Part shown: piece by piece, positions 1 through 64,000 of the stretch
Position numbering within the stretch: the first letter of the stretch is position 1
Layout: the number at the start of each line of letters is the position of its first letter
Source of the DNA: Ostreococcus lucimarinus
Lineage: Eukaryota
NCBI GenBank assembly: GCA_000092065.1
Contig: CP000599.1
DNA: 64,000 bases
Reading direction: 5' to 3' (one strand)
The notes under the pieces: model-generated
Databases searched by the model: none
Told to the model about the DNA's origin: nothing
The model's input: the letters and a program-made list of their open reading frames with translations, nothing else
Position numbers and translations under genes: made by a program

Positions 1-652
1 GGCTACCTTGGAGCGCATGGCGCGTGGGTACACGCGCGAGTCTTACTTTGCCCTCATCGATCGCGTCAAGGCGATGATTCCGGGGTGCGCCATCACCACG
101 GATATCATCAGCGGCTTTTGCGGCGAGACCGAGGACGATCACGAGGACACCGTGAGTTTGATGAGCGCGATCGGATACGAACAAGCGTTCATGTTCGCTT
201 ACAGCGAACGCGAGGGCACGGCGGGGCAAAGACACCAAATCGACGACGTCCCCGAAGACGTGAAGCAGCGGCGTCTGCAGGAAGTCATCGACGCCTTTCG
301 AGCGCGCGCGGCGGAGAAGCAACAGATGGAGATCGGTTCCACGCATTGCGTGTTGGTGGAGGGTCCGAGTAAGAAAAACTCCGACGAGTGGACGGGGAAG
401 ACGGACACATCGAAGTGGGTGGTGTTCGAAAAGAATGATGCCATCGGCAAGTACGCCGGCGACGAAGACGCGCCGACGAGCGGGTCGTACGGCGTCAAGC
501 CTGGAGATTACGTCGCCGTTCGCGTCACTGGGTGCAGTACGGGGACGTTATTTGGTCAAGTTCTCGGTAAGACGAGTTTGGTAGAGTTTCAAAACTTGCA
601 CGGCGCGCAGTGGACGACGCCAAAGTCGAGCAACGGCGCGAGCGCGCGTTGA
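1..652 (+). CDS. MiaB/CDK5RAP1-like tRNA methylthiotransferase, C-terminal part (5' end lies outside the window)
   Basis: The ORF is open to the window edge. The radical-SAM C-terminal region reads ...TDIISGFCGETEDDHEDTVSLMSAIGYEQAFMFAYSEREGT..., followed by a TRAM-like beta-barrel (STHCVLVEGPSKKN...GDYVAVRVTGC). Family membership rests on my recognition of these motifs. Confidence 0.65.
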   Translation, partial: ATLERMARGYTRESYFALIDRVKAMIPGCAITTDIISGFCGETEDDHEDTVSLMSAIGYEQAFMFAYSEREGTAGQRHQIDDVPEDVKQRRLQEVIDAFRARAAEKQQMEIGSTHCVLVEGPSKKNSDEWTGKTDTSKWVVFEKNDAIGKYAGDEDAPTSGSYGVKPGDYVAVRVTGCSTGTLFGQVLGKTSLVEFQNLHGAQWTTPKSSNGASAR

Positions 653-690
653 CGCGAGCGATGTAAAATTACACACAATCTAATCATTAT

Positions 691-2607
691 TCATCTTTCG
701 TCGACGACCGATTCTTCTTCCGCTTCATCCTTCGCCCGCACGTATCGTCTCTTCAAGCCGAGCGCCAACGCGACGTCTTCCGCGACGTCTTCTGCTCGAG
801 TGTCCACGACGCACGTGACGTAAAACGGTCCCTCCTGCCCCGTGCGCGCCGTGCGTCCGCATCGGTGCACGTGCATCTCCATGGACGGCGCCGCGCCGTA
901 CTGCACGACGTGATGTAATTGCGGAAAATCGATTCCACGCGCCGCGAGATCGGTGCACACGCACGTGGTGAGCTCACCGGAGATGAAATCGTCGAGGACG
1001 ACGCCGCGCTCCTTCGCCTTGCCGTGAAACGCGAGCGCGACGACGTCGCGCTCGTCGAGTTTTTGCACGACTTCATCCGCCTCTTCGGGAGAGTTGACGA
1101 AGATGAGCGTTTTGTACTGTTTGTGCCGTTCGAGCGCGTCGGCCAAGGCGGCGAATTTCGCCTCGGCACCGTCGACGTCGTCCACGCGCGTCTTGAGCTG
1201 CGGATGCACGCGACCGAATTGCGCCGTCGAGATCCACTCGAATTCGTCCGCCGCTTCCGCCGGAAATGCGTCGAGCAGAGGCTGCGCCTCGCGCATCGTA
1301 GCCGCGGCGAAAACGTACTGCACGCGCGCGTCGAATCGATTGACCCCACCCTCGCCGTACGTCGCGGCGATGATACCGCCGACGTCGCGAGCGAAACCGC
1401 TCGACAACATTTCATCCGCCTCGTCCACGACGACGTGACGCAAACGACCGAGCAACACCCACTCGTCTTTGATGAGTTTCAGCAAGCGCGCGGGCGTGCA
1501 CACGAGGATATCGGCGTTGCGAAATTCCGGAATCGCCTCCTCGTCTCCCGCGAGCTTCGACTTGTCCGCCGACGTGGATTTCGTCTTTTTCGCTTTGCCC
1601 GTCTTGGCGCCGCCCTTGGATTTCGGTCTCACCAACTTCTTCTCCTTCCCGAGCAGCGCGAACACGCTCGGCGTCGGCACGTCCGCGCTCGCGCTGCTCC
1701 AATACGCCGCGAGTTCGGCGGCGTGCGCGACCTGTCTCCCCAGCTCCACGCTCGGCGTCAACGCGACGCACGCGGGACAACATCGTCCGCTTCGCTTCGT
1801 CCCTTTCCTCCCCGGCGTCGTCATCGACGCCAATATCGGCAGCAGGTACGCGAACGTCTTCCCCGACCCCGTCTCCGCGAGCAACACCGCGGACTTCCCC
1901 CGAACGAGCTCCGGAATCGCCAATCGCTGAATCTCCGTCGTCCGCCGCAACCCGGCGTCTCGCGCGTTCGCCGCCAATCCCGCCGGCAATCCCGCCCTCT
2001 CGAGCGCGTTCGCCCCCCCCGAATCCCCATTCGCGCCCTCTCGCGCCTCTCTCTCCGCGCGCCGCGCGTCCCTCGCCCTTCTCGCCGCCTCCCACGGCCG
2101 TTCCGTCCCTCGCTTATACGCCGTCGCCGCCTTTCCCGAATCCGCCCTCGTCGTCTCCGACCCCCCGTCTCGCCGTCGAATCCTCCCATCCACCGCCCGC
2201 GCGTCGACGTCCTCCCCCATCATTCGCGCCCATCCGCTCAGGCCCTCGTCCTCGCCCCAGTACGCGTCTCGCGCGCGCGTCGCGTCGCCTCTTCTCGTCG
2301 CGTCGCGTCGTCGCGTCGCCCTCGCGAGCGCCGCCGCGCTCGCCGCGCGAAATCCCGCCTCGTCGTCGTCGTCGTCGCTTCGGCGCGCGTTTGAGTCGCG
2401 CGTCAATCGCGCGTATTTCGCGTCGTTCGTCGACGCCCACGAGCGCGCGCGCGGCCGTCGCGCGTCGAGGGCGTCGTCGCCGTCGCGCGTCGAGCCGGCG
2501 GCGGCGACGACTCGTCGCGTCGTGTTCGCGTCCGCGCGCCGCGACGCGACGGGAAAACGACGCGACGACGCGACGGGCGTCGCGCGCGGCGCGAATCGCG
2601 CGGGCAT
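691..2607 (-). CDS. DEAD-box ATP-dependent RNA helicase with an R/D/A-rich N-terminal extension
   Basis: Motif I AETGSGKTFAYLLPIL, motif Ib-like CTPARL, motif II VVVDEADEML and motif VI HRCGRTARTG are all present in order. The true ATG may be internal to the low-complexity N-terminus. Confidence 0.75.
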   Translation of the reverse strand: MPARFAPRATPVASSRRFPVASRRADANTTRRVVAAAGSTRDGDDALDARRPRARSWASTNDAKYARLTRDSNARRSDDDDDEAGFRAASAAALARATRRRDATRRGDATRARDAYWGEDEGLSGWARMMGEDVDARAVDGRIRRRDGGSETTRADSGKAATAYKRGTERPWEAARRARDARRAEREAREGANGDSGGANALERAGLPAGLAANARDAGLRRTTEIQRLAIPELVRGKSAVLLAETGSGKTFAYLLPILASMTTPGRKGTKRSGRCCPACVALTPSVELGRQVAHAAELAAYWSSASADVPTPSVFALLGKEKKLVRPKSKGGAKTGKAKKTKSTSADKSKLAGDEEAIPEFRNADILVCTPARLLKLIKDEWVLLGRLRHVVVDEADEMLSSGFARDVGGIIAATYGEGGVNRFDARVQYVFAAATMREAQPLLDAFPAEAADEFEWISTAQFGRVHPQLKTRVDDVDGAEAKFAALADALERHKQYKTLIFVNSPEEADEVVQKLDERDVVALAFHGKAKERGVVLDDFISGELTTCVCTDLAARGIDFPQLHHVVQYGAAPSMEMHVHRCGRTARTGQEGPFYVTCVVDTRAEDVAEDVALALGLKRRYVRAKDEAEEESVVDER

Positions 2608-2954
2608 CGCGCGCTCGACGCGCGCGCGGGAGCGCGGTCGCGAGGTCGGCGCGGCGCGCGACCGATTCGATGCGATACTCCATCATGGGGTTAAAATATA
2701 TTTATATATGTACTGGTTCGTCTATGGGTTTGTGTGTATTTATATATGTACCGTATGTCCGATGTGTATATTTATGTATAGACGCACACACGACGCCATT
2801 CGAGGGTTTCGCGCTGTGCGACGCGCGACCGCACCTCGCGACGCGACGCGCGACGACGAACGACGCGTCGCGAAACGCGCGCGCACGTTTATTTACCGCC
2901 GCTCGACGCGACCGCCGAAGCTCGCTCGACGCGACCGCGACGCACACGCGGACG
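2608..2954. promoter_or_regulatory. Divergent intergenic region with an AT-rich island (about 2690-2790) in GC-rich context; putative bidirectional promoter
   Basis: The helicase (minus strand) and bL19 (plus strand) start codons face away from each other. A local AT-rich tract (ggttaaaatatatttatatatgtac...gtatatttatgtatag) sits between them. Confidence 0.3.
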
Positions 2955-3443
2955 ATGATGACGACGACGACGACGACGCCGGCGCGCGCGACGGCGACGC
3001 GGGCGACGCTCGCCGCGCGACGCGCGACGTCGATTCGCGGCGCGCGATGCGCGCGACCGACGCACACTGCGACGCTTCAACGCTCAACGCGTCGAGCGCG
3101 CGTCGAGATCGCGTGCAGCGCGACGAAGACGGCGCACTCGTACAGCCACACGAACAAGAAGGGTTTGTCGGCGTACGTCGAGCGCGCGAGCGCGCGACAG
3201 ACGAAGCGCGATCTGATCCCGTTCCGAGTCGGGATGACGCTGAGGGTGGGCGTGACGGTGAAAGAAGGGAATAAGACGCGGGTGCAACCCTTCGAGGGGG
3301 TGGTGATCGGGATTCACCGCGCGGGCGTGGCGACGACGGTGACGGTGCGGAAAACCTTGCAGGGGTTCGGCGTGGAGCGAGTGTTTCCGGTGCACTCGCC
3401 GTTGTGCACGTTCGAGGAGGTTCGCGGCGCGGGTAAACCGGTG
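2955..3443 (+). CDS. Bacterial-type ribosomal protein bL19, exon 1 (Thr/Ala/Arg-rich presequence, probably organelle-targeted)
   Basis: Starts MMTTTTTTPARATATRA and continues ...RDLIPFRVGMTLRVGVTVKEGNKTRVQPFEGVVIGIHRAGVATTVTVRKTLQGFGVERVFPVHSPLCTFEEVRGAGKPV. A GTACGT donor lies at 3444. Confidence 0.7.
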
Positions 3444-3599
3444 GTACGTATTTTATTGAGCGTCGACGCGGGCGCGACGGCGCGACGGCGCGACGCGGGA
3501 CGCGCGAGGACGCGAGACGCGACGCGCGCGGATAACCCTCGAGCCGCGCGACGCGGACGACTGACCTCGAGCGATCTCTTCTTCATTTTCTCCGCGCAG

Positions 3600-3866
3600 G
3601 TTCGTCGCGCGAAATTATTCTACCTCCGCCGATTGGTGGGCAAACAAGCGCGCCTGAAGACGCGCTTCGTGTCCAAGCGCGAGGGCAAGACGAGACACGA
3701 GATCAAGATGGAAGCCATGCGCGCCGAGGACGCGCGTCTGCAAGCCGTCGCCGACGCCGAAGCCGCCGCCGCCGCCGCCGCCGCCGAGGCCGCCGCCGCC
3801 GCCGAGGCCGCCGCCGCCGAGGCCGCCGCCGCCGAGGCCGCGTCTTCGGAGGAACCCGCGGAGTAG
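3600..3866 (+). CDS. Ribosomal protein bL19, exon 2 (VRRAKLFYLRR... plus an Ala-rich tail)
   Basis: Acceptor ...ttctccgcgcag|gtt, with an ACTGAC-like branch motif upstream (gacgactgacc). The 156-nt intron preserves the frame. The conserved bL19 C-terminus RRAKLFYLR is followed by an (A/E)-rich tail encoded by GCC/GAG repeats. Confidence 0.65.
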   Translation, partial: VRRAKLFYLRRLVGKQARLKTRFVSKREGKTRHEIKMEAMRAEDARLQAVADAEAAAAAAAAEAAAAAEAAAAEAAAAEAASSEEPAE

Positions 3867-4077
3867 AGCTTTTAACGCATCGATTCATCACCACGAACGC
3901 GTCTTCGCCTCGACGCCCGGCGCCCGGCGCCGCGCCCCCCCCGGTCACCCTCGCGTCGTCGCGATATCCCTCTTTCACCACCCCGAATACGTACTCAAAC
4001 CTCATATTTTACCCAACTGTAAACCTAACGAATCCCACTCGCCGCGCCATCGCGCCGCACTCCGCGACGCGCGCGCC

Positions 4078-4145
4078 ATGGCCGCCACGATCACGCTCCG
4101 CTCGTCCGACGACGAGACCTTCGAGGTCGACGAGGACGTCGCTTT
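4078..4145 (+). CDS. SKP1: SKP1 (SCF ubiquitin ligase adaptor), exon 1
   Basis: [22 protein letters not shown], followed by a GTGCGT donor at 4146. The intron is phase 2. Confidence 0.7.
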
Positions 4146-4291
4146 GTGCGTGCCCGCGCGTGTCGCGACGCGCGAATCGCGACGCGCGAATCGCGACGAA
4201 GGAATCGCGTCGAACGATTCGAAACCTCGACGACCGACGACCGACGACCGAGGACTGACGAGACGCGACGACGACGCGCGCGCGACGACAG

Positions 4292-4679
4292 CCTGTCGGA
4301 GACGATTAAATCCATCATCGAGGACACGGAGAACGACGCGCCGGTGCCGCTGCCGAACGTGAACTCGAAGATTTTGACCAAGGTGATCGAGTACTGCAAG
4401 TATCACGTCAAGGCGAAGAAGGAGAACGAATCCGAGGCGAACGTGAAGGCGTTCAACAACGATTTCGTCAAGGTGGACCAGGCGACGCTGTTTGAAATCA
4501 TTCTGGCGGCGAATTACTTGAACATGAAGGGGCTGCTGGACTTGACGTGCATGACGGTGGCGAACATGATGAAGGGGAAGACGCCGGAGGAGATTCGTAA
4601 GACGTTTAACATCAAGAATGATTTCACGCCCGAGGAGGAAGAGGAGGTTAGGAAGGAAAATCAATGGGCGTTCGATTAA
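4292..4679 (+). CDS. SKP1: SKP1, exon 2
   Basis: Acceptor cgacgacag|c. The spliced product ...EDVAF|[39 protein letters not shown]...[23 protein letters not shown] aligns with canonical Skp1 without gaps. Total length is 152 aa. Confidence 0.8.
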
Positions 4680-4836
4680 TCGACGGTGACGACGAGACGA
4701 GACGAGACGACGAACGACGAACGACGAGACGAGACGACGAGACTCGAAAAATTTACTGTATCATGAACAACACGATTAGCTAGCGATGACGATGAGAATA
4801 CGACGACGAAAGAAAACGCATCTTCAAAACGCCGCG

Positions 4837-6117
4837 TCACAAGTACTCGTTCGCCTTCATCTCCGCGAGCTCGGGTAAGGACACTTCGATCTCGATTTCT
4901 TCCTCCTCGCCCTTGGCCGCGAACGACGACGTCTTGATCGTCCACGGTCCGCGGGGCTTGCGAACCTCGGTCAAGTCACCGTTTTCGCCCGCGGGCGCGC
5001 ATTCGAATCCTTCGTCGCGTCGCGCCAATTGCGCGACGGCTTTCATCGCGAGTTCGAACGCCTGAAGCTCGATGATCGCCGGTCGGGAAATCTCGAGATT
5101 GTCGCCGGATTCCTCGTCTAGGGCGATTTTAAAGAATAGCGGCCACAACACGCCGCCGACTTCACCCTCCGCCGCGACTAACGGCCAATCGTGCGCGTCG
5201 CGCGCGTCTAAATCCTCGAAAGGCGTCTCCACAGCGCTCGAAAACATGCACGTCTGCCCCTCCAAGCTCGGCTCGACGTCCTCGTTCCCGTGCTCGACCT
5301 CAAACGCCACCTGCGCATCCTTCAGCGTCTTGTGCACGTTGAATCCGAAGTTTTCATCCTCGAACGTCCCATCGAACGCGACGAAGCACGTCAACCGCAT
5401 CGTGACGTCGTCGCGCAGCATTAACCGGTACGCGATTTTCACCGGTCGACGCCGTTCAAGCTTACGCCGAATCCCGCACTCAGCGAACGCCTTCGCCGCG
5501 CCGAATAAACTCGCACCGAACCGAGGCGTGAACCCATCGATGGATTCCATCAATCCCGGCAAATGCTGCGTCCCCCAGACCTCGTCATTCTCGCTCGGCC
5601 GCATCTGCGGCTCGATTTGCCCTCGCACCACGTCTCGCAACACGCTCTCCGGCACCGGCGCGAAACTCACATCTCGCACGCTCGGTATTTTCGCCATCAC
5701 CCCATCTCGGCATCCATTGACATACTTACACCCATCGAACGAATCCCACTCCTCGAGCGATTTCCCCGCCAGCGCGCGCGCCGTCGCCGTGCACGCGAAC
5801 GCCACGCGCGTCGGCTTCGCCGTCGTCCCCTCGCCGTCGCCCTTTTTGCTCGAATTCAGCACCTTTGGATTTTCCGCGACGCGAGACAGAAATTCGACAA
5901 CCTCTTCGCACGTCGGTTCGTCGTACACCACGTTCCCGCGCTCGTCGTCGCCGTGCGCGTGCGACAGAAATTCTCCAGTCTGCGTGCGGATGACCAAAAT
6001 CAGCGTTGGACGCGTCGGTTCTTGCTCCTCGGGCGCCTTCTCGCGCGTGTCTTCCGTCGGCACCCAGGCGCGAAGTTTATGCACGTACACGTGCCACGTC
6101 ACGGCGTCGCTCGCCAT
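4837..6117 (-). CDS. Conserved hypothetical protein (427 aa from an internal Met; no family recognised)
   Basis: Long ORF with non-repetitive composition (MASDAVTWHVYVHKLRAW...WTIKTSSFAAKGEEEEIEIEVSLPELAEMKANEYL). The 5' part of the 569-aa ORF is low-complexity read-through, so I chose the ATG at 6117. Confidence 0.4.
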   Translation of the reverse strand: MASDAVTWHVYVHKLRAWVPTEDTREKAPEEQEPTRPTLILVIRTQTGEFLSHAHGDDERGNVVYDEPTCEEVVEFLSRVAENPKVLNSSKKGDGEGTTAKPTRVAFACTATARALAGKSLEEWDSFDGCKYVNGCRDGVMAKIPSVRDVSFAPVPESVLRDVVRGQIEPQMRPSENDEVWGTQHLPGLMESIDGFTPRFGASLFGAAKAFAECGIRRKLERRRPVKIAYRLMLRDDVTMRLTCFVAFDGTFEDENFGFNVHKTLKDAQVAFEVEHGNEDVEPSLEGQTCMFSSAVETPFEDLDARDAHDWPLVAAEGEVGGVLWPLFFKIALDEESGDNLEISRPAIIELQAFELAMKAVAQLARRDEGFECAPAGENGDLTEVRKPRGPWTIKTSSFAAKGEEEEIEIEVSLPELAEMKANEYL

Positions 6118-6496
6118 CGCGCGCGCGTTCGAAGCGTCGCGAAGTGCGGTGAGGTTTGTCCCGGTGTCCCGCGTCGGGACGCGAAACGCGCCCGCACATC
6201 GCGGCGGGCGTCCATGCGGCGCGCGCGACGCGATGGCGACGTGTGAATGGACGCGCGCGATCGTTCGAGCGCGCGCCGCGCGCGCGGAGAGGCGCGCAGA
6301 CGACGCGCGGGGAGGATTTCGAGCGCAAAAAGTGCGCTCGCGCGCTCGGGCTGGCGCGGGAAAGCGACGCGCGCGGGCCAACGCGACGGTTCGCGCGAGC
6401 GAAAACGACGAAAGCGGCGCGGCGTCGAACGCGAGCGTCCGCGAGAGCGAGCCGTATGGGGAAAACGCGGCGAAAAACGCGGCGTATAAGGCTTCG

Positions 6497-7357
6497 ATGT
6501 CGGACGCGCAGCTCGAGCTGCATCGCGCTTCGGGACGCGACGTCACGTACGCGCTGAAGATTTCGTACGATGGCGAGCGTTATAATGGATTTCAGTACCA
6601 AGGCGAAGACGTGCCGACGATTCAGCGCGAACTCGAGCGCGCGCTCGCGAAGCTGACCGGGATCGATCGAGAACGGCTTCGATTGGGCGCCGCCGGTCGC
6701 ACCGACGCCGGCGTGCACGCGCGAGGGCAAGTCGCGCACTTTTATTGCGAAAAATCGTTAGGAGAAGACTTGACGCGGTGTCAAAAGGCGATGAACGGGA
6801 TGTTACCGAAAGACATTCGCGTCGACGCGTTCTGGGAACCCCATCCGTTGTTTCATTCGAGATTTCACGCGAGCGGCAAGACGTACCACTACTACGTGGA
6901 CGCGCGCGCGACGTCGAGCCCGTTCACGAGAAAGTACGCGCATCAGGTCGGATGGCGCCCGTGCGACGTCGAACTGTTGCGTCAAGCCGCGCAGTTGTTC
7001 GTCGGGACGATGGATTACAAAGGGTTTTGCAACACGTCGAGGGATAAATCAAACGAGGACAGGAACACGACGCGAACGATTCGTCGCTTCGACGTCTTCG
7101 AGGACGCCGCGGACGACGGATTGATTCGTCTCGAGGTCGAGGGCGACGGATTTTTGTATCGTCAAGTGCGCAACATGGTCGGCGCGCTCTTGGTCGTCGC
7201 GAGCGGCAAGCACGACCTGGCGTACCTGCGAACGCTCATCGAAACCAAGGATCGCTCGCGCGCGCCCATGGGCGCGCCCGCGCGCGGCTTGTTTCTTCAC
7301 GAAGTCTTCTACCCGACCGAGGTCTTAGCGAGACCTCGTTCGGACGACACCGCTTAA
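6497..7357 (+). CDS. tRNA pseudouridine synthase, TruA family
   Basis: TYALKISYDGERYNGFQYQ resembles the conserved TruA N-terminal core. RLGAAGRTDAGVHARGQVAHF contains the catalytic Asp loop (RTDAGVHA). An upstream in-frame R/A-rich extension (MATCEW...) could instead be a targeting peptide. Confidence 0.7.
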   Translation: MSDAQLELHRASGRDVTYALKISYDGERYNGFQYQGEDVPTIQRELERALAKLTGIDRERLRLGAAGRTDAGVHARGQVAHFYCEKSLGEDLTRCQKAMNGMLPKDIRVDAFWEPHPLFHSRFHASGKTYHYYVDARATSSPFTRKYAHQVGWRPCDVELLRQAAQLFVGTMDYKGFCNTSRDKSNEDRNTTRTIRRFDVFEDAADDGLIRLEVEGDGFLYRQVRNMVGALLVVASGKHDLAYLRTLIETKDRSRAPMGAPARGLFLHEVFYPTEVLARPRSDDTA

Positions 7358-7440
7358 ACGCGCGCGCGGCGTCGCTCGCGCGTTCGCTCGCCGCGCGCGC
7401 CCGCGGGCGCTAAAACTGTATTCTAAAATCGCCCTCGTCC

Positions 7441-8142
7441 CTAACCGTCGCGTTTGCGCCGCTCGCCCTCCTCGCGCTGCGCCCTCGCCACGTCCTCGTC
7501 CTCCCCCGCGTCCAGCATCTCCTGCACCATCGCCCCCACCACGTTATCCCCGTCCGTCGCCAAGTAATGCGCGTAGTGCGCGTGCAAACACTTCACCTGT
7601 ATCAGCAGCCCCGTCCCGCCGACGTCGTCCCGCGCGTACCCCCCCACGCCTCGATCCCGCAGCGCCTCCACGTGTTCCCCCCCCAACCGCTCGCACATCT
7701 CCCGCTCTTTCCCCGTCAACAATCCCCATCGCATCGCCGCGTACCGTCTCTGCTGCGCGTCGAAGATTCGCGCCGTCGCCTCGTCGTCGTCGATTTTTCG
7801 CCGCGCCGCCGCCGCGCCGCCGCCGTGCTCCAACCTCCCGACTCGCCTGCACAGCTCGCGATCGCACAGCCACAGCGCGTTCGGCCACGGCGACTCCACC
7901 GTCGTCGACCCGCGCCATTTCTTCGCTCGCGCGCGCCGTCGCGCGCGCTCGTCGTCGCCGCGCGCGCGCTGCGTCCGCAGCGGTCGGCACAGCAAAACCG
8001 TCGGATTCCCGCGCGCGTCGCGCCGCGCGACGCCCAGGACGTCGACGGACCCGTCGAGGCGCTTGACGGCGCGCGCGTCGTCGATCGTCGAGGCGTCGGC
8101 GCGACGCAGCGGCGAAGCGTGCGCCAGGTAACCGTCGGGCAT
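7441..8142 (-). CDS. Conserved hypothetical protein with a Cys/His-rich C-terminus (possibly DUF501-like)
   Basis: C-terminal block WGLLTGKEREMCERLGGEHVEALRDRGVGGYARDDVGGTGLLIQVKCLHAHYAHYLATDGDNVVGAMVQEML. An internal Met was chosen because the upstream part overlaps the divergent gene. Confidence 0.3.
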   Translation of the reverse strand: MPDGYLAHASPLRRADASTIDDARAVKRLDGSVDVLGVARRDARGNPTVLLCRPLRTQRARGDDERARRRARAKKWRGSTTVESPWPNALWLCDRELCRRVGRLEHGGGAAAARRKIDDDEATARIFDAQQRRYAAMRWGLLTGKEREMCERLGGEHVEALRDRGVGGYARDDVGGTGLLIQVKCLHAHYAHYLATDGDNVVGAMVQEMLDAGEDEDVARAQREEGERRKRDG

Positions 8143-8157
8143 GCGAAGCGTCGCACA

Positions 8158-10020
8158 ATGGCGCGCTGGAAGCGCCGCGCGGCCGCCTCGCGCCGCGCGT
8201 GCGCGATCGCGGCGTGCGCGATGGTATTGTCGACCCGCACCGCGCGCGCCGCGCCGACGCGCTCCAGATTCGCGACGCGACGGCTCGACGACGATCGATT
8301 CGCGGCGCCCGTCGTGACGCGCGCGACGCCGCGGCGAGGCCACGCGAGCGGCGGCGCCGACGTCGCGGTCCGCGGCGCGCGATTCGCGTCGGACGCGTCG
8401 CGCGTGCGGTGCGCGTTCGCGTTCGACGACGGCGAGGTGGTGGTGACGCGAGCGACGGCGGCGCCGCGCGACGAGACGACGCGCGAAAGCGAACGCGTCG
8501 TCGTCTGCGTCGCGCCGCGCGCGCGACGCGGCAAACGCGGCGCGGCGCAGATATTGCTGAAAAACGGCGACGACGGCGCGTGGAGCGGGACGGCGGGGAA
8601 CTGGGCGTACGGCGATGGGAACACGTTCGCGACGTACGAGTACGACGACAGCGACCCGGGGTGCTACGGGTGTCGAGGATCGGCGACGGCGATCGCGAGT
8701 CGGCCGAGGGAGACGTGGGCGTTGGTGGGGGATCGCGCGGTGAACGCGGGACCGGCGGAGGGAGGGACGACGATTCGCGTCAAGGCGTTCGGCGCGAACG
8801 CGAACGCGAACGCGGTCGGCGGGACGTTTTATCCGGGCGCGAATTTAAAGTGCGGCGTGGCGTGCGCGACGACGGTCGGCAGCGGATGGCTGCGGGTCAC
8901 GATGCCGGCGAAGTGGATCGCGTACGACGAGATCGAGTGCGTGACGCCGAGGTGGCCGGGGATCGGGGCGACGAGCGGGACGCCGTCGACGACGTGTCAC
9001 GTTCGAGCGTCGAACGACGGCGGCGAGCGATTCGACGATCTCGTCGCGGCGGGGGGGGACGGCGATGGGACGTTCGCGACGCCGATGGCGAACGCGGCGA
9101 AGATTGACTTCACGTACGACGCGAGCGGCGCCGCGCCGAGCGTGAGCTCGGTGGAGACGTCGCGCGCGCCCGCGGCGAGCGCGCGGGGCGCGCGGGGACC
9201 GTTCGACGGCGGGACCGTGGTCACCGTGCGAGGGAGCGGGTTTTTATCGAGCTCGAACTTGGCGTGCAAATTTTTCGATCCGCTCGGGAACGAGGTCGTG
9301 GTGCGCGCCTCGTACGAGAGCTCGAGCGAGGTTCGATGCGCGTCGCCGTCGCAAATCGCGAGCGTCGACCCGTACGCGGTGGATTACGTCGCGATGACGT
9401 CACCGTGCTACGCCTCCGCCGTGCACGTGTCGAACACCGGTCTCGTCGGCTCGTGGAGCGCCGCGAACTCGGCGCCGACGGCGCAGTTCTTCTATTGCGA
9501 CTTGTACGTCGACTCGAGCGCGGCGTCGGCGTCGAGCGCCGACGGGAGCGCTCTGAAACCGTTCGACACGATTCAACGCGCGCTGCAGTCAGCCTTGACC
9601 GGCGTCCAGAGCGCGAGCGACACGCACATCGGGCGCGAGTTCGCCCTCGCGAATCCCACGGCGAACGCGCTGTTGAACGCCGACGTCGTCCGGCTCGCCC
9701 CCGGCGCGTACGCCGGCGCCGGCGCCGTCAGGCTCGTCGCCGACCCCACGTCCTCGGTCCGCGTGCGCGCCGCGACGGGCGTCGCGTCCGCCGCCGCCGA
9801 CCGCGCGTACATCGATTGCGAGGGCTCGAACCCACTCTTCGCCGATCTCGACGCGCAGTCGTCGTCGTCGCGCGTCGCCGTCGTCGTCGACCCCGACGTC
9901 GCCGTCGTTCGATGTCGCGACGCCGACGCGAGCGTCTACGGCGTCGAGAGTTGCGAGACCATCGTCGCGACCGATGGGTCGGGCGTCACCGCGCGGACGT
10001 GTAATTTCGCCGCCGCCTAG
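8158..10020 (+). CDS. Secreted protein with two IPT/TIG domains and a C-terminal right-handed beta-helix-like region
   Basis: Signal-peptide-like N-terminus (MARWKRRAAASRRACAIAACAMVLS). IPT/TIG signatures GGTTIRVKAFGAN...LKCGVACATT...IECVTP and GGTVVTVRGSGFLSSSNLACKF...VRCASPS. The motif KPFDTIQRALQSA...VVRLAPGAYAG is typical of the pectin-lyase fold N-terminus. Confidence 0.5.
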   Translation: MARWKRRAAASRRACAIAACAMVLSTRTARAAPTRSRFATRRLDDDRFAAPVVTRATPRRGHASGGADVAVRGARFASDASRVRCAFAFDDGEVVVTRATAAPRDETTRESERVVVCVAPRARRGKRGAAQILLKNGDDGAWSGTAGNWAYGDGNTFATYEYDDSDPGCYGCRGSATAIASRPRETWALVGDRAVNAGPAEGGTTIRVKAFGANANANAVGGTFYPGANLKCGVACATTVGSGWLRVTMPAKWIAYDEIECVTPRWPGIGATSGTPSTTCHVRASNDGGERFDDLVAAGGDGDGTFATPMANAAKIDFTYDASGAAPSVSSVETSRAPAASARGARGPFDGGTVVTVRGSGFLSSSNLACKFFDPLGNEVVVRASYESSSEVRCASPSQIASVDPYAVDYVAMTSPCYASAVHVSNTGLVGSWSAANSAPTAQFFYCDLYVDSSAASASSADGSALKPFDTIQRALQSALTGVQSASDTHIGREFALANPTANALLNADVVRLAPGAYAGAGAVRLVADPTSSVRVRAATGVASAAADRAYIDCEGSNPLFADLDAQSSSSRVAVVVDPDVAVVRCRDADASVYGVESCETIVATDGSGVTARTCNFAAA

Positions 10021-10545
10021 CCCCCGCGCGCGCGCGCCGTCGACGCGCGCGCGGCGACCCGCGACCCGTAACACCGCGCGCGTGCGCGCGCGCGTCCCGG
10101 TGGCCACCCCTTTGAGTCCCAATTCGACAACACCCCCCAAGCGCCACGGAACAGTGGTATCATCGAACCGATCGTCGAATGCCGTATTTCGATGGCACTG
10201 AGCCCCATTAACTCAGTTGGTTAGAGTGTAGTGCTTATATCCGCCCGGATGTGCCCGAGTCGCGCGCGCGCGCGACGGACGCCTACGCTGGAAACGCTAA
10301 AGTCGCGAGATCGAGGCTCGCATGGGGCAGCTCTTTTTTATCGCGCGTCGTCGTCGTCCCGACGCGCGCGATTCGCGCGCGCGCGCGCGCGTCGCGTGCG
10401 CGACGAGCGTCCTGGAGTCGTCGCATATAACGTATTTTAAGTGGTATCACTCGACATCTGCGTATACTATATATCGTCTGACTATAACCCATACCCGTGT
10501 GTCAGAACACCTGCATTCGCGCCACATCGCGACGCGCACGCGTCC

Positions 10546-11073
10546 ATGGCGCCCGTCGACGGCGCGGACGACCGCGACGCCGACGCGCTCGCGTGCGGAT
10601 TGCCCACGAACGTCTTCGTCCGCCCCGCGGGCGCGCGCGAACCCGCGGACGTCGTCGACGAGGTCCTGGACGCGCTGCGCCTCGACGCGCTGCGACGCAG
10701 TCACGCGCTGCGCGCGCCGCGCGATCGCCTGCGCGTGACGCTCGCGGCGTACGCGATGGATCTGCTGTACAGATTCGCGAACGAAGCGAGGTGCGAGACG
10801 AAATCGGGGGCGATGAAGCGCGCGATGGAGGACGCGCTGGGGCGATTCGCGTGCCCGGGGGACGCGGATTACGACTTGGCGAGCGTGTGCGCGGCGCCGA
10901 GGACGGACGAGGAGCGGGAGCGGTATCGAAGGTTCGTGCGAAGGTGTCGAGAGGCGATCGCGGTGAGGATGGTGGAGCGGTGTTACGTCGCGGAGGATGG
11001 GACGAGGGATAAATTTTGGATGGCGTTCGCGAGGCGACGATTTTTAAACCGACCGCCGCCGAAGATTTCGTGA
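10546..11073 (+). CDS. Hypothetical small protein (175 aa)
   Basis: ORF with non-repetitive composition (MAPVDGADDRD...DLLYRFANEARCETKSGAMKRAMEDALGRF...). No family recognised. Confidence 0.3.
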   Translation: MAPVDGADDRDADALACGLPTNVFVRPAGAREPADVVDEVLDALRLDALRRSHALRAPRDRLRVTLAAYAMDLLYRFANEARCETKSGAMKRAMEDALGRFACPGDADYDLASVCAAPRTDEERERYRRFVRRCREAIAVRMVERCYVAEDGTRDKFWMAFARRRFLNRPPPKIS

Positions 11074-11155
11074 GCGATGGATCGATCGCGCGAGCGGTGT
11101 TCGGTGTTGTGACAAGAGTACATGGCGATGCTTTATTTCGGGACGCGACGCGACG

Positions 11156-12262
11156 CTACGAAGATGGGAACGAAAACACGTCCGCGGGATGACCGCCGTC
11201 GCCGCCGGGGTTGATTCGATTCGCTTGCTTCAACGCCAGCGCCTCCTCCTCGCGCACTTGACGAATCAGCTCGGCTTGGTGCTTCAGTCGCTCGGCGCGG
11301 TCGATGTCCAGCTGCGTCGCCGCACGCGATGCGCTCTTTCCTTTTCGCGTCGCCGACGCGTCGCCCGCGTCCATCATCTCGACGTCGTCGGCGCTCGCCG
11401 CGTCGACGGCGCCGGCGGCGATCCACTCGTGCGCCAACGCTTGCTCCGCGCTCAACCGCTCGTTGGCGTCGGTTTCGAGTAAACCAGCGACTAAACTCTT
11501 CGCGGGATTACTGATGAAATCCCACACCCCGGGCTCCAAGTGATAGATGCCGTCGCGTATGTTTTGATAAAGCACGCTCTCGTCTTCGTGATCGAACGGC
11601 GAGTACCCGCTCAAGAGGGCGAACAAAATCACCCCCACGCTCCACATGTCGCACGCGGGAGAGTAAAACTCGTTCTCGTCTTTCGACGTCTCCAATTCTA
11701 AAATCTCGGGCGCGATGTACAGCGGGCTCCCGCACACCGTTCGCATCGTCTGTCCCTCGGGCTTGAACCGCGCCAACCCGAAATCGATGAGCTTCACCGT
11801 CGGTCGATCCCCGTCGTCGCTCAACAAAATATTCTCCAACTTCAAATCTCTGTGCACGATATCTCTCGCGTGCATGTGCGCCACGGCGTGCAACACCTGC
11901 GCGATCACCGACCGCGCCTCGTCCTCCGCGAACGACCCGACGCGCGACACGCGTTCGAGCAACTCGCCGCCCTGGACGAGTTCGCAAATCATAAACACGT
12001 TTCGATCCGTCACGTACGTCGCGTACAGCTCCACGACATTCACGTGTCGTATCTCCGAGAGCACCTCCACCTCGCGATCGAACGATCGATCCGTCGGCGC
12101 GTACTTGCTCTTATCCACCACCTTGATGGCCACGTCTCGCCCCGTCGCCTTTTCCCGCGCGCGCGCCACCGTACTGAACCCTCCCGTACCGATCTTCTCC
12201 AGCACCTCGTACGCGTCCGTGATCGTCGTCACGTCTTTGCATCGCACGAGTTTACCCCTCAT
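11156..12262 (-). CDS. Ca2+/calmodulin-dependent protein kinase-like Ser/Thr kinase
   Basis: GTGGFSTV glycine loop, AIKVV, HRDLKLENILL, DFG, SPLYIAPE and a C-terminal regulatory helix region. The ORF is uninterrupted. Confidence 0.8.
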   Translation of the reverse strand: MRGKLVRCKDVTTITDAYEVLEKIGTGGFSTVARAREKATGRDVAIKVVDKSKYAPTDRSFDREVEVLSEIRHVNVVELYATYVTDRNVFMICELVQGGELLERVSRVGSFAEDEARSVIAQVLHAVAHMHARDIVHRDLKLENILLSDDGDRPTVKLIDFGLARFKPEGQTMRTVCGSPLYIAPEILELETSKDENEFYSPACDMWSVGVILFALLSGYSPFDHEDESVLYQNIRDGIYHLEPGVWDFISNPAKSLVAGLLETDANERLSAEQALAHEWIAAGAVDAASADDVEMMDAGDASATRKGKSASRAATQLDIDRAERLKHQAELIRQVREEEALALKQANRINPGGDGGHPADVFSFPSS

Positions 12263-12751
12263 CCCTCGGAAGAGACCTCCTTCGTCGTCGCGCGTCTCGC
12301 CGTCGCGCGTCCTCGTCGCCGCCCCGTCCCGAGCGCTCGCCGTCGCCGCGCGAATCCTAAATCCCTCTCGTATACACCGCGCGCGCCCTCGATCGCCTCG
12401 CGCGTCCCCCCGACCCGGTCGTCACCGCTCGAATCGCGCTCTCCGAGTGTCGCTCGATCGTTTTCGGCCGAGCCCGCGTCGCGGTCGGCGTCGCGCGCGC
12501 GCGATTCGCCAATCACAATTCACCAATCCGACCCGAAAATCGCCGTCTCCCGCGTCGATGCCCACCTAGTCGAGCGCTCGACCGCGTTCGCGACCGCCGA
12601 GTCGACCGCGTTCGCGCGCTCGACGATCGACGCGCGCGCGCCGCGCTCGAACGCGTCGCGGTGCGCCGATCGCGATCGGCATCGCAAAACTAACAACGAC
12701 CGTCGACCGCACTGATCGTCGCGCGAAAATATCTTCCGCGACCAGGACGCG

Positions 12752-13282
12752 ATGACCGCGCTCGACGCCGCGGCCGCGGCGGACGAGGCGCTGTCCACGG
12801 TGTGGCGCTTCGCGACGTACGCGCTCGCGGCGCTGCTGTACGGGTTCGCGCTGTTCGTCAACCTGTACGTCCTCGCGGCGCTCGACGACCTGCAGGCGGA
12901 CTTAGTGAACCCGCACGACGCGTCGAGGCGGATCAATCGATTGGTGAATCACGAGATCGCGGCGCACGCGTGCGCGAGCGCGCTGATGCTGTGCGGCGGG
13001 CACTACGCGCTGTTCGCGGCGAACGCGCCGATGATGTACTGGGAACATAAGCGGCGCGAGGCGAGGACGCTGCGGATAGACGCGACGGAGATATTCGCGC
13101 GCGCCGATAGCGAGAGGAAGATACGAACGCGAAAATTGGCGTTTTTAGGGGTCGTGGAGCTCATCGTGGCGTACAGGGTGACGCACAGCGCGGCGCACGC
13201 GCTGTTGACCAAGGCGGGACGGGAGGCGGCGGCGAAGATTTTGAGAGACGCCGCGCACTCGCCCATGTATCACATGTTTTGA
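12752..13282 (+). CDS. Cornichon family ER cargo receptor (Erv14/CNIH-like)
   Basis: YALAALLYGFALFVNLYVLAALDDLQADLVNPHD...HEIAAHACASALMLCGGHYALF...MMYWE matches the cornichon pattern (DELKTDYKNPID...). Confidence 0.7.
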   Translation: MTALDAAAAADEALSTVWRFATYALAALLYGFALFVNLYVLAALDDLQADLVNPHDASRRINRLVNHEIAAHACASALMLCGGHYALFAANAPMMYWEHKRREARTLRIDATEIFARADSERKIRTRKLAFLGVVELIVAYRVTHSAAHALLTKAGREAAAKILRDAAHSPMYHMF

Positions 13283-13467
13283 CGATCGCGCGCGTGATTT
13301 TACATTCGCGATTACGCGGCGCTGAGTATCGGATCGGGCGTCGCTTCGCGATCGCGCGGTTCGCGTTTTTAGCGACGATTCGTCGACGCGTCGACGCGTA
13401 ATCAATGTAATCAATCAACGCGATTCTTAATAAATGAACGCGCGATTCTTACGACCCGCGCGCGCGC

Positions 13468-14247
13468 TCACCCCCCGTTCGGATCGTCCCGCGTCTTGAT
13501 CACCCCGTACGCGCTCGAGAACGCCAAAAACCCCCCCACGAAGGGCGTGAAGAACGGATACAGCCGCTCGCTCACGAACCCGTCCACCGCCTCCGGCATC
13601 TTCCCGAACGCGCTCACCCCCAAGACGACCCCCAAAACGAATATCACGCCCACGTACGCGAACAAAAACGTCACGTACGCCTCCTCGGTCTCCTGCCCCA
13701 TGGTCTTCTCGCGCTTCCCCAGCAGCGCGTCCACCGCCGGCGAGTCCACCTCCACCGTCGCGCGTCGCGTCGTCTTCCCCCGTCGTCGCTTCGACTTCGA
13801 TCGCGGTTCGTACGCGAACGCACGCGGTTCCGCGCCGTCGCGTTGTGCGTCTTCGCGTCGCGCGTCGTCGACGTCGTCGTCGCGCGTCGCGTCGTCGTCG
13901 TCGTCGCGCTGTTGTTCCGCCCACGTCTTCTTCGCGCAGATTCGCGTCGCCGGCGGTCGACGCGCCGTCGTTGGACGTCGCGCGTCGACGCGACGTCGCG
14001 AGTGTGCGTCGGCGCGAGCGCGCGCGAGGATTCGCGTCGCCATCGTCGCGAAGAGCGGTGCGACGTCACCGCGGGCGTCCGCGTCAAGCGATGGATCCGG
14101 CCGCGCTCTAAACCCTAGACGACCGATCGAGATGCGACGACCGATCGCGACTCGACCGCGTCGGACGCGGCGACCGCGAATGCAAACACATCCCACGCGC
14201 GCGGTGTGTTGTACGACGACGATATCGTCGTCGTATAACACACCCAT
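13468..14247 (-). CDS. Hypothetical protein with two C-terminal transmembrane helices (start uncertain; possibly ATG at 14043)
   Basis: C-terminus EAYVTFLFAYVGVIFVLGVVLGVSAFGK...FVGGFLAFSSAYGVIKTRD. The N-terminal 60 aa are low-complexity read-through. Confidence 0.3.
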   Translation of the reverse strand: MGVLYDDDIVVVQHTARVGCVCIRGRRVRRGRVAIGRRISIGRLGFRARPDPSLDADARGDVAPLFATMATRILARARADAHSRRRVDARRPTTARRPPATRICAKKTWAEQQRDDDDDATRDDDVDDARREDAQRDGAEPRAFAYEPRSKSKRRRGKTTRRATVEVDSPAVDALLGKREKTMGQETEEAYVTFLFAYVGVIFVLGVVLGVSAFGKMPEAVDGFVSERLYPFFTPFVGGFLAFSSAYGVIKTRDDPNGG

Positions 14248-14511
14248 TTACTTTTTAGTACACCAAAAAGTAAATGCAATTATGGTATTTCATTATTTCA
14301 TACGAGTACCCCATAACGACGAGTCGTGACCCATACGGTAAAAATATCACGTCCCGCCAGTCCGGTCCCCATATACTATGAGATTTGTTACGATATATGT
14401 ACACAGCGTGCGGTGCGGCGGGTGGATGCTCGGTCGTGCGGGTGTGGATGGTGTGGTGTCTTGATGACGAGTCATGACTCGTCGTATGTATGGCACATGT
14501 GACACGGCGCC

Positions 14512-15240
14512 TTACATGTCGCCGCGAATCTGCGGGTACGGATGCGTGCAATAGCCGGTCGTTTCGTCCACGAACTGTCTCGCGCAGTTGCACGGCGGTT
14601 CATTGGTGACTATGAGGCCGGAGAGATGGGGCTCGGTGGACAACGCCGCCGCGTCCTCATCGTTCAGAGCGATCACGATCCAGCGCTGATAGACGCGTTG
14701 GGCCTTGTCCCCGTTTGATCTCAAGTAAGAGTGCGACTGCGTCTTGACGTACACGTGATACTTTTCAAACCTCGCGTTCGCGTTGGTTTGCCACTCGCGA
14801 AGAGCCGCGTCGAACGCTTTGCATCGCCGCTCCCTGAGTGGAAATTTCTCACCTTCCTTTCTCATGAAGAAGGGAATCAAACAGCCGACGGTGAGCAGGC
14901 TGCCGAAGAAGCAGCCCACAATATTGGGAGTCTGCGCGATGCACCCGCGACAACCAGCCTCGGGGAAATGTTCGTTCTCGATCGCGTCGAGCTGCTCGAC
15001 GAACACGTCGTGATACTCTTCCGGAGACATTCCGACGGCTTCGAGCGCGCGCGGCGTCTTCGTCATGTCCGCGCGCCGGAGCATTTGACGCGGTCCGAAG
15101 CATCCCTGTCCGCCGTACATCGTCAGGTTCAATCGCACGACCACCTTTACACCGTCCTTCCCTTTGCCGTACACCTCTCGCTTACGCCATTGGGGGCCCA
15201 ATTTCTTCATTTCTTTGGCCATTTTGGCGCAACATCCCAT
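14512..15240 (-). CDS. Cys-rich putative membrane protein with an MGCC N-terminus
   Basis: Internal ATG chosen, giving MGCCAKMAKEMKK... Also CxxC (GCRGC), one hydrophobic span IVGCFFGSLLTVGCLIPFF and a C-terminal PPCNC...C. The longer ORF extends to 15327. Confidence 0.4.
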   Translation of the reverse strand: MGCCAKMAKEMKKLGPQWRKREVYGKGKDGVKVVVRLNLTMYGGQGCFGPRQMLRRADMTKTPRALEAVGMSPEEYHDVFVEQLDAIENEHFPEAGCRGCIAQTPNIVGCFFGSLLTVGCLIPFFMRKEGEKFPLRERRCKAFDAALREWQTNANARFEKYHVYVKTQSHSYLRSNGDKAQRVYQRWIVIALNDEDAAALSTEPHLSGLIVTNEPPCNCARQFVDETTGYCTHPYPQIRGDM

Positions 15241-15660
15241 CGGTGGCGCCTCTTCGACCTCGTCCTTCGCAGTCGTCATCCCCGCGGGCGAGGGCGCGCG
15301 ATTCACGTCCGCCCCCGTCGACGCCATGGACGCACGCGACGCGATCTGCGCGCCGCAATTCCTCCGCCGGAAAACCGGAGGACTCTAAACCCTACTAAAA
15401 ATCGAGTTTCAGAAAAGGCCCGTTTTTGGAAGCATGCTAGTGGAACCTGAGTAAAAAGTGGCCAATTCTACAGTCCATGCTCGTACGGTTTTTCATAATA
15501 CTTTATATCATTATCATATATACCGAATGTCCGAACACACACACACACCATCGCATCGCTAGGGGTGCTTGAATCCGGTATTGGGAATTTCCCAATACGT
15601 ATCGGCGTATTGGGCCGGTATCGGCCGAATGTCCGAACGCGTAAATCGTATGGGCAAACA

Positions 15661-15736
15661 GTATTAAACAGCTGATACGAGCTGATACGAGCTGATACGA
15701 GCTGATACGAGCTGATACGAGCTGGTACGAGCTGGT
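15661..15736. repeat. 10-bp microsatellite (CGAGCTGATA)n, about 7.5 copies (last copies GG variant)
   Basis: gctgatacgagctgatacgagctgatacgagctgatacgagctgatacgagctggtacgagctggtacg read directly. Confidence 0.9.
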
Positions 15737-15764
15737 ACGACGGTGGCGAATCGAATCGAATCGA

Positions 15765-16170
15765 CACATCGCACTCGTCACGCGTATTATACGACAATAC
15801 ATACCGTACAACACCCCACACGAATACCATCAATCATCAATCAATCGCGCGCACGACAAAAGACATCGACGCGCGTCCGACGACGCATCGCCACGACCCA
15901 CCACACGGCACTCGTCACGCGTATTATACGACAATACATACCGTACAACACACCACACGAAACCCATCAATCAATCGCGCGCACGACAAAAGCCATCGAC
16001 GCGCGTCCGACGACGCATCGCCACGACCCACCACACGGCACTCGTGACGCGTATTATACGACAATACATACCGTACAACACACCACACGAAACCCATCAA
16101 TCAATCGCGCGCACGCACCGTTCGAAATCGCGCCTTAGCGCGTCATTCCCGTCGACGCGCCGCGTCATGT
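15765..16170. repeat. Minisatellite: 3 tandem copies of a 130-146-bp unit in a divergent promoter
   Basis: Unit ctcgtcacgcgtattatacgacaatacataccgtacaacacaccacacgaaacccatcaatcaatcgcgcgcacgacaaaagccatcgacgcgcgtccgacgacgcatcgccacgacccaccacacggca starts at about 15765, 15911 and 16041. Confidence 0.85.
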
Positions 16171-17819
16171 CGCGCGACGACGCCGACGCGCTTCGCGCGC
16201 GCGAGACGTGCGTCGCGGTCGTGCGCTTCGCGCGAACCCTCGCCCTCGAGCGCGGGCGCGCGAACGACGACGACGCGTCGCGCGCGCACCGCGCGCGGCT
16301 GCTGCGACTCCGCGCGCGACTCGCGCGCGTGCGCGCGCAACCGCGACGCGCGCGGCGCGAGCGATGCGCGAGCGACGGCGTCGGCGCGCTGTTGGCGCTG
16401 CTGCGACACGCGCCGTGCGCGCACGAGAGCCTCGGCGACGAGAGAAGACGGGACAGGGGATGGACGGGACGCGGGATGGCGAGGACGGGGACGATTCGCG
16501 TCGGCGCGGCGCACCAGGCGCGCGTCGAGGCAAAGTGCGCGACGCGCGCGACGTTCGAGCGAGGGAAGATGAGCGAGAGGGAAAAACGGTTGGCGGGTCG
16601 CGTCGCGTGGCCGAGGGCGAACGGGACGCGCGCGAAGGCGAAGGCGAGGACGCGCGCGAGCGCGACGAAGGGCGAGGGTTCGAGCGGCGCGGCGCGAGCG
16701 AACGGCGAACGCGCGGCGAAGACGGACGCGGTGAAGGATGCGGAGGAAGACGTTTCGAATAATCGACCCGGTGAACGCGGGTTTACGGATGAAGAGATCG
16801 CCGCGTCGCGCGCGGCGCTCGAGGAGGAATTGCGGCGCGGCGGCGCGGACGAAGACTCGTTGTTGGGGTTGCGCACCATCGGCGCCGCGGGGGCGCGCGA
16901 GGGGTGGGACGACGAGGAGGTGGCCGCGTTCGCGGAGCACGCGACGCGATACGGCGACGATCTCTTTCGCTTGCGCGCCAAGCTGCCGAAGAAATCGATG
17001 CGCGACGTCGTGAACTATTACTACAACGTGTGGCAGGTCGGGTTCGCGAATTACGGTCGCGTCGACGTCGAGGGCGCGGAGGAACCGGCGCCGCGCGAGC
17101 GAGCGCGACGCGGACCGGCGCCCAAGTACACCGTCGAACAGGTGCGACGGGAGAAGGATGAAAAGTCGCTGCGCGGATTCGTGGATTGGATTCGAGGCGT
17201 CGCGATCAACACCAAGCGCGCGATGCTAAACGTTCACCGAGCGCCGACGACGGCGCGCGTAAAGGGCCACATGATGACGCGCTGGCGCACCGTGACGCGG
17301 AGCGAGGACGCGGACGACGGCGTCGCGAGAGAGGCGTACTTGAAGGATTTGAAGCGACGCATGACGGCGGCGAGGTTCACGAAGGAGGAACAAGAGGCGG
17401 CGGCGAGAATGAAGACGAAAGCGAAATCGTCCAAAGCGTCGTCCGCAAAGGTGACGAAGACCGCGTCGAGTGGTGACGCGGCGACGAAGACGAAGAAGAC
17501 GGCGTCCGCGCCCGCGGACGGCGCGCCGACGCCGAAGAAACGAAAACGCCGAATCGACGATGGTCAGCCGAAGATTTGTCGAAATTGCCGAGCGATGGAA
17601 ACGAAACAGTGGCGCTTACCCGTCGAGGGCGCGGGCGTGCTTTGCAACGCGTGCGGGTTACGCGATAGAAAACAAGCGAAGAAGAACGAAGCCAGCGCCG
17701 CGGGCGAGACGGAGCCTACGCCAAAGGAAAATAAGACGCCCGATCGGGGGAAGGATGGTTTGAAGAAGAAACGCTCTCCGGGATTGAAACCGACGCCCGA
17801 CCGCAACTTTCAGCTTTAG
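16167..17819 (+). CDS. SANT/Myb-like domain plus GATA-type zinc-finger chromatin regulator (MTA-like architecture)
   Basis: SANT: GWDDEEVAAFAEHATRYGDDLFRLRAKLPKKSMRDVVNYYYNVWQ. GATA finger: CRNCRAMETKQWRLPVEGAGVLCNACGL (Cx2Cx18Cx2C, plant-type spacing). K/A-rich basic linker. Upstream ORF sequence lies inside the minisatellite, so the ATG at 16167 was chosen. Confidence 0.65.
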   Translation: MSRDDADALRARETCVAVVRFARTLALERGRANDDDASRAHRARLLRLRARLARVRAQPRRARRERCASDGVGALLALLRHAPCAHESLGDERRRDRGWTGRGMARTGTIRVGAAHQARVEAKCATRATFERGKMSEREKRLAGRVAWPRANGTRAKAKARTRASATKGEGSSGAARANGERAAKTDAVKDAEEDVSNNRPGERGFTDEEIAASRAALEEELRRGGADEDSLLGLRTIGAAGAREGWDDEEVAAFAEHATRYGDDLFRLRAKLPKKSMRDVVNYYYNVWQVGFANYGRVDVEGAEEPAPRERARRGPAPKYTVEQVRREKDEKSLRGFVDWIRGVAINTKRAMLNVHRAPTTARVKGHMMTRWRTVTRSEDADDGVAREAYLKDLKRRMTAARFTKEEQEAAARMKTKAKSSKASSAKVTKTASSGDAATKTKKTASAPADGAPTPKKRKRRIDDGQPKICRNCRAMETKQWRLPVEGAGVLCNACGLRDRKQAKKNEASAAGETEPTPKENKTPDRGKDGLKKKRSPGLKPTPDRNFQL

Positions 17820-17889
17820 TGTCGCGATTGATCGCTACACGCGACGTCGAATTGTTTACGAATACGGGAATTTTGTTGTACTATATTAT

Positions 17890-20496
17890 TCATTCCTTCT
17901 TGTTGGCGTCTTGAGCGTTATTTTCTTCTCCGCCCGTCTCGACTGGCTCCGTCGTCGCGGGAGCGGGCGGGGCGGGTTCTTTCTTATACGTCGTTCCCTG
18001 AAGATTATTGATCGCCACGGTGATATCGGTGAGCTTGTCGATTGGACTCGTGATATCGCTCTTCATCGCGATTCGCCCCGCCTCGCGCATGCCCGTGATC
18101 CACGCCCCGTGCATCGTCGCCGGATAGTGCCTCGTCGTCGCTTCGCCGCTGAAGTGGATGTTCCCCACCGGTTCGCTCATCTCTTCATAATCGTCCCCGG
18201 TGGCTCTCGTCGAGCACGAGCTGTAGGCGCCGAACGTGTTTTCATCCTTCCCCCACCGCGTGACGTGACTCGCCACCGGCTTGCCCACGTCTGCCTTTGG
18301 GAAAGCGCATCGCAAGTGCGCCAACAAATCTTCCACCACCTCGTCGTCTTCGCGGCTTTCGACTTCGATCGCGGCTTCCCCGGCGCAAAGCGCCAGGATG
18401 ACGTTTTCGTCGCCCTTGTTGTGGGAATATATCAAAAAGTATCGACCGCGATCGCGCGTGTGCGACTGCACGAAACCAAACGTGTCGCACTTTTCGTCCC
18501 AAAATCTTTTTTCAAAGACCAAGATGACCTTGTTCAAGACGCCGAAATTTATGTTCTCTATGGCTTGAAGCTTGCGATGAGGCAACTCCGGGATGAAGGA
18601 AATGACGCCGCGCTTCAAAACACCCAGCGGAACGGTGACGAGGACGCAGTCGGCGATGATGTCGACTTCTCGACCGCAGTGCACGATGACGCCCTTGCCG
18701 CCGAGCGACTGAGCGTCGGTGATGGATGTCACGCGATGACGATACCAAACTCGTAAATCCTTGCTCAGGGCGTCGATGAAACGCACGTTACCACCCGGCA
18801 CGACGACGTGATTACCGGTGAAATCGTACGCGTCGTCTTGATCCCACTGCATCAACGACAACTCTTTCGCCTGCGACGCGTTGGCGAATTCCAAATTCGC
18901 GATGTGCCAGTTGTGCACGTCCTTGGCCGCGTTTCTAGTCTCCATCGGCAACTTCTCGAGCTCAACATTTATTCTCTTCTCGAGTTCGCGCCCGAGCGAT
19001 GAGGCGTTGGCGATTTGTCGATCCATCGCCACGCGAAAGAACGACATGTCTTCCAGTATTTTGTTGAAATTTTTCTCCACCATCTCGTCCACTTCGCTAT
19101 CGACCGTGTCGCCGTTGCGGTCGTACAACGGGCACTCGGGCTGAATGATGTGCGGCTTGATTCCGAGTTGACGCGCGACGACGCAGAGCGGGTTGCCATT
19201 CGACCCGCTCAAAATACTTCCTCCGAGATCGGCCCACACTTTCTTGACGTCTTTGTCGCTCTCGGTGACATTTTTAGTCTTCGTCGTTTCCTTCCCCGCC
19301 TCGTCGATAAACTCAGCCGGAAACTCGCGCGTGTCCACGCGCCCTCCCAAACGCTCGCTCGATTCCAGAACCACCACTCTGTGCCCAAGATTTTTCAGGT
19401 GTTTCGCCGCGGCGAGTCCGGAGATACCGGCGCCGATGACGACGACGGACATCTTTTGCGAGGTCCCTTTCTTCTCCGCGAATTCTTCAAACTTGGACGC
19501 CGTGCGCATGACGCCGTAGTTGATGTATCCGAACATCGTGAGATATCTGTGCACCCCGTGCGCGAGGTTGATGAATTTGTTCTTGAACATGTCCGCCGCC
19601 GCCGTCGCGGACAAATACTCGCGCGGTTTAGCTCGCCATTTGACGATGAGCGCGTTCCTGATCGCGATGAAATCGCCGTCGTTGTGGGATTCGCCCGGCG
19701 GCAGGAACGCGCGCTCGACGTCGGACAAGCCGTCGGTCTCGAGGTTTAATTCAATCGCAATTTCCAAGTCCGCCACGTCCTCCGGTCGCAGCGGTCGCGG
19801 AGCGCGCGGCGGCGGCGCGTTTTTCGCCGCGCGCGCGATCATCTCCGCCTTTCTCTCGATCTCTCGTCTGTGCAAGGCTTCCATCTCCGCCTCGTCCCCG
19901 GTTTGGACGAACACTTCCGTCAAGCGCGTGGGTTTGCGTCGCTCGCGCTGCGACGTTCGCGTCGGCGGCGTCGGCGCGTCTCCGCGCGTCTCCGGCGCGC
20001 GATCGACGACGACGTCTCCGATCTCCTCCGACGTCGTCATCTTCGCCGGCTCTCCCTTTCTGTGATGCCCCTGTCTGAGCGATTCCCCGTTCGCCGTCGC
20101 CGCCGTCGCCGTCGCCGCCTCGTCGTCGCCGCCGTCCCGCCGCCGGCGCCCGCTCGCCGCCGCCCCACCCCCTCCGCCCCCTCCCCGCGTCCCTCGATCG
20201 TCCCCGATCGATTCCTCGCGCTCCGTCTTCGCTCTCTTCCCCCCCCCCGCGTCTCCCTCCCCCTCCTCGCGCGCTCGATCCCGCGTCTCCGTCGCCCCCC
20301 CGTCTCGCCCGCCCGCCCGCCCGCGCTCGCGTCCGCGCGCGCCTCCCTCCCCCGTCCCATCCCGCGCCTCCCTCGCGCCCTCGCTCGCGTCCATCTCGCG
20401 CCTCGAGCTCGTCCCCTCATCGCCTCGATGCGCGAACTCCTCCGTCGCGCGTCGCACGCCGCCGAGCACGCGCCGCAGCAGCACGCCGACGCCCAT
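17890..20496 (-). CDS. LSD1/KDM1-type lysine-specific histone demethylase (SWIRM plus flavin amine oxidase)
   Basis: SWIRM: FLPPGESHNDGDFIAIRNALIVKWRAKPREY...VHRYLTMFGYINYG. FAD-binding: KMSVVVIGAGISGLAAAKHLKNLGHRVVVLESSERLGGRV. C-terminal amine oxidase: IHFSGEATTRHYPATMHGAWITGMREA. The start could be the internal ATG at 20394. Confidence 0.8.
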   Translation of the reverse strand: MGVGVLLRRVLGGVRRATEEFAHRGDEGTSSRREMDASEGAREARDGTGEGGARGRERGRAGGRDGGATETRDRAREEGEGDAGGGKRAKTEREESIGDDRGTRGGGGGGGAAASGRRRRDGGDDEAATATAATANGESLRQGHHRKGEPAKMTTSEEIGDVVVDRAPETRGDAPTPPTRTSQRERRKPTRLTEVFVQTGDEAEMEALHRREIERKAEMIARAAKNAPPPRAPRPLRPEDVADLEIAIELNLETDGLSDVERAFLPPGESHNDGDFIAIRNALIVKWRAKPREYLSATAAADMFKNKFINLAHGVHRYLTMFGYINYGVMRTASKFEEFAEKKGTSQKMSVVVIGAGISGLAAAKHLKNLGHRVVVLESSERLGGRVDTREFPAEFIDEAGKETTKTKNVTESDKDVKKVWADLGGSILSGSNGNPLCVVARQLGIKPHIIQPECPLYDRNGDTVDSEVDEMVEKNFNKILEDMSFFRVAMDRQIANASSLGRELEKRINVELEKLPMETRNAAKDVHNWHIANLEFANASQAKELSLMQWDQDDAYDFTGNHVVVPGGNVRFIDALSKDLRVWYRHRVTSITDAQSLGGKGVIVHCGREVDIIADCVLVTVPLGVLKRGVISFIPELPHRKLQAIENINFGVLNKVILVFEKRFWDEKCDTFGFVQSHTRDRGRYFLIYSHNKGDENVILALCAGEAAIEVESREDDEVVEDLLAHLRCAFPKADVGKPVASHVTRWGKDENTFGAYSSCSTRATGDDYEEMSEPVGNIHFSGEATTRHYPATMHGAWITGMREAGRIAMKSDITSPIDKLTDITVAINNLQGTTYKKEPAPPAPATTEPVETGGEENNAQDANKKE

Positions 20497-20996
20497 CGCT
20501 TCGTCGCGAACGCGCGTTTAATTTTTACCCCTATTGAGCGATCCCGCGTGCTCTTCGACCGATTCCCACGCGTGCCGCGTCGTAAAAATACCCGCTTTCG
20601 GGCGATCGCGCGCTCGCGAAAGTTTCGCCGCGCGCGCGACCGCGGTCGTCGTCGCGAAGCGATTTTTGCCCCGAATCCAACGAATTCGCGCCCTGGAGAT
20701 GGATGGATCGTCGAGCGCCCTCGATCGGCGACGCTTTCGAGCCGCGAGACGCGCTCGACGGCGCGACGCGGCTCGAAGCGCGAGCGATCGCGCGCGATCG
20801 CGTCGTCGATCGCGCGCGGCGCGGTCGCGAATCCGCGATCGGCGTCGGCCGTCGTCGAATCCGCGGCGCGATGTGGCGACGATCCGGGCCGCGTCGGCGG
20901 TTTCGCGTGCTTCTATACGATGTTTTAGTGCGTATTACGGTATCGAAACGCCCCGTTCGTTTACGTACACGTCGGCGCGTCGCGTCGACGGGCGTC

Positions 20997-21190
20997 GCGG
21001 ATTCTCCTACTGATGGGTGTCGCGGGGCGTTTTATGCGGTACTGAGTATCGTATTTTAGGTATACGTCATTCGATGCGCGGCGCGCGCATCGCGGATCCG
21101 CGTGTGGTCGCGGATTCTCCTACTGATGGGTGTCGCGGGGCGTTTTATGCGGTACTGAGTATCGTATTTTAGGTATACGTCATTCGATGC
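20997..21190. repeat. Tandem duplication, about 111-bp unit x2, upstream of the LSD1-like gene
   Basis: gcggattctcctactgatgggtgtcgcggggcgttttatgcggtactgagtatcgtattttaggtatacgtcattcgatgcg occurs twice. Confidence 0.85.
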
Positions 21191-21653
21191 GTGGAGCGCG
21201 CATCGCGAACGCGCGGCGGCGCCGCGGATCCCGACGCGCGGCGCGACCGGCGCGGCGCGGCGCGGCGTCGAGCGTCGGAACGCGCGTCTCGCGTCGACGC
21301 GCGGGTCCGCGACTTCCGACGCCGCGCGAACGGCGCCGCGGACGCGGGATCTCGAACGCGACGACATGCCGTTTCAAATCTACGTCGCGGGACAGCGCCT
21401 CGCGTCGGACGCGGTGCTGAGCGACGCGTGGCGAGCGAGCGACGCGCGCGCGCGATTGAAACGACCGAGCGCGACGGACGCGGACGGCGACGACTCGGAC
21501 GGCGATGGGCGGGACCGCGGGACGCGGGACGACGGGGCGAGGGCGAAGCGCGCGGCGCGGTGACGGACGAAGACGGACGACGCGCGAGCGCGCGCGCGAA
21601 AAGGGTTCGAATGGGATGTATTTTTTTTTAATGATCAAACGAAGATGGATTCG

Positions 21654-22622
21654 TCACGACGGGTCGAGGGCGAGGGGGACCCAACGCTCGAACGCGGCGG
21701 GCGAGCCGTACCACGCGCGACCGGCGGCGTCGTCGGCGCCGAGAGGGGTGTGATAGACGTCGTCCAACACGACGTGACGCGCGCCGTCCATGAGGGCGGA
21801 CTCGACGGGCGTGATGCCGTCGCCGTCGACGGCGGCGCGGCCGCACACTTGCTTGTATCCCTGGCCGAGCGCGAACGCGCCCGCGCTCGCGACGCCGTCG
21901 AGCGTCTCCGCGCCGCGCGCGTATTTCCCAGCCACGCACACGCACTCGATGCCGAGATCGCGCGTCAGTTCGCTCGCCGAGCGACAATTCTCGTCGACGT
22001 ACGTCAGGATCCCTCGCGTTTGATCGACGACGCCCGGGACGTCGCGCGGCGCCGGTTTCATCGGCGAGCCCAGCGTCACCAGTCGCGCGATTCGCCCCAC
22101 GATCGCCTCGCTCGCGTGTTCGTCGATGAAAACGCGCGCGAGCCATCCTCCGGCGCTGTGCGCGCACAGTATCAGCGCGACGTCGTCGTCGTCGCGCGTC
22201 GCTTCCTCGCACGCGTTCGCGAGCGCGTCTAAATACCAGTTCACCGTCGGTTTCGGTCGCAGCGTCCCGCGCCAGTACGCCGGCGTCGCCGCGCCGGCGG
22301 CGTTGCGGAGCCAATCGACGCGTCGCACGTCGGCGATCGTCGCGCCGTGCCCGCGCGCGCGCAGGAGCGCGGCGAAGGCGTCGTAATCCGTCCCGGCGTT
22401 CCCGAGACCGGGACAGATGACGACGTGCGGCTTCGCGGCCGCGCAGCGCGTCGCGCGCGCGCAGAAGCGACGCGGGCGACGCGAAGACCGCTCGCGCGCG
22501 TCGAGGCGCGCGCTCGCGGCGAGCGCGAGCGCGCGCGACGACATGACGCGACGAGGAGTGCCGACGAACGCGGCGAGCGCGACGAACCGCGGGACGAACG
22601 AACGACGCGTGAATGAATGCAT
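21654..22622 (-). CDS. Alpha/beta-hydrolase (PGAP1-like / DUF676 lipase-like), probable organelle presequence
   Basis: Nucleophile elbow LCAHSAGGW (GxSxG). PHVVICPGLGNAG matches the family N-terminus. R/A/S-rich N-terminal extension. Confidence 0.5.
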   Translation of the reverse strand: MHSFTRRSFVPRFVALAAFVGTPRRVMSSRALALAASARLDARERSSRRPRRFCARATRCAAAKPHVVICPGLGNAGTDYDAFAALLRARGHGATIADVRRVDWLRNAAGAATPAYWRGTLRPKPTVNWYLDALANACEEATRDDDDVALILCAHSAGGWLARVFIDEHASEAIVGRIARLVTLGSPMKPAPRDVPGVVDQTRGILTYVDENCRSASELTRDLGIECVCVAGKYARGAETLDGVASAGAFALGQGYKQVCGRAAVDGDGITPVESALMDGARHVVLDDVYHTPLGADDAAGRAWYGSPAAFERWVPLALDPS

Positions 22623-22663
22623 CGATTAAATGAAGGCGCGATCTTCAGCGCGGTTGAGAAGCG

Positions 22664-23998
22664 TTAATCCGAGGTTCGTCGCGCGAAGACGAAGCGATCG
22701 GCGTCGGTGCTGAGGGCGACGCCGACGCCGGCGCCGCGCTCGTCTCCGGCGGCGGCGCGACCTTCGTAGTATAAACGAATGCGATCGCCCGCCATGGGCA
22801 CGGCGTAAGGTTTGCCGACGCCTCCTTGATCCCACGCGCCCGCGGCGCCGGCCTCGAGCGCGGGCGCGCTCGGGCGAGTCCACGAGACGCCGTCGCGGGA
22901 CGTCGCCACGGCGACGCTCGCGACGCCCGGCGCGCTCGACGAGTACGCCTCGTAAAACATTATGAATTCGTCCCGACCGAGCCTGACGACGCACGGCGCC
23001 GCCACGCCGGCGTCGTCGAACGAACCGCTCGGCCCGGGGCCGAAGATGGCCTCCGACCCGCGCTTGCTGTACGCGAACCCGTCCGCCGTGAGCGCCAAAC
23101 CGACGGCGGATTTCCCCGTGCGCACGTCGATCGAGGCGTAGTACACCCGTATGTCCCTCGGTCCCGCGAGCAAAACCTTTGGATCGCGCACACCCCTCGC
23201 GTCCCACGCCCCGTCCTCGCCGCGATCGAACACCGCCCCCGTGTGGTGCTCGCCCTCGAACCGCGCCCAGTTCCTGCCGTCTTGCGAAAACGCCAGCCCC
23301 GGCCGCGTCGTCGTCGTCGCCGCCGCCGCCCCCGCCGCCGCCCCGTGATCGTACCCGTGATAAAACATCCAGTACACCGACCCTCCCGAGATGGAATCGC
23401 TCGAGATCAGCTGCACGTCGCCCAACTGCGTCCCTCTCGTGTCGAACGTCCACCAGTCCTCGCCGTTCGCCCCGAACACTCGTCCGACGTCGATCGACCG
23501 CCCGTCGACGTCGTTCCTGTACATCACCGCGTCCGAGTCCCCTCGCCGCCACGTCACGCCGTCCTCCGACGTCGCGATCGCGATCGAATCGTCGCCTCGC
23601 GCGTTCGTCGCCGCGTACCACATCGTCCATCGCGTCGCGTCGTCGCCTCGAAACGCCTTCACCACCGGCGCGCCCACGTGCGCGCCGTCGAAAGCGTCGC
23701 GCTGTTTGTCGTCGCCGTCGCGCGCCGGCGCGAACACGCGTCCCGCGTCGTCGCCGCCTCCGCGCGCGCGCGTCGTCCGCCGCGACGTCGCCGCGACGTC
23801 GCGCGTTCGACGCCTCGTTCGCGTCGCGCGCGCGACGGTCGTCGTCGCCGTCGCGCGCGACATGTCTGTCGCGCGTCGGACGGCGATCGTCGATCGTCGA
23901 GCGCGTCGAGCGCGCGTCGCGATGCGACGACGGCGCGCGCGGCGACGCCGCGATCGCGTCGGGCGGGACGTGGCGTTTCGGGCGAATCTTCTTGGCAT
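22664..23998 (-). CDS. Glycoside-hydrolase-like five-bladed beta-propeller protein (GH43/GH130/DUF377 superfamily)
   Basis: Repeated blade motifs IAIATSEDGVTWRR, GLALTADGFAY and VAVATSRDGVSWTR with WD/YYE patterns. Low-complexity basic N-terminus. Confidence 0.45.
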   Translation of the reverse strand: MPRRFARNATSRPTRSRRRRARRRRIATRARRARRSTIAVRRATDMSRATATTTVARATRTRRRTRDVAATSRRTTRARGGGDDAGRVFAPARDGDDKQRDAFDGAHVGAPVVKAFRGDDATRWTMWYAATNARGDDSIAIATSEDGVTWRRGDSDAVMYRNDVDGRSIDVGRVFGANGEDWWTFDTRGTQLGDVQLISSDSISGGSVYWMFYHGYDHGAAAGAAAATTTTRPGLAFSQDGRNWARFEGEHHTGAVFDRGEDGAWDARGVRDPKVLLAGPRDIRVYYASIDVRTGKSAVGLALTADGFAYSKRGSEAIFGPGPSGSFDDAGVAAPCVVRLGRDEFIMFYEAYSSSAPGVASVAVATSRDGVSWTRPSAPALEAGAAGAWDQGGVGKPYAVPMAGDRIRLYYEGRAAAGDERGAGVGVALSTDADRFVFARRTSD

Positions 23999-24514
23999 TC
24001 GGTGGTGTTCGTATACGTATGTTTATGTGTGTGTGTGTTTTACGTATTGAAGGGGTCTGAGTGCTATATACAAGGGTTTAGAGCATAGCCCGGCCGCGCG
24101 CGCCGTCGCGGCGTCGCGGCGTCGTTCGCGCGCGCGGGGGGCGTTCGCGTCTTTCCATACATGGGAGTCGGATGACCTCGTATACGTGATTATACATCGT
24201 ATATTGGGCGCGTGAAGCGGTGTATACGTATCGCGTGCGCGGTGCCCCGCCCCGGCCGCGCGCGCGCGCGCGAGACGCCGGCGCGTCGATCGAGACGCGC
24301 GCGCGCGAACGCGTCGATCGAGACGCGCGCGCGAACGCTCGACGCGCGCGACGGTCGATCGACGACGCGCATTTGGGCGATCGACGACGCGCGACGAACG
24401 CGCGAATCGACGGGCATCGGGAATCGCGAACACCATAGCGATTGCGAGCGATCGCGAACGAGGCGTCGCGAACGAATCGCGTGCGAATCGCGAGGCGGCG
24501 GTTCGAGGCGCGCG

Positions 24515-27379
24515 ATGTCGCGACGGTCGAGCTCGGGGATGCCGGGACTCGGATCGCTGAGCTCGGCGGACAAGACGAAGGCGTCGACGATGCGGTTGTT
24601 TCAAAAATCGCTGCGAGACATGATCACGGGCATTCGCAGTCACAAGGATTCGCAGAAGGAGTTTATAAATAAATGCCTGAGCGACATACGCGCGGAGGTG
24701 GTGAGCTCGGACATCAGGACGAAGGCGGTGGCGATCGAAAAGGCGACGTACCTGCACTCGCTCGGGTATTCGATGCACTGGGCGTCGTTTCACGTGGTGG
24801 AATTGATGTCGACGACGAACGTAAAGTATAAGAGAATCGGATACTTGGCGGCGTGTCAAAGTTTTGGGGACGACACGGACGTGGTGCTGTTGATTCCTAA
24901 TTTGTTGAAGAAGGATTTGGCGTCGCCGAATCCCGCGGAGGCGGCGCTGGCGATTTCGTGCCTGGGGAACATCGTGACGCCGGAGTTGTCGCAGACGCTC
25001 GTGGCGGACGTGTACTCGCTGTTGAACAATCATAAGCCGGATTTGCGACGACGAGCGTGCTTGTGCCTGTACAAGTGCTTCTTGCGATATCCCGAGGCGC
25101 TGCGACCGTCGTTCGCGCGATTGACAGAATGTCTGGACGACGACGATCAATCCGTGGTGCAGGCGGCGGTGACGGTGCTTTCCGAGCTCGCCATGCACAA
25201 CCCGAAGACGTACCTACCGCTCGCGCCCAAGTTTTATAAACTCTTGACGTCGAGCTCGTCGAATTGGATGACGATCAAGCTCGTGAAGGTTTTCGGCGCG
25301 CTCACGCCGCTCGAGCCGCGACTGGCGAAGAAGCTCGCGGGGCCGATCTCGGAGATTCTCGAAACCACCAACGCCAAGTCGTTGATGTACGAGTGCGTGC
25401 GCACGGTGGTGATGGGGATGACGAGTCAAGAAAAGGTCGTCCGCCAAGCGGTGGACAAGCTCAAGGATATGTTGGAGGATCACGATCCAAACATCAAATT
25501 TTTGGCGTTGCACGCGTTGACGTTTTTGCTCGATTCGCACCCGCGCATCGTCGCCGAGCACAAGGGGAACATCTTCGAGTGCCTCGACCACGAAGATTCA
25601 AACATTCAATACTGTGCGTTGAAAATTGTGTGCGGTTTGGTGACGAAGCGCACGCTCATCGACACCACGGCGCACTTGATGAACGCCATGGGCAAGGCGG
25701 ATCAACGCTTCAGGGACGAACTCGTGTTGAGCGTGATTCACATCTGCATGAACGAGCGCTACGCCTTGGTGACGGATTTTGTGTGGTATCTTTCCGTCCT
25801 CGCGGATCTCATTCGTGTCCCGTGCTCGTCTCACGGCGCGCTCATCGGTGAACAAATCATCGACGTGTGCTTGCGCGTCGAGGTGATTCGCGAAGCCGCG
25901 GTGGGCATCTTGGGCCCGCTCTTGCTCGATGACTCATTGCTCGAGCAATCCAACGTCAACAAGACCGTGCCCGGAGCGCTCAAGGCCGTGGCTTGGGTCG
26001 TGGGCGAGTATGCGCACTACGTTGTCGATCACGAAGAAATTCTCGACGCGTTGCTGAGCCCGCAAGTCAAGCAACTCCCGGGCGACGCGCAAGCGGTCTA
26101 CTTGCAAACCATCTTCAAGGTTTACGCCAGTGCGGTGCTGATGTACTCTCAGGGCATTCGCCCCACGGGCGCCTTGGGTGCGCTCCCGGCACCGGCGACG
26201 GAGCCTTTGATCGAGCTCGCCGAAAACGGCGGTGAAGACGGCGGCGCGGCGAGCGCGCCGACGCCGGGCAAGTTGGTTCCCGAATCCGAGGACCTCGTCG
26301 TGTTGCGTCAAAAAGTCTCGCGCGCGATCGAGCCGTTCACTACGAGTTTTAATCTCGAAGTTCGCGAGCGAAGCTGCCAACTGCAGCAAATGCTCGTCAT
26401 CGTCGGCTCGTCCGAGGACAAGGAACCGGGCTCGGGAATCGCCATAATCGAAGCTTTCGCCACGGTTTTGAGCGAAGAGATCCAACCGGTGAGTGTCAAG
26501 GCGCAGCGTAAGATCGACATCCCCGCCGAGCTCGGCGCGGACGAACCGATGAGCGCGGAGTGGGACTACCTACTCGTCAGCAGCGACGACGAGGACGACG
26601 ACGAGTACGCGAGCAAAAAGGGCAAGAAGAACAAAAAGAACAAGAAGAAGGACAAGATGGCCAAGGAGATTCGCGACGTCACCGAAATTTTCGGTGCGAA
26701 GAAGAGCAAGGAACAAATCGCTCGCGAAGAGCGAGAATCGCGCGAAATGCTCGCCAAGCACAGGGAAAAGATGGGGCAATACTATCTTGAGGGCGACGCC
26801 GCGGGCGACGAGAAGAAGAAGTCGAAATCGCCTAAATCTCTCCCCGGTCCGGAGTCTGCGACGATGAACGCGCTCGAAGCTCGATTGGCGAATTACAACG
26901 TTGGCCAAGCGGAACGACCGACGATCAAGGGCGAAAGCGAAAGCGAGAGCGAGGAGGAGGAAGTGCCGACGGGGCCGAGGAAGGGCAAGCATTACGATCC
27001 CAAAGTCGCCTCTTCGCAGTTGCACGGCGAGCTCGGAGCGTACAACCCCATGAAACCGCTCGATCGCGGTGAGCACTTGCCATCAGTCGAGGCATACCCA
27101 CGATTCGATCCGTATTCAAAGGACGACGCGGCATTCAACGCGTTTTCCCCGGACGCGGGCAAGCACCACAAGTCTTCAAAGGAGAAAAAGTCGAAGAAGG
27201 ACAAGTCCAAGTCGAAGAAAAAGAAGGCGAATGGCGAAGGTATCGACGAAGCCGGCGCTAGCAACAAGGGGGGCTCAAAAGAGAAGAAGGCGAAGAAGGA
27301 AAAGAAGAGCAGCGAGAAGAAGACGAAGGCGGCGGACGTCGACGGCTTGGCAAAATCGCTCCTAGACGCCGCAGTGTAA
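24515..27379 (+). CDS. AP3D1: AP-3 adaptor complex delta subunit
   Basis: Collinear similarity to AP-3 delta: RLFQKSLRDMITGIRSHKDSQKEFINKCLSDIRAEV...KRIGYLAACQSFGDDTDVVLLIPNLLKKDLASPN...YPEALRPSFARLTECLDDDDQSVVQAAVTVLSELAMHNPKTYLPLAPKFYKLLTSSSSNWMTIKLVKVFGALTPLEPRLAKKL. Lys-rich C-terminal tail. Confidence 0.85.
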   Translation: MSRRSSSGMPGLGSLSSADKTKASTMRLFQKSLRDMITGIRSHKDSQKEFINKCLSDIRAEVVSSDIRTKAVAIEKATYLHSLGYSMHWASFHVVELMSTTNVKYKRIGYLAACQSFGDDTDVVLLIPNLLKKDLASPNPAEAALAISCLGNIVTPELSQTLVADVYSLLNNHKPDLRRRACLCLYKCFLRYPEALRPSFARLTECLDDDDQSVVQAAVTVLSELAMHNPKTYLPLAPKFYKLLTSSSSNWMTIKLVKVFGALTPLEPRLAKKLAGPISEILETTNAKSLMYECVRTVVMGMTSQEKVVRQAVDKLKDMLEDHDPNIKFLALHALTFLLDSHPRIVAEHKGNIFECLDHEDSNIQYCALKIVCGLVTKRTLIDTTAHLMNAMGKADQRFRDELVLSVIHICMNERYALVTDFVWYLSVLADLIRVPCSSHGALIGEQIIDVCLRVEVIREAAVGILGPLLLDDSLLEQSNVNKTVPGALKAVAWVVGEYAHYVVDHEEILDALLSPQVKQLPGDAQAVYLQTIFKVYASAVLMYSQGIRPTGALGALPAPATEPLIELAENGGEDGGAASAPTPGKLVPESEDLVVLRQKVSRAIEPFTTSFNLEVRERSCQLQQMLVIVGSSEDKEPGSGIAIIEAFATVLSEEIQPVSVKAQRKIDIPAELGADEPMSAEWDYLLVSSDDEDDDEYASKKGKKNKKNKKKDKMAKEIRDVTEIFGAKKSKEQIAREERESREMLAKHREKMGQYYLEGDAAGDEKKKSKSPKSLPGPESATMNALEARLANYNVGQAERPTIKGESESESEEEEVPTGPRKGKHYDPKVASSQLHGELGAYNPMKPLDRGEHLPSVEAYPRFDPYSKDDAAFNAFSPDAGKHHKSSKEKKSKKDKSKSKKKKANGEGIDEAGASNKGGSKEKKAKKEKKSSEKKTKAADVDGLAKSLLDAAV

Positions 27380-27665
27380 TTCGTTGTTCATGCACGATCG
27401 ACGTCATTATCGTGACTGATCGTGTCGCAGGTCGCTCGTTGACGAAGTGTCCACCGTATCACCGTTTCATGTGACCATTAGTCGTGCTGCTGTTGCTGTG
27501 TATTAATTACTACCCCACGTTATCGTGAAAAATGACCGCTCGTCTCCCAATTCAAATTTCATTTTCGCGACGAAAAAAACGCCCGCACAGCGCACACTTT
27601 GACGCTCGGCATCCGTGCGACGCGTTCTGCAACTATTTACAGCACCGACGCCCGCACGAACAGTC

Positions 27666-27896
27666 ATGACAGTGACGTGGGCCGATGCAGGAAATGCCAG
27701 CGCGAAGCTCACACTCGAGGACGTTCGTGGGTGGGCCGTGGAGTATGGGTTCGTGAAGACGAGCGTGCCGTCCGATCGTCCGATCGCCCAACGCGTCGAT
27801 CTCGCGGCGTTTTTCAAGGTTTACAACACGAATGCGTTTTCAACGTTTAAAGATAAATTCAAGAAGAAGCGATTGAAACCGCCGAATGAGACCCAG
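27666..27896 (+). CDS. Acyl-CoA-binding-protein-like gene, exon 1
   Basis: The ORF ends ...KRLKPPNETQ immediately followed by a CAG|GTGAGC donor at 27897. Confidence 0.4.
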
Positions 27897-27978
27897 GTGA
27901 GCTAACTGCGGGCACTCGACGTCTCCGGCGGCGCGATCGACTGAGCGAACACACGACTGACGGGTTTCGTGAACGTAG

Positions 27979-28338
27979 GATGCTGACGATGACGACGACG
28001 ACGAGTTGACAGAAGAACAAATCGCTACTTTTCTATCTGAATATGAACAACACAAAGACTACGAGACGCTCAAGTGGCGATACGTCAAACGTCCAGGAGC
28101 CCAAGCTGCGCGCACAGAAGCGTGGTACGGATGCTACGGCCCGACTCAGTACCTCAAACACGGCGAGAACAAGGAGAAAGCTCCTGTTTGGCGAGAAGAC
28201 GGATCCATCGATTACGGTGGACGCGCGAAATGGGACGCCTGGGACGCGTGTAAAGGAATGACTGAGCAGGAAGCCAAGATTGCGTTCGTGCGCGCCATTC
28301 GCTCGGCTTTGGCGGCTCCGCACGAAAACTTTTACTGA
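27979..28338 (+). CDS. Acyl-CoA-binding-protein-like gene, exon 2 (ACBP-like domain)
   Basis: Acceptor ...acgactgacgggtttcgtgaacgtag|gat (ACTGAC branch motif 20 nt upstream). YGGRAKWDAWDACKGMTEQEAKIAFV matches the ACBP core (GKAKWDAW..KG.S.E.A...Y). Coordinates here are +/-1. Confidence 0.45.
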   Translation, partial: DADDDDDDELTEEQIATFLSEYEQHKDYETLKWRYVKRPGAQAARTEAWYGCYGPTQYLKHGENKEKAPVWREDGSIDYGGRAKWDAWDACKGMTEQEAKIAFVRAIRSALAAPHENFY

Positions 28339-28432
28339 CAACTGCCTCATGCCTTCCTGGCCAACGTGCGTTGCTTTGTGGCCACTTGAACAATCTTCTC
28401 TTCGACCTGTCACGTGGTGAAAAATGCGCTGG

Positions 28433-31400
28433 TTAGTCCACGAACTTTATTAATGAGACAAGACGCACCTTTAAGCCTTTTCGCCGGCGCACCGAGTCCA
28501 TGAGTTGTCGTGCTATGTTGGGTCCGACGTCACCCTCTTCACCGTATTCTTCTCGCTCTTCTTCCGTGGTCGGCGTAAAAAATGGATCCATATCTATGGG
28601 GCTCCAGTGACTAAATACTAATTGCGCTGTGGACGCCCCTGAGGTTTGCGCGCGGAGCTGATCGACAAAGCCAAACGCCGTCGCCACCGGCAGGTAGGCG
28701 TGGATCACGAACACCCCCGTGCCCTCGCGAATGGTCTCCGACAACACTTGCGATCGGCGTTTACCGAGCACGGCGTAAGTACCTCCGAGTGCGTCCGCAG
28801 TGGTAGTGATGACCGCCAAGTACATCGCCTCGACAAGACGCGTTCCGGCCTTGAGCACGGCTTTGCGAATCGCGTCTCGAACCGCATTGATGATTTGACC
28901 CGAGAGCGGACCAAACTGATCGCCATCTGTATCTTCGACGGTACGGTCGTCATCTTCATTGCCTCGATTCACGGCAACGTTCAGCGTTATCTGCACTCCA
29001 GTCAGCGGTTCGTCGCAGAGCGGGCCGCGATCGGTCGCCATCTGAAATCCCGTCAACACGCTTCCTTGCACCGAGTTCAAATCAAAATCAGCCGCGACGT
29101 CTTCTGGCGGAGACCCGTCCATGTCATAGGGCTTTCTCACCCCGAGCGCGACGCCCACGTTAGCGTGGCCAAACTCCTTCTCTTCATCATCCACGTCTAC
29201 GGTGTACGTGCCGACGTTGAGCACGTTTGATCCTACGCGCTTCGGTCCTAGAGCCCACGCCGAACGAAATGTATCCTCCACTACTCCTTCGGGACCTTGC
29301 TCATCGTACGTAGCCGCTTCGCGCGCTGCCGTCACTTTCTCAATGAATGCTTTGGCGAGCATTTTGTTCTCGTCGCTTTCGGTGTCTTTGGCGAGCAATA
29401 TCACCTTGAGCGCATCCGCAGAATCATCCACCGCGCGAACGATGAAGTTGTGAATGGGTTTCGCCGTGCACGTAAACGTCAGACGTCCATTCGCCGTCGA
29501 CGACGACGCCGTACCCGTGGTCGTGACGCCTTCGCGGAAGGAAATGATTGGCGGGGACACACGTATGGGAACCTTGGCGAATCGCTCGCGCAAATCCGCG
29601 ACGCATCGCTCGAGATGCACTTCACCCGCCGCCGCGACGACGTGCTCGCCCGTGTCCATCACGCTCACCTCGACAAAGGCGTCAGCTCTATTCAACAGCC
29701 GTAAACCTTCGACGAGAGCGTCCATGTCGGTCACGTTTTCGGGTTCAACCGCCACCTTCACGATCGCCGACGCCTGAAACATCATTTCCCCAAACGGCGG
29801 GCACTCGAGCGAAGACGAGAGCGTGGCGGACTTTAAAATCGCCCTGTCCAAGCCGCCAATGGCGAGCAAGTTTCCGGCGGGAACTTCATCCACCTTGAAC
29901 ATCCCTTGACCCATCATGAGGTACAGCTCGGTAAGCTCCACTTCTTCGATGTTCGACGCGTCATAATCGCTCGGGTCGTGCTGAGAATTCAACACGTAGA
30001 GCTTGTCGCCTTTTCGTACCGTGCCCGAATAAATTCTCGCAAAGGCTAAAAACTTGACGTCGCCACCACCCGCTTCGGTGAGCGCACCTTGGACGTGTAC
30101 CTTGGGCACAGCTATCATCTTACAGACGAAAATGATCTTGGGCGCGTCATCCGAAGCCTTACCTGCGATTACCGCGCGTCGGGCCTCGTCCAAGCCTTTC
30201 GGGCGCGCGCCACGCAGTACGGGCTGTGGCATGACTCGATTGACGCGTCGCGCCGCGGCGGCTACTGGATTCGGCACGCAATTCACCACCATCTCTAATA
30301 AACACGATGACATCGGAAGCCAGGCACGCATGACGCTCTGTAGAGCCGCTCGACGATCCGTGTTTTTCAGCTCTCGCTCGCCCACGTCCACCTTGAGTGC
30401 TCGAGCGAGGGTGGCCAAATCCTTTTCCACCCACTCGCCGTTTTTTTCGCTCTCCGCCGTGCGATAGATCTTCCAGATCGGCTCCAAAATGCACTGCACG
30501 AACAAAGGTTTAAGTTTCCCGTTCGCCACTTTGCGACTGACGATCCGTTTCATCTTCGGGTGGTAATACCAATCTCCGCACAGCGCCTTGGTCAACGCCG
30601 CGGACGAGCACCCGAGCTTTTCGGCGTACAAATCCGCGAACGCGTCTGGGCGAAACGCCCATCCATCGATCGCGCTCCCAAACGCCACGTTCCCGCTCGC
30701 GATGTTAAACGCCTCTTCCTCATTCACTAAATCTTCTTCGTCTTCGAGATAATCACACGTCGTCGTCGTCGTCGTCGCGTCGTTCTCGCCGCCGTTTTCG
30801 CCCCTTCCCTCCTCGTGCGCGTCGAAGGCGCTCAAAAAAGTATCCGCCTGCGATATAAACTTTTCGCTCTCAAACGCGCTCATCAACCCGTTCACCTCGT
30901 GCAACAACGACCGTATTCTCTCGTACGCTTCCATCGGCGTGTAACCGAGCTCGACACACACGCGATCGAGCTTATTAAATACCAAGCACGGCTTCAATCG
31001 TTCCTCCCACGCCTGTCGCAGCACCGCGTGCGTCTGCACGCACACCCCCTCCACGACGTCCACGACGACCAAGCACCCGTCGCTCAGCCGCGCCGCCGCC
31101 GACACTTCGCTGCAAAAATCCACGTGTCCCGGCGAATCGATCACCGTTATCAGCACTCGCTCGACGATTTCTTCGCCGCCCTCGTCGCCGTCGCGCTTTT
31201 TCTCGCGCGCCGCCCTCGGCGTGTACAGCAGCGCGATCCCCGCGCTCTTCATCGTGATCCCTCGTCGCTGTTCGTCCTCGTGAAAGTCCATGTACCGCAT
31301 CTGTCCCGCTTGCTTTTGCGATATGAACCCGTTGTGCGCCACGAGCGCGTCCGTGAGCGTCGTCTTGCCGTGATCGACGTGCGCGAGCACGCACACGTTT

Positions 31401-31465
31401 CGGCACTGCGCGCCGTCGTCGCGCGCGAATCGCAGCGCGTGCAGCGCTTTCACGGCGTCGTCCAT
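28433..31465 (-). CDS. EFL1: Elongation factor-like GTPase 1 (EFL1/Ria1, 60S maturation)
   Basis: CRNVCVLAHVDHGKTTLTDALVAHNGFISQKQAGQMRYMDFHEDEQRRGITMKSAGIALLY...VIDSPGHVDFCSEVSAAARLSDGCLVVVDVVEGVCVQTHAVLRQAW is collinear with EFL1. Acidic insertion, 1011 aa. The ATG at 31465 was chosen. Confidence 0.85.
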   Translation of the reverse strand: MDDAVKALHALRFARDDGAQCRNVCVLAHVDHGKTTLTDALVAHNGFISQKQAGQMRYMDFHEDEQRRGITMKSAGIALLYTPRAAREKKRDGDEGGEEIVERVLITVIDSPGHVDFCSEVSAAARLSDGCLVVVDVVEGVCVQTHAVLRQAWEERLKPCLVFNKLDRVCVELGYTPMEAYERIRSLLHEVNGLMSAFESEKFISQADTFLSAFDAHEEGRGENGGENDATTTTTTCDYLEDEEDLVNEEEAFNIASGNVAFGSAIDGWAFRPDAFADLYAEKLGCSSAALTKALCGDWYYHPKMKRIVSRKVANGKLKPLFVQCILEPIWKIYRTAESEKNGEWVEKDLATLARALKVDVGERELKNTDRRAALQSVMRAWLPMSSCLLEMVVNCVPNPVAAAARRVNRVMPQPVLRGARPKGLDEARRAVIAGKASDDAPKIIFVCKMIAVPKVHVQGALTEAGGGDVKFLAFARIYSGTVRKGDKLYVLNSQHDPSDYDASNIEEVELTELYLMMGQGMFKVDEVPAGNLLAIGGLDRAILKSATLSSSLECPPFGEMMFQASAIVKVAVEPENVTDMDALVEGLRLLNRADAFVEVSVMDTGEHVVAAAGEVHLERCVADLRERFAKVPIRVSPPIISFREGVTTTGTASSSTANGRLTFTCTAKPIHNFIVRAVDDSADALKVILLAKDTESDENKMLAKAFIEKVTAAREAATYDEQGPEGVVEDTFRSAWALGPKRVGSNVLNVGTYTVDVDDEEKEFGHANVGVALGVRKPYDMDGSPPEDVAADFDLNSVQGSVLTGFQMATDRGPLCDEPLTGVQITLNVAVNRGNEDDDRTVEDTDGDQFGPLSGQIINAVRDAIRKAVLKAGTRLVEAMYLAVITTTADALGGTYAVLGKRRSQVLSETIREGTGVFVIHAYLPVATAFGFVDQLRAQTSGASTAQLVFSHWSPIDMDPFFTPTTEEEREEYGEEGDVGPNIARQLMDSVRRRKGLKVRLVSLIKFVD

Positions 31466-31760
31466 CGCGACGCAGTCCGCGCTCGGTCCTCGGACGCGCC
31501 TTCCTCGCCCCGGCTCTCCGCTCTCCGCTCTCCGCTCTCGGCTCTCGGCCTCGGCCTCGCCGCCGTCTGTCGCCCGCGCGCGCGCGCGTTCGTTAGCGCG
31601 CCGGTCGCGCGGGCGTCGCGTCGTCCGCGGTTCGCGGTCTCGCACTTTTTCACGCATTGAAGACGCATGTAGACCGATGTGTGTGTGTACATCCCCATAT
31701 CATAATATATAACACACGGACACGCGTGGCCGTCCGCGACGCGTCCGCGACGTCGCGATT

Positions 31761-31860
31761 TCGCGCGCGTCCGGGGCGCGGCGCTGGACCCTACCTGATT
31801 TATGTATGGACGTCCGGGGTGCGGCGCTGGACCCTACCTGATTTATGTATGGACGCGCCG
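31761..31860. repeat. Tandem duplication, about 50 bp x2, in the EFL1/RCC1 divergent promoter
   Basis: gtccggggcgcggcgctggaccctacctgatttatgtatggacg appears twice in direct succession. A TATA-like catatcataatatataacac lies at about 31695-31715. Confidence 0.85.
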
Positions 31861-32011
31861 TGTCGACGCGTCGCGTACGCGAGACCACGCGAGCGGTATC
31901 AATCACCGCGTTCGCGTCGATCCATCCTCGCCCGCGTCCCGGCGATCCGTCGGACGGCCGCGGCCGTTGGCGTCGCGTCGACGCCGACGCGACGACGGAG
32001 CGCGACGCGCG

Positions 32012-32431
32012 ATGGGCGCGAGGGCGCGCGCGCGAGACGCGAGACGAACGACGCGCGCGTTCGTCGCGATTCTCGCGCTCGCGCTGCGCGCGGCGACGAC
32101 GCCCGCGGCGGTGCGCGCGACGCGAGCGACGAGAAGACGGACGAAAGACGACGACGACGACGAAGAAAGACGCGACGACGACGAGGGACTGACGGACGGA
32201 CGCGACGACGCAGGGAACGACGCTGCGATGGCGAAAATTACACGCGTGGGGGGAGAACAAGCTCGGGGAACAGGGACGAGGCACGGTGCGGACGAAACGC
32301 CGAAACGCGACGCGACGGGACGACTGACGAGACGCGCGGCGCGGCGGCGAACAGGCGACGAGCGCGGGGACGTGCGCGGAGGGAGAGCTGCCGGAATTAG
32401 GATGGGATCTGAACGGTGCGTCGAACTGACG
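32012..32431 (+). CDS. RCC1-EGF membrane protein, putative exon 1 (signal peptide plus acidic linker)
   Basis: MGARARARDARRTTRAFVAILALALRAATTPAAV is signal-peptide-like. The exon ends ...gaa ctg acg|GTGCGC (phase 0). The only upstream donor whose phase matches the exon-2 acceptor is this one. This exon is inferred and unverified. Confidence 0.35.
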
Positions 32432-32487
32432 GTGCGCGCGTTGATCCAGCGGCGAACTGACGGTGCGCGCGTTGATCCACGACAGAG

Positions 32488-32890
32488 ACGGTGTCGCGCG
32501 TCGTCGCGGGCCTGGACCACGCCGTGGCGCTCACCGCGCGAGGCGAGGCGTACGCGTGGGGGAGCAATCGATGCGGACAGCTCGGCACGGGAGACTTTAT
32601 AGATGCGCTCACGCCACAAAGGATTTTGAGCTCGCACACGATCGTGGACGTCGCCGTGGGCGTCGAACACACGCTCGCGCTCGCGAGCGACGGCGCGCTC
32701 TTGGCATTCGGGTGCAACACGCGAGGCGCGCTCGGGATCGGGTCGGCGAATTTAGGCAGGCACGCGACGCCGCAAACGGTGACGTCGGCAGAGACGTTCA
32801 CCGCGATAGCCGCGGCGGGCGCGCACAGCGTAGGACTCACCGAACAAGGGGCGGTGTACACGTGGGGGGCAAACAACCAAGGCCAGCTCG
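32488..32890 (+). CDS. RCC1-EGF membrane protein, exon 2 (RCC1 repeats)
   Basis: Acceptor cacgacagag|acg with an ACTGAC branch upstream. TVSRVVAGLDHAVALTARGEAYAWGSNRCGQLG...HTLALASDGALLAFGCNTRGALG...AHSVGLTEQGAVYTWGANNQGQLG. There is no in-frame ATG, so an upstream exon is needed. Donor g|GTGCGT. Confidence 0.65.
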
Positions 32891-32968
32891 GTGCGTCTCG
32901 CTTTTTCGCTCGCGCCGCGACGACGCGCACGGCGCGGACGGACGACTGACGACGCGCGCGACGAACAG

Positions 32969-33033
32969 GGCTCGGTGGATGCGTTTTTCCGGGCGGCCCG
33001 GGACGGGATCCGTGCCTGAACGACGTGCACACG
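32969..33033 (+). CDS. RCC1-EGF membrane protein, exon 3
   Basis: The 78-nt intron (gtgcgt...gacgactgacgacgcgcgcgacgaacag) restores the frame across the stop at 32947. Donor acg|GTGAGA. Confidence 0.5.
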
Positions 33034-33090
33034 GTGAGAGAAACGAACGCTTCGCGTCATGATTTATTAATTAATTTTTTTATTTCGCAG

Positions 33091-33268
33091 CCCACGAAAG
33101 TGCTCGTGATGAACGACGGGCTCGTTTTACCGCCCATTAAATTAATCGCCGCCGGCGGAGGCACGTTGGCGGGCGTGGCGCGCGTTCCCATCGGCGGACA
33201 CACCGTGGCGGTGGCGAAATTAGATAATTCAGTGTACGCGTGGGGCGATAATTTTGCCGGACAGTTGG
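33091..33268 (+). CDS. RCC1-EGF membrane protein, exon 4
   Basis: Acceptor tttttttatttcgcag|ccc. PTKVLVMNDGLVLPPIKLIAAGGGTLAGVARVPIGGHTVAVAKLDNSVYAWGDNFAGQLG. Donor g|GTACGT. Confidence 0.65.
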
Positions 33269-33313
33269 GTACGTCATCAGAGCGCGCCTCGAGCGATTCT
33301 GACGTTTCCACAG

Positions 33314-33387
33314 GCGTGCCGCAGGTATACTTCAACGCGTCGTCATCCGCGTACTTTAACAACACTCCGACGTACACCCCGAACAAG
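33314..33387 (+). CDS. RCC1-EGF membrane protein, exon 5
   Basis: Acceptor ttctgacgtttccacag|gc. VPQVYFNASSSAYFNNTPTYTPNK. Donor aag|GTACGG. Confidence 0.5.
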
Positions 33388-33443
33388 GTACGGCGCATTT
33401 TTCTCGCGCAGGATGCACATTTAATTAATTAATTAATTCGCAG

Positions 33444-33817
33444 TACGACGCGACTACCGGAGAGTATTACAACCGTCACGAAAAACCCATGGTCGTGCAC
33501 GCACACGCCATCGTCGTCGCGAGCGGCACCAGCGTGCAAGCGAATAAGACGATTCTCCCGGCGATCAAGCAAATAGACGCGGGGATCGCGCACACGATTA
33601 TGCTACTCGAGACGGGTGAAATTTTCACGTGGGGGGACAATTACTACGGTCAACTCGGGCTCGGATACGCGTCGCGTCAGAACACGCCGCACATGTTCTA
33701 CGTCACGCGCTTTCGCGACGTTCCGCAGATGATTGACAAGCCCACGCGCGTGAAGAAGTTTGACTTTGTCGAAGAGACGGTGGTGAATTCTGTACCGATT
33801 AATTATACCATCACCGG
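33444..33817 (+). CDS. RCC1-EGF membrane protein, exon 6
   Basis: Acceptor ttaattaattaattaattcgcag|tac. ...IAHTIMLLETGEIFTWGDNYYGQLGLGYASRQNTPHMFYV... Donor gg|GTACGT. Confidence 0.65.
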
Positions 33818-33890
33818 GTACGTTTCGCGCGGAATCAACGCCCAAGAATCGGTGACGAATCGTACCTTTACTGACTCCGTTCGCGCGTAG

Positions 33891-33927
33891 GACGATAAAG
33901 GAAGAGGGCAACGCGATATTCACACAG
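33891..33927 (+). CDS. RCC1-EGF membrane protein, exon 7 (micro-exon)
   Basis: Acceptor ctttactgactccgttcgcgcgtag|g. (G)TIKEEGNAIFTQ. Donor cag|GTGCGA. Phases are consistent with the neighbouring exons. Confidence 0.45.
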
Positions 33928-34017
33928 GTGCGAAATTAATTTTGATTAATTTAATTATTTCTCGTCGAGAAGCGCGCAAAGACTGATTGAGCGCGCTCTG
34001 CGCGGCGTATCACGCAG

Positions 34018-34076
34018 GTCAGCGCCGGTGGTCACGTCTCCATGGCGATCACGTCCAACAATAAGCTATTCATATG
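34018..34076 (+). CDS. RCC1-EGF membrane protein, exon 8
   Basis: Acceptor gcgtatcacgcag|gtc. VSAGGHVSMAITSNNKLFI(W). Donor tg|GTACGT. The W codon is split across the intron. Confidence 0.6.
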
Positions 34077-34152
34077 GTACGTGCGACCGCACGCCGCGAC
34101 CACCAACGCAGCCGCAGACTGACGCTGAAATTTTCGTTTTCTCGCGCGCAAG

Positions 34153-35158
34153 GGGCGATAACTCTGAGGGTCAGCTCGGCGCTTGTGGATGCGGAGGATG
34201 CGTCGCGTACGACGCCGCGGACACGGGCGTATGCACAGTCAATTCCACGGCAGCGTGTCCATGTAATTGCGGGGGACAAGGCACGTGCGTGTACACCCCT
34301 GCTTCGGCGGCGAACAACTTTATCGCGACAAACGAAGGTAAATGCGTCACCTACGGCACAGGCGCCGAGGCGGTGGCCAAGTGCAATTGCGCTAAAGGCG
34401 CTCTAAATCCTACTCTGAACCCTCCCCGGATGGTGGGGCAGATAAGTCTCATGGATGAACCGATGGTGTCTGATTTGAGCTACGAAAAGCAGTTCACGAC
34501 GGTGACGTACGCGAGCGCCGGTGGCGGCGCCATGTTCGCCATATCCGAATCCAACTGCAAAGACGACGCTGACGGCGTCGTGTGCTCTGGACGAGGACAG
34601 TGCTTAGCTGATGGTTCGTGCAACTGTAACGACGGCTCTGGTGGACCGACGTGTGAGAACGTGTGCCCGCTGGCGACGGATGAGGACGAGGCGCTATTCT
34701 CCCGATACGGTCTCGACGAAAACATCGCCGGTGAAAAGTGCGCGGGCCACGGTACGTGCGATCCAATCACCGCGGAGTGCATTTGTGACCCCGGCTTTTT
34801 CGGCCCGCGCTGCACGTACATCTGCCGTCGCGATGCAAACCTGAAAGTCTGTTCCGGGAACGGCACGTGCGTCTACAACCCCGAAACCTCCTCGTCGCCC
34901 TACTGCGAATGTGACCGCTTCCAAAATCCGGGAGAGTGTGCGCAGCGTGGTCTACAGCTCTATCCTCAAGGTTGGTGCAGCTTTCACGGTGGTGAAGCCA
35001 CGGGAGGCTTTGCGAGCTGTTTCGTCGCCGGCGTTTGCGGCGACTGCGAGAGTCCCGCCGCGGGACGCTTCGATTCGCCCCTCGTCCTCGTCCTCTTGTT
35101 CGCCGCCGTCGTCGTCTTCGTCTTCGGCGACGATTCGCATCGAGACGGCATCGCGTAA
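34153..35158 (+). CDS. RCC1-EGF membrane protein, exon 9 (last RCC1 repeat, EGF-like Cys-rich repeats, TM anchor)
   Basis: Acceptor ttttcgttttctcgcgcgcaag|g reconstitutes WGDNSEGQLG. Three EGF/tenascin-like modules (CSGRGQCLADGSCNCNDGSGGPTCENVC; CAGHGTCDPITAECICDPGFFGPRCTYIC; CSGNGTCVYNPETSSSPYCECDRFQNPGEC). TM LVLVLLFAAVVVFVFG, then a short tail. Confidence 0.7.
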
Positions 35159-35429
35159 ATCTTTGAATATCTTCCCTCGTTCGTCCGAGCGTGACTTGTA
35201 ATCCACGCACGCAAGCACGCGAACGCCCGGCTCGCCCGCGCGCCGCGGCTGCGCTTTGGACCAGTCGAGCGCGAGAATCGCTCGAACCGACACACTCGAG
35301 CGCTCGTCGCCGCGCGCGAGCGGGCACCCGCGCGAAGACGCGACGGAAACGAAACAAACGATCACCGGGACGTGTCGACGCGCGATTCTCGCGCGATAAC
35401 GACGCGTCGAACGCGCGCGACGTTGCGAA

Positions 35430-38294
35430 ATGTCTCGAGGGGGACAACGCTCGGCGTCGACGTTTGACGACCCGGGGACGTCGCTGAGCGACGCTCGCGG
35501 ACGAGGAAGCGCGCACGATGGGTCTCGAAACGCCTCAGGGTCGCTGCGCGCGACGAATGGGAGCAGGAGCGCGAATGGATCGGACACGGCGAGCCGAACG
35601 GTGAACGGCGGCGGCGCGAACGCGGCGCTCGAACTGGCGGCGACGACGTGCGATGAGTTGGCGCGCGTGCTCGAGTCGCGACGGTACGGACGAGAGAGTG
35701 CGAATTTAGGCAGCGAAGCGATGAAGACGATCGAGACGATCGAGCGCGTGTTGAAGCGAAATAGAGAAAATTTGAGGGAATTTTTCAGCGCGTGTTTTCA
35801 GCCAATTTTGTGTCGGTTGTTTTCGTTCGACGGATCATCCAGTGAGGGGTGGATGAACGCCGCGTTCACCACCGGAAGCGAGAGAGATGTGAAAGACTTG
35901 TTGGATTTCTTATCTCCGGAGGGATCGTTGATCCGAGCGATGTTGATCGCAGATTCGGACAAGTTGGTGCAGTTCGCGTTTCCGCTCGATCGTCTGCCGG
36001 AACGAACACAAAGAATGTTACAGACGGAAAGCGGAGCGATGGCGCTGAACCGATCACCCCCATACGCTGGTTGCATTAAACGAGACAGTGTGGGGAAGTA
36101 TCAGGTGCATTTGGGGCTGTATCATTACTTCATGTTTTGGACGGCATATTTCGCGATGCGACCGGGGGGAAGACGAGGGTCGTCGTCATCGTCGCTTTAT
36201 TCTGCGGGACAAAGTCCGTCTTACAAGAGTGGAAGTGGTCCTTTCGGTGGCACTGGATCTCCAATCAGTAGTGGTGCTGCGTTTCTCGGTGGGCAGTGGC
36301 CATCGACGCCGTCTTTGATGCAACGCGCGCCGTCGAAGCGCGTGCATCCGTATCGCGAGTTGTTACTCTCGCACTTGAAATTCTTTCTTCCGCGCGAGGA
36401 GACGGGAAAGAGTTGGGGCGGTGGCGGTAAAAGTGGTGATGATAAGGCGAATGCGGTGCAAGCTGAGTTTCTGGTGAGCATTTTGAGCGAATTTTGGATG
36501 CCCGTGGAGGAGGCGCGGGGGCCGCAGTCGGGCGACGGCGCTCGAGGCGCGACCGGATCGCCGTTTCGAAGCTCGTTCCCAGCCATGGGTCGCGTCGTCG
36601 ACGCTGCTATGCGCCAGGCAAACATGAGCCCAGTGCGTTCGAGCGGCGATGCGCACCGACGAGACGGCACGCGCAGGTATGCGTACAACCCACCCGCGGT
36701 GGATCACGTCAACGCGGTGACACTCTTGATTACGTACTTGTTTGCCGAACTTCCAGATCGTCGACCGGAGAACTTAGAGGCGATGAAAACCATCGAGCGC
36801 GCGCGTGAGATGATCCAACGCCCGCTGTATTGCTTTTTACGCGATGCCTTTACGCAGTGGCCGACTGAAAGCTCGACAAATACGGAACCCATGGTGACGC
36901 TTTGGGTGGCGTATTTTGCGCCGTGGTGCGCCAAATATCCGCAGAGTCAGACGAAGTCGTCGTCGAGCGGATCGAAGCGCTCAGGATCACCGCGCGCCAT
37001 GCTTACTTCTCCACTCAAATCTAGCGGTAGTGGATCTTCATCAAAGGTGGCGGGGTACGACGACGCGTTGCTCTCGCGCGGAAAAGAGTTCAAGTTTGAC
37101 GATCAAGTTGTCGACACTCCTGGGGTGTTTTCCCACGTTCGTCACGTGTTGAAGAGCATTCCGTTCTACCATGAACTGATGAAGCATTTCTTAGAACTGT
37201 GCTGTAAGCGCGTGCCGCTCGACGCCGAGGGCACGGCGACCGTGTTGCTGGCGGCTTTGGAACCGCTCGCGGCGGCGCCAAAGTTGTTGAAGATCTTACA
37301 AGACGTTGAAGACGGCTACGCCGAGTTTGTTCTGGACCCATTCAAGGGAACTCTGAAAACTATGCAAGCGCGAGAAGATTTAGCGGCGAACGCGGAATCA
37401 TACTACCCTCTCATTCGCTCTCAGCTCCAAGAATGGGAACCCGACGTCGACCCCGTGACGCTTGGCGACACGCTTCCGGGAACGCCCGGGTCCGCGGTGA
37501 AGAGCTCGCCGCTGAGCAAGTGGCACGGTGCTGCTGCACGCCTAGCGGCAAACAAATCATTCGAATCGGACAAAGCCAATGGGGGAAGTTCCAAGCATTT
37601 GCGCATGTTCACACCGGAGACCGACGGGTTGGCGCAAGTTGCCATCGCGCTCATTCATCGCCTCGAGCGCGACGCAACGCAAGTGCCTACGTCTCATCCG
37701 CTTCGCAAGAAAGTGCCAGCATTTCGAGCGGCCTCGTTCACGGTGTTTCGCTTGGAAAGATTCCGCGATACGCCGTACCTGAAGAGCCCAACGTCGACAA
37801 AGTACGTGGACACGGACGCGGGTGAGAATCGTCAAGGATGGTCATCCGCGCGCACGAGCGCGAAAGAAATGTACAAGGGTGAGTGGATGCACAGACCGAT
37901 CGGTGGAAATGAAATTACTTTGCTCGTGAAAATTTTGGTGCCCATTTCGGTGTTCTTGAACAAAAAGCTCGGACTTGACGGCGTGGCCACGGATGAGGGC
38001 GCGAACAAGCGACGAATCGCGTACGCCGACGTGCGTTCGGCGGTGACGGAATCGTGGGCACGCGCGCGGCGAACATCGCGACGGGGCAACCCCGTTGTGG
38101 ACTATGTGTTCTCGATTTTTGCCGTTTTAGAGGAGGTGACGCTCGGATTGTGTCGTCGTAAAGGGTTGACCGTCAACTTGCGACCTTTTAGCGAGTATCA
38201 AATGCTCGCGCTCGCCTGGTGCGCCTACGTCGCGTTCTGGTTCGCGCGCGTGGTTTTGGCCGTGATCACGATGGATTTTGACGAAGATTACTGA
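35430..38294 (+). CDS. Sphingomyelin phosphodiesterase 4 (nSMase3/SMPD4)-like membrane protein
   Basis: [41 protein letters not shown] parallels the SMPD4 block [57 protein letters not shown] and the C-terminal TM [22 protein letters not shown] also match this family. Similarity is from memory. Confidence 0.55.
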   Translation: [954 protein letters not shown]

Positions 38295-38374
38295 TGCGCA
38301 CTACTTTTCTACATAATCTAGACCGCTGCTTGCAATGCCGACGACTTAGCACACGAAGAACCAATAAAATCTAG

Positions 38375-39601
38375 TCATTCTTTGCGCCAGAACTGCGCTC
38401 GCCGCCAGAGCGATGGCTTGTTCGGCGCGTCGATCGCCGATGCGTCCAGCGGCGGCGGCGGCGAGTAGCGCGCCGTCGTTTCTTCGTAAAACAGGCTCAA
38501 GAGCTCGCGAAAGCCTAAAGTGAAGAGAAAGCTCAAAACTAATCCGCACACCAGCAAGGCGAACGTCGCCGCGCGTTCGAGCGGCGTCCCGAGCACCCAC
38601 ACGCGATCGAACGCCGCGCCGTTGATGAATCCCGCCGCGGCTTCGCCCACGGTCGTCGCTTCCGCGCCGAGCATGAGGTTCGGCAGCGACGGGACGCACG
38701 CCACGAAAGCTCCGACGGTGCCGCACACGAGTGCGGCGCACACGGTGGAGCACAAAAACGTCGTCTTCATCAACAGCACGCGATATCCGTACATCAACTC
38801 TCGCGAACGCGCCATCGCCTCGCGAGGCGTCTTTCCCTCGTTCACCAGCACCGGACCCGCGACGGCGAAATCTAGAAGTTTAATCAATCCCAAGTACGGA
38901 ATCGGAACGGTGATGAGCGAATTCCACGCGACGGACGCCAGCCGTCGTAAATCCAACACGCACAACGACGCCAAAACCCCTCTCGCGTCCTTCAACTCCC
39001 CGTGCGCCGCCCTCACCGACCACCCCATCGAATTCACCGCCGCGAGCGCCCCGCGTCGATCCGAGCGCGCCTCTCCCTCTTTCTCTCCCTCGCGCCGCAA
39101 CACGCACGTTCGCGCGTACTGCGCGCACGCGAACTTCCACGCCGCCACCCCCAGCGCGAACGCCGCCGCCACGATCGGCACCTCGTGCGCCCTGAACAGC
39201 GCCAGCGCGAACGTCCCTCCCAGATTCACGCTCTGCGCCCACGCGCCCGCGACGAGCGCAAGCGTCAGCGCGCGTCCCGTCCGCGCGCGCGTTCGCGCGA
39301 GCGCCGCCGCCGTCGCCCCGATCGCCGTCGCCAGCGCGTCCTCCTCCCGCGTCGCCCGCGTCGTCGTCGTCGTCCCGCGCGTCGTTCTTCGCGTCGCCGT
39401 CGCCGTCGCCGTCGCCGTCGTCGTCGCCGCGCGCGTCGTCGTCGTCGTCGGTCGTCGCGTTCGCGCGCGCGTCTCGCGCGTCGTCGTCGTCGCGCGCGCG
39501 CCGACCCGCGCGACGCGCGGACGCGATCGCGAAGAACGTCGCGCGATCGCGCGCGAGACCGTCGGCGCGATCGACGCGCGCGCGACGGTCGTCGTCGCCA
39601 T
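38375..39601 (-). CDS. Polytopic membrane protein with a Thr/Ala/Arg-rich presequence (hypothetical, possibly plastid envelope/thylakoid)
   Basis: N-terminus MATTTVARASIAPTVSRAIARRSS...TTTTTRAATTTATATATATRR. At least six hydrophobic helices (LTLALVAGAWAQSV..., VAAAFALGVAAWKFA..., FLCSTVCAALVCGTVGAFVACV..., FALLVCGLVLSFLFTLGF). Confidence 0.4.
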   Translation of the reverse strand: MATTTVARASIAPTVSRAIARRSSRSRPRVARVGARATTTTRETRARTRRPTTTTTRAATTTATATATATRRTTRGTTTTTRATREEDALATAIGATAAALARTRARTGRALTLALVAGAWAQSVNLGGTFALALFRAHEVPIVAAAFALGVAAWKFACAQYARTCVLRREGEKEGEARSDRRGALAAVNSMGWSVRAAHGELKDARGVLASLCVLDLRRLASVAWNSLITVPIPYLGLIKLLDFAVAGPVLVNEGKTPREAMARSRELMYGYRVLLMKTTFLCSTVCAALVCGTVGAFVACVPSLPNLMLGAEATTVGEAAAGFINGAAFDRVWVLGTPLERAATFALLVCGLVLSFLFTLGFRELLSLFYEETTARYSPPPPLDASAIDAPNKPSLWRRAQFWRKE

Positions 39602-39642
39602 CGCGCGCGTCGCGCCGTGCGGGCGGCGACGGCGACGCGCGT

Positions 39643-40026
39643 CCGCGCGAAGGGTCTCGCGCGCCTTCTAATACGTGACAAAACGTCGTACTGTAGGAAG
39701 ACGACGGGCATGTGTGCGACGCGCCGTGCGGTCGTCGTCCGCGCGAACCGTCTCGCGCGCCTTCTAATACGTAATAAAACGTCGTACTGTAGGAAGACGA
39801 CGGCCATGTGTGCGACGCGCCGTGCGGTCGTCGTCCGCGCGAACCGTCTCGCGCGCCTTCTAATACGTAATAAAACGTCGTACTGTAGGAAGACGACGGC
39901 CATGTGTGCGACGCGCCGTGCGGTCGTCGTCCGCGCGAACGGTCTCGCGCGCCTTCTAATACGTGACAAAACGTCGTACTGTAGGAAGACGACGGCGATG
40001 TGTGCGACGAGGGGAAAGAAGCGCGA
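39643..40026. repeat. Minisatellite: 4 tandem copies of a 96-bp unit in a divergent promoter
   Basis: Unit tctcgcgcgccttctaatacgt(g/a)a(c/t)aaaacgtcgtactgtaggaagacgacgg(g/c)catgtgtgcgacgcgccgtgcggtcgtcgtccgcgcgaac(c/g)g begins at about 39655, 39751, 39847 and 39943. Confidence 0.9.
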
Positions 40027-40249
40027 CCGGCGCGTCGGCGCGTCACTCGGCGACGTCGCGAGGCGCGCGCGCGGTCGACGACCTCGAGCGACGCGCGCGA
40101 AGGGCGCGTCGACCGAGCGCCGACGCGAGGACGCCGTCGCGACGCCGTCGCGACGCCGTCGAGACTCGAATCGGATTTGAATTGAAGATTTGAAGATTTG
40201 AAGATTTGAATTCGCGACGCGACGCGACGGGACGGGACGGGACGGGACG

Positions 40250-41026
40250 ATGGAGAGCGAGCGCGCGGTGCGCGCGATGGCGCCGGCGCGGGACGATGAG
40301 AACGCGATGGTGCGCGGGAAAGCGGCGCGCGCGAGCGGGCGCGAAAGCGCGGGACTTGGGGTCGGGAAGACGGCGGCGGCGAAGACGCCGGGGCGAGCGG
40401 CGCTGGGGAACATCACGAACGTCGGCGTCGGGGGGCGAGGCGCGAGCGAACGCGCGCGGGCGAAGGAGGGGAGCGAGGGCGTGAGGGCGCGACAGAGCGC
40501 GAGGGCGGGCGAGGCGAAGAGGGCGGAGGCGGAGTCGTCGTCGTTTTTGGAGAGCGTCAAGGCGAAGTTGACGCCGGCGGAGGCCGTAGAGATTCGGCGA
40601 CTCGCCGAGCGGTACGTGGATGAAACGGACGATATCGAATACTTTGCGGGAAAGACGCGGGAGGAGCAAATGAAGGAGTTAGAGGCGACGCAACGCGCCG
40701 ACGTGGAGGCGCGCGTACGCGATTTGCTCGGCGACGGTCGAGGGTACGGGCCCTCGTCCGTTCCGGCGCGCTCGACGAGCGCGGATGACGCTTTCTTCCA
40801 GACCGGCGTGAAGCATTTGAAGTTAGCCGACGACGTGGGCGCGGGATCGTTCGAGTTGGGGATGACCAAGGACGACGAGTTGGATTTGTGCAACTTTATG
40901 AGTCCGTCCAAGGCGATGGGCGACGACGACTACGACGACGGCATGGATTTGCTCCGCTCGGCGCCGTCGATCGATGAGGCTTTGGCATTTTTGGACGACG
41001 ATATCGATGCCATGCTCGCGGCGTGA
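40250..41026 (+). CDS. Hypothetical acidic protein with a cyclin-B/securin-type destruction box (RAALGNITN)
   Basis: KTPGRAALGNITNVG matches the RxxLxxxxN D-box. The remainder is coiled-coil/acidic. No cyclin fold recognised. Confidence 0.35.
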   Translation: MESERAVRAMAPARDDENAMVRGKAARASGRESAGLGVGKTAAAKTPGRAALGNITNVGVGGRGASERARAKEGSEGVRARQSARAGEAKRAEAESSSFLESVKAKLTPAEAVEIRRLAERYVDETDDIEYFAGKTREEQMKELEATQRADVEARVRDLLGDGRGYGPSSVPARSTSADDAFFQTGVKHLKLADDVGAGSFELGMTKDDELDLCNFMSPSKAMGDDDYDDGMDLLRSAPSIDEALAFLDDDIDAMLAA

Positions 41027-41246
41027 GTTTGCGGTGTGAATGAAGTAATAGTAGAGAGTAGCGCGCGAGAGACGCGCCGCTCGCAAAGACGACGCGCGAT
41101 TTTGTATCTCATCTTGTAAGCGATCGCTCAGTAGTGATGAATATCGCAACCACCGCGCGGCGGGTTGGTTTTTGCCGCGAATATGTGATTACCTAATAAT
41201 GTCTAGTGCGCCGCGACTAAGATTCAGGACTTAGCGTCGGCTTCGC

Positions 41247-42554
41247 TCAACGCCGCCGCCCGCGGCGCGAGAAGAGTCGACGCCAGATGGATTTTTTTCG
41301 TGACTTTTCCCGCGCTCCCGCGTCGTCGTCACGACGCTCGGGTGTGATCCACGGATGTTTCAACGCCTGGCGCGCCGTCAACCGCTCGTTTGGATCGCGT
41401 TCGAGGACGCGTGTCATGAAATCTGTAAAGCCGTCGTCTCCGAGCCGTGCAATTTCGCCGAGGTCTACGCTTTCGCGAAGCACTTTTTGGTACGTATCCC
41501 ACGCACCGTCGGCTTGGTAAAAGTACCGTCCCGTCGCTAACGCGTGAAGCGTCATTCCGAGCGCCCAAACGTCGGCTTTGAACCCATCGCACGGTTCGCC
41601 CTCGCAACACTCGGGGGCGGTGAACGCGGGCGTTCCCGGAGTTTTCCCCACGAATTCGTGCGTCCGCTCGAGCTCCGACGCGTTGGCGTTCGTTTTCGCG
41701 TTCGCTTTTGCTTTCGCCCGCGCCTTCGCCTCGCGTCGACTCCCCACTACGATCGGTTTCACGCGTGTCGCGCACCCGAAATCCCCGAGCTTGTACGCGC
41801 CGCTCGCGCTCGCGAAGATGTTTTGCGGCTTGACGTCGTAATGCGCGATGTTTCGCGCGTGACACGTCCGCAGCGCGCGCAAAATATCCCGCGCGATCGC
41901 CTTCACGTCCGATAAATCAAACCTCTCGAACGTGTCGCGCTCATCGTCCACCACGCTCCCGCGCTCGCAATATTCCATCACGATTTTCGCCGTCGACTCC
42001 CGCGCGTCGTTCACCCACTCGTACGCTTGCACCACGTTCGCGCACCGACACTCGCTCTGCATCCTTATCTCTTCCTCCGCCGCGTCCAACAGCGTTCGCG
42101 ACGATCCCACGCGCACGTTCGCCAATTTTCTTTTATTCAACTCCTTCACCGCGTACGCGTTCGCGCGCCCGCGCCCGCTCGTCGTCGTCGCCGTTTCCTC
42201 CCTCCCCGTCGTCCCCGTCGCCTCCGTCCCCGTCCCCGTCCTCGTCCTCGTCCCATCCGTCGTTTCGCTCTTTTCGCTCGCGTATTTGTACACCTCGCCG
42301 TACGCGCCTCGTCCGAGCGTCTCGCCTCGCGTCCCGTACGCGCGACGCATTCGCCTCGACGTTCGCCGCGCGCCGCCGCGCGCCGTTCGCCGACCGCCCG
42401 TCGCCGCGCGTCGTCCGCAGCACGTCCGCGCGAGGGCGTCGCTCGAGCTCGAGTCCGCGCTCGAGTCCGCGCTCGAGTCCGACGACGCCGTCGCGCGCGT
42501 CGGCATGGACGGTCGACGACTCGACGCGTCGCGTCGTGACGATCGCGGCATCGA
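41247..42554 (-). CDS. Ser/Thr protein kinase (non-RD: HYD catalytic loop); N-terminal start uncertain
   Basis: LGRGAYGEVYKY glycine loop, AVKEL, IAHYDVKPQNIF catalytic loop, LGDFGCA, TAPE, DVWALGMTL. The ORF extends to 42638 using a GTG. ATG candidates are at 42554, 42506 and 42350. Confidence 0.6.
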   Translation of the reverse strand, partial: SMPRSSRRDASSRRPSMPTRATASSDSSADSSADSSSSDALARTCCGRRAATGGRRTARGGARRTSRRMRRAYGTRGETLGRGAYGEVYKYASEKSETTDGTRTRTGTGTEATGTTGREETATTTSGRGRANAYAVKELNKRKLANVRVGSSRTLLDAAEEEIRMQSECRCANVVQAYEWVNDARESTAKIVMEYCERGSVVDDERDTFERFDLSDVKAIARDILRALRTCHARNIAHYDVKPQNIFASASGAYKLGDFGCATRVKPIVVGSRREAKARAKAKANAKTNANASELERTHEFVGKTPGTPAFTAPECCEGEPCDGFKADVWALGMTLHALATGRYFYQADGAWDTYQKVLRESVDLGEIARLGDDGFTDFMTRVLERDPNERLTARQALKHPWITPERRDDDAGAREKSRKKSIWRRLFSRRGRRR

Positions 42555-42637
42555 TCGGTGACGGGGCGTCGCGAAAAAGTCGGTCGGTCGGGCGGTCGGC
42601 GATGGATGTTCTGGTGCGTCGAATGCGTTCTCACGCA

Positions 42638-42658
42638 CCCTAAACCCTAAACCCTAAA
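42638..42658. promoter_or_regulatory. Interstitial telomere-like array (CCCTAAA)x3 = telo-box (AAACCCTAA) followed by an A9 tract, 5 nt upstream of the CXC gene ATG
   Basis: gcaccctaaaccctaaaccctaaaaaaaaaATGagt read directly. It is the C-strand orientation of the terminal TTTAGGG repeat. Confidence 0.85.
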
Positions 42659-42663
42659 AAAAA

Positions 42664-43929
42664 ATGAGTACATCTACGATGTACTCAAGTCCATCATCGC
42701 GCCACGGAATCGATCGCCGACGCGGACGGCGAATCGATCGCGTCGCGCGTCACGTCGCGTCGCGCGCGAAACGACGATCGCGCATGCGCGCGGGCGACGA
42801 CGCGATAGCGTCCGCGTCGCCGCGCTCGATCGCGGCGCGCGCTTCGACGCCGCGCGATTCGGCGTCGCAGAGAAAGCGGTGCAACTGTAAAAATTCAAAA
42901 TGTCTCAAGCTGTACTGCGAGTGCTTCGCGAGCGGGAAGTACTGCGACGCGTGCAACTGCGCGGGGTGCAAGAACAACGACGAACACGCGCACGAGCGAC
43001 AGTCGGCGATCGAACAGACGCTGGAGCGGAATCCGAACGCGTTTCGACCGAAAATCATCAATCAGACGACGAACGGGACGCTCGACGGCGCGGGCGCGGG
43101 CGACGGCGCGACGACGGAGGCGAGGCACAATCGTGGGTGTCACTGTAAACGGAGCGGGTGCTTGAAAAAGTATTGCGAGTGCTTTCAGGCGGCGATATAT
43201 TGCGTGGAACGGTGTCGGTGCGCGGAGTGTAAGAATTTCGAGGGGAGCGAGGCGCACGAGGAGGTGAAGCGAACGCACGGACCCGACGCGAGGTTTCACG
43301 ATCACGCGAGTGCGGTGGCGTCGCCGAGCCCGGGGCGGAGGAAGATGCTCGCGACGCAACAGACGATGAGCGGGCGCGAGGGCGGACACGCGCTCGTTCA
43401 GGCGTCGCCGAAGCGTGGAAATCAGAGGGCGTCGATGGAGAGCGATTCGAGCGGCGGCGGCGAACGCGGGGCGTCGTCGCGGTATCAGAAGCGCGCGCCG
43501 TCGCGCGAAGCGGTGTCGGTGCCGTTGATGCATAATCTGGTGCAGCAAGGCGCGGTGGAGGAACTGGCGCGCATTTTACTCTGCGTCGCGGATGAGACGA
43601 AGGCGTCGACGCCGAGCGACGGCGCTCGCGTCGGCGTCGCCGCCGTCGCCGAGCTCGCGGCGAACGCGACGAACGAACGTCACGGAAACGACGCGAAGGA
43701 CGATGATGAAACTTTAGACGATTTGATGTGCGACGAAGCCGCGGATGAGATTCGAGGCGCCGCGAAAGTCGCCGCGAGCCACGCCGCCGCCAAAGCCGCG
43801 TACGCCGACCGCGAGCGCGCGCTCTTGGGCGAGCTCGAGCGCGTGGTTTCGCGCCTGACGCACAACGCCAAGGCGCGCGTGGAGCACGCGAAGAAGCAGC
43901 AGCGCGCGGTGAAGCAGCGCGTGGCGTAG
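42664..43929 (+). CDS. Tesmin/TSO1-like CXC-domain protein (LIN54 family, DREAM/MuvB-type DNA binding)
   Basis: Two CXC modules: [36 protein letters not shown] and [37 protein letters not shown]. The spacer RNPNAFRPK is typical of this family. Confidence 0.7.
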
Positions 43930-44149
43930 CGTAGCAAAAGAGTAGCGGCGCTCCACCGTCGACGATTTGTAGCGACGCCGAGCAACGAAAGCGCCTCATC
44001 CTCCACACTCGCGCGCGCTCGGACGCCGTTTGCGACGTCCGACGCCGTGTAAAAACGAAAACACATCACACATCGCGTCGCACGTCGGTCGGCGCCCTAC
44101 CTCGCGCGCTCGAGCGCGTCGTTTGAGGCGCGAAAGCGTTCGTCAGGGC

Positions 44150-45940
44150 ATGTCCGCTTCATCCCTTTCGACGCCTCGAACGTCGCGCGTTCGCCGTTTC
44201 ACCGCGCGCGATCGCGCGTTTCAACGCCGACGATGCGGCGCGCGCCGCGCGCGCGCGTCGAGCGACGCGGCGACGACGAGAATCGCGCTCGACCGCGTCG
44301 AAAAGGCGAAAGAGACCAAACGCTTGGACCTGAGCGGGCTCGGCTTGCGAGAGATTCCGGGCGAAGCGCGAGAATTGAGCGATTTGATCGAATTGCAGGT
44401 GTCGAATAATTTATTGTACGAAATACCGGGCGATTTGATCGCGAGGTTTGAGAAATTGGAGCGATTGGGATGCGCCGGGAATCGCCTGCGAGCGCTGCCG
44501 CGCGAGGTCGGGGGGTTGAAGTCGTTGCGGGGAATCTGGGCGCACGGGAATTTGTTGAATCGCGTGCCCGAAGAGATTGGCAATTGTGAGAGTTTGCGAA
44601 ATTTAGTGCTCGGGGGCAATCGCCTGCGCGAGCTGCCGAAGACGTTGGGGAACTTGAAGAACTTGGAAGAGCTTTCGGCGCCGGGAAATCAGCTGACGTC
44701 GCTGCCGGATTTGGGATCGATGCCGCTGTTGCGAGAGATTGATTTACACGGGAACGCGATAGAGGCGTTACCGGAAGATATGTCGGGCCTAAAAGCGCTG
44801 GAGACGCTGAGCTTACAAGGGAACAAGCTGAAGACGATTCCCAAGAGCGCCGCGACGCTGCGACGTTTGCGGGCGTTGAATTTAGCCGAAAACGTCGTCG
44901 AACGACTTCCGAGCGAAATATCTGAGATGACGATGTTGACATCGCTTTGGTTGTACTCAAACGCCTTGAAAGAGTTACCGGAGACGATGAAAAAGATGCC
45001 GTCGCTTCGTCAGCTGTGGATCGAGGGCAACCCGGAGATTGCGGTCGACGGCGCGCTCGACGACTTTGTCGCCGCGATGGCGGGTCACAAGACGCTGAAA
45101 ACGCTCGGCGTCGACCAACACCAGATCGCGCGCTCAAAAACGCGCGATGAATTCGTTTCAGAGGCGGAAATCCCCGAAGAGGCCCCGGATGGATACTTCA
45201 AGCTCGTGCGATGGGACTCGGCGAATGGCGACTCGCGCGCGCCCGTACTCATCGTATCGTTTGGAAGCGCCCCGGGCGTGCCCAACTGGGGCGGATTGTT
45301 GAAAAAACTTCAAAAGAACGCGAAAAGTGGGGACACGTACGACGTGCTGTACGTGTGCGACGTCGAGAGATCGTGGTACATGTCCAACGTCATGAGTGTC
45401 GATCAAGACGCCGAGTTTGAGCGATGGTCATCCTATCTGCGAAATGCGTGCGAAAACTACGAGCGCGTGCTGTACATCGGTGATTCTATGGGCGCAAGCG
45501 CGTCGTTGATGTTCGCCGAGCACGCCACGCGCGTGCTAGCTTTTTGCCCGCAAGTCGATTTATACGCTGCGAGCATACGCCCGTCGCGCTCGCAAGCGTG
45601 GTTTCGCCGTTTCAAGCGCGTGCTCACGTCTGGTCTCGAGAAATCCGCCGCGAAAGTGTCTGTCCACACAGGCTCGTGGGATCACGACAAACATCAAGCT
45701 TCGCTGCTACCACAAACCAAGATTGAGCACGTGGTGCATCGCGTGGATTCGCACAGACTCGCTCTAGCGCTCGACGGCGAAGAGAAATTGTTGCCGATCA
45801 TCCAGGGCGCTTTTGAGAGCGAAATCGCGATCGCGCGCGGTGAAGTCGCCGTATCCGCTAGCGGCGATGGCGCGAACGTGGGTAAGTCTCACAGCGCGTT
45901 AGATGCGTTCGCGCCTTGGCAAAGTATAGAACTCAAGTAG
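44150..45940 (+). CDS. Leucine-rich-repeat protein fused to a C-terminal alpha/beta-hydrolase-like domain
   Basis: About 14 LRRs (LxxLxLxxNxLxxLP...: LDLSGLGLREIPGEA, LQVSNNLLYEIPGDL, LGCAGNRLRALPREVG...). C-terminal VLIVSFGSAPG...YVCDVERSWYM...YIGDSMGASASLMFAEH (GxSxG elbow GDSMG). Confidence 0.6.
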   Translation: MSASSLSTPRTSRVRRFTARDRAFQRRRCGARRARASSDAATTRIALDRVEKAKETKRLDLSGLGLREIPGEARELSDLIELQVSNNLLYEIPGDLIARFEKLERLGCAGNRLRALPREVGGLKSLRGIWAHGNLLNRVPEEIGNCESLRNLVLGGNRLRELPKTLGNLKNLEELSAPGNQLTSLPDLGSMPLLREIDLHGNAIEALPEDMSGLKALETLSLQGNKLKTIPKSAATLRRLRALNLAENVVERLPSEISEMTMLTSLWLYSNALKELPETMKKMPSLRQLWIEGNPEIAVDGALDDFVAAMAGHKTLKTLGVDQHQIARSKTRDEFVSEAEIPEEAPDGYFKLVRWDSANGDSRAPVLIVSFGSAPGVPNWGGLLKKLQKNAKSGDTYDVLYVCDVERSWYMSNVMSVDQDAEFERWSSYLRNACENYERVLYIGDSMGASASLMFAEHATRVLAFCPQVDLYAASIRPSRSQAWFRRFKRVLTSGLEKSAAKVSVHTGSWDHDKHQASLLPQTKIEHVVHRVDSHRLALALDGEEKLLPIIQGAFESEIAIARGEVAVSASGDGANVGKSHSALDAFAPWQSIELK

Positions 45941-46060
45941 AATTCGTTGTCGGCGGCGTTTGTTTGTTCGCGCGGGGTAAAAGTTCGTCGCGTCGCGCGT
46001 TTCGCGCCGAATTTCTCATCTCTAATATCATGTACATCATTTCTACGCGTCTACTATTTT

Positions 46061-46617
46061 TCACGATTTTTTCAAAGCCTTGGCGATGGCGAACGCGAGG
46101 GTCGGCGGGGCGAGCTCGGACGCCGTCTCGCCGTGCGCGTTTCGAAGCGTGGCATCCGCGCCGTGTCGTAACAGCGCATCCACCGCGTGCTTGCGATTGA
46201 ACAAGCACGCCAAGTGTAACAACGTCATCCCAGAATTATCCTTCGCGTTTACATCCACGCCATGTTCGTCGAGAAGACGCTCGAGCCCGATCGCGTCGTT
46301 CGCCTTGATGGCTTCGCGCGCGCCCGCGCTCGAGGCGTCGTACGACGCCAAACCGTCGTTCCCGTTCGCGACACCACCATTCGTCGTGAGAAGCGTCGCA
46401 CGATTCAACATAAACGACGACGTGGCCATCGGCGTCGTTTGCATCGTCGTCGTTCGCGTCGTCGTCTCTCGCATCTCCTCCTCTTCGAACGCGCTCCCGC
46501 TCGAATCGTCCCTCCGCGCCTCCCCTTCCCCTCGTTCGCCCAGCGCGTCGCTCGTCCCGTGCACGCGCATCGTCGATCGCAGTAAACTCTCCAAACCACC
46601 ACCACGCCTCGGAATCG

Positions 46618-46648
<31 letters not shown>

Positions 46649-47191
46649 CTCACCCGCGCTCGCGCCGTTGTCTCGTTCGCCGTCCGTCCTCGAGCCTTCG
46701 ACCCCTCCCGCGTCACCTCTCACCCCCAGCGTCGCCCGTTCCCGCGCCCCTCCCGTTCCCGCGCTCGTAAAAAATTCCACGACCTCATCGCACGCGCGCA
46801 ATTCCCGATCGCGTCCCACGGCGTCGAGTATGAACTGAAATCCTTCCCTGCGCGTCTCGCGCACCGCCGGCGTTCGCACCAGCGCCTTCTTCGGCATCGT
46901 CGGCAATCGCGCCTCGTGCCTTCCTCGCGCCGTCAGCGCGCGATGCAGCGCTTCGAACGCGCTGTACCGCTTGTGCGCGCGAAACGTCACCGCCTCGCGC
47001 GTCGTCGTCCGGTCGTCGTCGCAATCTTTCTCGTTCCCATCGTCGTCATCGGTTTTCGCGCGCGCGCGCGCGATGGCGACGTACCGAGGCACGTCCGTGA
47101 CGAGCGCGACCTCGTAGTACTCCGTCGTCGTCGGCGCGCCCGTGTCGCGATCGACGAGCGGCGCGCCGTCGCCGACGACGACGCGAAACAT
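46061..47191 (-). CDS. PX (phox) domain protein with C-terminal ankyrin repeats
   Basis: PX: YYEVALVTD...RYSAFEALHRAL...LPTMPKKAL...RREGFQFIL. Ankyrin: DNSGMTLLHLACLFNRKHAVDALLRHGADATLRNAHGETASELA. Confidence 0.6.
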
Positions 47192-47273
47192 GTCGCGATG
47201 TGACGACGCCGGTCGCGACGCGACGCCCGCGCGTCACTCCTCGACGTCGCGCGCGTCTCGAGCGCGCGACCGC

Positions 47274-48713
47274 ATGCCGCGCGGACCGCGCGCGAGCGCG
47301 AGCGGCGCCGTCGGACGCGCGGACGCGCCGTACGACGCGCTGAATCGCGTGCGCGAGAGCGGCGAGGGCGTCGATGAAATTCATCGACGTTGGCGCGCCG
47401 CGCACGCGTCTGGAGACGCGCCCGAGATCGAATTCGCGCGCGGGAGCGAGGGATTACTGCCGGAGTACGACGTCATCGTCGTCGGCGCGGGACTGAGCGG
47501 ATGCACGATCGCCGAGCGGTGCTCGAGGGCGCTGGGGATGAAGGTGTTGACGCTCGAGCGGCGCGCGCACGCGGGGGGGAATTGCTACGATTACGTCGAC
47601 GCGCGGAGCGGGATACGATGCTCGAAGTACGGCGCGCATTTGTTTCACACGAAACACGCGCGCGTGTGGGAATACGTGACGCGGTTCAGTGAGTGGGTGC
47701 CTTTCGATCATCGCGTGCTCGGTCGGGTGACGCGGACGAGCGCGAGCGAGGAGGGGAAGCGAGCGCGCGTGCTCGTGCCCATACCGCCGACGCGAGCGAC
47801 GGTGAACGCGCTGTTCGATGATGCAGACGTGCGGAGCGATGAAGATATGGAGGCGTGGTACGAACGGGAGAGGATTCATCCCGAGGGCGGGCGGGCGCCG
47901 GCGAACGGCGAGGAGGCGGCGCTGTCGCGCGTCGGACCGCGGTTGTATGAGGCGATATTTAAGCATTACACGAAGAAACAGTGGGATAAGTACCCCGAAG
48001 AGTTAGACGCGAGCGTGTTGATGCGGTTGCCGTGTCGAACGAGCGCGGACGATCGGTACTTTAACGACCCGTGGCAGGCGTTGCCGAGACGCGGGTACAC
48101 GAGAATTTTTGAAAACATGCTTCACGGGGACGAGAACATCACCGTTCGGCTGAATTGCGATTATTTCGCGATGAAGCGGGATGGAACTCTTCCCAAACAC
48201 AAATTTTTAGTGTACACGGGACAGATTGACTCGTACTACGCCGCGCTTGGTATGCCAAAGTTGGAGTACCGCTCGTTGCGCTTTGAGGAAGAGTACGTCG
48301 AGGGCGTTAAAGACGAAGACGCCGACGATGCCGATGCCGACGACGACAGCGGCTTGTTTTTCCAAGAGGCGATGGTGGTGAATTATCCTGGCCCTGACGT
48401 TCCGTTCACGCGTATCGTCGAGTATAAACACATGCCGAACCAACCCGAAGGTAGACATCGCGAACCGGGCACGCTCGTCGCCCGCGAGTACTCGAGCGCG
48501 ACGGGCGAGCCGTATTACCCCGTCCCCAACCCCGAAAACCGCGCACTGTACGAAAAATACGCGGAATTAGCGAAACATGAACCTGGGGTCGCCTTCGTCG
48601 GTCGTTTGGCGAGTTACAAGTACTTCAACATGGACGAAGCCGTGTTAAACGCGCTCGAAATGTTTGACAACTTGCGAGACACCGGCGCGTTGGTCGTCAA
48701 GGAAAAATCTTGA
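47274..48713 (+). CDS. UDP-galactopyranose mutase (flavoenzyme making UDP-galactofuranose)
   Basis: YDVIVVGAGLSGCTIAE FAD motif. GGNCYDY, KYGAHLFHT, YTGQIDSYY, NYPGPDVPFTRIVEYKH, YYPVPNPENRALYEKY, FVGRLASYKYFNMDEAVLNAL. The ORF opens at 47142/47190 but overlaps the divergent PX gene start, so the ATG at 47274 was chosen. Confidence 0.8.
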   Translation: MPRGPRASASGAVGRADAPYDALNRVRESGEGVDEIHRRWRAAHASGDAPEIEFARGSEGLLPEYDVIVVGAGLSGCTIAERCSRALGMKVLTLERRAHAGGNCYDYVDARSGIRCSKYGAHLFHTKHARVWEYVTRFSEWVPFDHRVLGRVTRTSASEEGKRARVLVPIPPTRATVNALFDDADVRSDEDMEAWYERERIHPEGGRAPANGEEAALSRVGPRLYEAIFKHYTKKQWDKYPEELDASVLMRLPCRTSADDRYFNDPWQALPRRGYTRIFENMLHGDENITVRLNCDYFAMKRDGTLPKHKFLVYTGQIDSYYAALGMPKLEYRSLRFEEEYVEGVKDEDADDADADDDSGLFFQEAMVVNYPGPDVPFTRIVEYKHMPNQPEGRHREPGTLVAREYSSATGEPYYPVPNPENRALYEKYAELAKHEPGVAFVGRLASYKYFNMDEAVLNALEMFDNLRDTGALVVKEKS

Positions 48714-48923
48714 TCAATTCGCGTGGTCGTGTTTTTGGGTCTCCGTCGCGTCGAACGAGTTCTACACGTTGTTTCTGTGGATGTCAAATTTTTCTAGAAT
48801 TTTTACCGTCACTCGACCGTCGATTCGACCGCGCGATGCACAGGTCGATATCCGCCGCGCGCGGCTTGGCGCCGCGACCATCAGCGAGCCGCATTCGCAC
48901 GCGCGCGCGCTACCGCAAGAGGC

Positions 48924-49796
48924 GTGAACCGCCGTGCGATCGACATGGGTGTATCAAACACCGCCGTGTGCGCGTTCGGCGTGCAATTCTTCGGCTATAT
49001 CGCGCTGTCGACGGCGCTAGAGCTCTGGTTTTACGTCGACTGGAGCGGCAAACGCGACTCGAGCGCGACGCATTCGCGCAAAATACAGCGCCACAAACGC
49101 GCGTGCGGCACCGTTCGCGCGCACAAAAGTGACCCATGGGGGCTTCCATTGTATCAGCTGCTGTGCGCGAGAAAACCGAGGCCGGATGGGCGAGACGAGT
49201 GTTTTGAGCATCATCGATTGTTCGCGTCTGTGAATTTGCTGACTTCGGCGACGTTTGCGGGCGTCGTCGGCGAGACGGTGAATCGCGGGGCGCCGTACAC
49301 TTCCCTATACGGCGGCTCGGCGTTTGATTTGAATTGTGGAATTTTAGCGTGCGTCTGGGCTTTCGTGAAAGCGGTGGCGTGGCAGAGCGTCGCCGAGTAC
49401 GCGTGGCATCGAGCGATGCACTCGCGGTTCGCCTACGCGAGATGGCACAAGGCGCACCACGCGTACGCGAGCCCGTGCGTGTGGTGCGATTTGTGCATAC
49501 ACCCACTCGAGGCGTTGGGGTATTATGTGATATTGTACAGCCCGGCGTTCGTGATACCGATGCCGAAGGCGAGCTTTTTGGCGTACATTTGCGTCATGGG
49601 CGTGGCGGGAGTCTTAGATCACAGCGGCGTCGACGTCGCCGTGCGCGCGAGAGGGTGCGGCGTCGCCGTGTACGACACTAAGTTTCACGACTTGCACCAC
49701 GCGCGGTTCAACGTCAACTACGCGTTTCCGTTTGATTTCATCGATCGCGCGTGCGGGACGTACGCCGAAATCAAACGCGACGCGCGCGCCGGGTAG
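48924..49796 (+). CDS. Fatty-acid hydroxylase superfamily membrane enzyme (sterol desaturase/sphingolipid hydroxylase-like)
   Basis: His boxes WHRAMHS, HKAHHAY and HDLHHARF, with hydrophobic segments between them. Confidence 0.6.
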   Translation: MNRRAIDMGVSNTAVCAFGVQFFGYIALSTALELWFYVDWSGKRDSSATHSRKIQRHKRACGTVRAHKSDPWGLPLYQLLCARKPRPDGRDECFEHHRLFASVNLLTSATFAGVVGETVNRGAPYTSLYGGSAFDLNCGILACVWAFVKAVAWQSVAEYAWHRAMHSRFAYARWHKAHHAYASPCVWCDLCIHPLEALGYYVILYSPAFVIPMPKASFLAYICVMGVAGVLDHSGVDVAVRARGCGVAVYDTKFHDLHHARFNVNYAFPFDFIDRACGTYAEIKRDARAG

Positions 49797-49956
49797 GATT
49801 GTCGTGGATTAAATTAAAAGCACGATTAGGATTAGGACGACCCATTAGGATGTTTCATTAAGAGCGCGATCGGGACGATCGATCGATCGGTCGAGCGACG
49901 TCGTCGCGTTCGACGACGACGCGTCTCGCGTCTGCTCCGCGCCGCGTTCGCGCCGC

Positions 49957-51951
49957 GTGGTCGTTTCACACACGGCCCGACGCCGCGATGGATGTGCGAT
50001 CGCGCGTCCGCGGCGTCGCCATCGACGCGCGCGTTTCGCGATGGCGACGCTCGCGGCGCGCACCGACGGCACGCCGGACGCGCGCGAGGTGTGGCGACGC
50101 GCGCGCGATGACGAGCGCGCGACGCGCGCGCGCGAGGACGCGATGCGAGACGAGGTGCGACGACGACGACGGATTCGACGACGGATTCGGATTCGACGAC
50201 GGATTCGACTGGACCCGACTGACGACGAGGGCCGATCGCAGGCGAACGCGATGCGAGCGACGATCAAGGAGCTGCGCGACGAACGCGCCGCGCTGTTGGC
50301 GCGCGAGGAGCGCGTGACGCACATGGTGGACGTCGCCGATCGAGAGTACCGCGCGGAGAGGAAACGGTTCGAGAGCGCGCTCGCGGAGACGCGAGACGAG
50401 GTGAAGGCGCTGCGAGCGAAAGCGGCGAGCGAGGCGAACGAACGCGAACGGGATCGCGCGCGGCGCGGCGCGATGGAGCGCGAGAGCGCGGACGCGCGCG
50501 AGGTCGAAGCGGCGCTGTCGAGACGGAGGGACGCGCTCGAACGCGAGGTGGAGGCGCTCAAGGAAACGAATCGCGAGCTTCGTAAGGAAGCGGTGCGCGC
50601 GAAAACCACGGGGCAACGCGCGGAGTGGCTCGAAGGCGAGGCGGAGCAAACGCGCGCGAGATTGAGCGCGAGCGAGGCGACGGTGAAGCAACTCAGGGCG
50701 GATTTACAATTTGAAAAGTCAAACGCGACAAAGTTTGAGAGCAAGCTCATCGCCGTCGTCAAGGAAAAAGAAGCATTGGAAAAGGCTCACCAGGCCAAGG
50801 ACGCAAAGATCGAGCAGCTGCAGAATCGCGTGGACGAGCAGGTGAAGAAACTAGGCGCGGCGTCGAGCGAACTTCAATCGCTCGCGGCAACGAAGCGCAA
50901 GGACGCCGACTTGAGCGCGCGCGAACACGAATTAAAGGTGAGCTACGCCGCGCTGAAAGCGCGAGAGGCGTCGTGCGCGAGTCGTGAGAAGGCGTTGGCG
51001 TTGAAGAAGGATGTCGGCGCGCGAACCGAGGCGTCGGCGGCACTGCCGTCGGCGTCGATGACGCCGACTCTGGCGACTACGCCGGCGTCGACGTCCAAGC
51101 CGCCCATCTCCAGATTTGCCGATATCGCGCGACGATACGTGTTCACGCCCGGTTTGAACCCGCGCGCGAACGACACACCGACGAAGACGACGCCACTGAG
51201 CGCAAAGTCCAAGCAGCTCTTCGCCGCGGTGGTGGACAAGGCGCAAAGCGCGGCCAAGGCGAGCGCGAGCAAGGCGGAGCGGGCCAAGACGGCGACCGCG
51301 GTCGGGATGTTCAACGCGCTTCAATCCGTGGTGGGGTTCAAGGACGGCACCGCGTCCACGTCTGAGCCGAAGAAGATCGCCGCACCCGCGCTGACGCCGT
51401 CTAAGAAGACTTTAGAGACGCACTTTCCGTCGTCACCGACGAAACCGACGCCCGCGAACGAGAAACCGGCCGAGGAAAAGGCGTCGGAGAAGAAATTTTC
51501 GTTGGAAGAATCCGAGCGTCCATCGACGCGTCGATCCCGACGCGCGGCGCCGACCGCGACCGAGACGGAGGACGCGCCGAAACCGAAGAAGGCGCCGGCG
51601 AAGAAGAAGGCGAAGGCGGCGGAACCGGCGACGGAACCGGCGACGGAACCGACGACGCGAAAGCGCGGTCGAACCGCGAAGAAACCGTCGACGTCCGAAC
51701 CCGAGCGCGAGGCCGATGCGGACGACGAACCGGAGGTGAAGTGCGGACGCGGCCGTCCGCGCAAAACCGTCGCGGAGGACGACGTGAACGCGCCCAAGCC
51801 CGCCTCGCGACCGCGAGGTCGACCGAAGAAGTCCGAAGCGGCGTCGACGGCGAAAGCCGACCCGCTCAAGCACTTGCAAGATTTCTTAAGTTCAGGCCCG
51901 AAGGAAGCGGCGCCGACGACGCGTCGATCAACGCGAAGTCGCCGCGCGTGA
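49957..51951 (+). CDS. Coiled-coil protein with a K/A/P-rich tail containing AT-hook-like motifs
   Basis: Long heptad-like E/R/A-rich helices (ELRDERAALLAREERV..., EALKETNRELRKEAVRAK...). C-terminal GRGRPRK and RPRGRPKK AT-hooks. The true start may be the internal MATLAAR. Confidence 0.4.
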   Translation: MVVSHTARRRDGCAIARPRRRHRRARFAMATLAARTDGTPDAREVWRRARDDERATRAREDAMRDEVRRRRRIRRRIRIRRRIRLDPTDDEGRSQANAMRATIKELRDERAALLAREERVTHMVDVADREYRAERKRFESALAETRDEVKALRAKAASEANERERDRARRGAMERESADAREVEAALSRRRDALEREVEALKETNRELRKEAVRAKTTGQRAEWLEGEAEQTRARLSASEATVKQLRADLQFEKSNATKFESKLIAVVKEKEALEKAHQAKDAKIEQLQNRVDEQVKKLGAASSELQSLAATKRKDADLSAREHELKVSYAALKAREASCASREKALALKKDVGARTEASAALPSASMTPTLATTPASTSKPPISRFADIARRYVFTPGLNPRANDTPTKTTPLSAKSKQLFAAVVDKAQSAAKASASKAERAKTATAVGMFNALQSVVGFKDGTASTSEPKKIAAPALTPSKKTLETHFPSSPTKPTPANEKPAEEKASEKKFSLEESERPSTRRSRRAAPTATETEDAPKPKKAPAKKKAKAAEPATEPATEPTTRKRGRTAKKPSTSEPEREADADDEPEVKCGRGRPRKTVAEDDVNAPKPASRPRGRPKKSEAASTAKADPLKHLQDFLSSGPKEAAPTTRRSTRSRRA

Positions 51952-52093
51952 GCGCGTTCGGACGACTGAAGAATAGAGATTTGATGAAATAATACACGAC
52001 GCGCGTTTTAGCACACGAATCTCGTCCATCTCGTCCATCGTAACAACTTACAACAACGCGCGATGATCGACGTCTACGCGGTTCGATCTCCTA

Positions 52094-54157
52094 CTAAAAC
52101 GTTTTCTTTTGCTTTGGAAACTTGCTCGGCCACGACCCGTTGGGCTGCGATTTCGCCGCCGACCGAGAGGGCTTGACGTCCAACGCCGCCTCCAACGCGT
52201 CCGCGAGCGTGTTGCACCGCACGAGTTCGATGCCAGTCTTTTTACCCATCTCTGGCGAGCTTCCAGCCTCGGGCAAGAGCACGCGCTTGAACCCCATCGT
52301 CGCCGCCTCGGCGATGCGACGCTCGGCTTGCATCACCGGTCGCAACTCGCCGCCCAAGCCGACTTCGCCGAAGAAGCACATATCTGGCGGAAGCGGTTTC
52401 TCGACGAAACTACTCGCGATCGCCAGCGCGACGGCGACATCCGTGGATGGATCTTCGAGCTTCATACCACCCACGATGTTGATGAAGACGTCGTGCTTTT
52501 GCAGGCGTCGACCGAGGACGAATTTCGCGAGCACGGCGAGCAAGAGTTGCATGCGTTCGAATCGCAGACCGACGGCGGTGCGAATCGGCGGCGCGCTCAT
52601 TCCACCACCTTCGCCCGCATCCGCGCGCTCGTTCGTGAGCGCTTGGACTTCGAGCATGAACGGTCGCGAGCCTTGCACCGTCACCGTCGGCGCCGCGGAG
52701 ACGTCTGGGCTCAAGATGCGTTCGCCGAGGAAGAGCGCCGACGGCGACGCCACAGGTTTCATGCCCCCGTCGCTCATTTGAAACACCCCGACTTCGTCCG
52801 TGGAGCCGTAGCGATTCTTGTGCCCGCGCAAGATGCGCACGGCTCGATCGGCGTCGCCCTCCAAGTAAAGCACGACGTCGACGATGTGCTCCAACACGCG
52901 CGGACCCGCTATGTCGCCGGATTTCGTGACGTGACCGATGATGAACACCGGCATCCCCGTCGTTTTCGCCGCGTGCAACAGCGCGGTGGCGCACTCGCGC
53001 ACCTGAGACACGCTTCCCGGGCTTCCCGTGGCGTCTTCCAAGAACACGGTTTGAATGGAATCCACCACGAGCGCCGCGGGCTTGAGCGTCGACACCGCCT
53101 CGAGAATATTTTCCAGGCGCGTTGCGCTGTATAAATAAATCCCGTTCGGATCAATCCCCATGCGCTCGGCGCGTCCGGCGACTTGCTCCACGGACTCTTC
53201 GCCAGACGCGTAAAGCACGCCTCCCGCGGCGATCGATTCGTTCGCGCCGTCTTCTTCGCCCTCTCGTTCCTCGCCTCGCGCGCCCAGAAGTCCCGCGAGC
53301 TGTAACAAAATCGTCGACTTCCCCACCCCCGGATCGCCACCGACGAGAATCATCCCGCCCGGAACCACTCCCCCGCCTAACACCCGCTCGATCTCCTTCC
53401 CCAATTCCTCTCTCAACCGCATCCTCGGCATCGTTTGCCTCTCCCCGTTCGCTCGCGGCCTCAGCACGTCCCCGAGCGCTCGCGGCGCGCTCGTCTCCGC
53501 GACCCACCCGAGCGCTCGCGCGCCGTCGCTCGCGCGTCCTCGCCCGTTCGCGTTCCCGCGCGTCGTCGCGTTCTCCGCCATCCGCGCCACCGCTCGCGCG
53601 CCCGCCCCGCCGCCCGCGCTCGCCTTCCCCGCGCCGCCTCCCGAGGTCGGCGCCAGCGCGATCGCCTTCATCGTGTCCCAGCTCTTGCACGCCGGGCACT
53701 GTCCCAGCCACTGCCGCGAGTCCTCGCCGCACTCGGCGCACACGTACGCCGTCTTCGTCTGCGACCCCGCGCCGCGAGATCCGGATCCGGCGCGCGCGAC
53801 GACGCCGCGTCGCGTCGTCGTCGCGAATCCACTCGCGGTCGACGTCGTCGACGCGCGCGCGCCGGTGCCGTGATTCGAGCGCGGATTCGCGCCGCGATTT
53901 CGATGCCGTCGACCGCGCCGATCGCGCGTCGTCGTCGAGGGCGTCGCGCGCGGCGAGGTCGTCGAGATCGTCGTCGCGAATCGGCGCATCGTCGTCGCGA
54001 ACGCGCGCGCGGTGACGGTCGTCGAGCGCGCCTCGAGCGCGACGCGCGCGAGCAGGGACGCCGCGGCGCGACCGCGCATGCGACGCGGCGCGACGTGACG
54101 ACGCGACGCGCGCCAGAACGCGTTCGAACGCGCGAATCGATCGGTCATTCGCGTCAC
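52094..54157 (-). CDS. radA: DNA repair protein RadA/Sms (bacterial-type), with an organellar-presequence-like N-terminus
   Basis: C4 zinc finger CAECGEDSRQWLGQCPACKSWDT. Walker A GGDPGVGKSTILLQ. KNRYGSTDEVGVFQM. Lon-like C-terminal domain ...FGEVGLGGELRPV. Confidence 0.8.
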   Translation of the reverse strand: MTRMTDRFARSNAFWRASRRHVAPRRMRGRAAASLLARVALEARSTTVTARAFATTMRRFATTISTTSPRATPSTTTRDRRGRRHRNRGANPRSNHGTGARASTTSTASGFATTTRRGVVARAGSGSRGAGSQTKTAYVCAECGEDSRQWLGQCPACKSWDTMKAIALAPTSGGGAGKASAGGGAGARAVARMAENATTRGNANGRGRASDGARALGWVAETSAPRALGDVLRPRANGERQTMPRMRLREELGKEIERVLGGGVVPGGMILVGGDPGVGKSTILLQLAGLLGARGEEREGEEDGANESIAAGGVLYASGEESVEQVAGRAERMGIDPNGIYLYSATRLENILEAVSTLKPAALVVDSIQTVFLEDATGSPGSVSQVRECATALLHAAKTTGMPVFIIGHVTKSGDIAGPRVLEHIVDVVLYLEGDADRAVRILRGHKNRYGSTDEVGVFQMSDGGMKPVASPSALFLGERILSPDVSAAPTVTVQGSRPFMLEVQALTNERADAGEGGGMSAPPIRTAVGLRFERMQLLLAVLAKFVLGRRLQKHDVFINIVGGMKLEDPSTDVAVALAIASSFVEKPLPPDMCFFGEVGLGGELRPVMQAERRIAEAATMGFKRVLLPEAGSSPEMGKKTGIELVRCNTLADALEAALDVKPSRSAAKSQPNGSWPSKFPKQKKTF

Positions 54158-54278
54158 TCATCTCCACTCGAATGCGTCACCCGAACGCGCATTTAAGGCA
54201 CGTGATGGACCGACGGCGCGGAGCGACGCGGAGCGAAGAATGCACGCGACGCGGTGACGTGGAATGATTTCAGAATCG

Positions 54279-55367
54279 TCACGATTGAAACATCGAACGC
54301 GAGAGCGCGCGCGAACGCTCGCGGTCGCGGCGACGCGCGTCGCGAAGACGCGCGAGCTCGTCGTGGGGCTCGGCGTCGTACGGATCCAAGCGGAGACACG
54401 CGGCGAAGTCGCGCTCGGCGGCGGCGAAATCGCCGCGACCGACGAAGGCGCGACCGCGACGACACAAGATGCGCGCGTCGTCGGGCGACGCGCGCAAATA
54501 CTCGGATAAATGCTCGATCGCTTCGCCGTAGAGCTTAAGACCCATGCACGCGGCGCCGAGGTTGCGGAGGCACGCCGCGCGGTTTTTCAAGCACTCGTCG
54601 GCGTCGAACGGGTTCTTGCCCTTGACGAGATTCATGATCCCGAGCGCCTGCGCGTAACACTCGCGCGCTTCCGCGAATTCTCGACGCTCGTAGTGCGCGT
54701 TGCCCTTGCATCGCAATTCGCACTGCTCGTTCAGCGCGCCGACCAAGTCTTTGGTCTCTAGATTCGCCTCGCGCGTGGTTCGCTTCTTGAACGCGTCGTG
54801 TCCATCGTTTTTGGAATCGCTCAGATAGTTCACCATGAAGCGCTCGATCTCTTCCTCCGACGCCCGTCCTTCGTCCAGCGCCGTCTGCATCTCCGAAAGC
54901 ATCCGCAACACCAACGGATTCGTCGCCCACTTGCCGAAATCGCCGTTGGCGTCGTTGCGAAACGTCGAAATCACCGCGCGCAGCGCGCGCGTCCTCAAAA
55001 ACGGCGCCACGTTCCGCTGCGCCTCCTCGTTCGATCGCAGCACGGCGTCGCGAAAATCCATCGCGTCCACCCTGTGCGCGATTCGATCGAGTTTCCGCAG
55101 TTCCTGCCGCTGATGCTCCCGCATCAGCGGCGCGTTTTCCTCCGATTTGCAAAACGCTTGGAAATCCCGCGCGAACGCGTCGTCGTCCATCCCACCGCCG
55201 CGCGACGCGCCGCGCGCGCCGAACCGCGCGCCGACGCCGTCGAAATCGCCGGCGTCCACGGAGGCGTCCATGGCACCGGCGTCGGCGTCACGACACCGCG
55301 CACGCGTCGCCCTCTGACGAACGACGGACGAAAAAAACGCTCGCCGAGACGCGCGTCGACGGGCCAT
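54279..55367 (-). CDS. Tetratricopeptide-repeat (TPR) protein
   Basis: Three or more TPR units: CKGNAHYERREFAEARECYAQALGI, AACLRNLGAACMGLKLYGEAIEHLSEYLRASP, ILCRRGRAFVGRGDFAAAERDFAACLRLDP. The upstream 226 aa of the ORF are poly-R read-through, so the ATG at 55367 was chosen. Confidence 0.55.
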   Translation of the reverse strand: MARRRASRRAFFSSVVRQRATRARCRDADAGAMDASVDAGDFDGVGARFGARGASRGGGMDDDAFARDFQAFCKSEENAPLMREHQRQELRKLDRIAHRVDAMDFRDAVLRSNEEAQRNVAPFLRTRALRAVISTFRNDANGDFGKWATNPLVLRMLSEMQTALDEGRASEEEIERFMVNYLSDSKNDGHDAFKKRTTREANLETKDLVGALNEQCELRCKGNAHYERREFAEARECYAQALGIMNLVKGKNPFDADECLKNRAACLRNLGAACMGLKLYGEAIEHLSEYLRASPDDARILCRRGRAFVGRGDFAAAERDFAACLRLDPYDAEPHDELARLRDARRRDRERSRALSRSMFQS

Positions 55368-55613
55368 CGCGCGCTGGTTTTGAACGATTAGGTCAAACGC
55401 GCGCGTACCACGCGTCGAGGTTCGACGCGTTTCCTCGAACGACGCATCGAGGTTCGACCGATGTTTCGATCGATCGATCGATCGGCGCGATCGCGGCCGC
55501 GTCGCGTGATCGCGTCGTCGCGATCGTCGACGCGACACGGCGACGCGCGTTCGCGAATCGTCCATCGCGACGCGCGCACGGAGCGCGCGAGCGATCCGAC
55601 ACCGACCGCGCCG

Positions 55614-56300
55614 ATGATCGCCCGCGCGCCGACGCTCGCGGCGACGCGCGGCGCGACGACGCGCGCGGCGACGCGACGAGGCGAAGGCGCGGGACGCGCG
55701 CGCGGCGCGGCGACGCGCCGGGGCGCGACGAACGACGCGGACGCGAAGACGACGACGGCGACGACGACGACGACGGCGCGACGGACGTTCGTGCTCGACG
55801 GCGCGCGGGGGGCGATCGCGATGGCGATGGTGATGGCGCGGGCGGAGAACGCGCGCGCGCTGCTGCAGCCGAACGACGAGGAGGACGAGGCGTTCTTGGC
55901 CAAGGCGCGGGAAAACCGCGCGCAGAGGATACAGAGCGAGGTGGCGAAGGAGAAAAAGTACGTCAACGATACGGGGTATAAACAAGACGAACCGACCGCG
56001 AAGGTGCAGTTGGCGGTGTATAAATTGTCGAAGAGCGGCGCGCAAATCGCGAGCGGGAACCTGAGCGACGCGGCGAGCGAACTCGGCAAGGGGGATTGGG
56101 TGACCTACGCCGTCGACGGCGCCAAGGCGTTGAACGCGTCGAGCGATGGAAGCGATTTCGCGTCGAGCGTCAAGGCGCTCGAAAAGGCGTGTGAGAACGG
56201 TGACGACGCCGCGGCGAAGTCGGCGTATCGCGCGAGCGCCGAGGCGTTAAAGGCGCTCGCCGCGAGCGCGGGCGTCGCCGACAAGCTGCGATTGTTGTGA
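55614..56300 (+). CDS. Hypothetical protein with an R/A/T-rich presequence and a helical C-terminal domain (possible organelle lumen protein)
   Basis: MIARAPTLAATRGATTRAATRRG... then ...GKGDWVTYAVDGAKALNASSDG...VKALEKACENGDDAAAKSAYRASAEALKALAASAG. No family recognised with confidence. Confidence 0.3.
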   Translation: MIARAPTLAATRGATTRAATRRGEGAGRARGAATRRGATNDADAKTTTATTTTTARRTFVLDGARGAIAMAMVMARAENARALLQPNDEEDEAFLAKARENRAQRIQSEVAKEKKYVNDTGYKQDEPTAKVQLAVYKLSKSGAQIASGNLSDAASELGKGDWVTYAVDGAKALNASSDGSDFASSVKALEKACENGDDAAAKSAYRASAEALKALAASAGVADKLRLL

Positions 56301-56422
56301 GCGATCGATCGATCGATCGATCGAGCGCCGATGACGACGACGTCCACGTTCGTTCGTGACTTTGTTTTGTGATGAAAGTTTTCTAAACATATTATATGAT
56401 ACACGTCCCCGTCCCGCGTCGC

Positions 56423-57079
56423 TCACGCGTCGAAGAGCGTCGATTCCGGGTCAAAGTACGCCTTGGCGTCCTTCGCCTTGACCTGCTTCACGAGTGCGGC
56501 GTACTTGCCCATCAAAGGCTTGACGATTTGCCACACCGGCGTGAACACCCACGGGGGTTCGATGAGCAGCACCTGAGAGATGCGCTTGGGAAAGTAGTCG
56601 AAGATGCACTTGATGAAAAACTTGACGAAGTCGATGTCGGCGTTCTTCATCGTGAACCCGCGCAGGTCGAACACGCACATCAGCGTCTCCGGCGCGCCCG
56701 CGCCCTCACCGCGCAACTGCTCCAGCGCTTCGTCGACGAGTTTCACGCACAATCGACACGTTCGCGAGAGTTCGCGCGTCTCCACGTCGTGCTTCGTCAG
56801 CGTGACGTACACCACCGGCCGATTCTGCGCGTCGCGCTCGCCGAGCAGCACAGCCTTGCCGCTCGCCGCTTCTTCCGCGACTTCGCTCGAGAGTTTCAGT
56901 TCGCTCTCTCCGTACCCCGAGCGTCGCCATTCGAGATATTTCAGCGTCTTAGCGCGCGCCTTATCCGCGTCCAATTTCCTGTCCCGCAGAAACCACGCGA
57001 GCAACCAATCGGGCGCCGACGCCAATAGCTCCGCGTCGTCCGACGCGTCGTCCGAGGCGTCGTCGCGAGACGCGCGCAT
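56423..57079 (-). CDS. Sec14/CRAL-TRIO lipid-transfer domain protein
   Basis: CRAL-TRIO N: LLAWFLRDRKLDADKARAKTLKYLEWRR. Lipid-binding domain: PVVYVTL...LMCVFDLRGFTMKNADIDFVKFFIKCIFDYFPKRISQVLLIEPPWVFTPVWQIVKPLM. The internal ATG at 57079 was chosen over the low-complexity extension to 57265. Confidence 0.6.
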   Translation of the reverse strand: MRASRDDASDDASDDAELLASAPDWLLAWFLRDRKLDADKARAKTLKYLEWRRSGYGESELKLSSEVAEEAASGKAVLLGERDAQNRPVVYVTLTKHDVETRELSRTCRLCVKLVDEALEQLRGEGAGAPETLMCVFDLRGFTMKNADIDFVKFFIKCIFDYFPKRISQVLLIEPPWVFTPVWQIVKPLMGKYAALVKQVKAKDAKAYFDPESTLFDA

Positions 57080-57640
57080 GACGGCGACGCCTCGCTCGAT
57101 CGCGTCGTCGTCGAAAACGTCGAGCGTCAAACCGGCGTCCGCCGCGGCGACGCGCGGCGATCTTCGACACCGCGACGCGCGACGCGCGCGCGCCACGTTA
57201 CGCCCGCATGGCGTCGCGCGCGCGCTCTGTCGCGTCTCTAACGTCGCACCCCGCTGGATCGTCATCGTCGACGTCAGACGGCGCGCGCGAGTGCGGCGCG
57301 TCGTCGTCGACGGCGAGCGGCGACGCCGTCGTCGAACGCTCGCATCGCGCGAACTCTCGCAAATCTCTCGCGCGCAGTTCGCCGCGATACACTTGCTCGC
57401 ACACGTGCAAAACGCGTTTTAAATCCCGCTCGCACCGCTCGAGCTTGATTCGCATCGCCTCGCATCGCCTGTTCGCGTCGCTCTCGGCGTTGCGCGCGCG
57501 CTCGCGAATCGCGTACGCCTCGTCCCGCTCGCGATTGACGAGTTCGTACGCCGATTTCAGCGCGTCTCGCTCCTCTTGCAGCGACGATGCCGTCGACGAC
57601 GCTCGTCGCGCGTCGTTCGAGTTCGTCCCATCGCTCTTCG

Positions 57641-57661
57641 TCCTCGTCTTCGTCTTCGTCT

Positions 57662-57695
<34 letters not shown>

Positions 57696-57851
57696 GACTC
57701 TTCGTTTCGCCGCTTCGTCATCCTTCGTCGAACCGCCGCGTCGCCGACCGCCCCGCGCCACGGCGTCGTCGACTCGCGCGACGATCGTCGTGCTCACGCG
57801 AGCCTCTGACAGCAGCGCTCGCCGCGCGCGCCGTCGTCGCGGCGACGCGTT

Positions 57852-57889
<38 letters not shown>

Positions 57890-58303
57890 GTATTTTTATC
57901 GCCGCGCGACGCCGATCGATGCGCGACGCGCAGCGACTCACCGCGCGACGACGACGCGCGTCGACGTCGTCGCGATCGGACGCGATCGCGCGAACGACAA
58001 CTCGATGGGCCAGGGACGTGGAGCGACCGCTCGCGCGCGCGCGAAGGCGCGCGCGATCCATCGCGAGTCGCGTCGTGACGATTCGATTCGAGCGTGCGAG
58101 TGTTTTTCGTTTTCATCAAAGTCGCGCGCGTTCATCGCAATCGTTTCGCGCGTGTTCACCCCTCGTCGGTCCTCGTGACTTCGCCGCCCCGCGAGTCCTA
58201 CGCGTCGCCGTCGCGTCGCAACTCTCGCTCGCCGTCGTCGTCGACGTCGTCGTCTCGCCTCGTCTCGTCGTCGTCGTCGTCGTCGTCGTCGGTCCGCGTC
58301 GTC
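57641..58303. repeat. Cluster of (CGT)n / (GTC)n trinucleotide microsatellites (three tracts of about 35-50 bp) in a 1.8-kb low-complexity region
   Basis: cgtcttcgtcttcgtcttcgtcgtcgtcgtcgtcgtcgtcgtcgtcgag at about 57641. (cgt)10 at about 57851. tcgtcgtcgtcgtcgtcgtcgtcgg at about 58262. Confidence 0.8.
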
Positions 58304-58603
58304 GTCATCGCCTCGATCTCTCATCACCGCGACGTTCGCCGCGACAACCGCTCGACACGAACGAAACGTTTGCGTTCATTCGCGGCCGCGTCGTCCGCGC
58401 GTCAGCGCGCGTCGCCCGCGCGTCGTCGCGAACGACGACGTGTCCGAGATCTCGAGAGTGACGAAGTAAGTCCGACGTCTCGACGACGCGATGATCGTCC
58501 GACGTCTCGCGCTCGAGCGTCGTCGAGACGTCATCAACGCGCCTCGTCACGATTGCCCTCGTTCCGCGCCATGTCGCATCGCGTCGCGTCGTCGCCGTCG
58601 CGC

Positions 58604-58655
58604 GTCGCGATGCGACGTCGCGATGCGACGTCGCGATGCGACGTCGCGATGCGAG
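58604..58655. repeat. 13-bp tandem repeat (GTCGCGATGCGAC)x4
   Basis: gtcgcgatgcgacgtcgcgatgcgacgtcgcgatgcgacgtcgcgatgcgag read directly. Confidence 0.85.
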
Positions 58656-59130
58656 TGAACTCGAACCGTCGCGCGCGCCGACGCGAAAAACGACCCGTAA
58701 GCGCCAAAACGCACCGTCGCGATCACGAACGCTCCAGTGGGATCGCGCTTTAACCCGACCTCAACTTTTCTCGAGCTTTCGCTCAGATCAAGTGTAGTAT
58801 CTGTTCTATTATGTTTAAACACATAATGAGGCTTTCTTAAGCCTTCATTAGTTTAACCGAATTTCTTCAGAGGGCGTTATTCAAACAGGCTTGTTTACAA
58901 GTCGAATACGCGAGCATGTTCTTGGCCTTGCACTTTGCCTCGAACGTGTACCTCGATTGCCCGCGTCATTGGCACCGCACGCGAATGTGATTTCGCTCCA
59001 CCGTCCAGCCCGCGCGAAACATCGCTCGCGACGCCGCATCGAACGCGCGTGCGCGTGCCGTTCGTTTTTTAAATCAATATAATGTTGCATCATCGCATCT
59101 ACGAGCCGTTTCGCGCGCGCGGTAGTCAAC

Positions 59131-59649
59131 TCAAAACACGCTTCGCCCGAGCGCGGCTTCGACCAAAGCCGTGCCGACGAAGCCCACCATGGCTAACCGC
59201 CCGTGCGCGCGCTCGACGTCGGGGTTTAAATTCAACGCCTCCATCGCCAAGAACCCGCTCATCCCTTTCTTTTCCTTCAACCCGTTCGGGTCGGCGCCGT
59301 ACTCTTGCGGATTAAACTCGAAAGGCGATATGGATGCCCACGCGATGAGACAACACAGCGCCACGGCGACGAAGCCGCCCGTCGCCGTCGACGCTTGATT
59401 CGCCAGCGTCGCCCCCGATTGCGCTTCGATTTGCGCGCCGATGGCGTACCCGGCCATCGCGCACCGTCCCGCGATCGTTTCGTACGCCCAATCAGAAGCG
59501 CCAGACGCGGCGTCTTCCACCGCCGGCGCGTCGTCTTTTACCGCGCGCGTTCGCGTCGCGACGCGTCGTCGCGCGCGCGCCGTCGTCGCTCTCGTCGTCG
59601 CCCTCGTCGTCGTCACGCTCGCGTTCGTCCGAACGCGCGCCGCCGGCAT
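59131..59649 (-). CDS. Light-harvesting-complex-like (LIL/ELIP/SEP-type) protein with a plastid transit-peptide-like N-terminus
   Basis: The LHC motif ERAHGRLAMVGFVGTALVEA sits in the C-terminal helix. A preceding helix reads GGFVAVALCCLIAWASI. N-terminus MPAARVRTNASVTTTRATTRATTARARRR. Confidence 0.6.
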   Translation of the reverse strand: MPAARVRTNASVTTTRATTRATTARARRRVATRTRAVKDDAPAVEDAASGASDWAYETIAGRCAMAGYAIGAQIEAQSGATLANQASTATGGFVAVALCCLIAWASISPFEFNPQEYGADPNGLKEKKGMSGFLAMEALNLNPDVERAHGRLAMVGFVGTALVEAALGRSVF

Positions 59650-59718
59650 GACGAGCGAAACGCGACGCGACGAGTCGATGAGTGGCGCGACGTCGACGCG
59701 CGCGGCACGAGCGATTGA

Positions 59719-60666
59719 GTGATTGAAACGACGATTGACGACCGCACGCGTTCGCGCGCCGCGCGATCGTCGTCGATGTCGACGACGCGCGCGATGCGCG
59801 TCGCGCTCGACGCGACGAGCGCGCGCGGCGCGCGACGACGCGAGCGATTCGAGCGTAAACATCGCGCGCCGATCTCGATGCGCGTCTCCGACGGTGGCGC
59901 GGATAACGTCGTCGGTCGTCGCGCGCGATGCGGCGACGCGCGATCGGCGCCGATCCGCGGCTCGCGCGTCCTGACGGCGGCGTCGCCTGGGAATCAGTCG
60001 TCGACGTCGGAATCGATCGATCGACTCGGGAGTCGATCGAACGACACGAGTGGAACGTCTTCTTCGCCCGCGGCGCCGGCGCCGGCGCCGCTGACGCCGC
60101 CGAACGCGTCGCAGCGGCGCGTGATCGATCAGATGATCACGCTGCGCACGCGATTGAACGAACGCGTGGCCAAGGCGAACGCGTTCGCGAAGTTTTTAGA
60201 GAAAACGCTCGTGGAGCGAGACGCGGATTTGGTAAACGCGAGACGCGCGTTGGCGCGCGCGGCGATGGAGGCGGAGACGCTGCGGGGACTGGCCGAGGAC
60301 GCGCGACGCGGGAACGGTGCGCCCGACGCCTTGATCGCCCGACTCGATCGCATGGCGAAAGCGCTCAAGGAAGACGCCGACGACGCCGATGCGCACTGCC
60401 TGCGCCAAGTTCCGGTGGCTTGGCAAGGCAACGCGTCGGACGTGCGCCTGATGGGATCGTTCGACGACTGGACGCGAGGCTTTCACTTATCGCCCGAGTG
60501 GCACGGCCACGGCGACGGCATGAGCGACACGTTCGCGTGCACGTGTTTACTCCCGCCCGGGACGTACGAGGTTAAATTTTTAGTCGACGGCGAATGGCGC
60601 ACGACGGATGATTGGAAAACCGTCGGCGAAGGTTTCGAGCGCAACATGCTTCTCGAAGTTCGCTGA
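59719..60666 (+). CDS. Coiled-coil plus CBM48 (AMPK-beta/glycogen-binding-type) protein, PTST-like (protein targeting to starch)
   Basis: CBM48: VPVAWQGNASDVRLMGSFDDWTRGFHLSP...FACTCLLPPGTYEVKFLVDGEWRTTDDWK. Preceded by coiled-coil LNERVAKANAFAKFLEKTLVERDADLVNARRALARAAMEAETLRGL. The start may be an internal Met. Confidence 0.55.
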   Translation: MIETTIDDRTRSRAARSSSMSTTRAMRVALDATSARGARRRERFERKHRAPISMRVSDGGADNVVGRRARCGDARSAPIRGSRVLTAASPGNQSSTSESIDRLGSRSNDTSGTSSSPAAPAPAPLTPPNASQRRVIDQMITLRTRLNERVAKANAFAKFLEKTLVERDADLVNARRALARAAMEAETLRGLAEDARRGNGAPDALIARLDRMAKALKEDADDADAHCLRQVPVAWQGNASDVRLMGSFDDWTRGFHLSPEWHGHGDGMSDTFACTCLLPPGTYEVKFLVDGEWRTTDDWKTVGEGFERNMLLEVR

Positions 60667-60918
60667 CCGCGGCGAATTCGGACGCCCGAATTCCTCGCGC
60701 GAGCTGTGTACGCATACATTCTGACAACATCACATTCTTATTCATTGAATCCCGACGGACGCGCGCGCGTCCGTATCGTCCGCGCGACTCGAAGCGATTT
60801 GACTTCGACCTCGACTTCGGCGCCCAGACTGCCCGATCACGCCTCGGCCGCGCGGAATCGCGCCGCCGCCGAATTCGCGCGACGCGTCGCCATCTCGCGT
60901 CGCGCGCGCGCATCGCGC

Positions 60919-63594
60919 ATGGCGCGCGCGCACGAATCCGAGTCCGCGACGACGTCCGCGCTGTCGCCGACGCGATACGCGCACGAGGAGCGCGTGTTGC
61001 GCACGCCGCACGACGTCGAGGCGTGGTGCGACTACCTCGACGCGATCGACGCTGGCGACGAAAATGACGACGACGACGACGCGTCGCGCGCGATCGATCG
61101 GTACATGATATACGAACGGGCGATAAAACATAACGCACACTCGTATAAACTGTGGTACCGGTACCTCACCGAGCGCGCGCGACGCGATCGAGGCGCGCGA
61201 TTCGACGACGCCGCGCGAGCGAAGACGCGCGCGTGCTTCGAACGCGCGCTGACGACGATGCATAAAATGCCGAAGATATGGATAATGGCGATAGAATACG
61301 TGAGAGATGCGTGCGCGTTGATCACGGAGACGCGAAGGATGTGCGATCGCGCGCTGCGGGCGTTACCGGTGACGCAACACGAACGCGTGTGGGCGCCGTA
61401 CGTGGAGTTTATTCGGCGAGACTTTGTGCCGATTTCGACGGCGCGGCGAGTGTACAGGCGGTATTTGAAATTCGAGCCAGGGCACGCGGAGGAGTACGTC
61501 GAGTTTTTGCGTAAAAAGCAGTGCCACGGCGAGGTGGCGAGTAAACTCGCCGAACTCGTCAACGACGACAGCTTCCAGTCGCTCGCCGGTAAGTCCAAGC
61601 ACGCGTTGTGGCTCGAACTGTGCGACGTCGTCACCAAGCACCCGCCCTCGTCGGACGCCGCGGACGAGACCGATCGCGCGCTGGACGTCGACGCCATCTT
61701 GCGCGGGGGAATTCGAACGTTCACAAACGAGGTCGGGAGGTTGTGGACGGCGCTCGCGGATTATTACATTCGCCGCGGCTTGTTTGAAGCCGCGCGAGAC
61801 GTGTACGAGGAGGGCGTCGAGAGCGTCTCCACCGTGCGCGACTTTTCGTTGATTTTCGATGCGTACGCGCAGTTCGAAGAGTCCGTCATCAGCGCGAAGA
61901 TGGAAGCCGGCGAGGACGAAGACGAAGACGAGGACGCGGACGACTCGTCGACCGCGGATCCGTCGATCGACTTCGTGTTGCGCGACGACTCGTACGCGAG
62001 CGTGGAGCTTTTGCTCGCGCGATTAGAACACCTCATGGAACGGCGACCGGAATTGCTTTCGTCGGTAATGCTGAGACAAAACCCGCACAACGTGCACGAG
62101 TGGGAAAAGCGCGTGGCGCTGTTCGAAGGACAACCGACGAAGCAAATCTTGACGTACACGGAAGCCGTCAAAACGGTGAAACCGGAGCTCGCCAACGGAC
62201 GCGTCGCGTCGCTTTGGGTCGGATTCGCAAAGTTTTACGAAGACCACGGAGACTTGGAGAGCGCGCAGACGGTGTTTGAGAAAGCCGTGGGCGCCGAACG
62301 CGCGGCGACGTTCAAGACGGCGGACGATTTAGCGACGTGTTGGTGCGAGTACGCAGAGATGCATTTGCGGCACAAAAATTACGACGAGGCGTTGGCGGTG
62401 ATGCGTCGAGCGACGACACCGCGCGAAGGCTTCCGCGAACCTCGCACGGCGGCGGAATACGACGCGCTGCCGGCGCGAGACAAGGTTTTCAAATCGCTCA
62501 AGATGTGGACGTTGCGCGTCGACTTGGAAGAATCCTTGGGCGACTTGAAGTCGACCAAGGCGGTGTACGACGAGATGATTTCGATCAAGGTGGCGACGCC
62601 GCAGATACTGTTGAACTACACGCACTTGCTCCAAGAGCACAATTTCTTTGAAGACGCGTTTCAAGTCTTCGAGCGCGGGGTGAATAGTTTCAAATTTCCG
62701 TACTCGCGCGAGCTGTGGGCGGCGTATCTCACGCTCTTCGTCGCGCGTTTCAAGGGCTCGAAACTCGAGCGCGCGCGAGACTTGTTCGAGCAAGTGATTG
62801 AAGAAGCCCCGGCGAAGGAGTCGAAGCAATTTTTCTTGGCGTACGCCAAACTCGAAGAGGATTACGGCCTCGCCAAGCGGGCGATGGACGTGTACGAGCG
62901 CGCCGTCAAGCGCGTGCCCGTGGACGAGAGACTGGGGGTGTACGACGTCTACGTGGCCAAGGCGATGGAATTTTTCGGCGTCGCCAAGGTGCGCGACGTC
63001 TTCACGCGCGCCGCGGACGACGGCGAGCTGTCGAACGACGTGAGCAAGACGTTGACGACTAGGTTTGCGGAGTTTGAGCGCAAACTCGGCGAGATCGATC
63101 GCGCGCGCGCCCTGTACGCGCACGCGTCGCAGTTTAGCGATCCCACAAAGGATGCAGATTTCTGGTCGACGTGGCACGAATTTGAGGTTCGTCACGGCAA
63201 CGAAGAGACGTTTCGAGAAATGCTTCGAATCAAGCGCGCCGTCGCCGCGAGCTTTTCCGACACCCACTTCAACGTCTCCGTCGTCGCGCCGGACGTCGAC
63301 GCGGCGAAGAAGACGACGGATTCGGGCGACGCCATGGCGCGACTCGACGCCGCCCACGAGGCGCACGCGGCGGAGAACGCGGCTTCCATGCCCGGCTTCG
63401 TGCGTTCGCACGTCGAAGGCGCGTCGCCGCCCGCCGCCGCCGTCGCTGTCGACGCGGGCGACGACGCCGAGATCGATTTGGACGCCCTGGAAGCGCCCGC
63501 CGGCGTGTTCTCCGGCGTCAAGCGCGACGCCGCCGCCGCCGGTCTCGGCGCCATGGCGCGATTTAAGAGCGCGCGCGCGAACGATGACGAGTAG
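60919..63594 (+). CDS. SYF1: Pre-mRNA-splicing factor SYF1/XAB2 (HAT-repeat protein)
   Basis: EERVLRTPHDVEAWCDYL, YERAIKHNAHSYKLWYRYL, KIWIMAIEYV, RVWAPYVEFI, YRRYLKFEPGHAEEYVEFL and further tandem HAT repeats. 891 aa from the ATG at 60919. Confidence 0.85.
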   Translation: MARAHESESATTSALSPTRYAHEERVLRTPHDVEAWCDYLDAIDAGDENDDDDDASRAIDRYMIYERAIKHNAHSYKLWYRYLTERARRDRGARFDDAARAKTRACFERALTTMHKMPKIWIMAIEYVRDACALITETRRMCDRALRALPVTQHERVWAPYVEFIRRDFVPISTARRVYRRYLKFEPGHAEEYVEFLRKKQCHGEVASKLAELVNDDSFQSLAGKSKHALWLELCDVVTKHPPSSDAADETDRALDVDAILRGGIRTFTNEVGRLWTALADYYIRRGLFEAARDVYEEGVESVSTVRDFSLIFDAYAQFEESVISAKMEAGEDEDEDEDADDSSTADPSIDFVLRDDSYASVELLLARLEHLMERRPELLSSVMLRQNPHNVHEWEKRVALFEGQPTKQILTYTEAVKTVKPELANGRVASLWVGFAKFYEDHGDLESAQTVFEKAVGAERAATFKTADDLATCWCEYAEMHLRHKNYDEALAVMRRATTPREGFREPRTAAEYDALPARDKVFKSLKMWTLRVDLEESLGDLKSTKAVYDEMISIKVATPQILLNYTHLLQEHNFFEDAFQVFERGVNSFKFPYSRELWAAYLTLFVARFKGSKLERARDLFEQVIEEAPAKESKQFFLAYAKLEEDYGLAKRAMDVYERAVKRVPVDERLGVYDVYVAKAMEFFGVAKVRDVFTRAADDGELSNDVSKTLTTRFAEFERKLGEIDRARALYAHASQFSDPTKDADFWSTWHEFEVRHGNEETFREMLRIKRAVAASFSDTHFNVSVVAPDVDAAKKTTDSGDAMARLDAAHEAHAAENAASMPGFVRSHVEGASPPAAAVAVDAGDDAEIDLDALEAPAGVFSGVKRDAAAAGLGAMARFKSARANDDE

Positions 63595-63812
63595 AGCGAC
63601 GACTCCAGCGCGGGGCAGCGCGCGCGAATAGTAAAAAAGAAAGAACAAATCTCATCAATGAAATCATCAAAATGGAAAACATTGATAGGAAGTCAAGAAA
63701 CTTGTATCCAAATTCGACCGCTCACTCACTCACTCTTTCACTTTCAAAAAAATCAAGGCTGGATTTAGCCAGTTCGGCACTGGTCAAGCCCCCTTTGACA
63801 AACGTTATCCTT

Positions 63813-64000
63813 TTTAGGGTTTAGGGTTTAGGGTTTAGGGTTTAGGGTTTAGGGTTTAGGGTTTAGGGTTTAGGGTTTAGGGTTTAGGGTTTAGGGTTTA
63901 GGGTTTAGGGTTTAGGGTTTAGGGTTTAGGGTTTAGGGTTTAGGGTTTAGGGTTTAGGGTTTAGGGTTTAGGGTTTAGGGTTTAGGGTTTAGGGTTTAGG
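63813..64000 (+). repeat. Telomere: (TTTAGGG)n, about 27 copies, G-strand 5'->3' running into the window end
   Basis: Perfect tttaggg repeats from 63813 to the last base. Orientation places the chromosome terminus at the right edge. Confidence 0.95.

Follow-up and report, generated by a model that had tools for sequence, protein, structure and literature searches.

The 64,000-nucleotide stretch of Ostreococcus lucimarinus DNA analysed here (NCBI GenBank assembly GCA_000092065.1, contig CP000599.1; hereafter the window) carries two convergent open reading frames, ORF A and ORF B, whose stop codons are separated by a 70-bp spacer. Elsewhere in the window, the ORF at 35430–38294 is identical to XP_001422399.1 of O. 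lucimarinus CCE9901. Re-reading of the ORFs and of the sequence reproduced the two frames, their strands, their ends and the gap between them as given in the original prediction, and its domain calls, namely SANT and GATA in ORF A and SWIRM and amine oxidase in ORF B, proved correct in Pfam and PDB matches. The features of the locus are the following:

16167–17819, plus strand: ORF A, a 550-aa ELM2-like + SANT + GATA protein, first ATG at 16167
16488–16613, plus strand: ELM2-type N-terminal motif of ORF A, aa 108–149, GTIRVGAAHQARV ... LAGRVAWP, collinear with the ELM2 start of MTA1 and RCOR1
16779–17036, plus strand: C-terminal ELM2-like helix and SANT of ORF A, aa 205–290 (PDB matches, hhalign, AF2)
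17154–17291, plus strand: family-specific conserved C-terminal segment of ORF A, aa 330–375, FVDWIRGVAINTKRAMLNVHRAPTTARVKGHMMTRWR (alignment A1)
17577–17681, plus strand: GATA zinc finger of ORF A, aa 471–505, CRNCRAMETKQWRLPVEGAGVLCNAC, CX2CX18CX2C (Pfam GATA, E=7e-10)
17820–17889, no strand: stop-to-stop spacer between the convergent genes, 70 bp (read from the sequence)
17890–20496, minus strand: ORF B, an 868-aa plant-type LSD1-like (LDL) flavin amine oxidase, predicted histone demethylase (Pfam, KDM1A alignment)
18070–19425, minus strand: FAD amine-oxidase domain of ORF B, aa 358–809 (Pfam Amino_oxidase, E=2.3e-71)
19516–19734, minus strand: SWIRM domain of ORF B, aa 255–327 (Pfam, E=3.3e-13)

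The Pfam Myb/SANT match of ORF A is sub-threshold (17.3 bits vs a cut-off of 24.4, aa 244–287), and the SANT assignment is backed by PDB SANT matches to RERE and MTA3 with the single sequence (E=1.8e-4 and 5e-3, respectively) and to MTA1 with the profile (E=4.8e-4). The SANT proper spans aa 244–290 and ends with the residues VVNYYYNVWQ; its helix 3 is of the HDAC-corepressor type (YYYxWK), with Q in place of the K after the W. The ELM2-type motif sits upstream of the SANT domain, and its part IRVGAAHQA...VAWP aligns with the ELM2 start of MTA1 and RCOR1, the per-domain scores being insignificant; the pattern IRVGxx[HY]QA is present in all lineages whose region was read. Pfam ELM2 gave no match to the window protein even at E<=5 and weak matches to 5 of 14 orthologs, with a Bathycoccus-like ortholog reaching 21.5 bits vs a cut-off of 21.7. 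The PDB search with the ORF A family profile retrieved solely ELM2-SANT corepressors (MTA1, MTA3, RERE, RCOR1 and MIDEAS), with both motifs collinear. In hhalign comparisons, the family matched the ELM2+SANT protein P0366 with 93.6% probability, covering the last ELM2 helix and the SANT domain, and the Bryopsis ARID-ELM2-SANT protein P0371 with 97.4% probability, including a C-terminal W-I-[RK]-G-V motif. The AF2 model built from a 14-sequence alignment (mean pLDDT 40.6, pTM 0.20) was too poor for a fold search, and its SANT region consists of three helices of low confidence. The segment at aa 330–375, where invariant columns of alignment A1 are most densely packed, recurs in relatives from Micromonas, Myrmecia, Bryopsis and Bathycoccus-like lineages and has no Pfam family match. 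A single SANT region was detected in ORF A, with neither a second SANT domain nor a CoREST-type linker alongside.

The word-index search yielded 32 homologs of ORF A; when 1.84 billion representatives were searched exhaustively with the profile, 33 family matches reached E<=0.001. Every source gives ORF A as a "hypothetical protein", XP_022840633.1, its ortholog in O. tauri, is entered as an "unnamed product", and the exact ORF A sequence is not on record in public assemblies. The description that best fits the ORF A sequence is that of an ELM2-like + SANT protein from a small, fast-evolving and highly diverged green-algal family. In animals and in Arabidopsis, the ELM2-SANT module docks class I histone deacetylases; by analogy, ORF A would presumably do the same.

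The order of the ELM2-like, SANT and GATA elements, together with RERE, MTA3 and MTA1 as best PDB SANT matches, would fit true orthology with, or descent from, the MTA/RERE proteins of animals (BAH-ELM2-SANT-GATA), which would make ORF A an ancient NuRD-like subunit retained in green algae. Such a descent is extremely improbable. Pfam detected no BAH domain in ORF A or its 14 orthologs at E<=5, and the nearest relatives outside the Mamiellales are chlorophyte SANT and ARID-ELM2-SANT proteins. The finger has the X18 spacing, and its best PDB match is a plant factor, Arabidopsis GATA18. It is, moreover, limited to the clade of the window and its sister clade P0011/L016, that is, to 2 of at least 10 lineages, and is absent in the orthologs of O. 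tauri, of other Ostreococcus-like clades, of Bathycoccus-like lineages and of Micromonas (all others examined). By parsimony over these orthologs, the GATA finger is a recent lineage-specific gain; a word-index search for its origin with the 71-aa GATA segment returned no matches. Since the finger is confined to two Ostreococcus clades and has plant-type spacing, the resemblance to MTA is convergent and not a homologous architecture, and true MTA/RERE orthology is effectively refuted by the phyletic pattern. The name "MTA-like" originally given to ORF A is therefore fair as far as domain order goes, and fails on the missing BAH domain, the plant-type GATA spacing and the restriction of the finger to two clades. 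The distance from SANT to GATA is ~180 aa in ORF A; in MTA1 it is ~60.

The best solved relatives of ORF B are human KDM1A (E=1.7e-90) and KDM1B. ORF B aligned with KDM1A in three pieces, leaving human residues ~420–503, which form the tower, without counterpart, and its oxidase domain covers 452 aa on a 443-position Pfam profile, so that no tower-size insert is present. Motifs matching human LSD1 include the GAGISGLAAA dinucleotide fold, the WDQDD acidic patch, LNKV (K661) and GAYS (Y761). ORF B has neither an ARID domain nor LSD2-type zinc fingers, and its long N-terminus is of low complexity. Either M1 or M35 is the true start; similarity to the O. tauri protein sets in near residue 139, which is upstream of M153, the start chosen in many metagenome gene calls. 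The ORF B sequence itself was recovered solely on short, near-identical metagenome contigs. Among named proteins from outside the Mamiellales, those annotated as "LSD1 homolog 1" in land plants come closest to ORF B (~40% identity). Domain content and identity place ORF B with the plant-type LSD1-like enzymes that have no tower; its catalytic motifs are intact, and H3K4 demethylase activity is predicted for it. In the animal complex, the linker of CoREST binds the tower of LSD1 (PMC10721905; PMC6558185); because ORF B has no tower, this contact cannot apply, and the SANT-to-tower interaction proposed for the two proteins is impossible here. A CoREST-type tower interaction was thus rejected.

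The 70-bp gap is a genome-wide property and does not single out this pair. In the eight remaining convergent ORF pairs of the window, the stop codons lie 38, 82, 185, 1053, 80, 220, 120 and 142 bp apart; as these are mostly between 38 and 220 bp, a gap of 70 bp is typical, and it represents the normal convergent spacing of a very compact genome. The locus is ordinary high-GC sequence (ORF A GC3 0.81). The spacer is identical among near-identical strains, is not alignable across clades and measures 62–170 bp in other Ostreococcus-like loci. It has no Rfam match (the only one in the whole window is a U2 snRNA, far away), the tRNA search of the window found none, and RNA folding of the 70 bp revealed nothing unusual (z=0.11). 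On these grounds and for want of conservation between clades, a special element in the spacer was rejected. A promoter shared by the two genes was also rejected, the genes being convergent and not divergent.

Gene order was compared across the Mamiellales. ORF A and the LSD1 gene are convergent neighbours in all 26 Ostreococcus-like loci, with gaps within the above range, and are directly convergent, 111 bp apart, on the Micromonas-like contig L012. In M. pusilla and on contig L010, a Band_7 gene lies between them, the linkage still being kept within ~2.5 kb. Among the 38 Bathycoccus-like loci found, 30 include the downstream flank, and in 30/30 of these the otherwise collinear block is without LSD1; a Bathycoccus-type LSD1 (low-GC, K/N/E-rich) was not recognised among nine inspected homologs from the top of the LSD1 matches. 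ORF A orthologs thus persist where Band_7 intervenes or where LSD1 is missing from the site. Conservation of the adjacency in relatives, proposed as a test of the pairing, accordingly holds in Ostreococcus and in one Micromonas-like lineage and breaks down in M. pusilla, through Band_7, and in Bathycoccus-like lineages, through the absence of LSD1. The Cornichon-LPA2-A adjacencies are kept in all three genera, and the Cornichon and LPA2-like neighbours are therefore conserved at least as well as A-LSD1, a comparison with background synteny that covers the few neighbours of the pair contained in the loci compared. That Mamiellales chromosomes are in general collinear has been published (PMC3491373). 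Taken together, A-LSD1 looks like an ordinary syntenic pair, i.e. inherited gene order.

The tight convergence could also be functional in itself, if overlapping 3' UTRs led to natural antisense pairing or to transcriptional interference that couples the expression of both genes or makes it exclusive. The gap is indeed short in every Ostreococcus-like lineage and on L012, and convergent overlapping pairs (COPs) with overlapping 3' UTRs are documented in Micromonas, where they have been suggested as a means of reciprocal regulation; gene models there have a combined UTR length of ~145 nt per transcript, and average intergenic distances are 167–211 nt (PMC4815162). Like these COPs, the two genes stand tail to tail at a distance shorter than the sum of typical 3' UTRs, and by this analogy an overlap of the 3' UTRs of ORF A and ORF B is plausible. 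The COPs of Micromonas are, however, described mainly in the low-GC region and with large upstream intergenic distances (PMC4815162), whereas the present pair lies in normal high-GC sequence; a literature search for 3' UTR overlap data in Ostreococcus found nothing specific. Because the gap falls within the normal range for convergent pairs of the window, any 3' overlap would be generic. With a spacer that is unconserved between clades and has no significant structure, and an arrangement that Band_7 interrupts in M. pusilla and L010 and from which LSD1 is missing at the site in Bathycoccus-like lineages while the ORF A orthologs persist, a regulatory role of the convergence appears quite improbable.

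Another reading concerns the proteins themselves. ORF A and ORF B would belong to a single co-repressor complex, equivalent in green algae to CoREST-LSD1-HDAC, in which the ELM2-SANT protein scaffolds a class I HDAC and recruits the demethylase directly or via the HDAC; the linkage would then reflect partnership, and targeting modules would have been swapped between the partners from lineage to lineage. The likeness of the ORF A ELM2-SANT region to MTA1, RCOR1 and MIDEAS speaks for it, as do the adjacency in the 26 Ostreococcus-like loci and L012 and the linkage in M. pusilla and L010. In the same direction point the reader modules: the LSD1-like proteins of Micromonas carry an N-terminal ARID, absent from ORF B, whereas in Bryopsis P0371 the ARID is fused to ELM2-SANT, as it is in Arabidopsis ARID1 (PMC4109846), and the Micromonas-like counterpart of ORF A, the scaffold, bears a PHD finger. 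Both genes, furthermore, diverge much faster than their neighbours, with identities between Ostreococcus-like lineages of 44–57% for ORF A and 54–58% for LSD1 vs 89–94% for the neighbouring AP-3 delta gene, and Arabidopsis HDA6 binds ELM2/SANT proteins as well as LDL1/2 and FLD. Against these points, the sole structurally defined interface between a SANT corepressor and LSD1 is unavailable for lack of a tower, ORF A has neither the second SANT nor the CoREST-type linker, the Bathycoccus-like block keeps the scaffold gene with no LSD1 beside it, unrelated neighbours are equally syntenic, and plants have been reported to be without CoREST homologs (PMC6558185). A single complex of the two proteins is consequently possible, if rather unlikely. 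Distinctly unlikely is the specific proposal that an ancient Mamiellales-wide linkage marks a demethylase/deacetylase co-repressor module with an interface other than the CoREST-tower one, whose reading modules have been redistributed, so that the scaffold would bear GATA in O. lucimarinus but PHD in Micromonas, where the demethylase would bear ARID.

The probable explanation is that the locus holds two separate, ordinary nuclear genes with an inherited adjacency and the normal spacing of a compact genome. ORF A would be an ELM2-SANT protein of the HDAC-docking type that acquired, solely in the lucimarinus lineage, a plant-type GATA DNA-binding finger, and ORF B a tower-less LSD1-like H3K4 demethylase. 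Their tail-to-tail position would belong to a longer run of collinear genes (Cornichon, LPA2-like, A, LSD1, ...) derived from the common ancestor of Ostreococcus and Micromonas, and their 3' ends probably overlap or abut, as for many convergent pairs of these algae. A deacetylase scaffold and a demethylase are the two enzyme arms physically joined in the animal CoREST complex. As the direct convergent adjacency survives the deep Ostreococcus-Micromonas split in at least one Micromonas-like lineage and the products match these two arms, there may be a selective reason behind the A-LSD1 linkage. By analogy, a shared HDAC/demethylase pathway and a working partnership of ORF A and ORF B are plausible; any cooperation would most likely be indirect, via a shared class I HDAC, as suggested by the HDA6-LDL1/2 and ELM2/SANT-HDA6 interactions of Arabidopsis, and not through a CoREST-type tower contact.

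If the two proteins do cooperate, Ostreococcus would offer a minimal system for asking how green-lineage organisms couple a tower-less LSD1-type demethylase to histone deacetylation; plants are reported to be without CoREST homologs, and O. tauri is genetically transformable. Independently of this, a likely role, that of an ELM2-SANT HDAC-corepressor-like protein, can be assigned to a family labelled only "hypothetical" or "unnamed", and a GATA finger of plant type is documented as a recent acquisition, one by which ORF A comes to mimic the architecture of MTA/RERE. Tight convergent spacing in these genomes is, alone, no sign of functional coupling.

Compared with known corepressor systems, ORF A resembles animal MTA1-3 and RERE in its order of elements: first an ELM2-type motif, then a SANT domain whose helix has the YYYxW pattern and, further downstream, a GATA-type finger. 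It differs from them in the lack of BAH, in the CX2CX18CX2C finger (X17 in MTA/RERE) and in an ELM2 region that, in the window protein, stays under the Pfam threshold; its GATA finger is an independent gain of two Ostreococcus clades and not a conserved ancestral part. The pair recalls the CoREST(RCOR)-LSD1-HDAC1/2 complex in combining an ELM2-SANT partner, with RCOR1 among the matches of the family profile, and a SWIRM/amine-oxidase partner of the demethylase type, whereas ORF B is devoid of the RCOR-binding tower and ORF A has one SANT and no recognisable linker-SANT2. Like Arabidopsis LDL1, LDL2 and FLD, ORF B combines SWIRM and amine oxidase with no tower, and published phylogenies already contain LDL/FLD homologs from green algae, O. 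lucimarinus and O. tauri among them (PMC6558185); it is set apart from the Arabidopsis enzymes by its long low-complexity N-terminus and its very fast evolution within the genus. Finally, ORF A carries the green-lineage ELM2 + SANT module of the plant HDAC partners (Arabidopsis ESANT1/2, ARID1 and GyrB3). Arabidopsis ELM2/SANT proteins bind HDA6/HDA19 (bioRxiv 10.1101/2025.08.11.669681), and HDA6 in turn binds FLD and LDL1/2 (PMC6237806); unlike these plant proteins, the Mamiellales family is highly diverged, is without ARID and bears lineage-specific GATA or PHD fingers, and its HDAC binding is a prediction.

Reading of the open reading frames and Pfam searches confirmed both ORFs of the original prediction, with their domains, their strands and the 70-bp gap between them, within a window of 62.9% GC in which ORFs are intron-poor and densely packed; one of these (35430-38294) is a 100% match to XP_001422399.1 of O. 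lucimarinus CCE9901, which places the window in this alga or a nearly identical strain. The locus is an ordinary syntenic gene pair, composed of a plant-type LSD1-like gene and a putative member of the ELM2-SANT corepressor kind carrying a lineage-specific GATA finger. The features are as follows:

16167-17819, plus strand: ORF A, predicted ELM2-like/SANT/GATA gene, 550 aa counted from the first ATG
17890-20496, minus strand: ORF B, LSD1-like gene, 868 aa
21366-21563, plus strand: small ORF of 65 aa (MPFQIYVAGQRLASDAVLSDAWRA...), between LSD1 and a hydrolase gene
58763-58956, plus strand: full-length U2 spliceosomal snRNA (Rfam RF00004, 110.7 bits, E=1.6e-21)

Just upstream of the ORF A start codon lie seven tandem copies of the 10-bp unit AGCTGATACG (15670-15740), and a second tandem array upstream of this gene (15771-16115) consists of 2.6 copies of a 130-bp unit with 95% matches. 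A long ORF with a GTG start at 16044 runs into the repeats at 15670-16115; orthologs support the first ATG (16167) as the start of ORF A.

The ORF A protein contains a GATA finger (Pfam, E=7e-10, residues 471-505) and a sub-threshold Myb/SANT match (17.3 bits, cut-off 24.4, residues 244-287). Its family is tiny: a word-index search recovered 32 homologs, and just 33 proteins passed E<=0.001 when 1.84 billion representatives were searched exhaustively by HMM. The conserved core, read from an alignment of 14 orthologs, comprises an N-terminal helix, LLALLxHAP..HESL..GWTG...GxIRVGxxHQA ... LGxxxWP, FTxEEIAxSRxALE..LR, the SANT domain ending in MRDVVxYYYNVWQ, GRVDVEGA, and FxxWIRGVAxNxKRAxxNVHRAPxTAR...MTRWR. 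In PDB, the family profile matched ELM2-SANT corepressors of class I HDACs only, namely MTA1 (4bkx, 4.8e-4), MTA3, RERE, RCOR1 and MIDEAS, and the IRVG..QA/LG..VW motif plus SANT is collinear with the ELM2 start plus SANT of MTA1 and RCOR1. Pfam ELM2 gave weak matches in five of the 14 orthologs, no match in the window protein itself, and 21.5 bits, just below the cut-off of 21.7, in a Bathycoccus-like ortholog. Using hhalign, the last ELM2 helix and SANT aligned with P0366, a protein with SANT and a clear Pfam ELM2 match (93.6% probability), and ORF A aligned with a Bryopsis ARID-ELM2-SANT protein, P0371 (97.4% probability), the C-terminal WI[RK]GV motif lying within the alignment. On the strength of these profile matches, near-threshold scores and hhalign links, ORF A is called a putative ELM2-like + SANT protein, which would add it to the ELM2-SANT corepressors as a new member. 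The AlphaFold2 model (pLDDT 40.6) was too poor to inform on the fold.

The designation "MTA-like" holds for the order of ELM2-like, SANT and GATA domains, and not for the architecture behind it. The GATA finger, a clean block of ~48 residues in the alignment, is confined to the window clade (sequences 93-97% identical) and its sister clade P0011/L016 (64%), and is missing in O. tauri, all other Ostreococcus-like lineages, and Bathycoccus-like and Micromonas orthologs; by parsimony, it is a recent gain in the lucimarinus lineage. This restriction, the CX2CX18CX2C spacing, the best solved match (Arabidopsis GATA18) and the lack of any BAH domain in Pfam searches of ORF A and its orthologs together indicate that the MTA/RERE-like order ELM2-SANT-GATA is convergent. 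Micromonas-like orthologs carry a PHD finger instead of GATA (Pfam 32.7 bits; also visible at the M. pusilla locus), located between SANT helices 2 and 3. The Micromonas LSD1-like protein has an N-terminal ARID domain, missing in all Ostreococcus-like orthologs.

ORF B encodes SWIRM (E=3e-13) and Amino_oxidase (E=2e-71) domains. Its alignment with human KDM1A (E=1.7e-90) falls into three pieces that leave out everything between human residues 419 and 504, which means that the ~90-residue tower is absent. The alignment covers the dinucleotide-binding (FAD) motif, the WDQDD acidic patch and the residues matching K661 (LNKV) and Y761, and the predicted enzyme looks catalytically competent. Beyond Mamiellales, the named proteins closest to it come from land plants ("LSD1 homolog 1", ~40% identity); green-algal LSD1-like homologs, including those of Ostreococcus, have been placed in published phylogenies, and CoREST was reported missing from plants (PMC6558185). 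The CoREST linker binds the LSD1 tower (PMC10721905), and the animal-style SANT-to-tower contact initially envisaged therefore cannot exist. The first 150 residues (about 20040-20496, minus strand) are R/G/E-rich and of low complexity, and many metagenome gene calls begin at M153 (716 aa). As conservation with O. tauri runs from about residue 139 onward, the true start is probably M1 or M35.

The stop-to-stop distance of exactly 70 bp is typical for the window, where a crude ORF map gave nine convergent pairs separated by 38, 82, 185, 70, 1053, 80, 220, 120 and 142 bp. The spacer has no Rfam or tRNA match, an ordinary RNA fold (z=0.11) and a sequence not conserved from clade to clade. Micromonas gene models have a mean intergenic distance of 167-211 nt and ~145 nt of UTR per transcript, with many "convergent overlapping pairs" whose 3' UTRs overlap (PMC4815162); given these values and the window gaps, 3' UTR overlap between ORF A and ORF B is plausible, but generic.

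In the first context look-ups, orthologs 45-56% identical, including that of O. tauri, were all convergent with LSD1 (gaps 86-171 bp). Gene order was then compared at 64 loci recovered by a metagenome scan and mapped by blastx, and at Micromonas loci:

Ostreococcus-like, 26 loci, at least eight lineages (A identity 40-96%, GC 53-64%): Cornichon+, LPA2-like-, A+, LSD1-, small ORF+, hydrolase-, 444-aa gene-
Bathycoccus-like, 38 loci, L039-L076 (GC 40-48%): Cornichon+, LPA2-like-, A+, hydrolase-, 444-aa gene-, AP-3 delta+; collinear with Ostreococcus
M. pusilla CCMP1545 (L009, 8001-14564) and a related 800-kb contig (L010, 8001-14342), altered domain make-up: LSD1(+), Band_7(-), A homolog(-), ..., LPA2-like, Cornichon
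Micromonas-like contig L012 (677-4048, GC 63%), altered domain make-up: A homolog directly tail-to-tail with an ARID-SWIRM-oxidase gene, 111 bp apart

Adjacency was thus retained in part of the relatives: it is present in 26/26 Ostreococcus-like loci (gap 62-170 bp) and in L012, is interrupted by Band_7 in L009 and L010 (the family profile detects the A homologs, at E=1e-12 and 3e-9, as do shared motifs), and is lacking in Bathycoccus-like blocks, with LSD1 in 0/30 loci having downstream flank. By parsimony, the convergent arrangement is ancestral to Ostreococcus and Micromonas, later split by Band_7 in one Micromonas branch, with LSD1 apparently lost or moved from the block in Bathycoccus-like genomes. 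As a control, the adjacencies of the functionally unrelated Cornichon, LPA2-like and A genes are kept in all three genera, at least as well as A-LSD1, and Mamiellales chromosomes are generally collinear (PMC3491373); the conservation of the pair is therefore, judged by these neighbours, what background microsynteny predicts. ORF A orthologs also persist where no LSD1 adjoins them, which speaks against an obligatory link in cis. By a rough estimate, with chromatin regulators amounting to a few percent of ~7,600 genes, chance alone would give a handful of neighbouring chromatin-gene pairs in a genome of this kind.

Two further ORFs lie in this region. A coding-like 271-aa ORF (14512-15327, minus strand, GC3 0.75) between LPA2-like and ORF A has no Pfam match and was found by blastx in the near-identical L013 but had no counterpart at the remaining Ostreococcus-like loci or at any Bathycoccus-like or Micromonas locus; it is apparently a gene inserted in this lineage. 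The 65-aa ORF is conserved in other Ostreococcus-like loci, with a counterpart in Bathycoccus-like L011 (read by eye, ...QNIYVGGKQIDAKLILSDDWKK..., apparently intron-split) that is flanked by the A homolog and the hydrolase gene, and is probably a real small gene.

Overall, the reading as an MTA-like protein and LSD1 partner with antisense coupling is supported for the domain types, and not for tower contact, MTA architecture or a special gap. That both proteins work as one complex seems unlikely, with two hints keeping the idea alive without proof. Targeting domains vary by lineage, ARID being carried by LSD1-like proteins in Micromonas and by ELM2-SANT proteins in Bryopsis and Arabidopsis, and PHD or GATA by the scaffold. 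Both focal genes also diverge much faster than their neighbours, with identities between the window and Ostreococcus-like loci L003-L006 of 44-57% (ORF A) and 54-58% (LSD1) versus 56-65% (hydrolase), 66-71% (444-aa gene) and 89-94% (AP-3 delta). Animal ELM2-SANT modules dock class I HDACs, as in MTA1-HDAC1. By analogy, ORF A would most likely be a DNA-targeted (GATA) HDAC scaffold and ORF B most likely an H3K4me1/2 demethylase; any cooperation would pass through a shared HDAC rather than direct tower contact. In Arabidopsis, the ELM2/SANT proteins ESANT1/2 and GyrB3 bind HDA6 and HDA19, and HDA6 binds FLD, LDL1 and LDL2 (bioRxiv 10.1101/2025.08.11.669681; PMC6237806), the known tower-less plant type to which ORF B corresponds.

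Follow-up and report, generated by a model that had tools for sequence, protein, structure and literature searches.

A predicted secretory-pathway protein carrying an RCC1 propeller on an EGF-like stalk in a marine green picoalga

The window (the whole stretch of 64,000 nucleotides analyzed in this study) contains, on the + strand, a multi-exon gene running from an ATG at 32012 to a stop codon at 35156-35158. It is a real, intron-rich, 11-exon nuclear gene of a Mamiellophyceae-type marine green picoalga, and its corrected model has 11 exons and 10 introns with a predicted product of 809 aa. This product would enter the secretory pathway, carry an RCC1 propeller on an EGF-like stalk, be anchored, and serve in surface binding or adhesion; we assign this whole reading a probability of roughly 75%. 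The predicted architecture, in which a signal peptide, an RCC1 propeller, EGF-like modules, and a C-terminal membrane anchor are combined in one protein, is supported by sequence comparison. That RCC1 repeats, EGF-like modules, and a hydrophobic C-terminus belong to one protein, as the original prediction held, was borne out by P0001, P0012, P0013, P0087, P0361, and P0362, where they are encoded by a single uninterrupted ORF. The whole layout is conserved among the members of a small protein family from marine picoeukaryotes. The family is narrow, undescribed, and assembled from known parts; no description of the combination of RCC1, EGF, and membrane anchor was found in the literature searched, and the putative function of the family is read from its architecture.

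RCC1 propeller and cysteine-rich stalk

The spliced protein matched the Pfam families WD40_RLD (3.9e-68, best stretch at residues 41-314) and RCC1 (1.8e-48), with six matching stretches each for RCC1 and RCC1_2. A regex motif list gave seven WG motifs, and therefore seven blades are predicted; these seven canonical repeats agree with the six or more blades proposed earlier. The family profile matched UVR8 at 4e-78 and RCC1 at 7e-60. In AF2 models of two relatives, P0159 and P0006, the propeller had pLDDT >90, and the P0159 model matched UVR8, HERC2, RPGR, and RCC1 by Foldseek (1e-26 to 1e-21), while the C-terminal half of both models was of low confidence (pLDDT mostly <60).

A cysteine-rich insert with 11 Cys (34184..34390, + strand, residues 486-554) follows the seventh GQLG motif, a position inside the last blade. 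None of its 11 cysteines varies among the 8 aligned relatives, and pLDDT is low for this segment in both homolog models. In the relative P0365, which lacks the insert, the WG motif is followed almost directly by the strand AAGGALFAL. The putative last propeller strands (34493..34546, + strand, residues 589-606, FTTVTYASAGGGAMFAIS) may close the propeller velcro-fashion by pairing with the N-terminal WG strand. Matching beta-strands are predicted at E560-566 and E570-575 of the P0159 model and at E671-677 and E682-687 of the P0006 model (pLDDT ~60-84 in both). With a blade HMM, the composite of residues 589-606 and the N-terminal strand scored 9.3 bits versus at most 4.6 in 200 shuffles, and residues 589-606 alone scored 2.4 bits, indistinguishable from shuffles.

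The three EGF-like repeats of the original prediction are present at 34583-34666 (residues 619-646), 34739-34825 (residues 671-699), and 34850-34939 (residues 708-737) of the + strand, and two Pfam EGF families exceeded their cut-offs in two stretches each, namely EGF_Teneurin (26.6 bits, cut-off 24.3) and EGF_2 (25.2 bits, cut-off 22.1). Weak PDB sequence matches to EGF repeats of SCARF1, reelin, and selectin were also obtained (E 4e-4 to 0.2). The cysteines of the modules are all kept in relatives with a complete C-terminus, as is the pattern GWCS.H....GF..C...G.CG.C of a C-terminal cysteine cluster (34976..35047, + strand, residues 750-773, CSFHGGEATGGFASCFVAGVCGDC). The spliced protein has a total of 38 Cys, with 36 of the 38 conserved, and seven N-X-S/T sequons.

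C-terminal anchor and predicted location

The candidate anchor (35075..35125, + strand, residues 783-799, SPLVLVLLFAAVVVFVF) reached a 15-aa Kyte-Doolittle mean of up to 3.49; together with the predicted signal peptide, it is one of only two strongly hydrophobic segments, and a hydrophobic C-terminus occurs in every relative whose sequence is complete at that end. An acidic tail and a TAA stop follow (35126..35158, + strand). The tail, GDDSHRDGIA, counts 10 residues rather than the 11 previously given, and was found only in the window protein, in P0229 (L003 locus), and, with one residue different, in L002. More distant relatives all end 0-3 residues after a hydrophobic stretch of 14-18 residues. 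Since the distant relatives end in this manner and the tail is lineage-specific, a type-I transmembrane protein is only one option. Of the type-I membrane protein originally proposed, the C-terminal anchor and the extracytoplasmic propeller are therefore retained, whereas the TM helix is uncertain and a GPI-type signal is possible.

As a GPI-attachment signal, the C-terminal hydrophobic segment would be cleaved off, with a lipid anchor taking its place, and the mature protein would not be of type I. We regard this as possible but rather unlikely for the window protein. Small residues followed by a terminal hydrophobic stretch form the textbook layout of a GPI signal, and the family has such residues after the last Cys and before the stretch (C-x-S-P-(A/G)-A, CEDSAPP, CANTAPP), in addition to the abrupt ends of its distant members; the stretch of the window protein spans only ~16-17 residues. 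However, the window protein, L002, and P0229 carry a charged 10-residue extension beyond it, and such an extension after a GPI signal tends to turn the signal into a TM anchor. Residence in the ER, Golgi, vacuole, or a secretory vesicle, or shedding, after entry into the secretory pathway is unlikely. Short hydrophobic anchors such as this one are more typical of early secretory membranes, but direct reading of the C-terminus revealed no KDEL/HDEL or di-lysine motif, and layouts with a propeller and an EGF stalk are typical of surface receptors.

At the other end of the protein, exon 1 (32012..32110, + strand) encodes residues 1-33 (MGARARARDARRTTRAFVAILALALRAATTPAA), a predicted signal peptide whose n-region is rich in Arg, whose h-region is AFVAILALAL, and whose c-region has small residues (best 10-aa Kyte-Doolittle mean of 3.01). 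In all nine relatives with an intact N-terminus (9/9), the first beta-strand is immediately preceded by a basic n-region and a hydrophobic core of 10 aa or more, with leaders such as LLLLLLLLCV, VVYLLVILLV, and VFLFALFSCL. The signal peptide of the original prediction is thus kept and its leader is joined in frame to the propeller, although by an exon structure other than the one proposed. Ala, Arg, and Thr abound in the first 33 residues, which is often so in green-algal presequences, but a plastid or mitochondrial presequence, with the propeller outside the secretory pathway, is highly improbable in view of the clearly hydrophobic leaders of relatives, the 36 conserved cysteines, the EGF-like modules, the N-glycosylation sequons, and the conserved C-terminal anchor.

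For the anchored secretory protein, we propose that the N-terminal leader acts as a cleavable signal peptide and that the chain enters the ER, where the ~36 conserved cysteines would form disulfides and the sequons would be glycosylated. The seven blades would close by pairing of the N-terminal WG strand with strands after the cysteine-rich insert, and the EGF-like stalk would keep the propeller off the membrane. The C-terminal segment would anchor the protein, in this lineage as a TM helix with a short tail; in relatives it may be a GPI signal. Since there is no cytoplasmic signalling domain, the protein is most likely a cell-surface binding or adhesion module, the propeller face of which may be the ligand site in recognition of a cell-cell, cell-matrix, or cell-virus kind. 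A role as a Ran exchange factor is not expected and is implausible for an extracytoplasmic propeller.

Exon structure of the gene

The gene model was compared with the syntenic orthologous loci L002 (~95% nt identity) and L004 (59% aa identity), and with relatives encoding most or all of the protein as a single uninterrupted ORF. All junctions of the corrected model are GT..AG and in frame, and the spliced product is co-linear with the relatives having uninterrupted ORFs over the corresponding regions. In L004, the orthologous gene likewise has 11 exons, all in matching phases; its exon lengths deviate from those of the window gene by multiples of 3 only, while its intron lengths vary freely. 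Adaptin, EFTUD2-like, and downstream genes remain syntenic with the gene in both L002 and L004. Codon differences from L002 comprised 44 synonymous and 52 nonsynonymous changes (counted as constraint). Introns 1-3 were 62-76% identical to L002 with indels, versus 86-97% for exons 1-4.

The comparison gives 11 exons and 809 aa in place of nine exons and 871 aa, and ten introns of 45-103 nt in place of eight introns of 55-90 nt. The difference lies in the former single exon 1 (32012-32431), for which L002 and L004 support three exons, at 32012-32110, 32214-32285, and 32355-32415. Exon 1 and its ATG context are conserved in L002, and equivalents of the exon were found in L004 (MGRSSHSGRGVGRVVFTLLFLAIAIASGVE) and L001. 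Its donor is GTGCGC in phase 0; the h-region of the leader that it encodes is short and interrupted by Arg27. Intron 1 (32111..32213, + strand, 103 nt, GTGCGC...CTGAC...GCAG), previously taken as coding, measures 107 nt at the L002 locus and 176 nt at L004, and is 62% identical to L002 with indels, versus 86-88% for the adjoining exons. Exon 2 (32214..32285, + strand, residues 34-57, GTTLRWRKLHAWGENKLGEQGRGT) contains the first WG motif, and this WG strand, at the N-terminus, would serve to close the propeller. It matches LTGYRRVHAWGFNRFGQLG, located directly after the signal peptide in P0004, P0006, P0008, and P0011, and its counterpart in L004 is VFRKLHAWGENKHGELGLGQ; the strand corresponds to E40-47 of the P0006 model (pLDDT ~77-83). 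Intron 2 (32286..32354, + strand, 69 nt), likewise once read as coding, is 99 nt in L002 (62% identical, 30 gap columns) and 92 nt in L004. Exon 3 (32355..32415, + strand, residues 58-78, ATSAGTCAEGELPELGWDLN) has 61 nt and the same phase in the window, L002, and L004, and is 96.7% identical to L002; it encodes Cys64, kept in 4/4 aligned relatives covering this region. L002 and L004 share its donor, GAACG|GTGCGT (32415/32416 in the window). Intron 3 (32416..32485, + strand, 70 nt) holds a 31-nt tandem duplication (32418-32448 and 32449-32479, repeat family D9), which supplies the pseudo-donor at 32431/32432 used in the original prediction.

A true transcript with nine exons and 871 aa, including a single 420-nt exon 1 and a 107-residue linker rich in Arg, Asp, and Gly that would separate the propeller from the signal peptide, is hardly tenable: that exon is open and in frame in the window, the model reproduces 871 aa, and its donor GTGCGC at 32432 resembles other donors of the gene, but this donor falls in the strain-specific duplication, the equivalent read-through in L002 meets stop codons, the extra segments are only 62% identical with indels relative to L002/L004 that are not multiples of 3, and an alternative frame encodes the conserved WG-motif exon found directly after the signal peptide in every relative with an intact N-terminus.

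From the second exon of the earlier model onward, the junctions hold and correspond to exons 4-11 of the 11-exon model. Exon 4 (32486..32890, + strand, residues 78-213) encodes RCC1 blades 2-4, with WG at 102, 152, and 204, and is 96% identical to L002. Exon 5 (32969..33033, + strand, residues 213-234), also 65 nt in L004, encodes the LGGCVFPGGPGRDPCLNDVHT loop and aligns to LGGC..DPCL of relatives; its conserved pair, Cys217 and Cys228, is kept in full in 7/8 aligned relatives. Blade 5 (WG at 285) is encoded by exon 6 (33091..33268, + strand, residues 235-294), which has 178 nt in L004 as well. Exon 7 (33314..33387, + strand, residues 294-318) encodes a loop with NAS and NNT sequons that is co-linear with GK.Q.Y....TPNK in relatives uninterrupted there; in L004 this exon lacks 18 nt and remains in frame. 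Exon 8 (33444..33817, + strand, residues 319-443; 377 nt in L004) encodes blade 6 (WG at 381) and long loops. The proposed 37-nt micro-exon is confirmed as exon 9 (33891..33927, + strand, residues 443-455, (G)TIKEEGNAIFTQ), which is 100% identical in L002, has 37 nt and the same phase in L004 (KIFDENNATFTQ), and aligns to GKIRYESDAIITH in P0001. Exon 10 (34018..34076, + strand, residues 456-475, VSAGGHVSMAITSNNKLFIW) has 59 nt in L004 too. The W codon reported as split across an intron was recovered as that of W475, divided TG|G across 34076/34153. Exon 11 (34153..35158, + strand, 1006 nt including the stop, residues 475-809) is a continuous ORF in which the seventh WG motif is followed by the cysteine-rich insert, the putative final propeller strands, the EGF-like modules, and lastly the anchor. 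Its identity is 97% to P0229, a metagenomic ORF, and 54-60% to P0231-P0236.

Comparison with known systems

The original prediction contrasted the extracellular propeller with RCC1 propellers as classically cytoplasmic or nuclear proteins, and this novelty was overstated given the extracellular precedents of BLIP-II, CRINKLY4, and the Micromonas crinkly-repeat proteins. The intracellular proteins RCC1/Ran-GEF, UVR8, HERC1/2, and RPGR share the repeat family and fold and give the best structural and sequence matches, but they are without a signal peptide, disulfide-rich modules, or a membrane anchor. The GWRHT tryptophan motifs of UVR8 are absent from the window blades (GLDHAVAL, GVEHTLAL, GAHSVGL, GGHTVAV, GIAHTIML, and GGHVSMAI). 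Bacterial secreted or surface RCC1-repeat proteins also have canonical RCC1-type propellers that work outside the cytoplasm; BLIP-II is matched by the family profile at 5e-12, and many strong bacterial matches have RCC1 fused to T9SS sorting, S-layer homology, SpaA-pilin, or thrombospondin-3 modules. They differ in being prokaryotic, with other anchoring modules and without an EGF stalk, and are 25-32% identical to the window protein, in the propeller only.

Among animal ectodomains, the LDL receptor has a six-bladed YWTD propeller flanked by EGF modules. It resembles the window protein in combining a ligand-binding beta-propeller, EGF-like spacers, and a membrane anchor, and the window modules match teneurin-type, EGF_2, SCARF1, and reelin patterns; EGF arrays occur in animal teneurin, tenascin, reelin, and SCARF1. 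However, the window propeller is of the seven-bladed RCC1 type and the lineages are unrelated; the likeness is therefore most likely due to convergent domain shuffling.

Within the green lineage, crinkly-repeat proteins with a signal peptide occur in Micromonas, and those of Micromonas and Chlorella are listed with CRINKLY4/ACR4 (PMC4617170). CRINKLY4/ACR4, the receptor-like kinase type of land plants, shares with the window protein a signal peptide, a seven-bladed RCC1-related ectodomain, a cysteine-rich module, and a membrane anchor, and disulfides are thought to stabilise its extracellular propeller (PMC4617170). The CR4 repeats, of ~39 aa with C(X~10)CWG per blade, are distantly related to RCC1 (PMC4617170), whereas the window protein has canonical Pfam RCC1 repeats and a single conserved C-x10-C loop. 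Its cysteine-rich part is EGF-like and there is no kinase, in contrast to the TNFR-like part and kinase of CR4. Different genes encode XP_002508396.1 and XP_003056408.1, two CR4-like Micromonas proteins of 433-467 aa. The brown-alga fertilisation factor PKN, shown to mediate gamete recognition, is likewise laid out as a type-I protein: behind its signal peptide come an extracellular propeller of seven blades, a spacer, a single TM helix, and a short tail that is acidic (bioRxiv 10.64898/2026.02.20.706836). Its spacer is mucin-like and its propeller type is not given as RCC1 (bioRxiv 10.64898/2026.02.20.706836). Likened by layout, PKN is a functional analogue only.

Exon-intron structure and genomic setting

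In the three-frame translation of positions 31900-35300, RCC1-like segments changed frame between short GT..AG intervals and were followed by a cysteine-rich open frame of 335 codons. The original prediction had assembled this plus-strand gene (32012-35158) from nine exons, with a first exon running without interruption from 32012 to 32431. Inside that exon, an alternative frame encoded KLHAWGENKLGEQGRGT, a perfect RCC1 WG motif with CTGAC...CAG as its acceptor and GTGCGG as its donor, and we therefore built an 11-exon model in which every junction is GT..AG and the product has 809 aa (residue numbers below refer to this product). Exons 1, 2 and 3 lie at 32012-32110, 32214-32285 and 32355-32415 on the plus strand (99, 72 and 61 nt, compared with 90, 69 and 61 nt in L004, a distant syntenic ortholog). 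They are followed on the same strand by exons 4 to 7 at 32486-32890, 32969-33033, 33091-33268 and 33314-33387 (405, 65, 178 and 74 nt; 411, 65, 178 and 56 nt in L004), exon 8 at 33444-33817 (374 nt; 377), the micro-exon 9 at 33891-33927 (37 nt in both), exon 10 at 34018-34076 (59 nt in both), and exon 11 at 34153-35158 (1006 nt; 949).

Three independent sequence comparisons, with few-intron relatives, the sister locus L002 and L004, decide in favor of the predicted 11-exon model. The protein search identified a family of 650-860-aa proteins on marine picoeukaryote contigs, and in four members (P0004, P0006, P0008, and P0011) LTGYRRVHAWGFNRFGQLG directly follows the signal peptide and aligns with exon 2, which leaves no space for the 107-residue Arg/Asp-rich linker implied by the longer exon 1. 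The remaining junctions, including that of the 37-nt micro-exon, were co-linear with relatives whose ORFs are unbroken across those regions. L002 lies on an ENA contig of 148 kb, has the neighbors seen in the window, and is about 95% identical to it in nucleotides; read-through from its ATG meets stop codons, and the three-exon version is intact. Introns 1-3 of the window gene (103, 69, and 70 nt) correspond to introns of 107, 99, and 66 nt in L002, to which they are 62-76% identical with indels, compared with 86-97% for exons 1-4; exons 2-4 had no indels and exon 1 had one in-frame indel of 6 nt. Additionally, L004 yielded a complete 11-exon model of 783 aa, 58.8% identical to the window protein, with identical intron phases, exon lengths differing by multiples of three only, and freely varying intron lengths.

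These comparisons showed that the predicted exon 1 was wrong. The error is explained by a tandem duplication of 31 nt in intron 3 (32418-32448 and 32449-32479, copies 97% identical), in which the donor used for that exon (32431/32432) is located. The gene itself, its downstream exons, the micro-exon and a split W codon had been predicted correctly, and the nine-exon splicing does reproduce an in-frame product of 871 aa, albeit from a structure that is not the conserved one. For annotation, this case illustrates that a GC-rich intron without in-frame stops is easily taken for part of an exon, and that comparison with a sister genome settles the matter.

Several further features of the introns were observed. 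Through the duplication in intron 3, both a branch-like CTGAC and the pseudo-donor GGTGCGCGCG are present twice; the first copy is absent from L002. All 10 intron positions are common to the window gene and L004, and more distant relatives have lost most introns, with the N-terminal ones seemingly kept (locus L001, 640-1400). Within the 64-kb window, the palindromic TTAATTAA occurs only in introns 5 and 7 of this gene (33067-33074 and 33421-33436), with four matches against 0.09 expected. At the L004 locus (6971-6982, 7303-7314, and 7835-7842), all six matches fall in this gene, and the introns orthologous to 5, 7, and 9 hold five. The introns bearing TTAATTAA are AT-rich and without the CTGAC branch-like motif of the GC-rich introns; UUAAU agrees with the yUnAy branch consensus, and TTAATTAA gives TAA in each of the three frames. 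In the last exon of L002, a 2-nt insertion at ~8651 (window ~34939) shifts the frame, so that the corresponding protein P0230 ends in an out-of-frame tail; the cause is an error in the assembly or else an allele that is disabled in that strain.

The window is gene-dense, with a GC content of about 55-72% per 2 kb, and its long uninterrupted ORFs encode eukaryotic housekeeping proteins. These include an adaptin N-terminal-region protein (24212-27379), an EFTUD2/Snu114-like GTPase (28433-31657, minus strand), a RadA/Sms-like-domain protein with AAA_25, zinc ribbon, and ChlI (52094-54157, minus strand), an LSD1-like amine oxidase, and SYF1 (60706-63594). The SYF1 ORF was 100% identical to one metagenomic protein; its best named match was from Ostreococcus tauri (68%), with other green algae near 50-57%. 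By these matches the source is a marine green picoalga of Mamiellophyceae type, and Micromonas would be a guess at the genus. The neighbors of the gene (24212-38294) are uninterrupted ORFs of about 950-1070 codons, in contrast to the 10 introns in 3.1 kb found here. The gene is syntenic in at least three genomes. The downstream 954-aa ORF (35430-38294) had no Pfam match at E <= 1e-5, and its synteny is kept in L004 and in the further locus L005, where it is 955 aa long with a faint mit_SMPDase match. Upstream, a 43-nt tandem duplication (31768-31853, copies 98% identical) sits in the 354-bp divergent intergenic region between the gene and the minus-strand EFTUD2/Snu114-like gene, and is a candidate promoter element. 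In addition, an 817-aa ORF at 7567-10020 with an IPT/TIG domain (2.2e-11) is possibly another surface or secreted protein.

Predicted domains, topology and anchor

The product matched WD40_RLD (PF25390; 230.8 bits, cut-off 150, E 3.9e-68), RCC1 (PF00415; 163.3 bits, cut-off 21.7, six stretches, E about 1e-48), and RCC1_2 (PF13540; 163.3 bits, six stretches, E about 1e-48) in Pfam. In a motif scan, WG-x-N-x-x-G-x-(L/Q)-G occurred seven times, at residues 45, 102, 152, 204, 285, 381, and 475. Against solved structures, the family profile matched UVR8 (4e-78) and RCC1 (7e-60), as well as RPGR, HERC1/2, and the secreted bacterial BLIP-II (5e-12). Matches rich in RCC1 repeats inflate scores in the protein search. 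The fold was assessed on two relatives, P0159 and P0006 (41-42% identical in MAFFT alignments), whose AF2 models had blades with pLDDT above 90; with Foldseek, matches of the P0159 model to UVR8, HERC2, RPGR, and RCC1 had E values of 1e-26 to 1e-21 and TM scores (target) up to 0.79. A seven-bladed beta-propeller is the fold predicted by these models. Ran guanine-nucleotide exchange activity is not expected for a predicted extracytoplasmic protein.

After the seventh GQLG lies a cysteine-rich segment of 69 residues (486-554) with 11 invariant cysteines, followed by FTTVTYASAGGGAMFAIS, which resembles an RCC1 strand pair, V-x-V-x-A-G-x-x-x-x-x-A-(L/I). Both the P0159 and P0006 models have strands, at moderate confidence, in the equivalent segment; in the relative P0365, without the cysteine-rich insert, this strand closely follows the seventh WG motif; and a composite of the post-insert segment and the N-terminal WG strand scored better against a blade HMM than all 200 shuffles, the post-insert segment alone reaching 2.4 bits, not better than shuffles. 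From these three observations we infer that the 486-554 block is an insertion within the last blade, and that the propeller would be closed by the N-terminal strand.

Downstream of the propeller, three EGF-like modules (619-646, 671-699, and 708-737) were read directly from the pattern C-x-G-x-G-x-C ... C-x-C ... G-x-x-C. They exceeded the Pfam cut-offs by small margins, with two stretches each, for EGF_Teneurin (26.6 bits, cut-off 24.3) and EGF_2 (25.2 bits, cut-off 22.1), and classic EGF (PF00008) stayed under its cut-off (18.2 bits against 21.5). Weak PDB matches were found to the EGFs of SCARF1, reelin, and selectin (E 4e-4 to 0.2). A conserved cysteine cluster follows at 750-773. Of the 38 cysteines, 33 are in the C-terminal half and conserved in the relatives covering them, although one of eight has Ala at the position of Cys625. 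Conservation extends to Cys64 and to the loop pair Cys217/Cys228. Seven N-X-S/T sequons are present.

Strong hydrophobicity is confined to two segments, residues 16-30 and 781-803. A signal-peptide-like n/h/c layout and hydropathy were seen in the window protein and eight relatives (L002, L004, L001, P0006, P0008, P0182, P0361, and P0362); in all nine reconstructed N-termini, basic residues precede a hydrophobic core at least 10 residues long. Between this core and the first strand lie 5-12 residues in most cases and ~35 in P0362. Judged from sequence, these leaders, together with the conserved cysteines, sequons, and EGF modules, are the signature of a protein predicted to fold in the ER lumen. 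The possibility that an RCC1 gene and an EGF/transmembrane gene had been wrongly fused was ruled out, since P0001, P0012, P0013, P0087, P0361, and P0362 hold RCC1 repeats, EGF modules and a hydrophobic C-terminus in single ORFs. The presence of this layout in relatives supports the core of the original prediction, namely one protein with signal peptide, RCC1 repeats, EGF modules, and C-terminal anchor.

The type of anchor is less clear-cut. The hydrophobic stretch SPLVLVLLFAAVVVFVF is followed by 10 charged-tail residues, GDDSHRDGIA, and the segment 783-799 reaches a Kyte-Doolittle value of 3.49, so that the predicted type-I transmembrane form with a short tail literally fits the window sequence. 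A tail of this type was found only in the window, in P0229 (L003 locus), and in L002, whereas all more distant relatives end 0-3 residues past the hydrophobic stretch, with small residues preceding it, e.g., C-x-S-P-(A/G)-A. Textbook GPI-attachment signals consist of a hydrophobic stretch at the extreme C-terminus after small residues, and C-termini of this type, with a small-residue omega region, were present in P0001, P0012, P0013, P0087, P0231-P0237, P0361, and P0362. Across the whole family, lipid anchoring appears at least as likely.

Family breadth and possible role

An exhaustive search with the last exon, run over 1.84 billion representatives, returned no more than 24 clusters at E <= 1e-10. 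ORF fragments and P0361, P0362, P0013, P0365, and P0016 matched in single long stretches, and at least six others (P0366, P0369, P0372, P0373, P0374, and P0377) in many short ones; P0366 and P0369, the two of these scanned with Pfam, are multi-EGF proteins without RCC1 repeats. The small number of clusters with long matches indicates that the family is narrow. No relative of the C-terminal module was found on viral contigs.

Our literature search found no paper describing a family that combines RCC1 repeats, EGF modules, and an anchor, nor one on an RCC1+EGF protein or EGF-like surface proteins in Micromonas. The novelty originally proposed holds for this combination and does not extend to the extracytoplasmic location, as RCC1-type propellers outside the cytoplasm are already known in bacteria and, in a divergent form, in plants and even Micromonas. 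The gene is thus a new domain combination from known parts, and current understanding is not overturned. In eukaryotes, the RCC1 repeat is usually treated as an intracellular module; for protein evolution, the interest lies in its joining to EGF modules and a membrane anchor.

Comparison with L002 gave 44 synonymous and 52 nonsynonymous codon differences (rough dN/dS near 0.4), and the gene appears to be under some constraint. Because the window protein lacks a cytoplasmic domain, it is most simply explained as a module for binding or adhesion at the surface, whose propeller face would bind a ligand while the EGF stalk would serve as a spacer. Mamiellophyceae (Micromonas, Ostreococcus, and Bathycoccus) rank with the most abundant eukaryotic phototrophs of the sea, and little is known about the surface proteins that determine their virus attachment, mating, and cell-cell contact. 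With its large propeller head, this conserved, syntenic, cysteine-rich protein, predicted to lie at the surface, is a concrete candidate for a receptor. A bolder proposal, to which we give roughly one chance in seven, is that the family is restricted to Mamiellophyceae and uses a canonical RCC1 propeller, recruited for this role, to bind the ligand of a receptor on the cell surface, for gamete or partner recognition or as a prasinovirus attachment site. If true, no canonical RCC1 ectodomain of a eukaryote would have had a defined role outside the cell before this one, and the relatively fast protein evolution, at that dN/dS from a ~95% identical strain and at 59% identity to the syntenic ortholog, would reflect recognition-driven divergence.

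Comparison with known systems

The likeness to UVR8 is limited to the fold and the repeat. Strands of the blades follow the pattern G-x-x-H-x-x-(A/G)-L, without the Trp of the GWRHT motifs, and a UVR8-like function was rejected because these tryptophans are missing. The proposed surface module is analogous to ectodomains of the LDL-receptor type, which combine a propeller with EGF modules.

CRINKLY4 has seven crinkly repeats, each C(X~10)CWG (PMC4617170). Members of this receptor-like kinase family also carry a TNFR-like cysteine-rich domain, a TM helix, and a kinase inside the cell. The window protein has a single conserved C-x10-C loop (Cys217/Cys228) and CWG in no blade, no Pfam match to TNFR or kinase was found in it, and the chain stops 10 residues past the anchor; membership in CRINKLY4 was ruled out by the lack of the repeats, the TNFR module, and the kinase. 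The CR4-like proteins of Micromonas (PMC4617170) were also compared and represent a different gene.

Other apparent precedents were discarded. The papers on Nd6p and Zymoseptoria Zt89160 do not call these proteins secreted or extracellular, and the 'RCC1' text matches were false both in an Ostreococcus paper (strain numbers) and in the paper on PKN (an RCC18 trap). We regard the resemblance of the window protein to the plant CRINKLY4 ectodomain (PMC4617170) as analogy, and that to the brown-alga gamete factor PKN (bioRxiv 10.64898/2026.02.20.706836) as analogy in layout.

Follow-up and report, generated by a model that had tools for sequence, protein, structure and literature searches.

Three tandem copies of the telomeric unit CCCTAAA lie in the short 5' spacer between a divergent protein kinase gene and a Tesmin/TSO1/LIN54-type CXC gene of Ostreococcus lucimarinus. 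We consider it probable that they are a genuine short interstitial telomeric sequence (ITS), carried by a derived indel allele, and that natural populations are still polymorphic for it. The window analysed is a stretch of 64,000 nucleotides, and the features referred to below are:

41247-42551, minus strand: protein kinase ORF (Pfam PF00069), divergent, non-RD (HYD), first in-frame ATG at 42551
42636-42678, no strand assigned: 43-nt segment, most likely derived, made up of CA, (CCCTAAA)3, AAAAAA and a 14-nt inverted copy, delimited by alignment with L016, L018, L019 and L021
42638-42658, plus strand: interstitial telomeric sequence (CCCTAAA)3, in the window sequence and identical in the independent assemblies L001 and L102
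42659-42664, plus strand: A6 homopolymer filler between array and inverted copy, part of a 9-A run, absent from array-less alleles
42664-42666, plus strand: in-frame upstream ATG, apparently new, where the A-run meets the inverted copy, absent from array-less alleles
42665-42678, plus strand: inverted, putatively templated copy TGAGTACATCTACG, a 14/14 reverse complement of the flanking, presumably ancestral CGTAGATGTACTCA
42665-42687, no strand assigned: perfect palindrome (10 bp, 3 nt, 10 bp), TGAGTACATC-TAC-GATGTACTCA, formed by the inverted copy and the retained flank, 100% complementary
42784-43929, plus strand: CXC gene (Tesmin/TSO1/LIN54-type) from its probable conserved start, codon 41 of the 42664-43929 ORF
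63813-64000, plus strand: terminal telomere (TTTAGGG)26.9, 100% identity, at the 3' end of the window

The sequence gcaCCCTAAACCCTAAACCCTAAAaaaaaATG is present in the window, with three exact CCCTAAA units at 42638-42658. The first three bases of the nine-A run at 42656-42664 belong to the third unit and the last is the A of an ATG at 42664, leaving a gap of five A between array and ATG. The initial annotation had counted three telo-box units and an A9 tract in front of the CXC ATG; the three CCCTAAA units and the run of nine A are indeed there, but only two full AAACCCTAA 9-mers occur (at 42642 and 42649), the first CCCTAAA unit being preceded by GCA. The telo-box core AAACCCTA(A) matches the telomere unit and is found in the array. 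The array units match the organism's own telomere repeat, (TTTAGGG)n at 63813-64000, where the window ends at the true chromosome end; the array lies 21.2 kb from that end and in the opposite orientation to the terminal telomere (C-rich strand on plus). As had been noted from the start, it is the only internal array of at least two telomere units in the window and is less than 100 bp from the divergent kinase, the distance to the first in-frame ATG of the kinase ORF (42551) being 87 bp. By chance, AAACCCTAA would be expected 0.02 times per window, and a two-unit 14-mer with up to two mismatches 0.06 times.

The array is carried by three independent assemblies, namely the window, L001 (Logan SRR20439966) and L102 (Tara Oceans ERR868448), which are unlike one another at flanking SNPs and in the copy number of a 12-bp repeat and are therefore separate genotypes. 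At the array site four other contigs, conspecific or sister (L016, L018, L019 and L021), align with intact flanks as TCACG-TATCGTATCGTAG-ATGTACTC, with 13 nt of unrelated sequence, TATCGTATCGTAG, in the position of the array; L016 is array-less in both copies of its local duplication. The 43-nt segment stands in place of these 13 nt, a net gain of 30 nt, and the distance to the CXC domain differs between the alleles by 30 nt, in agreement with that gain. Carriers and non-carriers differ by 0.09-0.42% over 3.3 kb downstream, a divergence by which they are taken as one species, and their haplotypes are intermingled; the three carriers differ by 0.24% among themselves downstream. L021, which is diverged by 3.7-3.9% from the other alleles over the same 3.3 kb and serves as the outgroup, is also without the array. 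By these alignments the array is a presence/absence polymorphism segregating in one species and not a fixed promoter element; four closely related contigs lack it entirely. Because L021, at 3.9% divergence, has no array, we infer that the array-bearing state is most likely derived, by insertion and not by deletion, a polarity read from one outgroup contig and seven informative alleles, with the metagenome contigs being consensus assemblies.

The junctions of the 43-nt segment carry changes of the end-joining type: a 13-nt deletion, the CA and A6 fillers and the 14/14 inverted copy of the flank. DNA folding of positions 42625-42700, which include the palindrome stem, gives -12.3 kcal/mol (z = -8.5). 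The 3-5 nt between the palindrome arms are inverted relative to the putative ancestor; hairpin opening, self snap-back and sister-chromatid annealing at GTAC were each considered and none reproduces an inverted spacer in that position, and the mechanism is therefore named here only as a "templated inverted copy". Before the array stands a single additional A (42637) that keeps the register of the repeat and is absent from the putative ancestral sequence, and at the presumed ancestral break site itself no bases in phase with the telomere unit can be seen. A BLAST comparison with the telomere junction of this chromosome found no donor for the whole insert: the match covers only 24 nt (repeats and A5) and does not extend further, which lends no support to copying of the insert from the chromosome's own telomere junction. 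Several other contigs are also rearranged here, since L016 has a tandem duplication of about 115 bp at the array site, L018 and L019 join at the site to a repeat resembling window positions 15520-15740, L021 has a different gene upstream of it, and L017 and L020 start exactly at the junction. Judged from these contigs, the array site is a fragile site.

The identities given initially to the two genes are borne out, the CXC gene by a Pfam match to PF03638 with two CXC stretches and the kinase by a match to PF00069 together with a catalytic loop that reads HYD and is therefore non-RD. Their 5' ends are another matter. The array had been placed 5 nt before the CXC start codon in a "bidirectional promoter" given as 110 bp; this interval, of 112 bp, is based on the first in-frame ATGs of long GC-rich ORFs, and the ATG at 42664 lies inside the insert; to judge from the array-less alleles, it is a product of the insertion itself. 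The ATG at codon 6, where public gene calls (P0001) begin, is ACG in L021, with a TAG before it. The GC3 of the CXC ORF is 0.57 over codons 1-40, 0.87 over codons 41-70 and 0.77-0.87 downstream overall, and CXC orthologues have short N-termini. Taking together the insertion-made ATG, the loss of the codon-6 ATG in L021, the low GC3 and the short N-termini of orthologues, the real CXC start is probably 42784, which would put the array 126-146 bp upstream of the start codon. An exact look-up of the 421-aa ORF gave no match. On the kinase side the true start may lie further inside the ORF, near 42351, because orthologues are 315-322 aa long. There is a lesson for annotation here, namely that ORF-based 5' ends over-extend genes in this GC-rich genome, and that the "start codon" on the array side would be a by-product of the insertion.

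The array-bearing allele most likely goes back to a double-strand break in the CXC 5' spacer, inside or beside TATCGTATCGTAG, which error-prone end joining would have mended with the loss of 13 nt. Snap-back or template-switch synthesis would have copied 14 nt of the right-hand flank in inverted form; the bottom-strand 3' end of the right-hand fragment would then have gained a short T/A homopolymer and three telomere repeats, by the action of telomerase or by the copying of a telomeric template; and ligation to the left flank through the 2-nt filler would have been the last step. The product would possess a new in-frame upstream ATG, a 10-bp hairpin and, should the alga possess a Myb factor that binds double-stranded telomere repeats, a new putative binding site, which makes the array-bearing allele a plausible case of the birth of a telo-box. 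Two observations fit this route less well. A simple hairpin or snap-back does not invert the 3-5 nt between the palindrome arms. Moreover, a related lineage (L103) has TCACG-AAACCCTA-N26-TATCGTATCGTTG, with a telo-box after the same TCACG and before the otherwise unique TATCGTATCG; such an arrangement fits an ancestral telo-box at this exact spot that was deleted in the array-less alleles.

Telo-boxes are in fact found in the kinase-CXC spacer of several lineages. A single telo-box-like element (TAGGGTTTA or AAACCCTA) is present there in L002, L008/L022, L104 and L103. AAACCCTA/TAGGGTTT occurs four times in the 127 kb of non-redundant sequence sampled from other Ostreococcus-like lineages and alleles, each time in this spacer (L002, L008, L104 and L103), a placement with a chance probability of p = 4.6e-7, or 2.9e-4 when only non-coding DNA is counted. 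The part of the spacer best conserved between L104 and its sister lineage L008/L022 is GGT-TAGGGTTTA...TGTTTGAATTC. Read along the CXC sense strand, the element shows its G-strand in L002, L008 and L104 and its C-strand in L103 and the window; copy number and position also vary among lineages, and a telo-box is lacking from this spacer in L021, in L024 and in the conspecific array-less alleles. Searches with the CXC and GLF proteins gave no protein named as Ostreococcus at NCBI. L002 and L008 are distinct from O. tauri, with which they share about 70% nucleotide identity in a common gene. In O. tauri chromosome 20 (L096, the AP-3 delta locus) there is no AAACCCT in 22.9 kb, a stretch that stops a few kb short of the CXC region. 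In the sampled Ostreococcus-like DNA the 8-mer is rare and not a general promoter word. Its four-out-of-four placement may point either to a locus-specific telo-box role or to a recurrent break site at the kinase-CXC spacer.

Two side observations concern the same motifs elsewhere. In 70 other CXC-homologue loci AAACCCTA has nine matches, six of them in sense orientation and at most 1 kb upstream of the tblastn match; one of these six lies inside predicted coding sequence, and we give the matches no evidential weight. The window also has three CTCTAAACCCT sites (14106, 15383 and 24073). They were considered as ends of a dispersed repeat, an idea rejected when BLAST against the window revealed nothing shared between their spacers beyond the motif; AAACCCT is found neither in the O. 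tauri locus nor upstream of AP-3 delta in L097, and the sites are therefore species-specific.

One may also consider that the array is a functional telo-box, through which a telomere-repeat-binding Myb factor regulates the CXC gene, the kinase or both, and which selection has kept across Ostreococcus and possibly across green plants. We regard this as possible while leaning against it; such a function would not conflict with an origin of this copy by break repair. In its favour are the exclusive placement of the 8-mer in this spacer across 127 kb, the presence of TAGGGTTTA in the best-conserved spacer block of L104 and L008/L022, and the fact that the array-bearing allele is neither rare nor brand new, its carriers being 0.24% apart downstream. 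A TCX6 transcript of Arabidopsis thaliana, moreover, has AAACCCTAA in its 5'UTR, although this coincidence has a prior of about 11% (PMC2576244). Against it stand the conspecific array-less alleles and the lack of a spacer telo-box in L021 and L024, the lineage-dependent orientation, copy number and position, and the failure of the motif to behave as a general promoter word in the DNA sampled. Partner motifs are also missing: the spacer (42352-42784) contains no site II (TGGGCY), no TEF box and no TATA. In Arabidopsis, telo-boxes are positioned at -60 to +140 around the transcription start (PMC2576244). The initial idea of a telo-box upstream of a DREAM-type CXC gene thus survives in that a perfect telo-box-type sequence does lie in the kinase/CXC 5' spacer, but not as a conserved feature of the species.

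Regulation by TRB proteins, which had been suggested, finds no such support. These proteins are reported to arise within Streptophyta (Klebsormidiophyceae) and not in chlorophytes such as Ostreococcus (PMC10167121), and with TRBs reported only from streptophytes, TRB binding to the array is unlikely. A bolder reading is that a telo-box has been caught at birth, in that telomerase-assisted break repair would have made a new cis-element at a locus where at least four lineages kept or regained one; we put it forward as speculation, with the chances clearly against it. If true, it would amount to direct before-and-after evidence for the Gaspin-Lescure origin model, and to a regulatory link between telo-box and DREAM-CXC genes in green plants that is older than the TRBs and acts via another telomere-binding Myb factor.

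A different history, which we judge distinctly unlikely, would start from an ancestral telo-box that replication slippage expanded from one unit to three, with rearrangement of the downstream flank, while the array-less haplotypes and L021 lost the box by clean deletion. The ancestor of this species and L103 would then already have had TCACG-AAACCCTA...TATCGTATCG. A three-way alignment of the window, L016 and L103 does keep the order TCACG, telo-box and TATCGTATCG, the last of these is confined to the upstream regions of the L103 and window lineages, and most other lineages have a telo-box. Nevertheless, such a history calls for two events plus either a polymorphism maintained across a 3.9% split, where within-species divergence is about 0.2%, or identical deletions in parallel. 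The registers are also unlike (TCACG-AAACCCTA versus TCACG-CA-CCCTAAA), and slippage leaves both the A6 filler and the inverted 14-mer unexplained. Insertion by break repair remains the reading we prefer.

That the array is the relic of a chromosome end, left by an ancient telomere-telomere fusion, a healed terminal deletion or a subtelomeric exchange, is highly improbable. The locus is subtelomeric, 21 kb from the telomere, and the C-strand orientation is that expected of a left-hand telomere of the distal 21-kb segment. However, the gene order kinase, CXC, LRR, PX-Ank, GLF and fatty-acid hydroxylase is kept in at least four other lineages and in this species' own array-less alleles, the array has just three perfect units and is not of the degenerate head-to-head kind, and the flanks of the empty allele are contiguous; conserved synteny and the empty allele essentially refute such a relic. 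Chance occurrence or an assembly artefact, such as a chimeric read joining telomeric sequence, has nothing but the shortness of the array to recommend it and a negligible probability, being refuted by expected counts of 0.02-0.06 per window and by a 43-nt segment identical in three independent assemblies from different data sets.

Presence or absence of an inserted telomeric array within one species is rarely documented, and here wild populations of a very small haploid alga contain both alleles, with the insertion in the 5' spacer of a gene. Ostreococcus can be transformed, a promoter element having been characterised in this way (PMC2850359). With co-existing alleles, a manipulable genus and a position in a 5' spacer, three questions can therefore be put to natural alleles: whether a newly inserted telomere repeat acts as a promoter or 5'UTR element, which protein reads it in a lineage from which TRBs are reported to be missing, and whether telo-boxes originate through telomerase at promoter breaks.

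Polymerase-theta-type end joining and short template-switch mutations give templated inverted insertions. The exact 14-nt inverted adjacent copy, the perfect hairpin and the small deletion resemble this class, whereas their combination with telomeric repeats and an A/T tract sets the present allele apart. There is also a close likeness to the ITS class described by Nergadze, Giulotto and colleagues in primates, rodents and horse (PMC2246262, PMC7215372). These short arrays are reported to be inserted in one step at break sites, together with deletions, random filler and inverted duplications (PMC7215372). In the horse, about 29% of insertions are complex (deletion, filler, inverted flank duplication) and array-bearing and array-less alleles occur in one species at five heterozygous loci, a polymorphism that the authors state had been undescribed before and that none of 2,504 human genomes displayed (PMC7215372). 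Shared features are the few perfect internal units, the empty counterpart with conserved flanks, the apparent one-step insertion with short deletion, filler and inverted flank duplication, and the two kinds of allele within a species. The present case differs in that the organism is a unicellular, haploid green alga whose TTTAGGG repeats are of the plant type, the alleles come from ocean metagenomes rather than individuals, and the site is a very short 5' gene spacer rather than anonymous DNA; in-register nucleotides at the break are not evident here.

With the plant telo-box (AAACCCTA[A], bound by TRB1-5; PMC3022908, PMC10167121, PMC4924339) the array has in common an identical sequence, a location in a gene 5' region near the start codon, and a gene of the TCX5/6-type CXC class, whose Arabidopsis relative TCX6 has a 5'UTR telo-box. 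In contrast, the present element has three tandem units instead of one, has not reached fixation in the species and is accompanied by neither a site II nor a TEF partner; its gene is not of the translation-machinery type, and the sampled Ostreococcus-like DNA has few copies of the motif while about 11% of Arabidopsis genes carry a telo-box (PMC2576244). From the way motifs are distributed in Arabidopsis and rice, Gaspin, Rami and Lescure proposed that telo-boxes arise when telomerase works at free 3'OH ends within promoters and error-prone repair follows, a process in which homopolymers are gained as well (PMC3022908). The Ostreococcus allele is similar in the gain, apparently by repair, of telomere units and a homopolymer tract in a 5' region; a role for telomerase would be an inference here, and, unlike in that model, the before and after alleles can both be seen.

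The region 42000-43300 of the window reads ...GTTCTCACG CA CCCTAAA CCCTAAA CCCTAAA AAAAAA TGAGTACATCTACG ATGTACTCAAG..., and the following features bear on its interpretation.

Features of the array locus and of the chromosome end (window coordinates)
41247-42551, minus strand: protein kinase ORF (Pfam PF00069)
42636-42678: derived segment of 43 nt in place of 13 nt, from the alignment with array-less alleles
42638-42658, plus strand: three exact CCCTAAA units, read directly from the sequence
42664-43929, plus strand: CXC protein ORF (Pfam PF03638, two stretches)
63813-64000: perfect terminal telomere, (TTTAGGG)26.9, at the 3' end of the window

The 9-mer AAACCCTAA occurs exactly twice in the array (at 42642 and 42649), against 0.02 copies expected per window. 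A search with the two-unit 14-mer, allowing up to two mismatches (0.06 matches expected), revealed no second internal array in the window, the only other internal match being a single telo-box-like element at 14106 with two mismatches. The three telo-box units of the initial annotation are thus real and non-random, and they do form the sole interstitial telomeric array of the window, as it had stated. Its identification of the neighboring genes also holds: the CXC protein, whose closest named homologues are plant TCX5/6, has two PF03638 stretches, and the kinase has an HYD catalytic loop, i.e. it is a non-RD kinase. The perfect terminal telomere places the window at the right end of a chromosome, with the array 21.2 kb from that end and in the opposite orientation. 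The last gene (60919-63594), a SYF1/CRNKL1-type splicing factor by Pfam, has its stop codon a mere 220 bp or so ahead of the first telomere repeat, leaving practically no subtelomeric repeat zone. Genes are dense and introns few in the window, ORFs with high third-position GC covering about 80% of it; the gene order agrees with the right part of Ostreococcus tauri chromosome 20 (contig L096), and the AP-3 delta of the window is 81% identical to that of O. tauri and 82-88% identical to metagenome proteins. These matches indicate an Ostreococcus-like alga of the Mamiellophyceae, distinct from O. tauri.

Contigs of relatives were retrieved via the CXC and GLF proteins. An identical array segment was observed in three independent assemblies, namely the window, L001 (Logan, SRR20439966) and L102 (a Tara Oceans metagenome contig), which are told apart by SNPs in their flanks and by how many copies of a 12-bp repeat they have. 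In L016, L018, L019 and L021, four contigs sharing these flanks, the array is missing and the sequence is TCACG-TATCGTATCGTAG-ATGTACTC. Two others, L017 and L020, start exactly on the junction, as expected of an assembly graph that meets a heterogeneous site. In the 3.3 kb downstream, differences between carriers and non-carriers amount to 0.09-0.42%, with the two types intermingled and carriers 0.24% apart among themselves (metagenome contigs being consensus sequences), which indicates that both alleles exist in one species. The nearest outgroup, L021 (3.7-3.9% divergent), also lacks the array. With no more than seven informative alleles and a single outgroup contig to compare, the simplest view of the array is a derived insertion that would have been segregating for some time. 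A caveat for insertion polarity is contig L103, in which a box stands after the same TCACG and before the otherwise unique TATCGTATCG.

Judging from the aligned contigs, the 5' spacer of the CXC gene is, in this species, a hot spot of structural variation.

Structural variants at the CXC 5' spacer
L016 2995-3225: tandem duplication of about 115 bp with the array-less site inside twice, neither copy having the array
L018 1-125 and L019 1-60: junction to a repeat resembling window 15520-15740, reversed
L021 3300-3940: LRR-like gene upstream in place of the kinase

Within the 5' part of the kinase ORF (42440-42480), the window has one copy more of the 12-bp repeat GCTCGAGTCCGC than L001 and L016. 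In another lineage, an alignment of the close relatives L008, L022 and L025 revealed about 17 nt directly 5' of the TTAGGGTTTA box (L008 5663-5690) that are wholly different, the spacer outside this patch being nearly identical. This hypervariable patch lies beside a telomere-like motif.

The derived segment comprises, in order, CA, (CCCTAAA)3, AAAAAA and TGAGTACATCTACG. Its final 14 nt match, in exact reverse complement, the ancestral CGTAGATGTACTCA adjoining the site, and the inverted copy together with the retained flank creates a perfect 10-3-10 palindrome (inverted-repeat entry I16); the predicted fold of 42625-42700 has -12.3 kcal/mol (z = -8.5). The best-supported reading is that the array is a short interstitial telomeric sequence from error-prone break repair, segregating in wild populations. 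A break in the unstable CXC 5' spacer would have been repaired in an error-prone manner with insertion of a short telomeric sequence, the processed 3' end of the right-hand fragment being extended with T's and telomere repeats and then presumably joined to the left end. The bottom-strand order of the parts (flank, inverted copy, T-run, G-strand repeats, TG, left flank) is that expected if the right-hand 3' end was extended before joining. We infer that telomerase took part in the insertion; an attempt to reconstruct one unique repair pathway did not yield one.

The initial annotation had placed the array beside the CXC ATG, in a 110-bp bidirectional promoter. Gene models here are ORF-based, and the ATG at 42664 joins the last A of the filler to the TG that opens the inverted copy, that is, it was generated by the insertion. 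In array-less alleles a TAG stands before the next ATG (codon 6) of the CXC ORF, a codon that in L021 is ACG. GC3 is 0.57 in codons 1-40, 0.87 in codons 41-70 and 0.77-0.83 further on, and CXC orthologues begin 15-20 residues ahead of the first CXC domain. Taken together, these observations make 42784 the most likely conserved start, which would put the array 126-146 bp upstream, in either the 5'UTR or the core promoter. The kinase start is uncertain as well, since its orthologues have 315-322 aa vs. 434 aa in the window. With both ORF starts doubtful, the 110-bp promoter is to some degree an artefact of ORF extension.

The annotation had also suggested regulation by telomere-repeat-binding proteins, the telo-box being an established TRB-bound promoter element in plants. 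This interpretation finds only partial support. The order kinase, CXC, LRR, PX-Ank, GLF, hydroxylase was recovered in several other lineages, and four other Ostreococcus-like lineages each have a single telo-box-like element between the kinase and the CXC gene, in varying orientation.

Single boxes in the kinase-CXC spacer
L002 5548: tcTAGGGTTTAta, G-strand on the CXC sense strand
L008 5695 and L022 1896: ggTTAGGGTTTAca, G-strand on the CXC sense strand
L104 3163: TAGGGTATAGGGTTTAGAG, G-strand on the CXC sense strand
L103 188: tcacgAAACCCTAcc, C-strand on the CXC sense strand

In favor of an element at this locus, all four occurrences of the 8-mer AAACCCTA/TAGGGTTT in 127 kb of non-redundant DNA from other lineages and alleles are these spacer boxes (chance placement p = 4.6e-7, or 2.9e-4 when non-coding DNA alone is counted), and between L104 and its sister L008/L022 the motif plus TGTTTGAATTC is the best-conserved block, the rest of the spacer aligning poorly. 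However, some alleles of the species lack the array, a scan of the spacer for site II, TEF and TATA motifs found none beside it, copies of the 8-mer are rare in the sampled Ostreococcus-like DNA, and a streptophyte origin is reported for TRB proteins (PMC10167121). No telo-box lies in the spacers of L024, L021 or the array-less alleles, and AAACCCT is absent from 22.9 kb of O. tauri chromosome 20. The spacer boxes fit a locus-specific element that is kept or regained by selection, and they also fit a recurrent break site repeatedly given telomeric filler; the sequence data do not separate these two explanations.

A metagenome contig (L033) proved to be a TCX6 transcript of Arabidopsis thaliana without introns, 99% identical to P0014; TCX6 belongs to the plant family that the CXC gene of the window resembles most. 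Its 5'UTR has a canonical AAACCCTAA at 97-105, 249 nt ahead of the ATG; since a telo-box is found close to the transcription start in about 11% of Arabidopsis genes (PMC2576244), this box, taken alone, is weak evidence. In 70 further eukaryotic CXC-homologue loci, six of nine AAACCCTA matches are in sense orientation and at most 1 kb upstream of the tblastn match (L055 403, L074 283, L090 587, L076 3055, L089 598 and L033), these being raw counts. The L089 match falls inside a predicted coding sequence, and the L055 site reads AAACCCTACCAAAAAAA, resembling the window's array and A-run.

The window has three copies of the 11-mer CTCTAAACCCT, vs. zero in 100 shuffles, as well as several tandem repeats.

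Telomere-like 11-mers and tandem repeats in the window
14106-14116, plus strand: CTCTAAACCCT
15383-15393, plus strand: CTCTAAACCCT
24073-24083, minus strand: CTCTAAACCCT
15670-15740: 10-bp minisatellite AGCTGATACG, 7.1 copies
15771-16115: 130-bp tandem repeat, 2.6 copies, 95% matches
20994-21207: 113-bp tandem duplication, 1.9 copies, 98% matches
39640-40009: 96-bp tandem repeat between two genes, 3.9 copies, 96% matches

The sites at 15383 and 24073 lie within 5' spacers, some 55-75 bp away from a start codon; the 14106 site falls in what the ORF prediction makes the 5' end of a minus-strand gene, whose more plausible ATG, near 14043, is about 65 nt downstream of the site. All three have CCGG within a few nt on the G-strand side, and comparison of their flanks found no likeness beyond the motif and CCGG. 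Conservation of these sites was not found, AAACCCT being absent from the O. tauri locus and from upstream of the AP-3 delta gene of L097, and the adjacent genes have no Pfam match. The CXC-spacer box of L104 has the same extended form as CTCTAAACCCT. The minisatellite and the 130-bp repeat lie inside a long spacer (15328-16166) that precedes a GATA-type zinc-finger gene, and sequence related to this spacer adjoins the CXC gene in L018 and L019. The repeat at 39640-40009 yields spurious long ORFs with repeated peptides in several frames, and the duplication at 20994-21207 overlaps a weak 103-aa ORF without a Pfam match.

In mammals, telomeric repeats inserted at repaired breaks can show deletion, filler and inverted duplication of the flank; in the horse about 29% of telomeric insertions are complex in such ways, and allelic presence/absence has been reported (PMC7215372). 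The array allele likewise has a deletion, filler and an inverted flank duplication, and it agrees with the proposal of Gaspin, Rami and Lescure on how telo boxes arise (PMC3022908).
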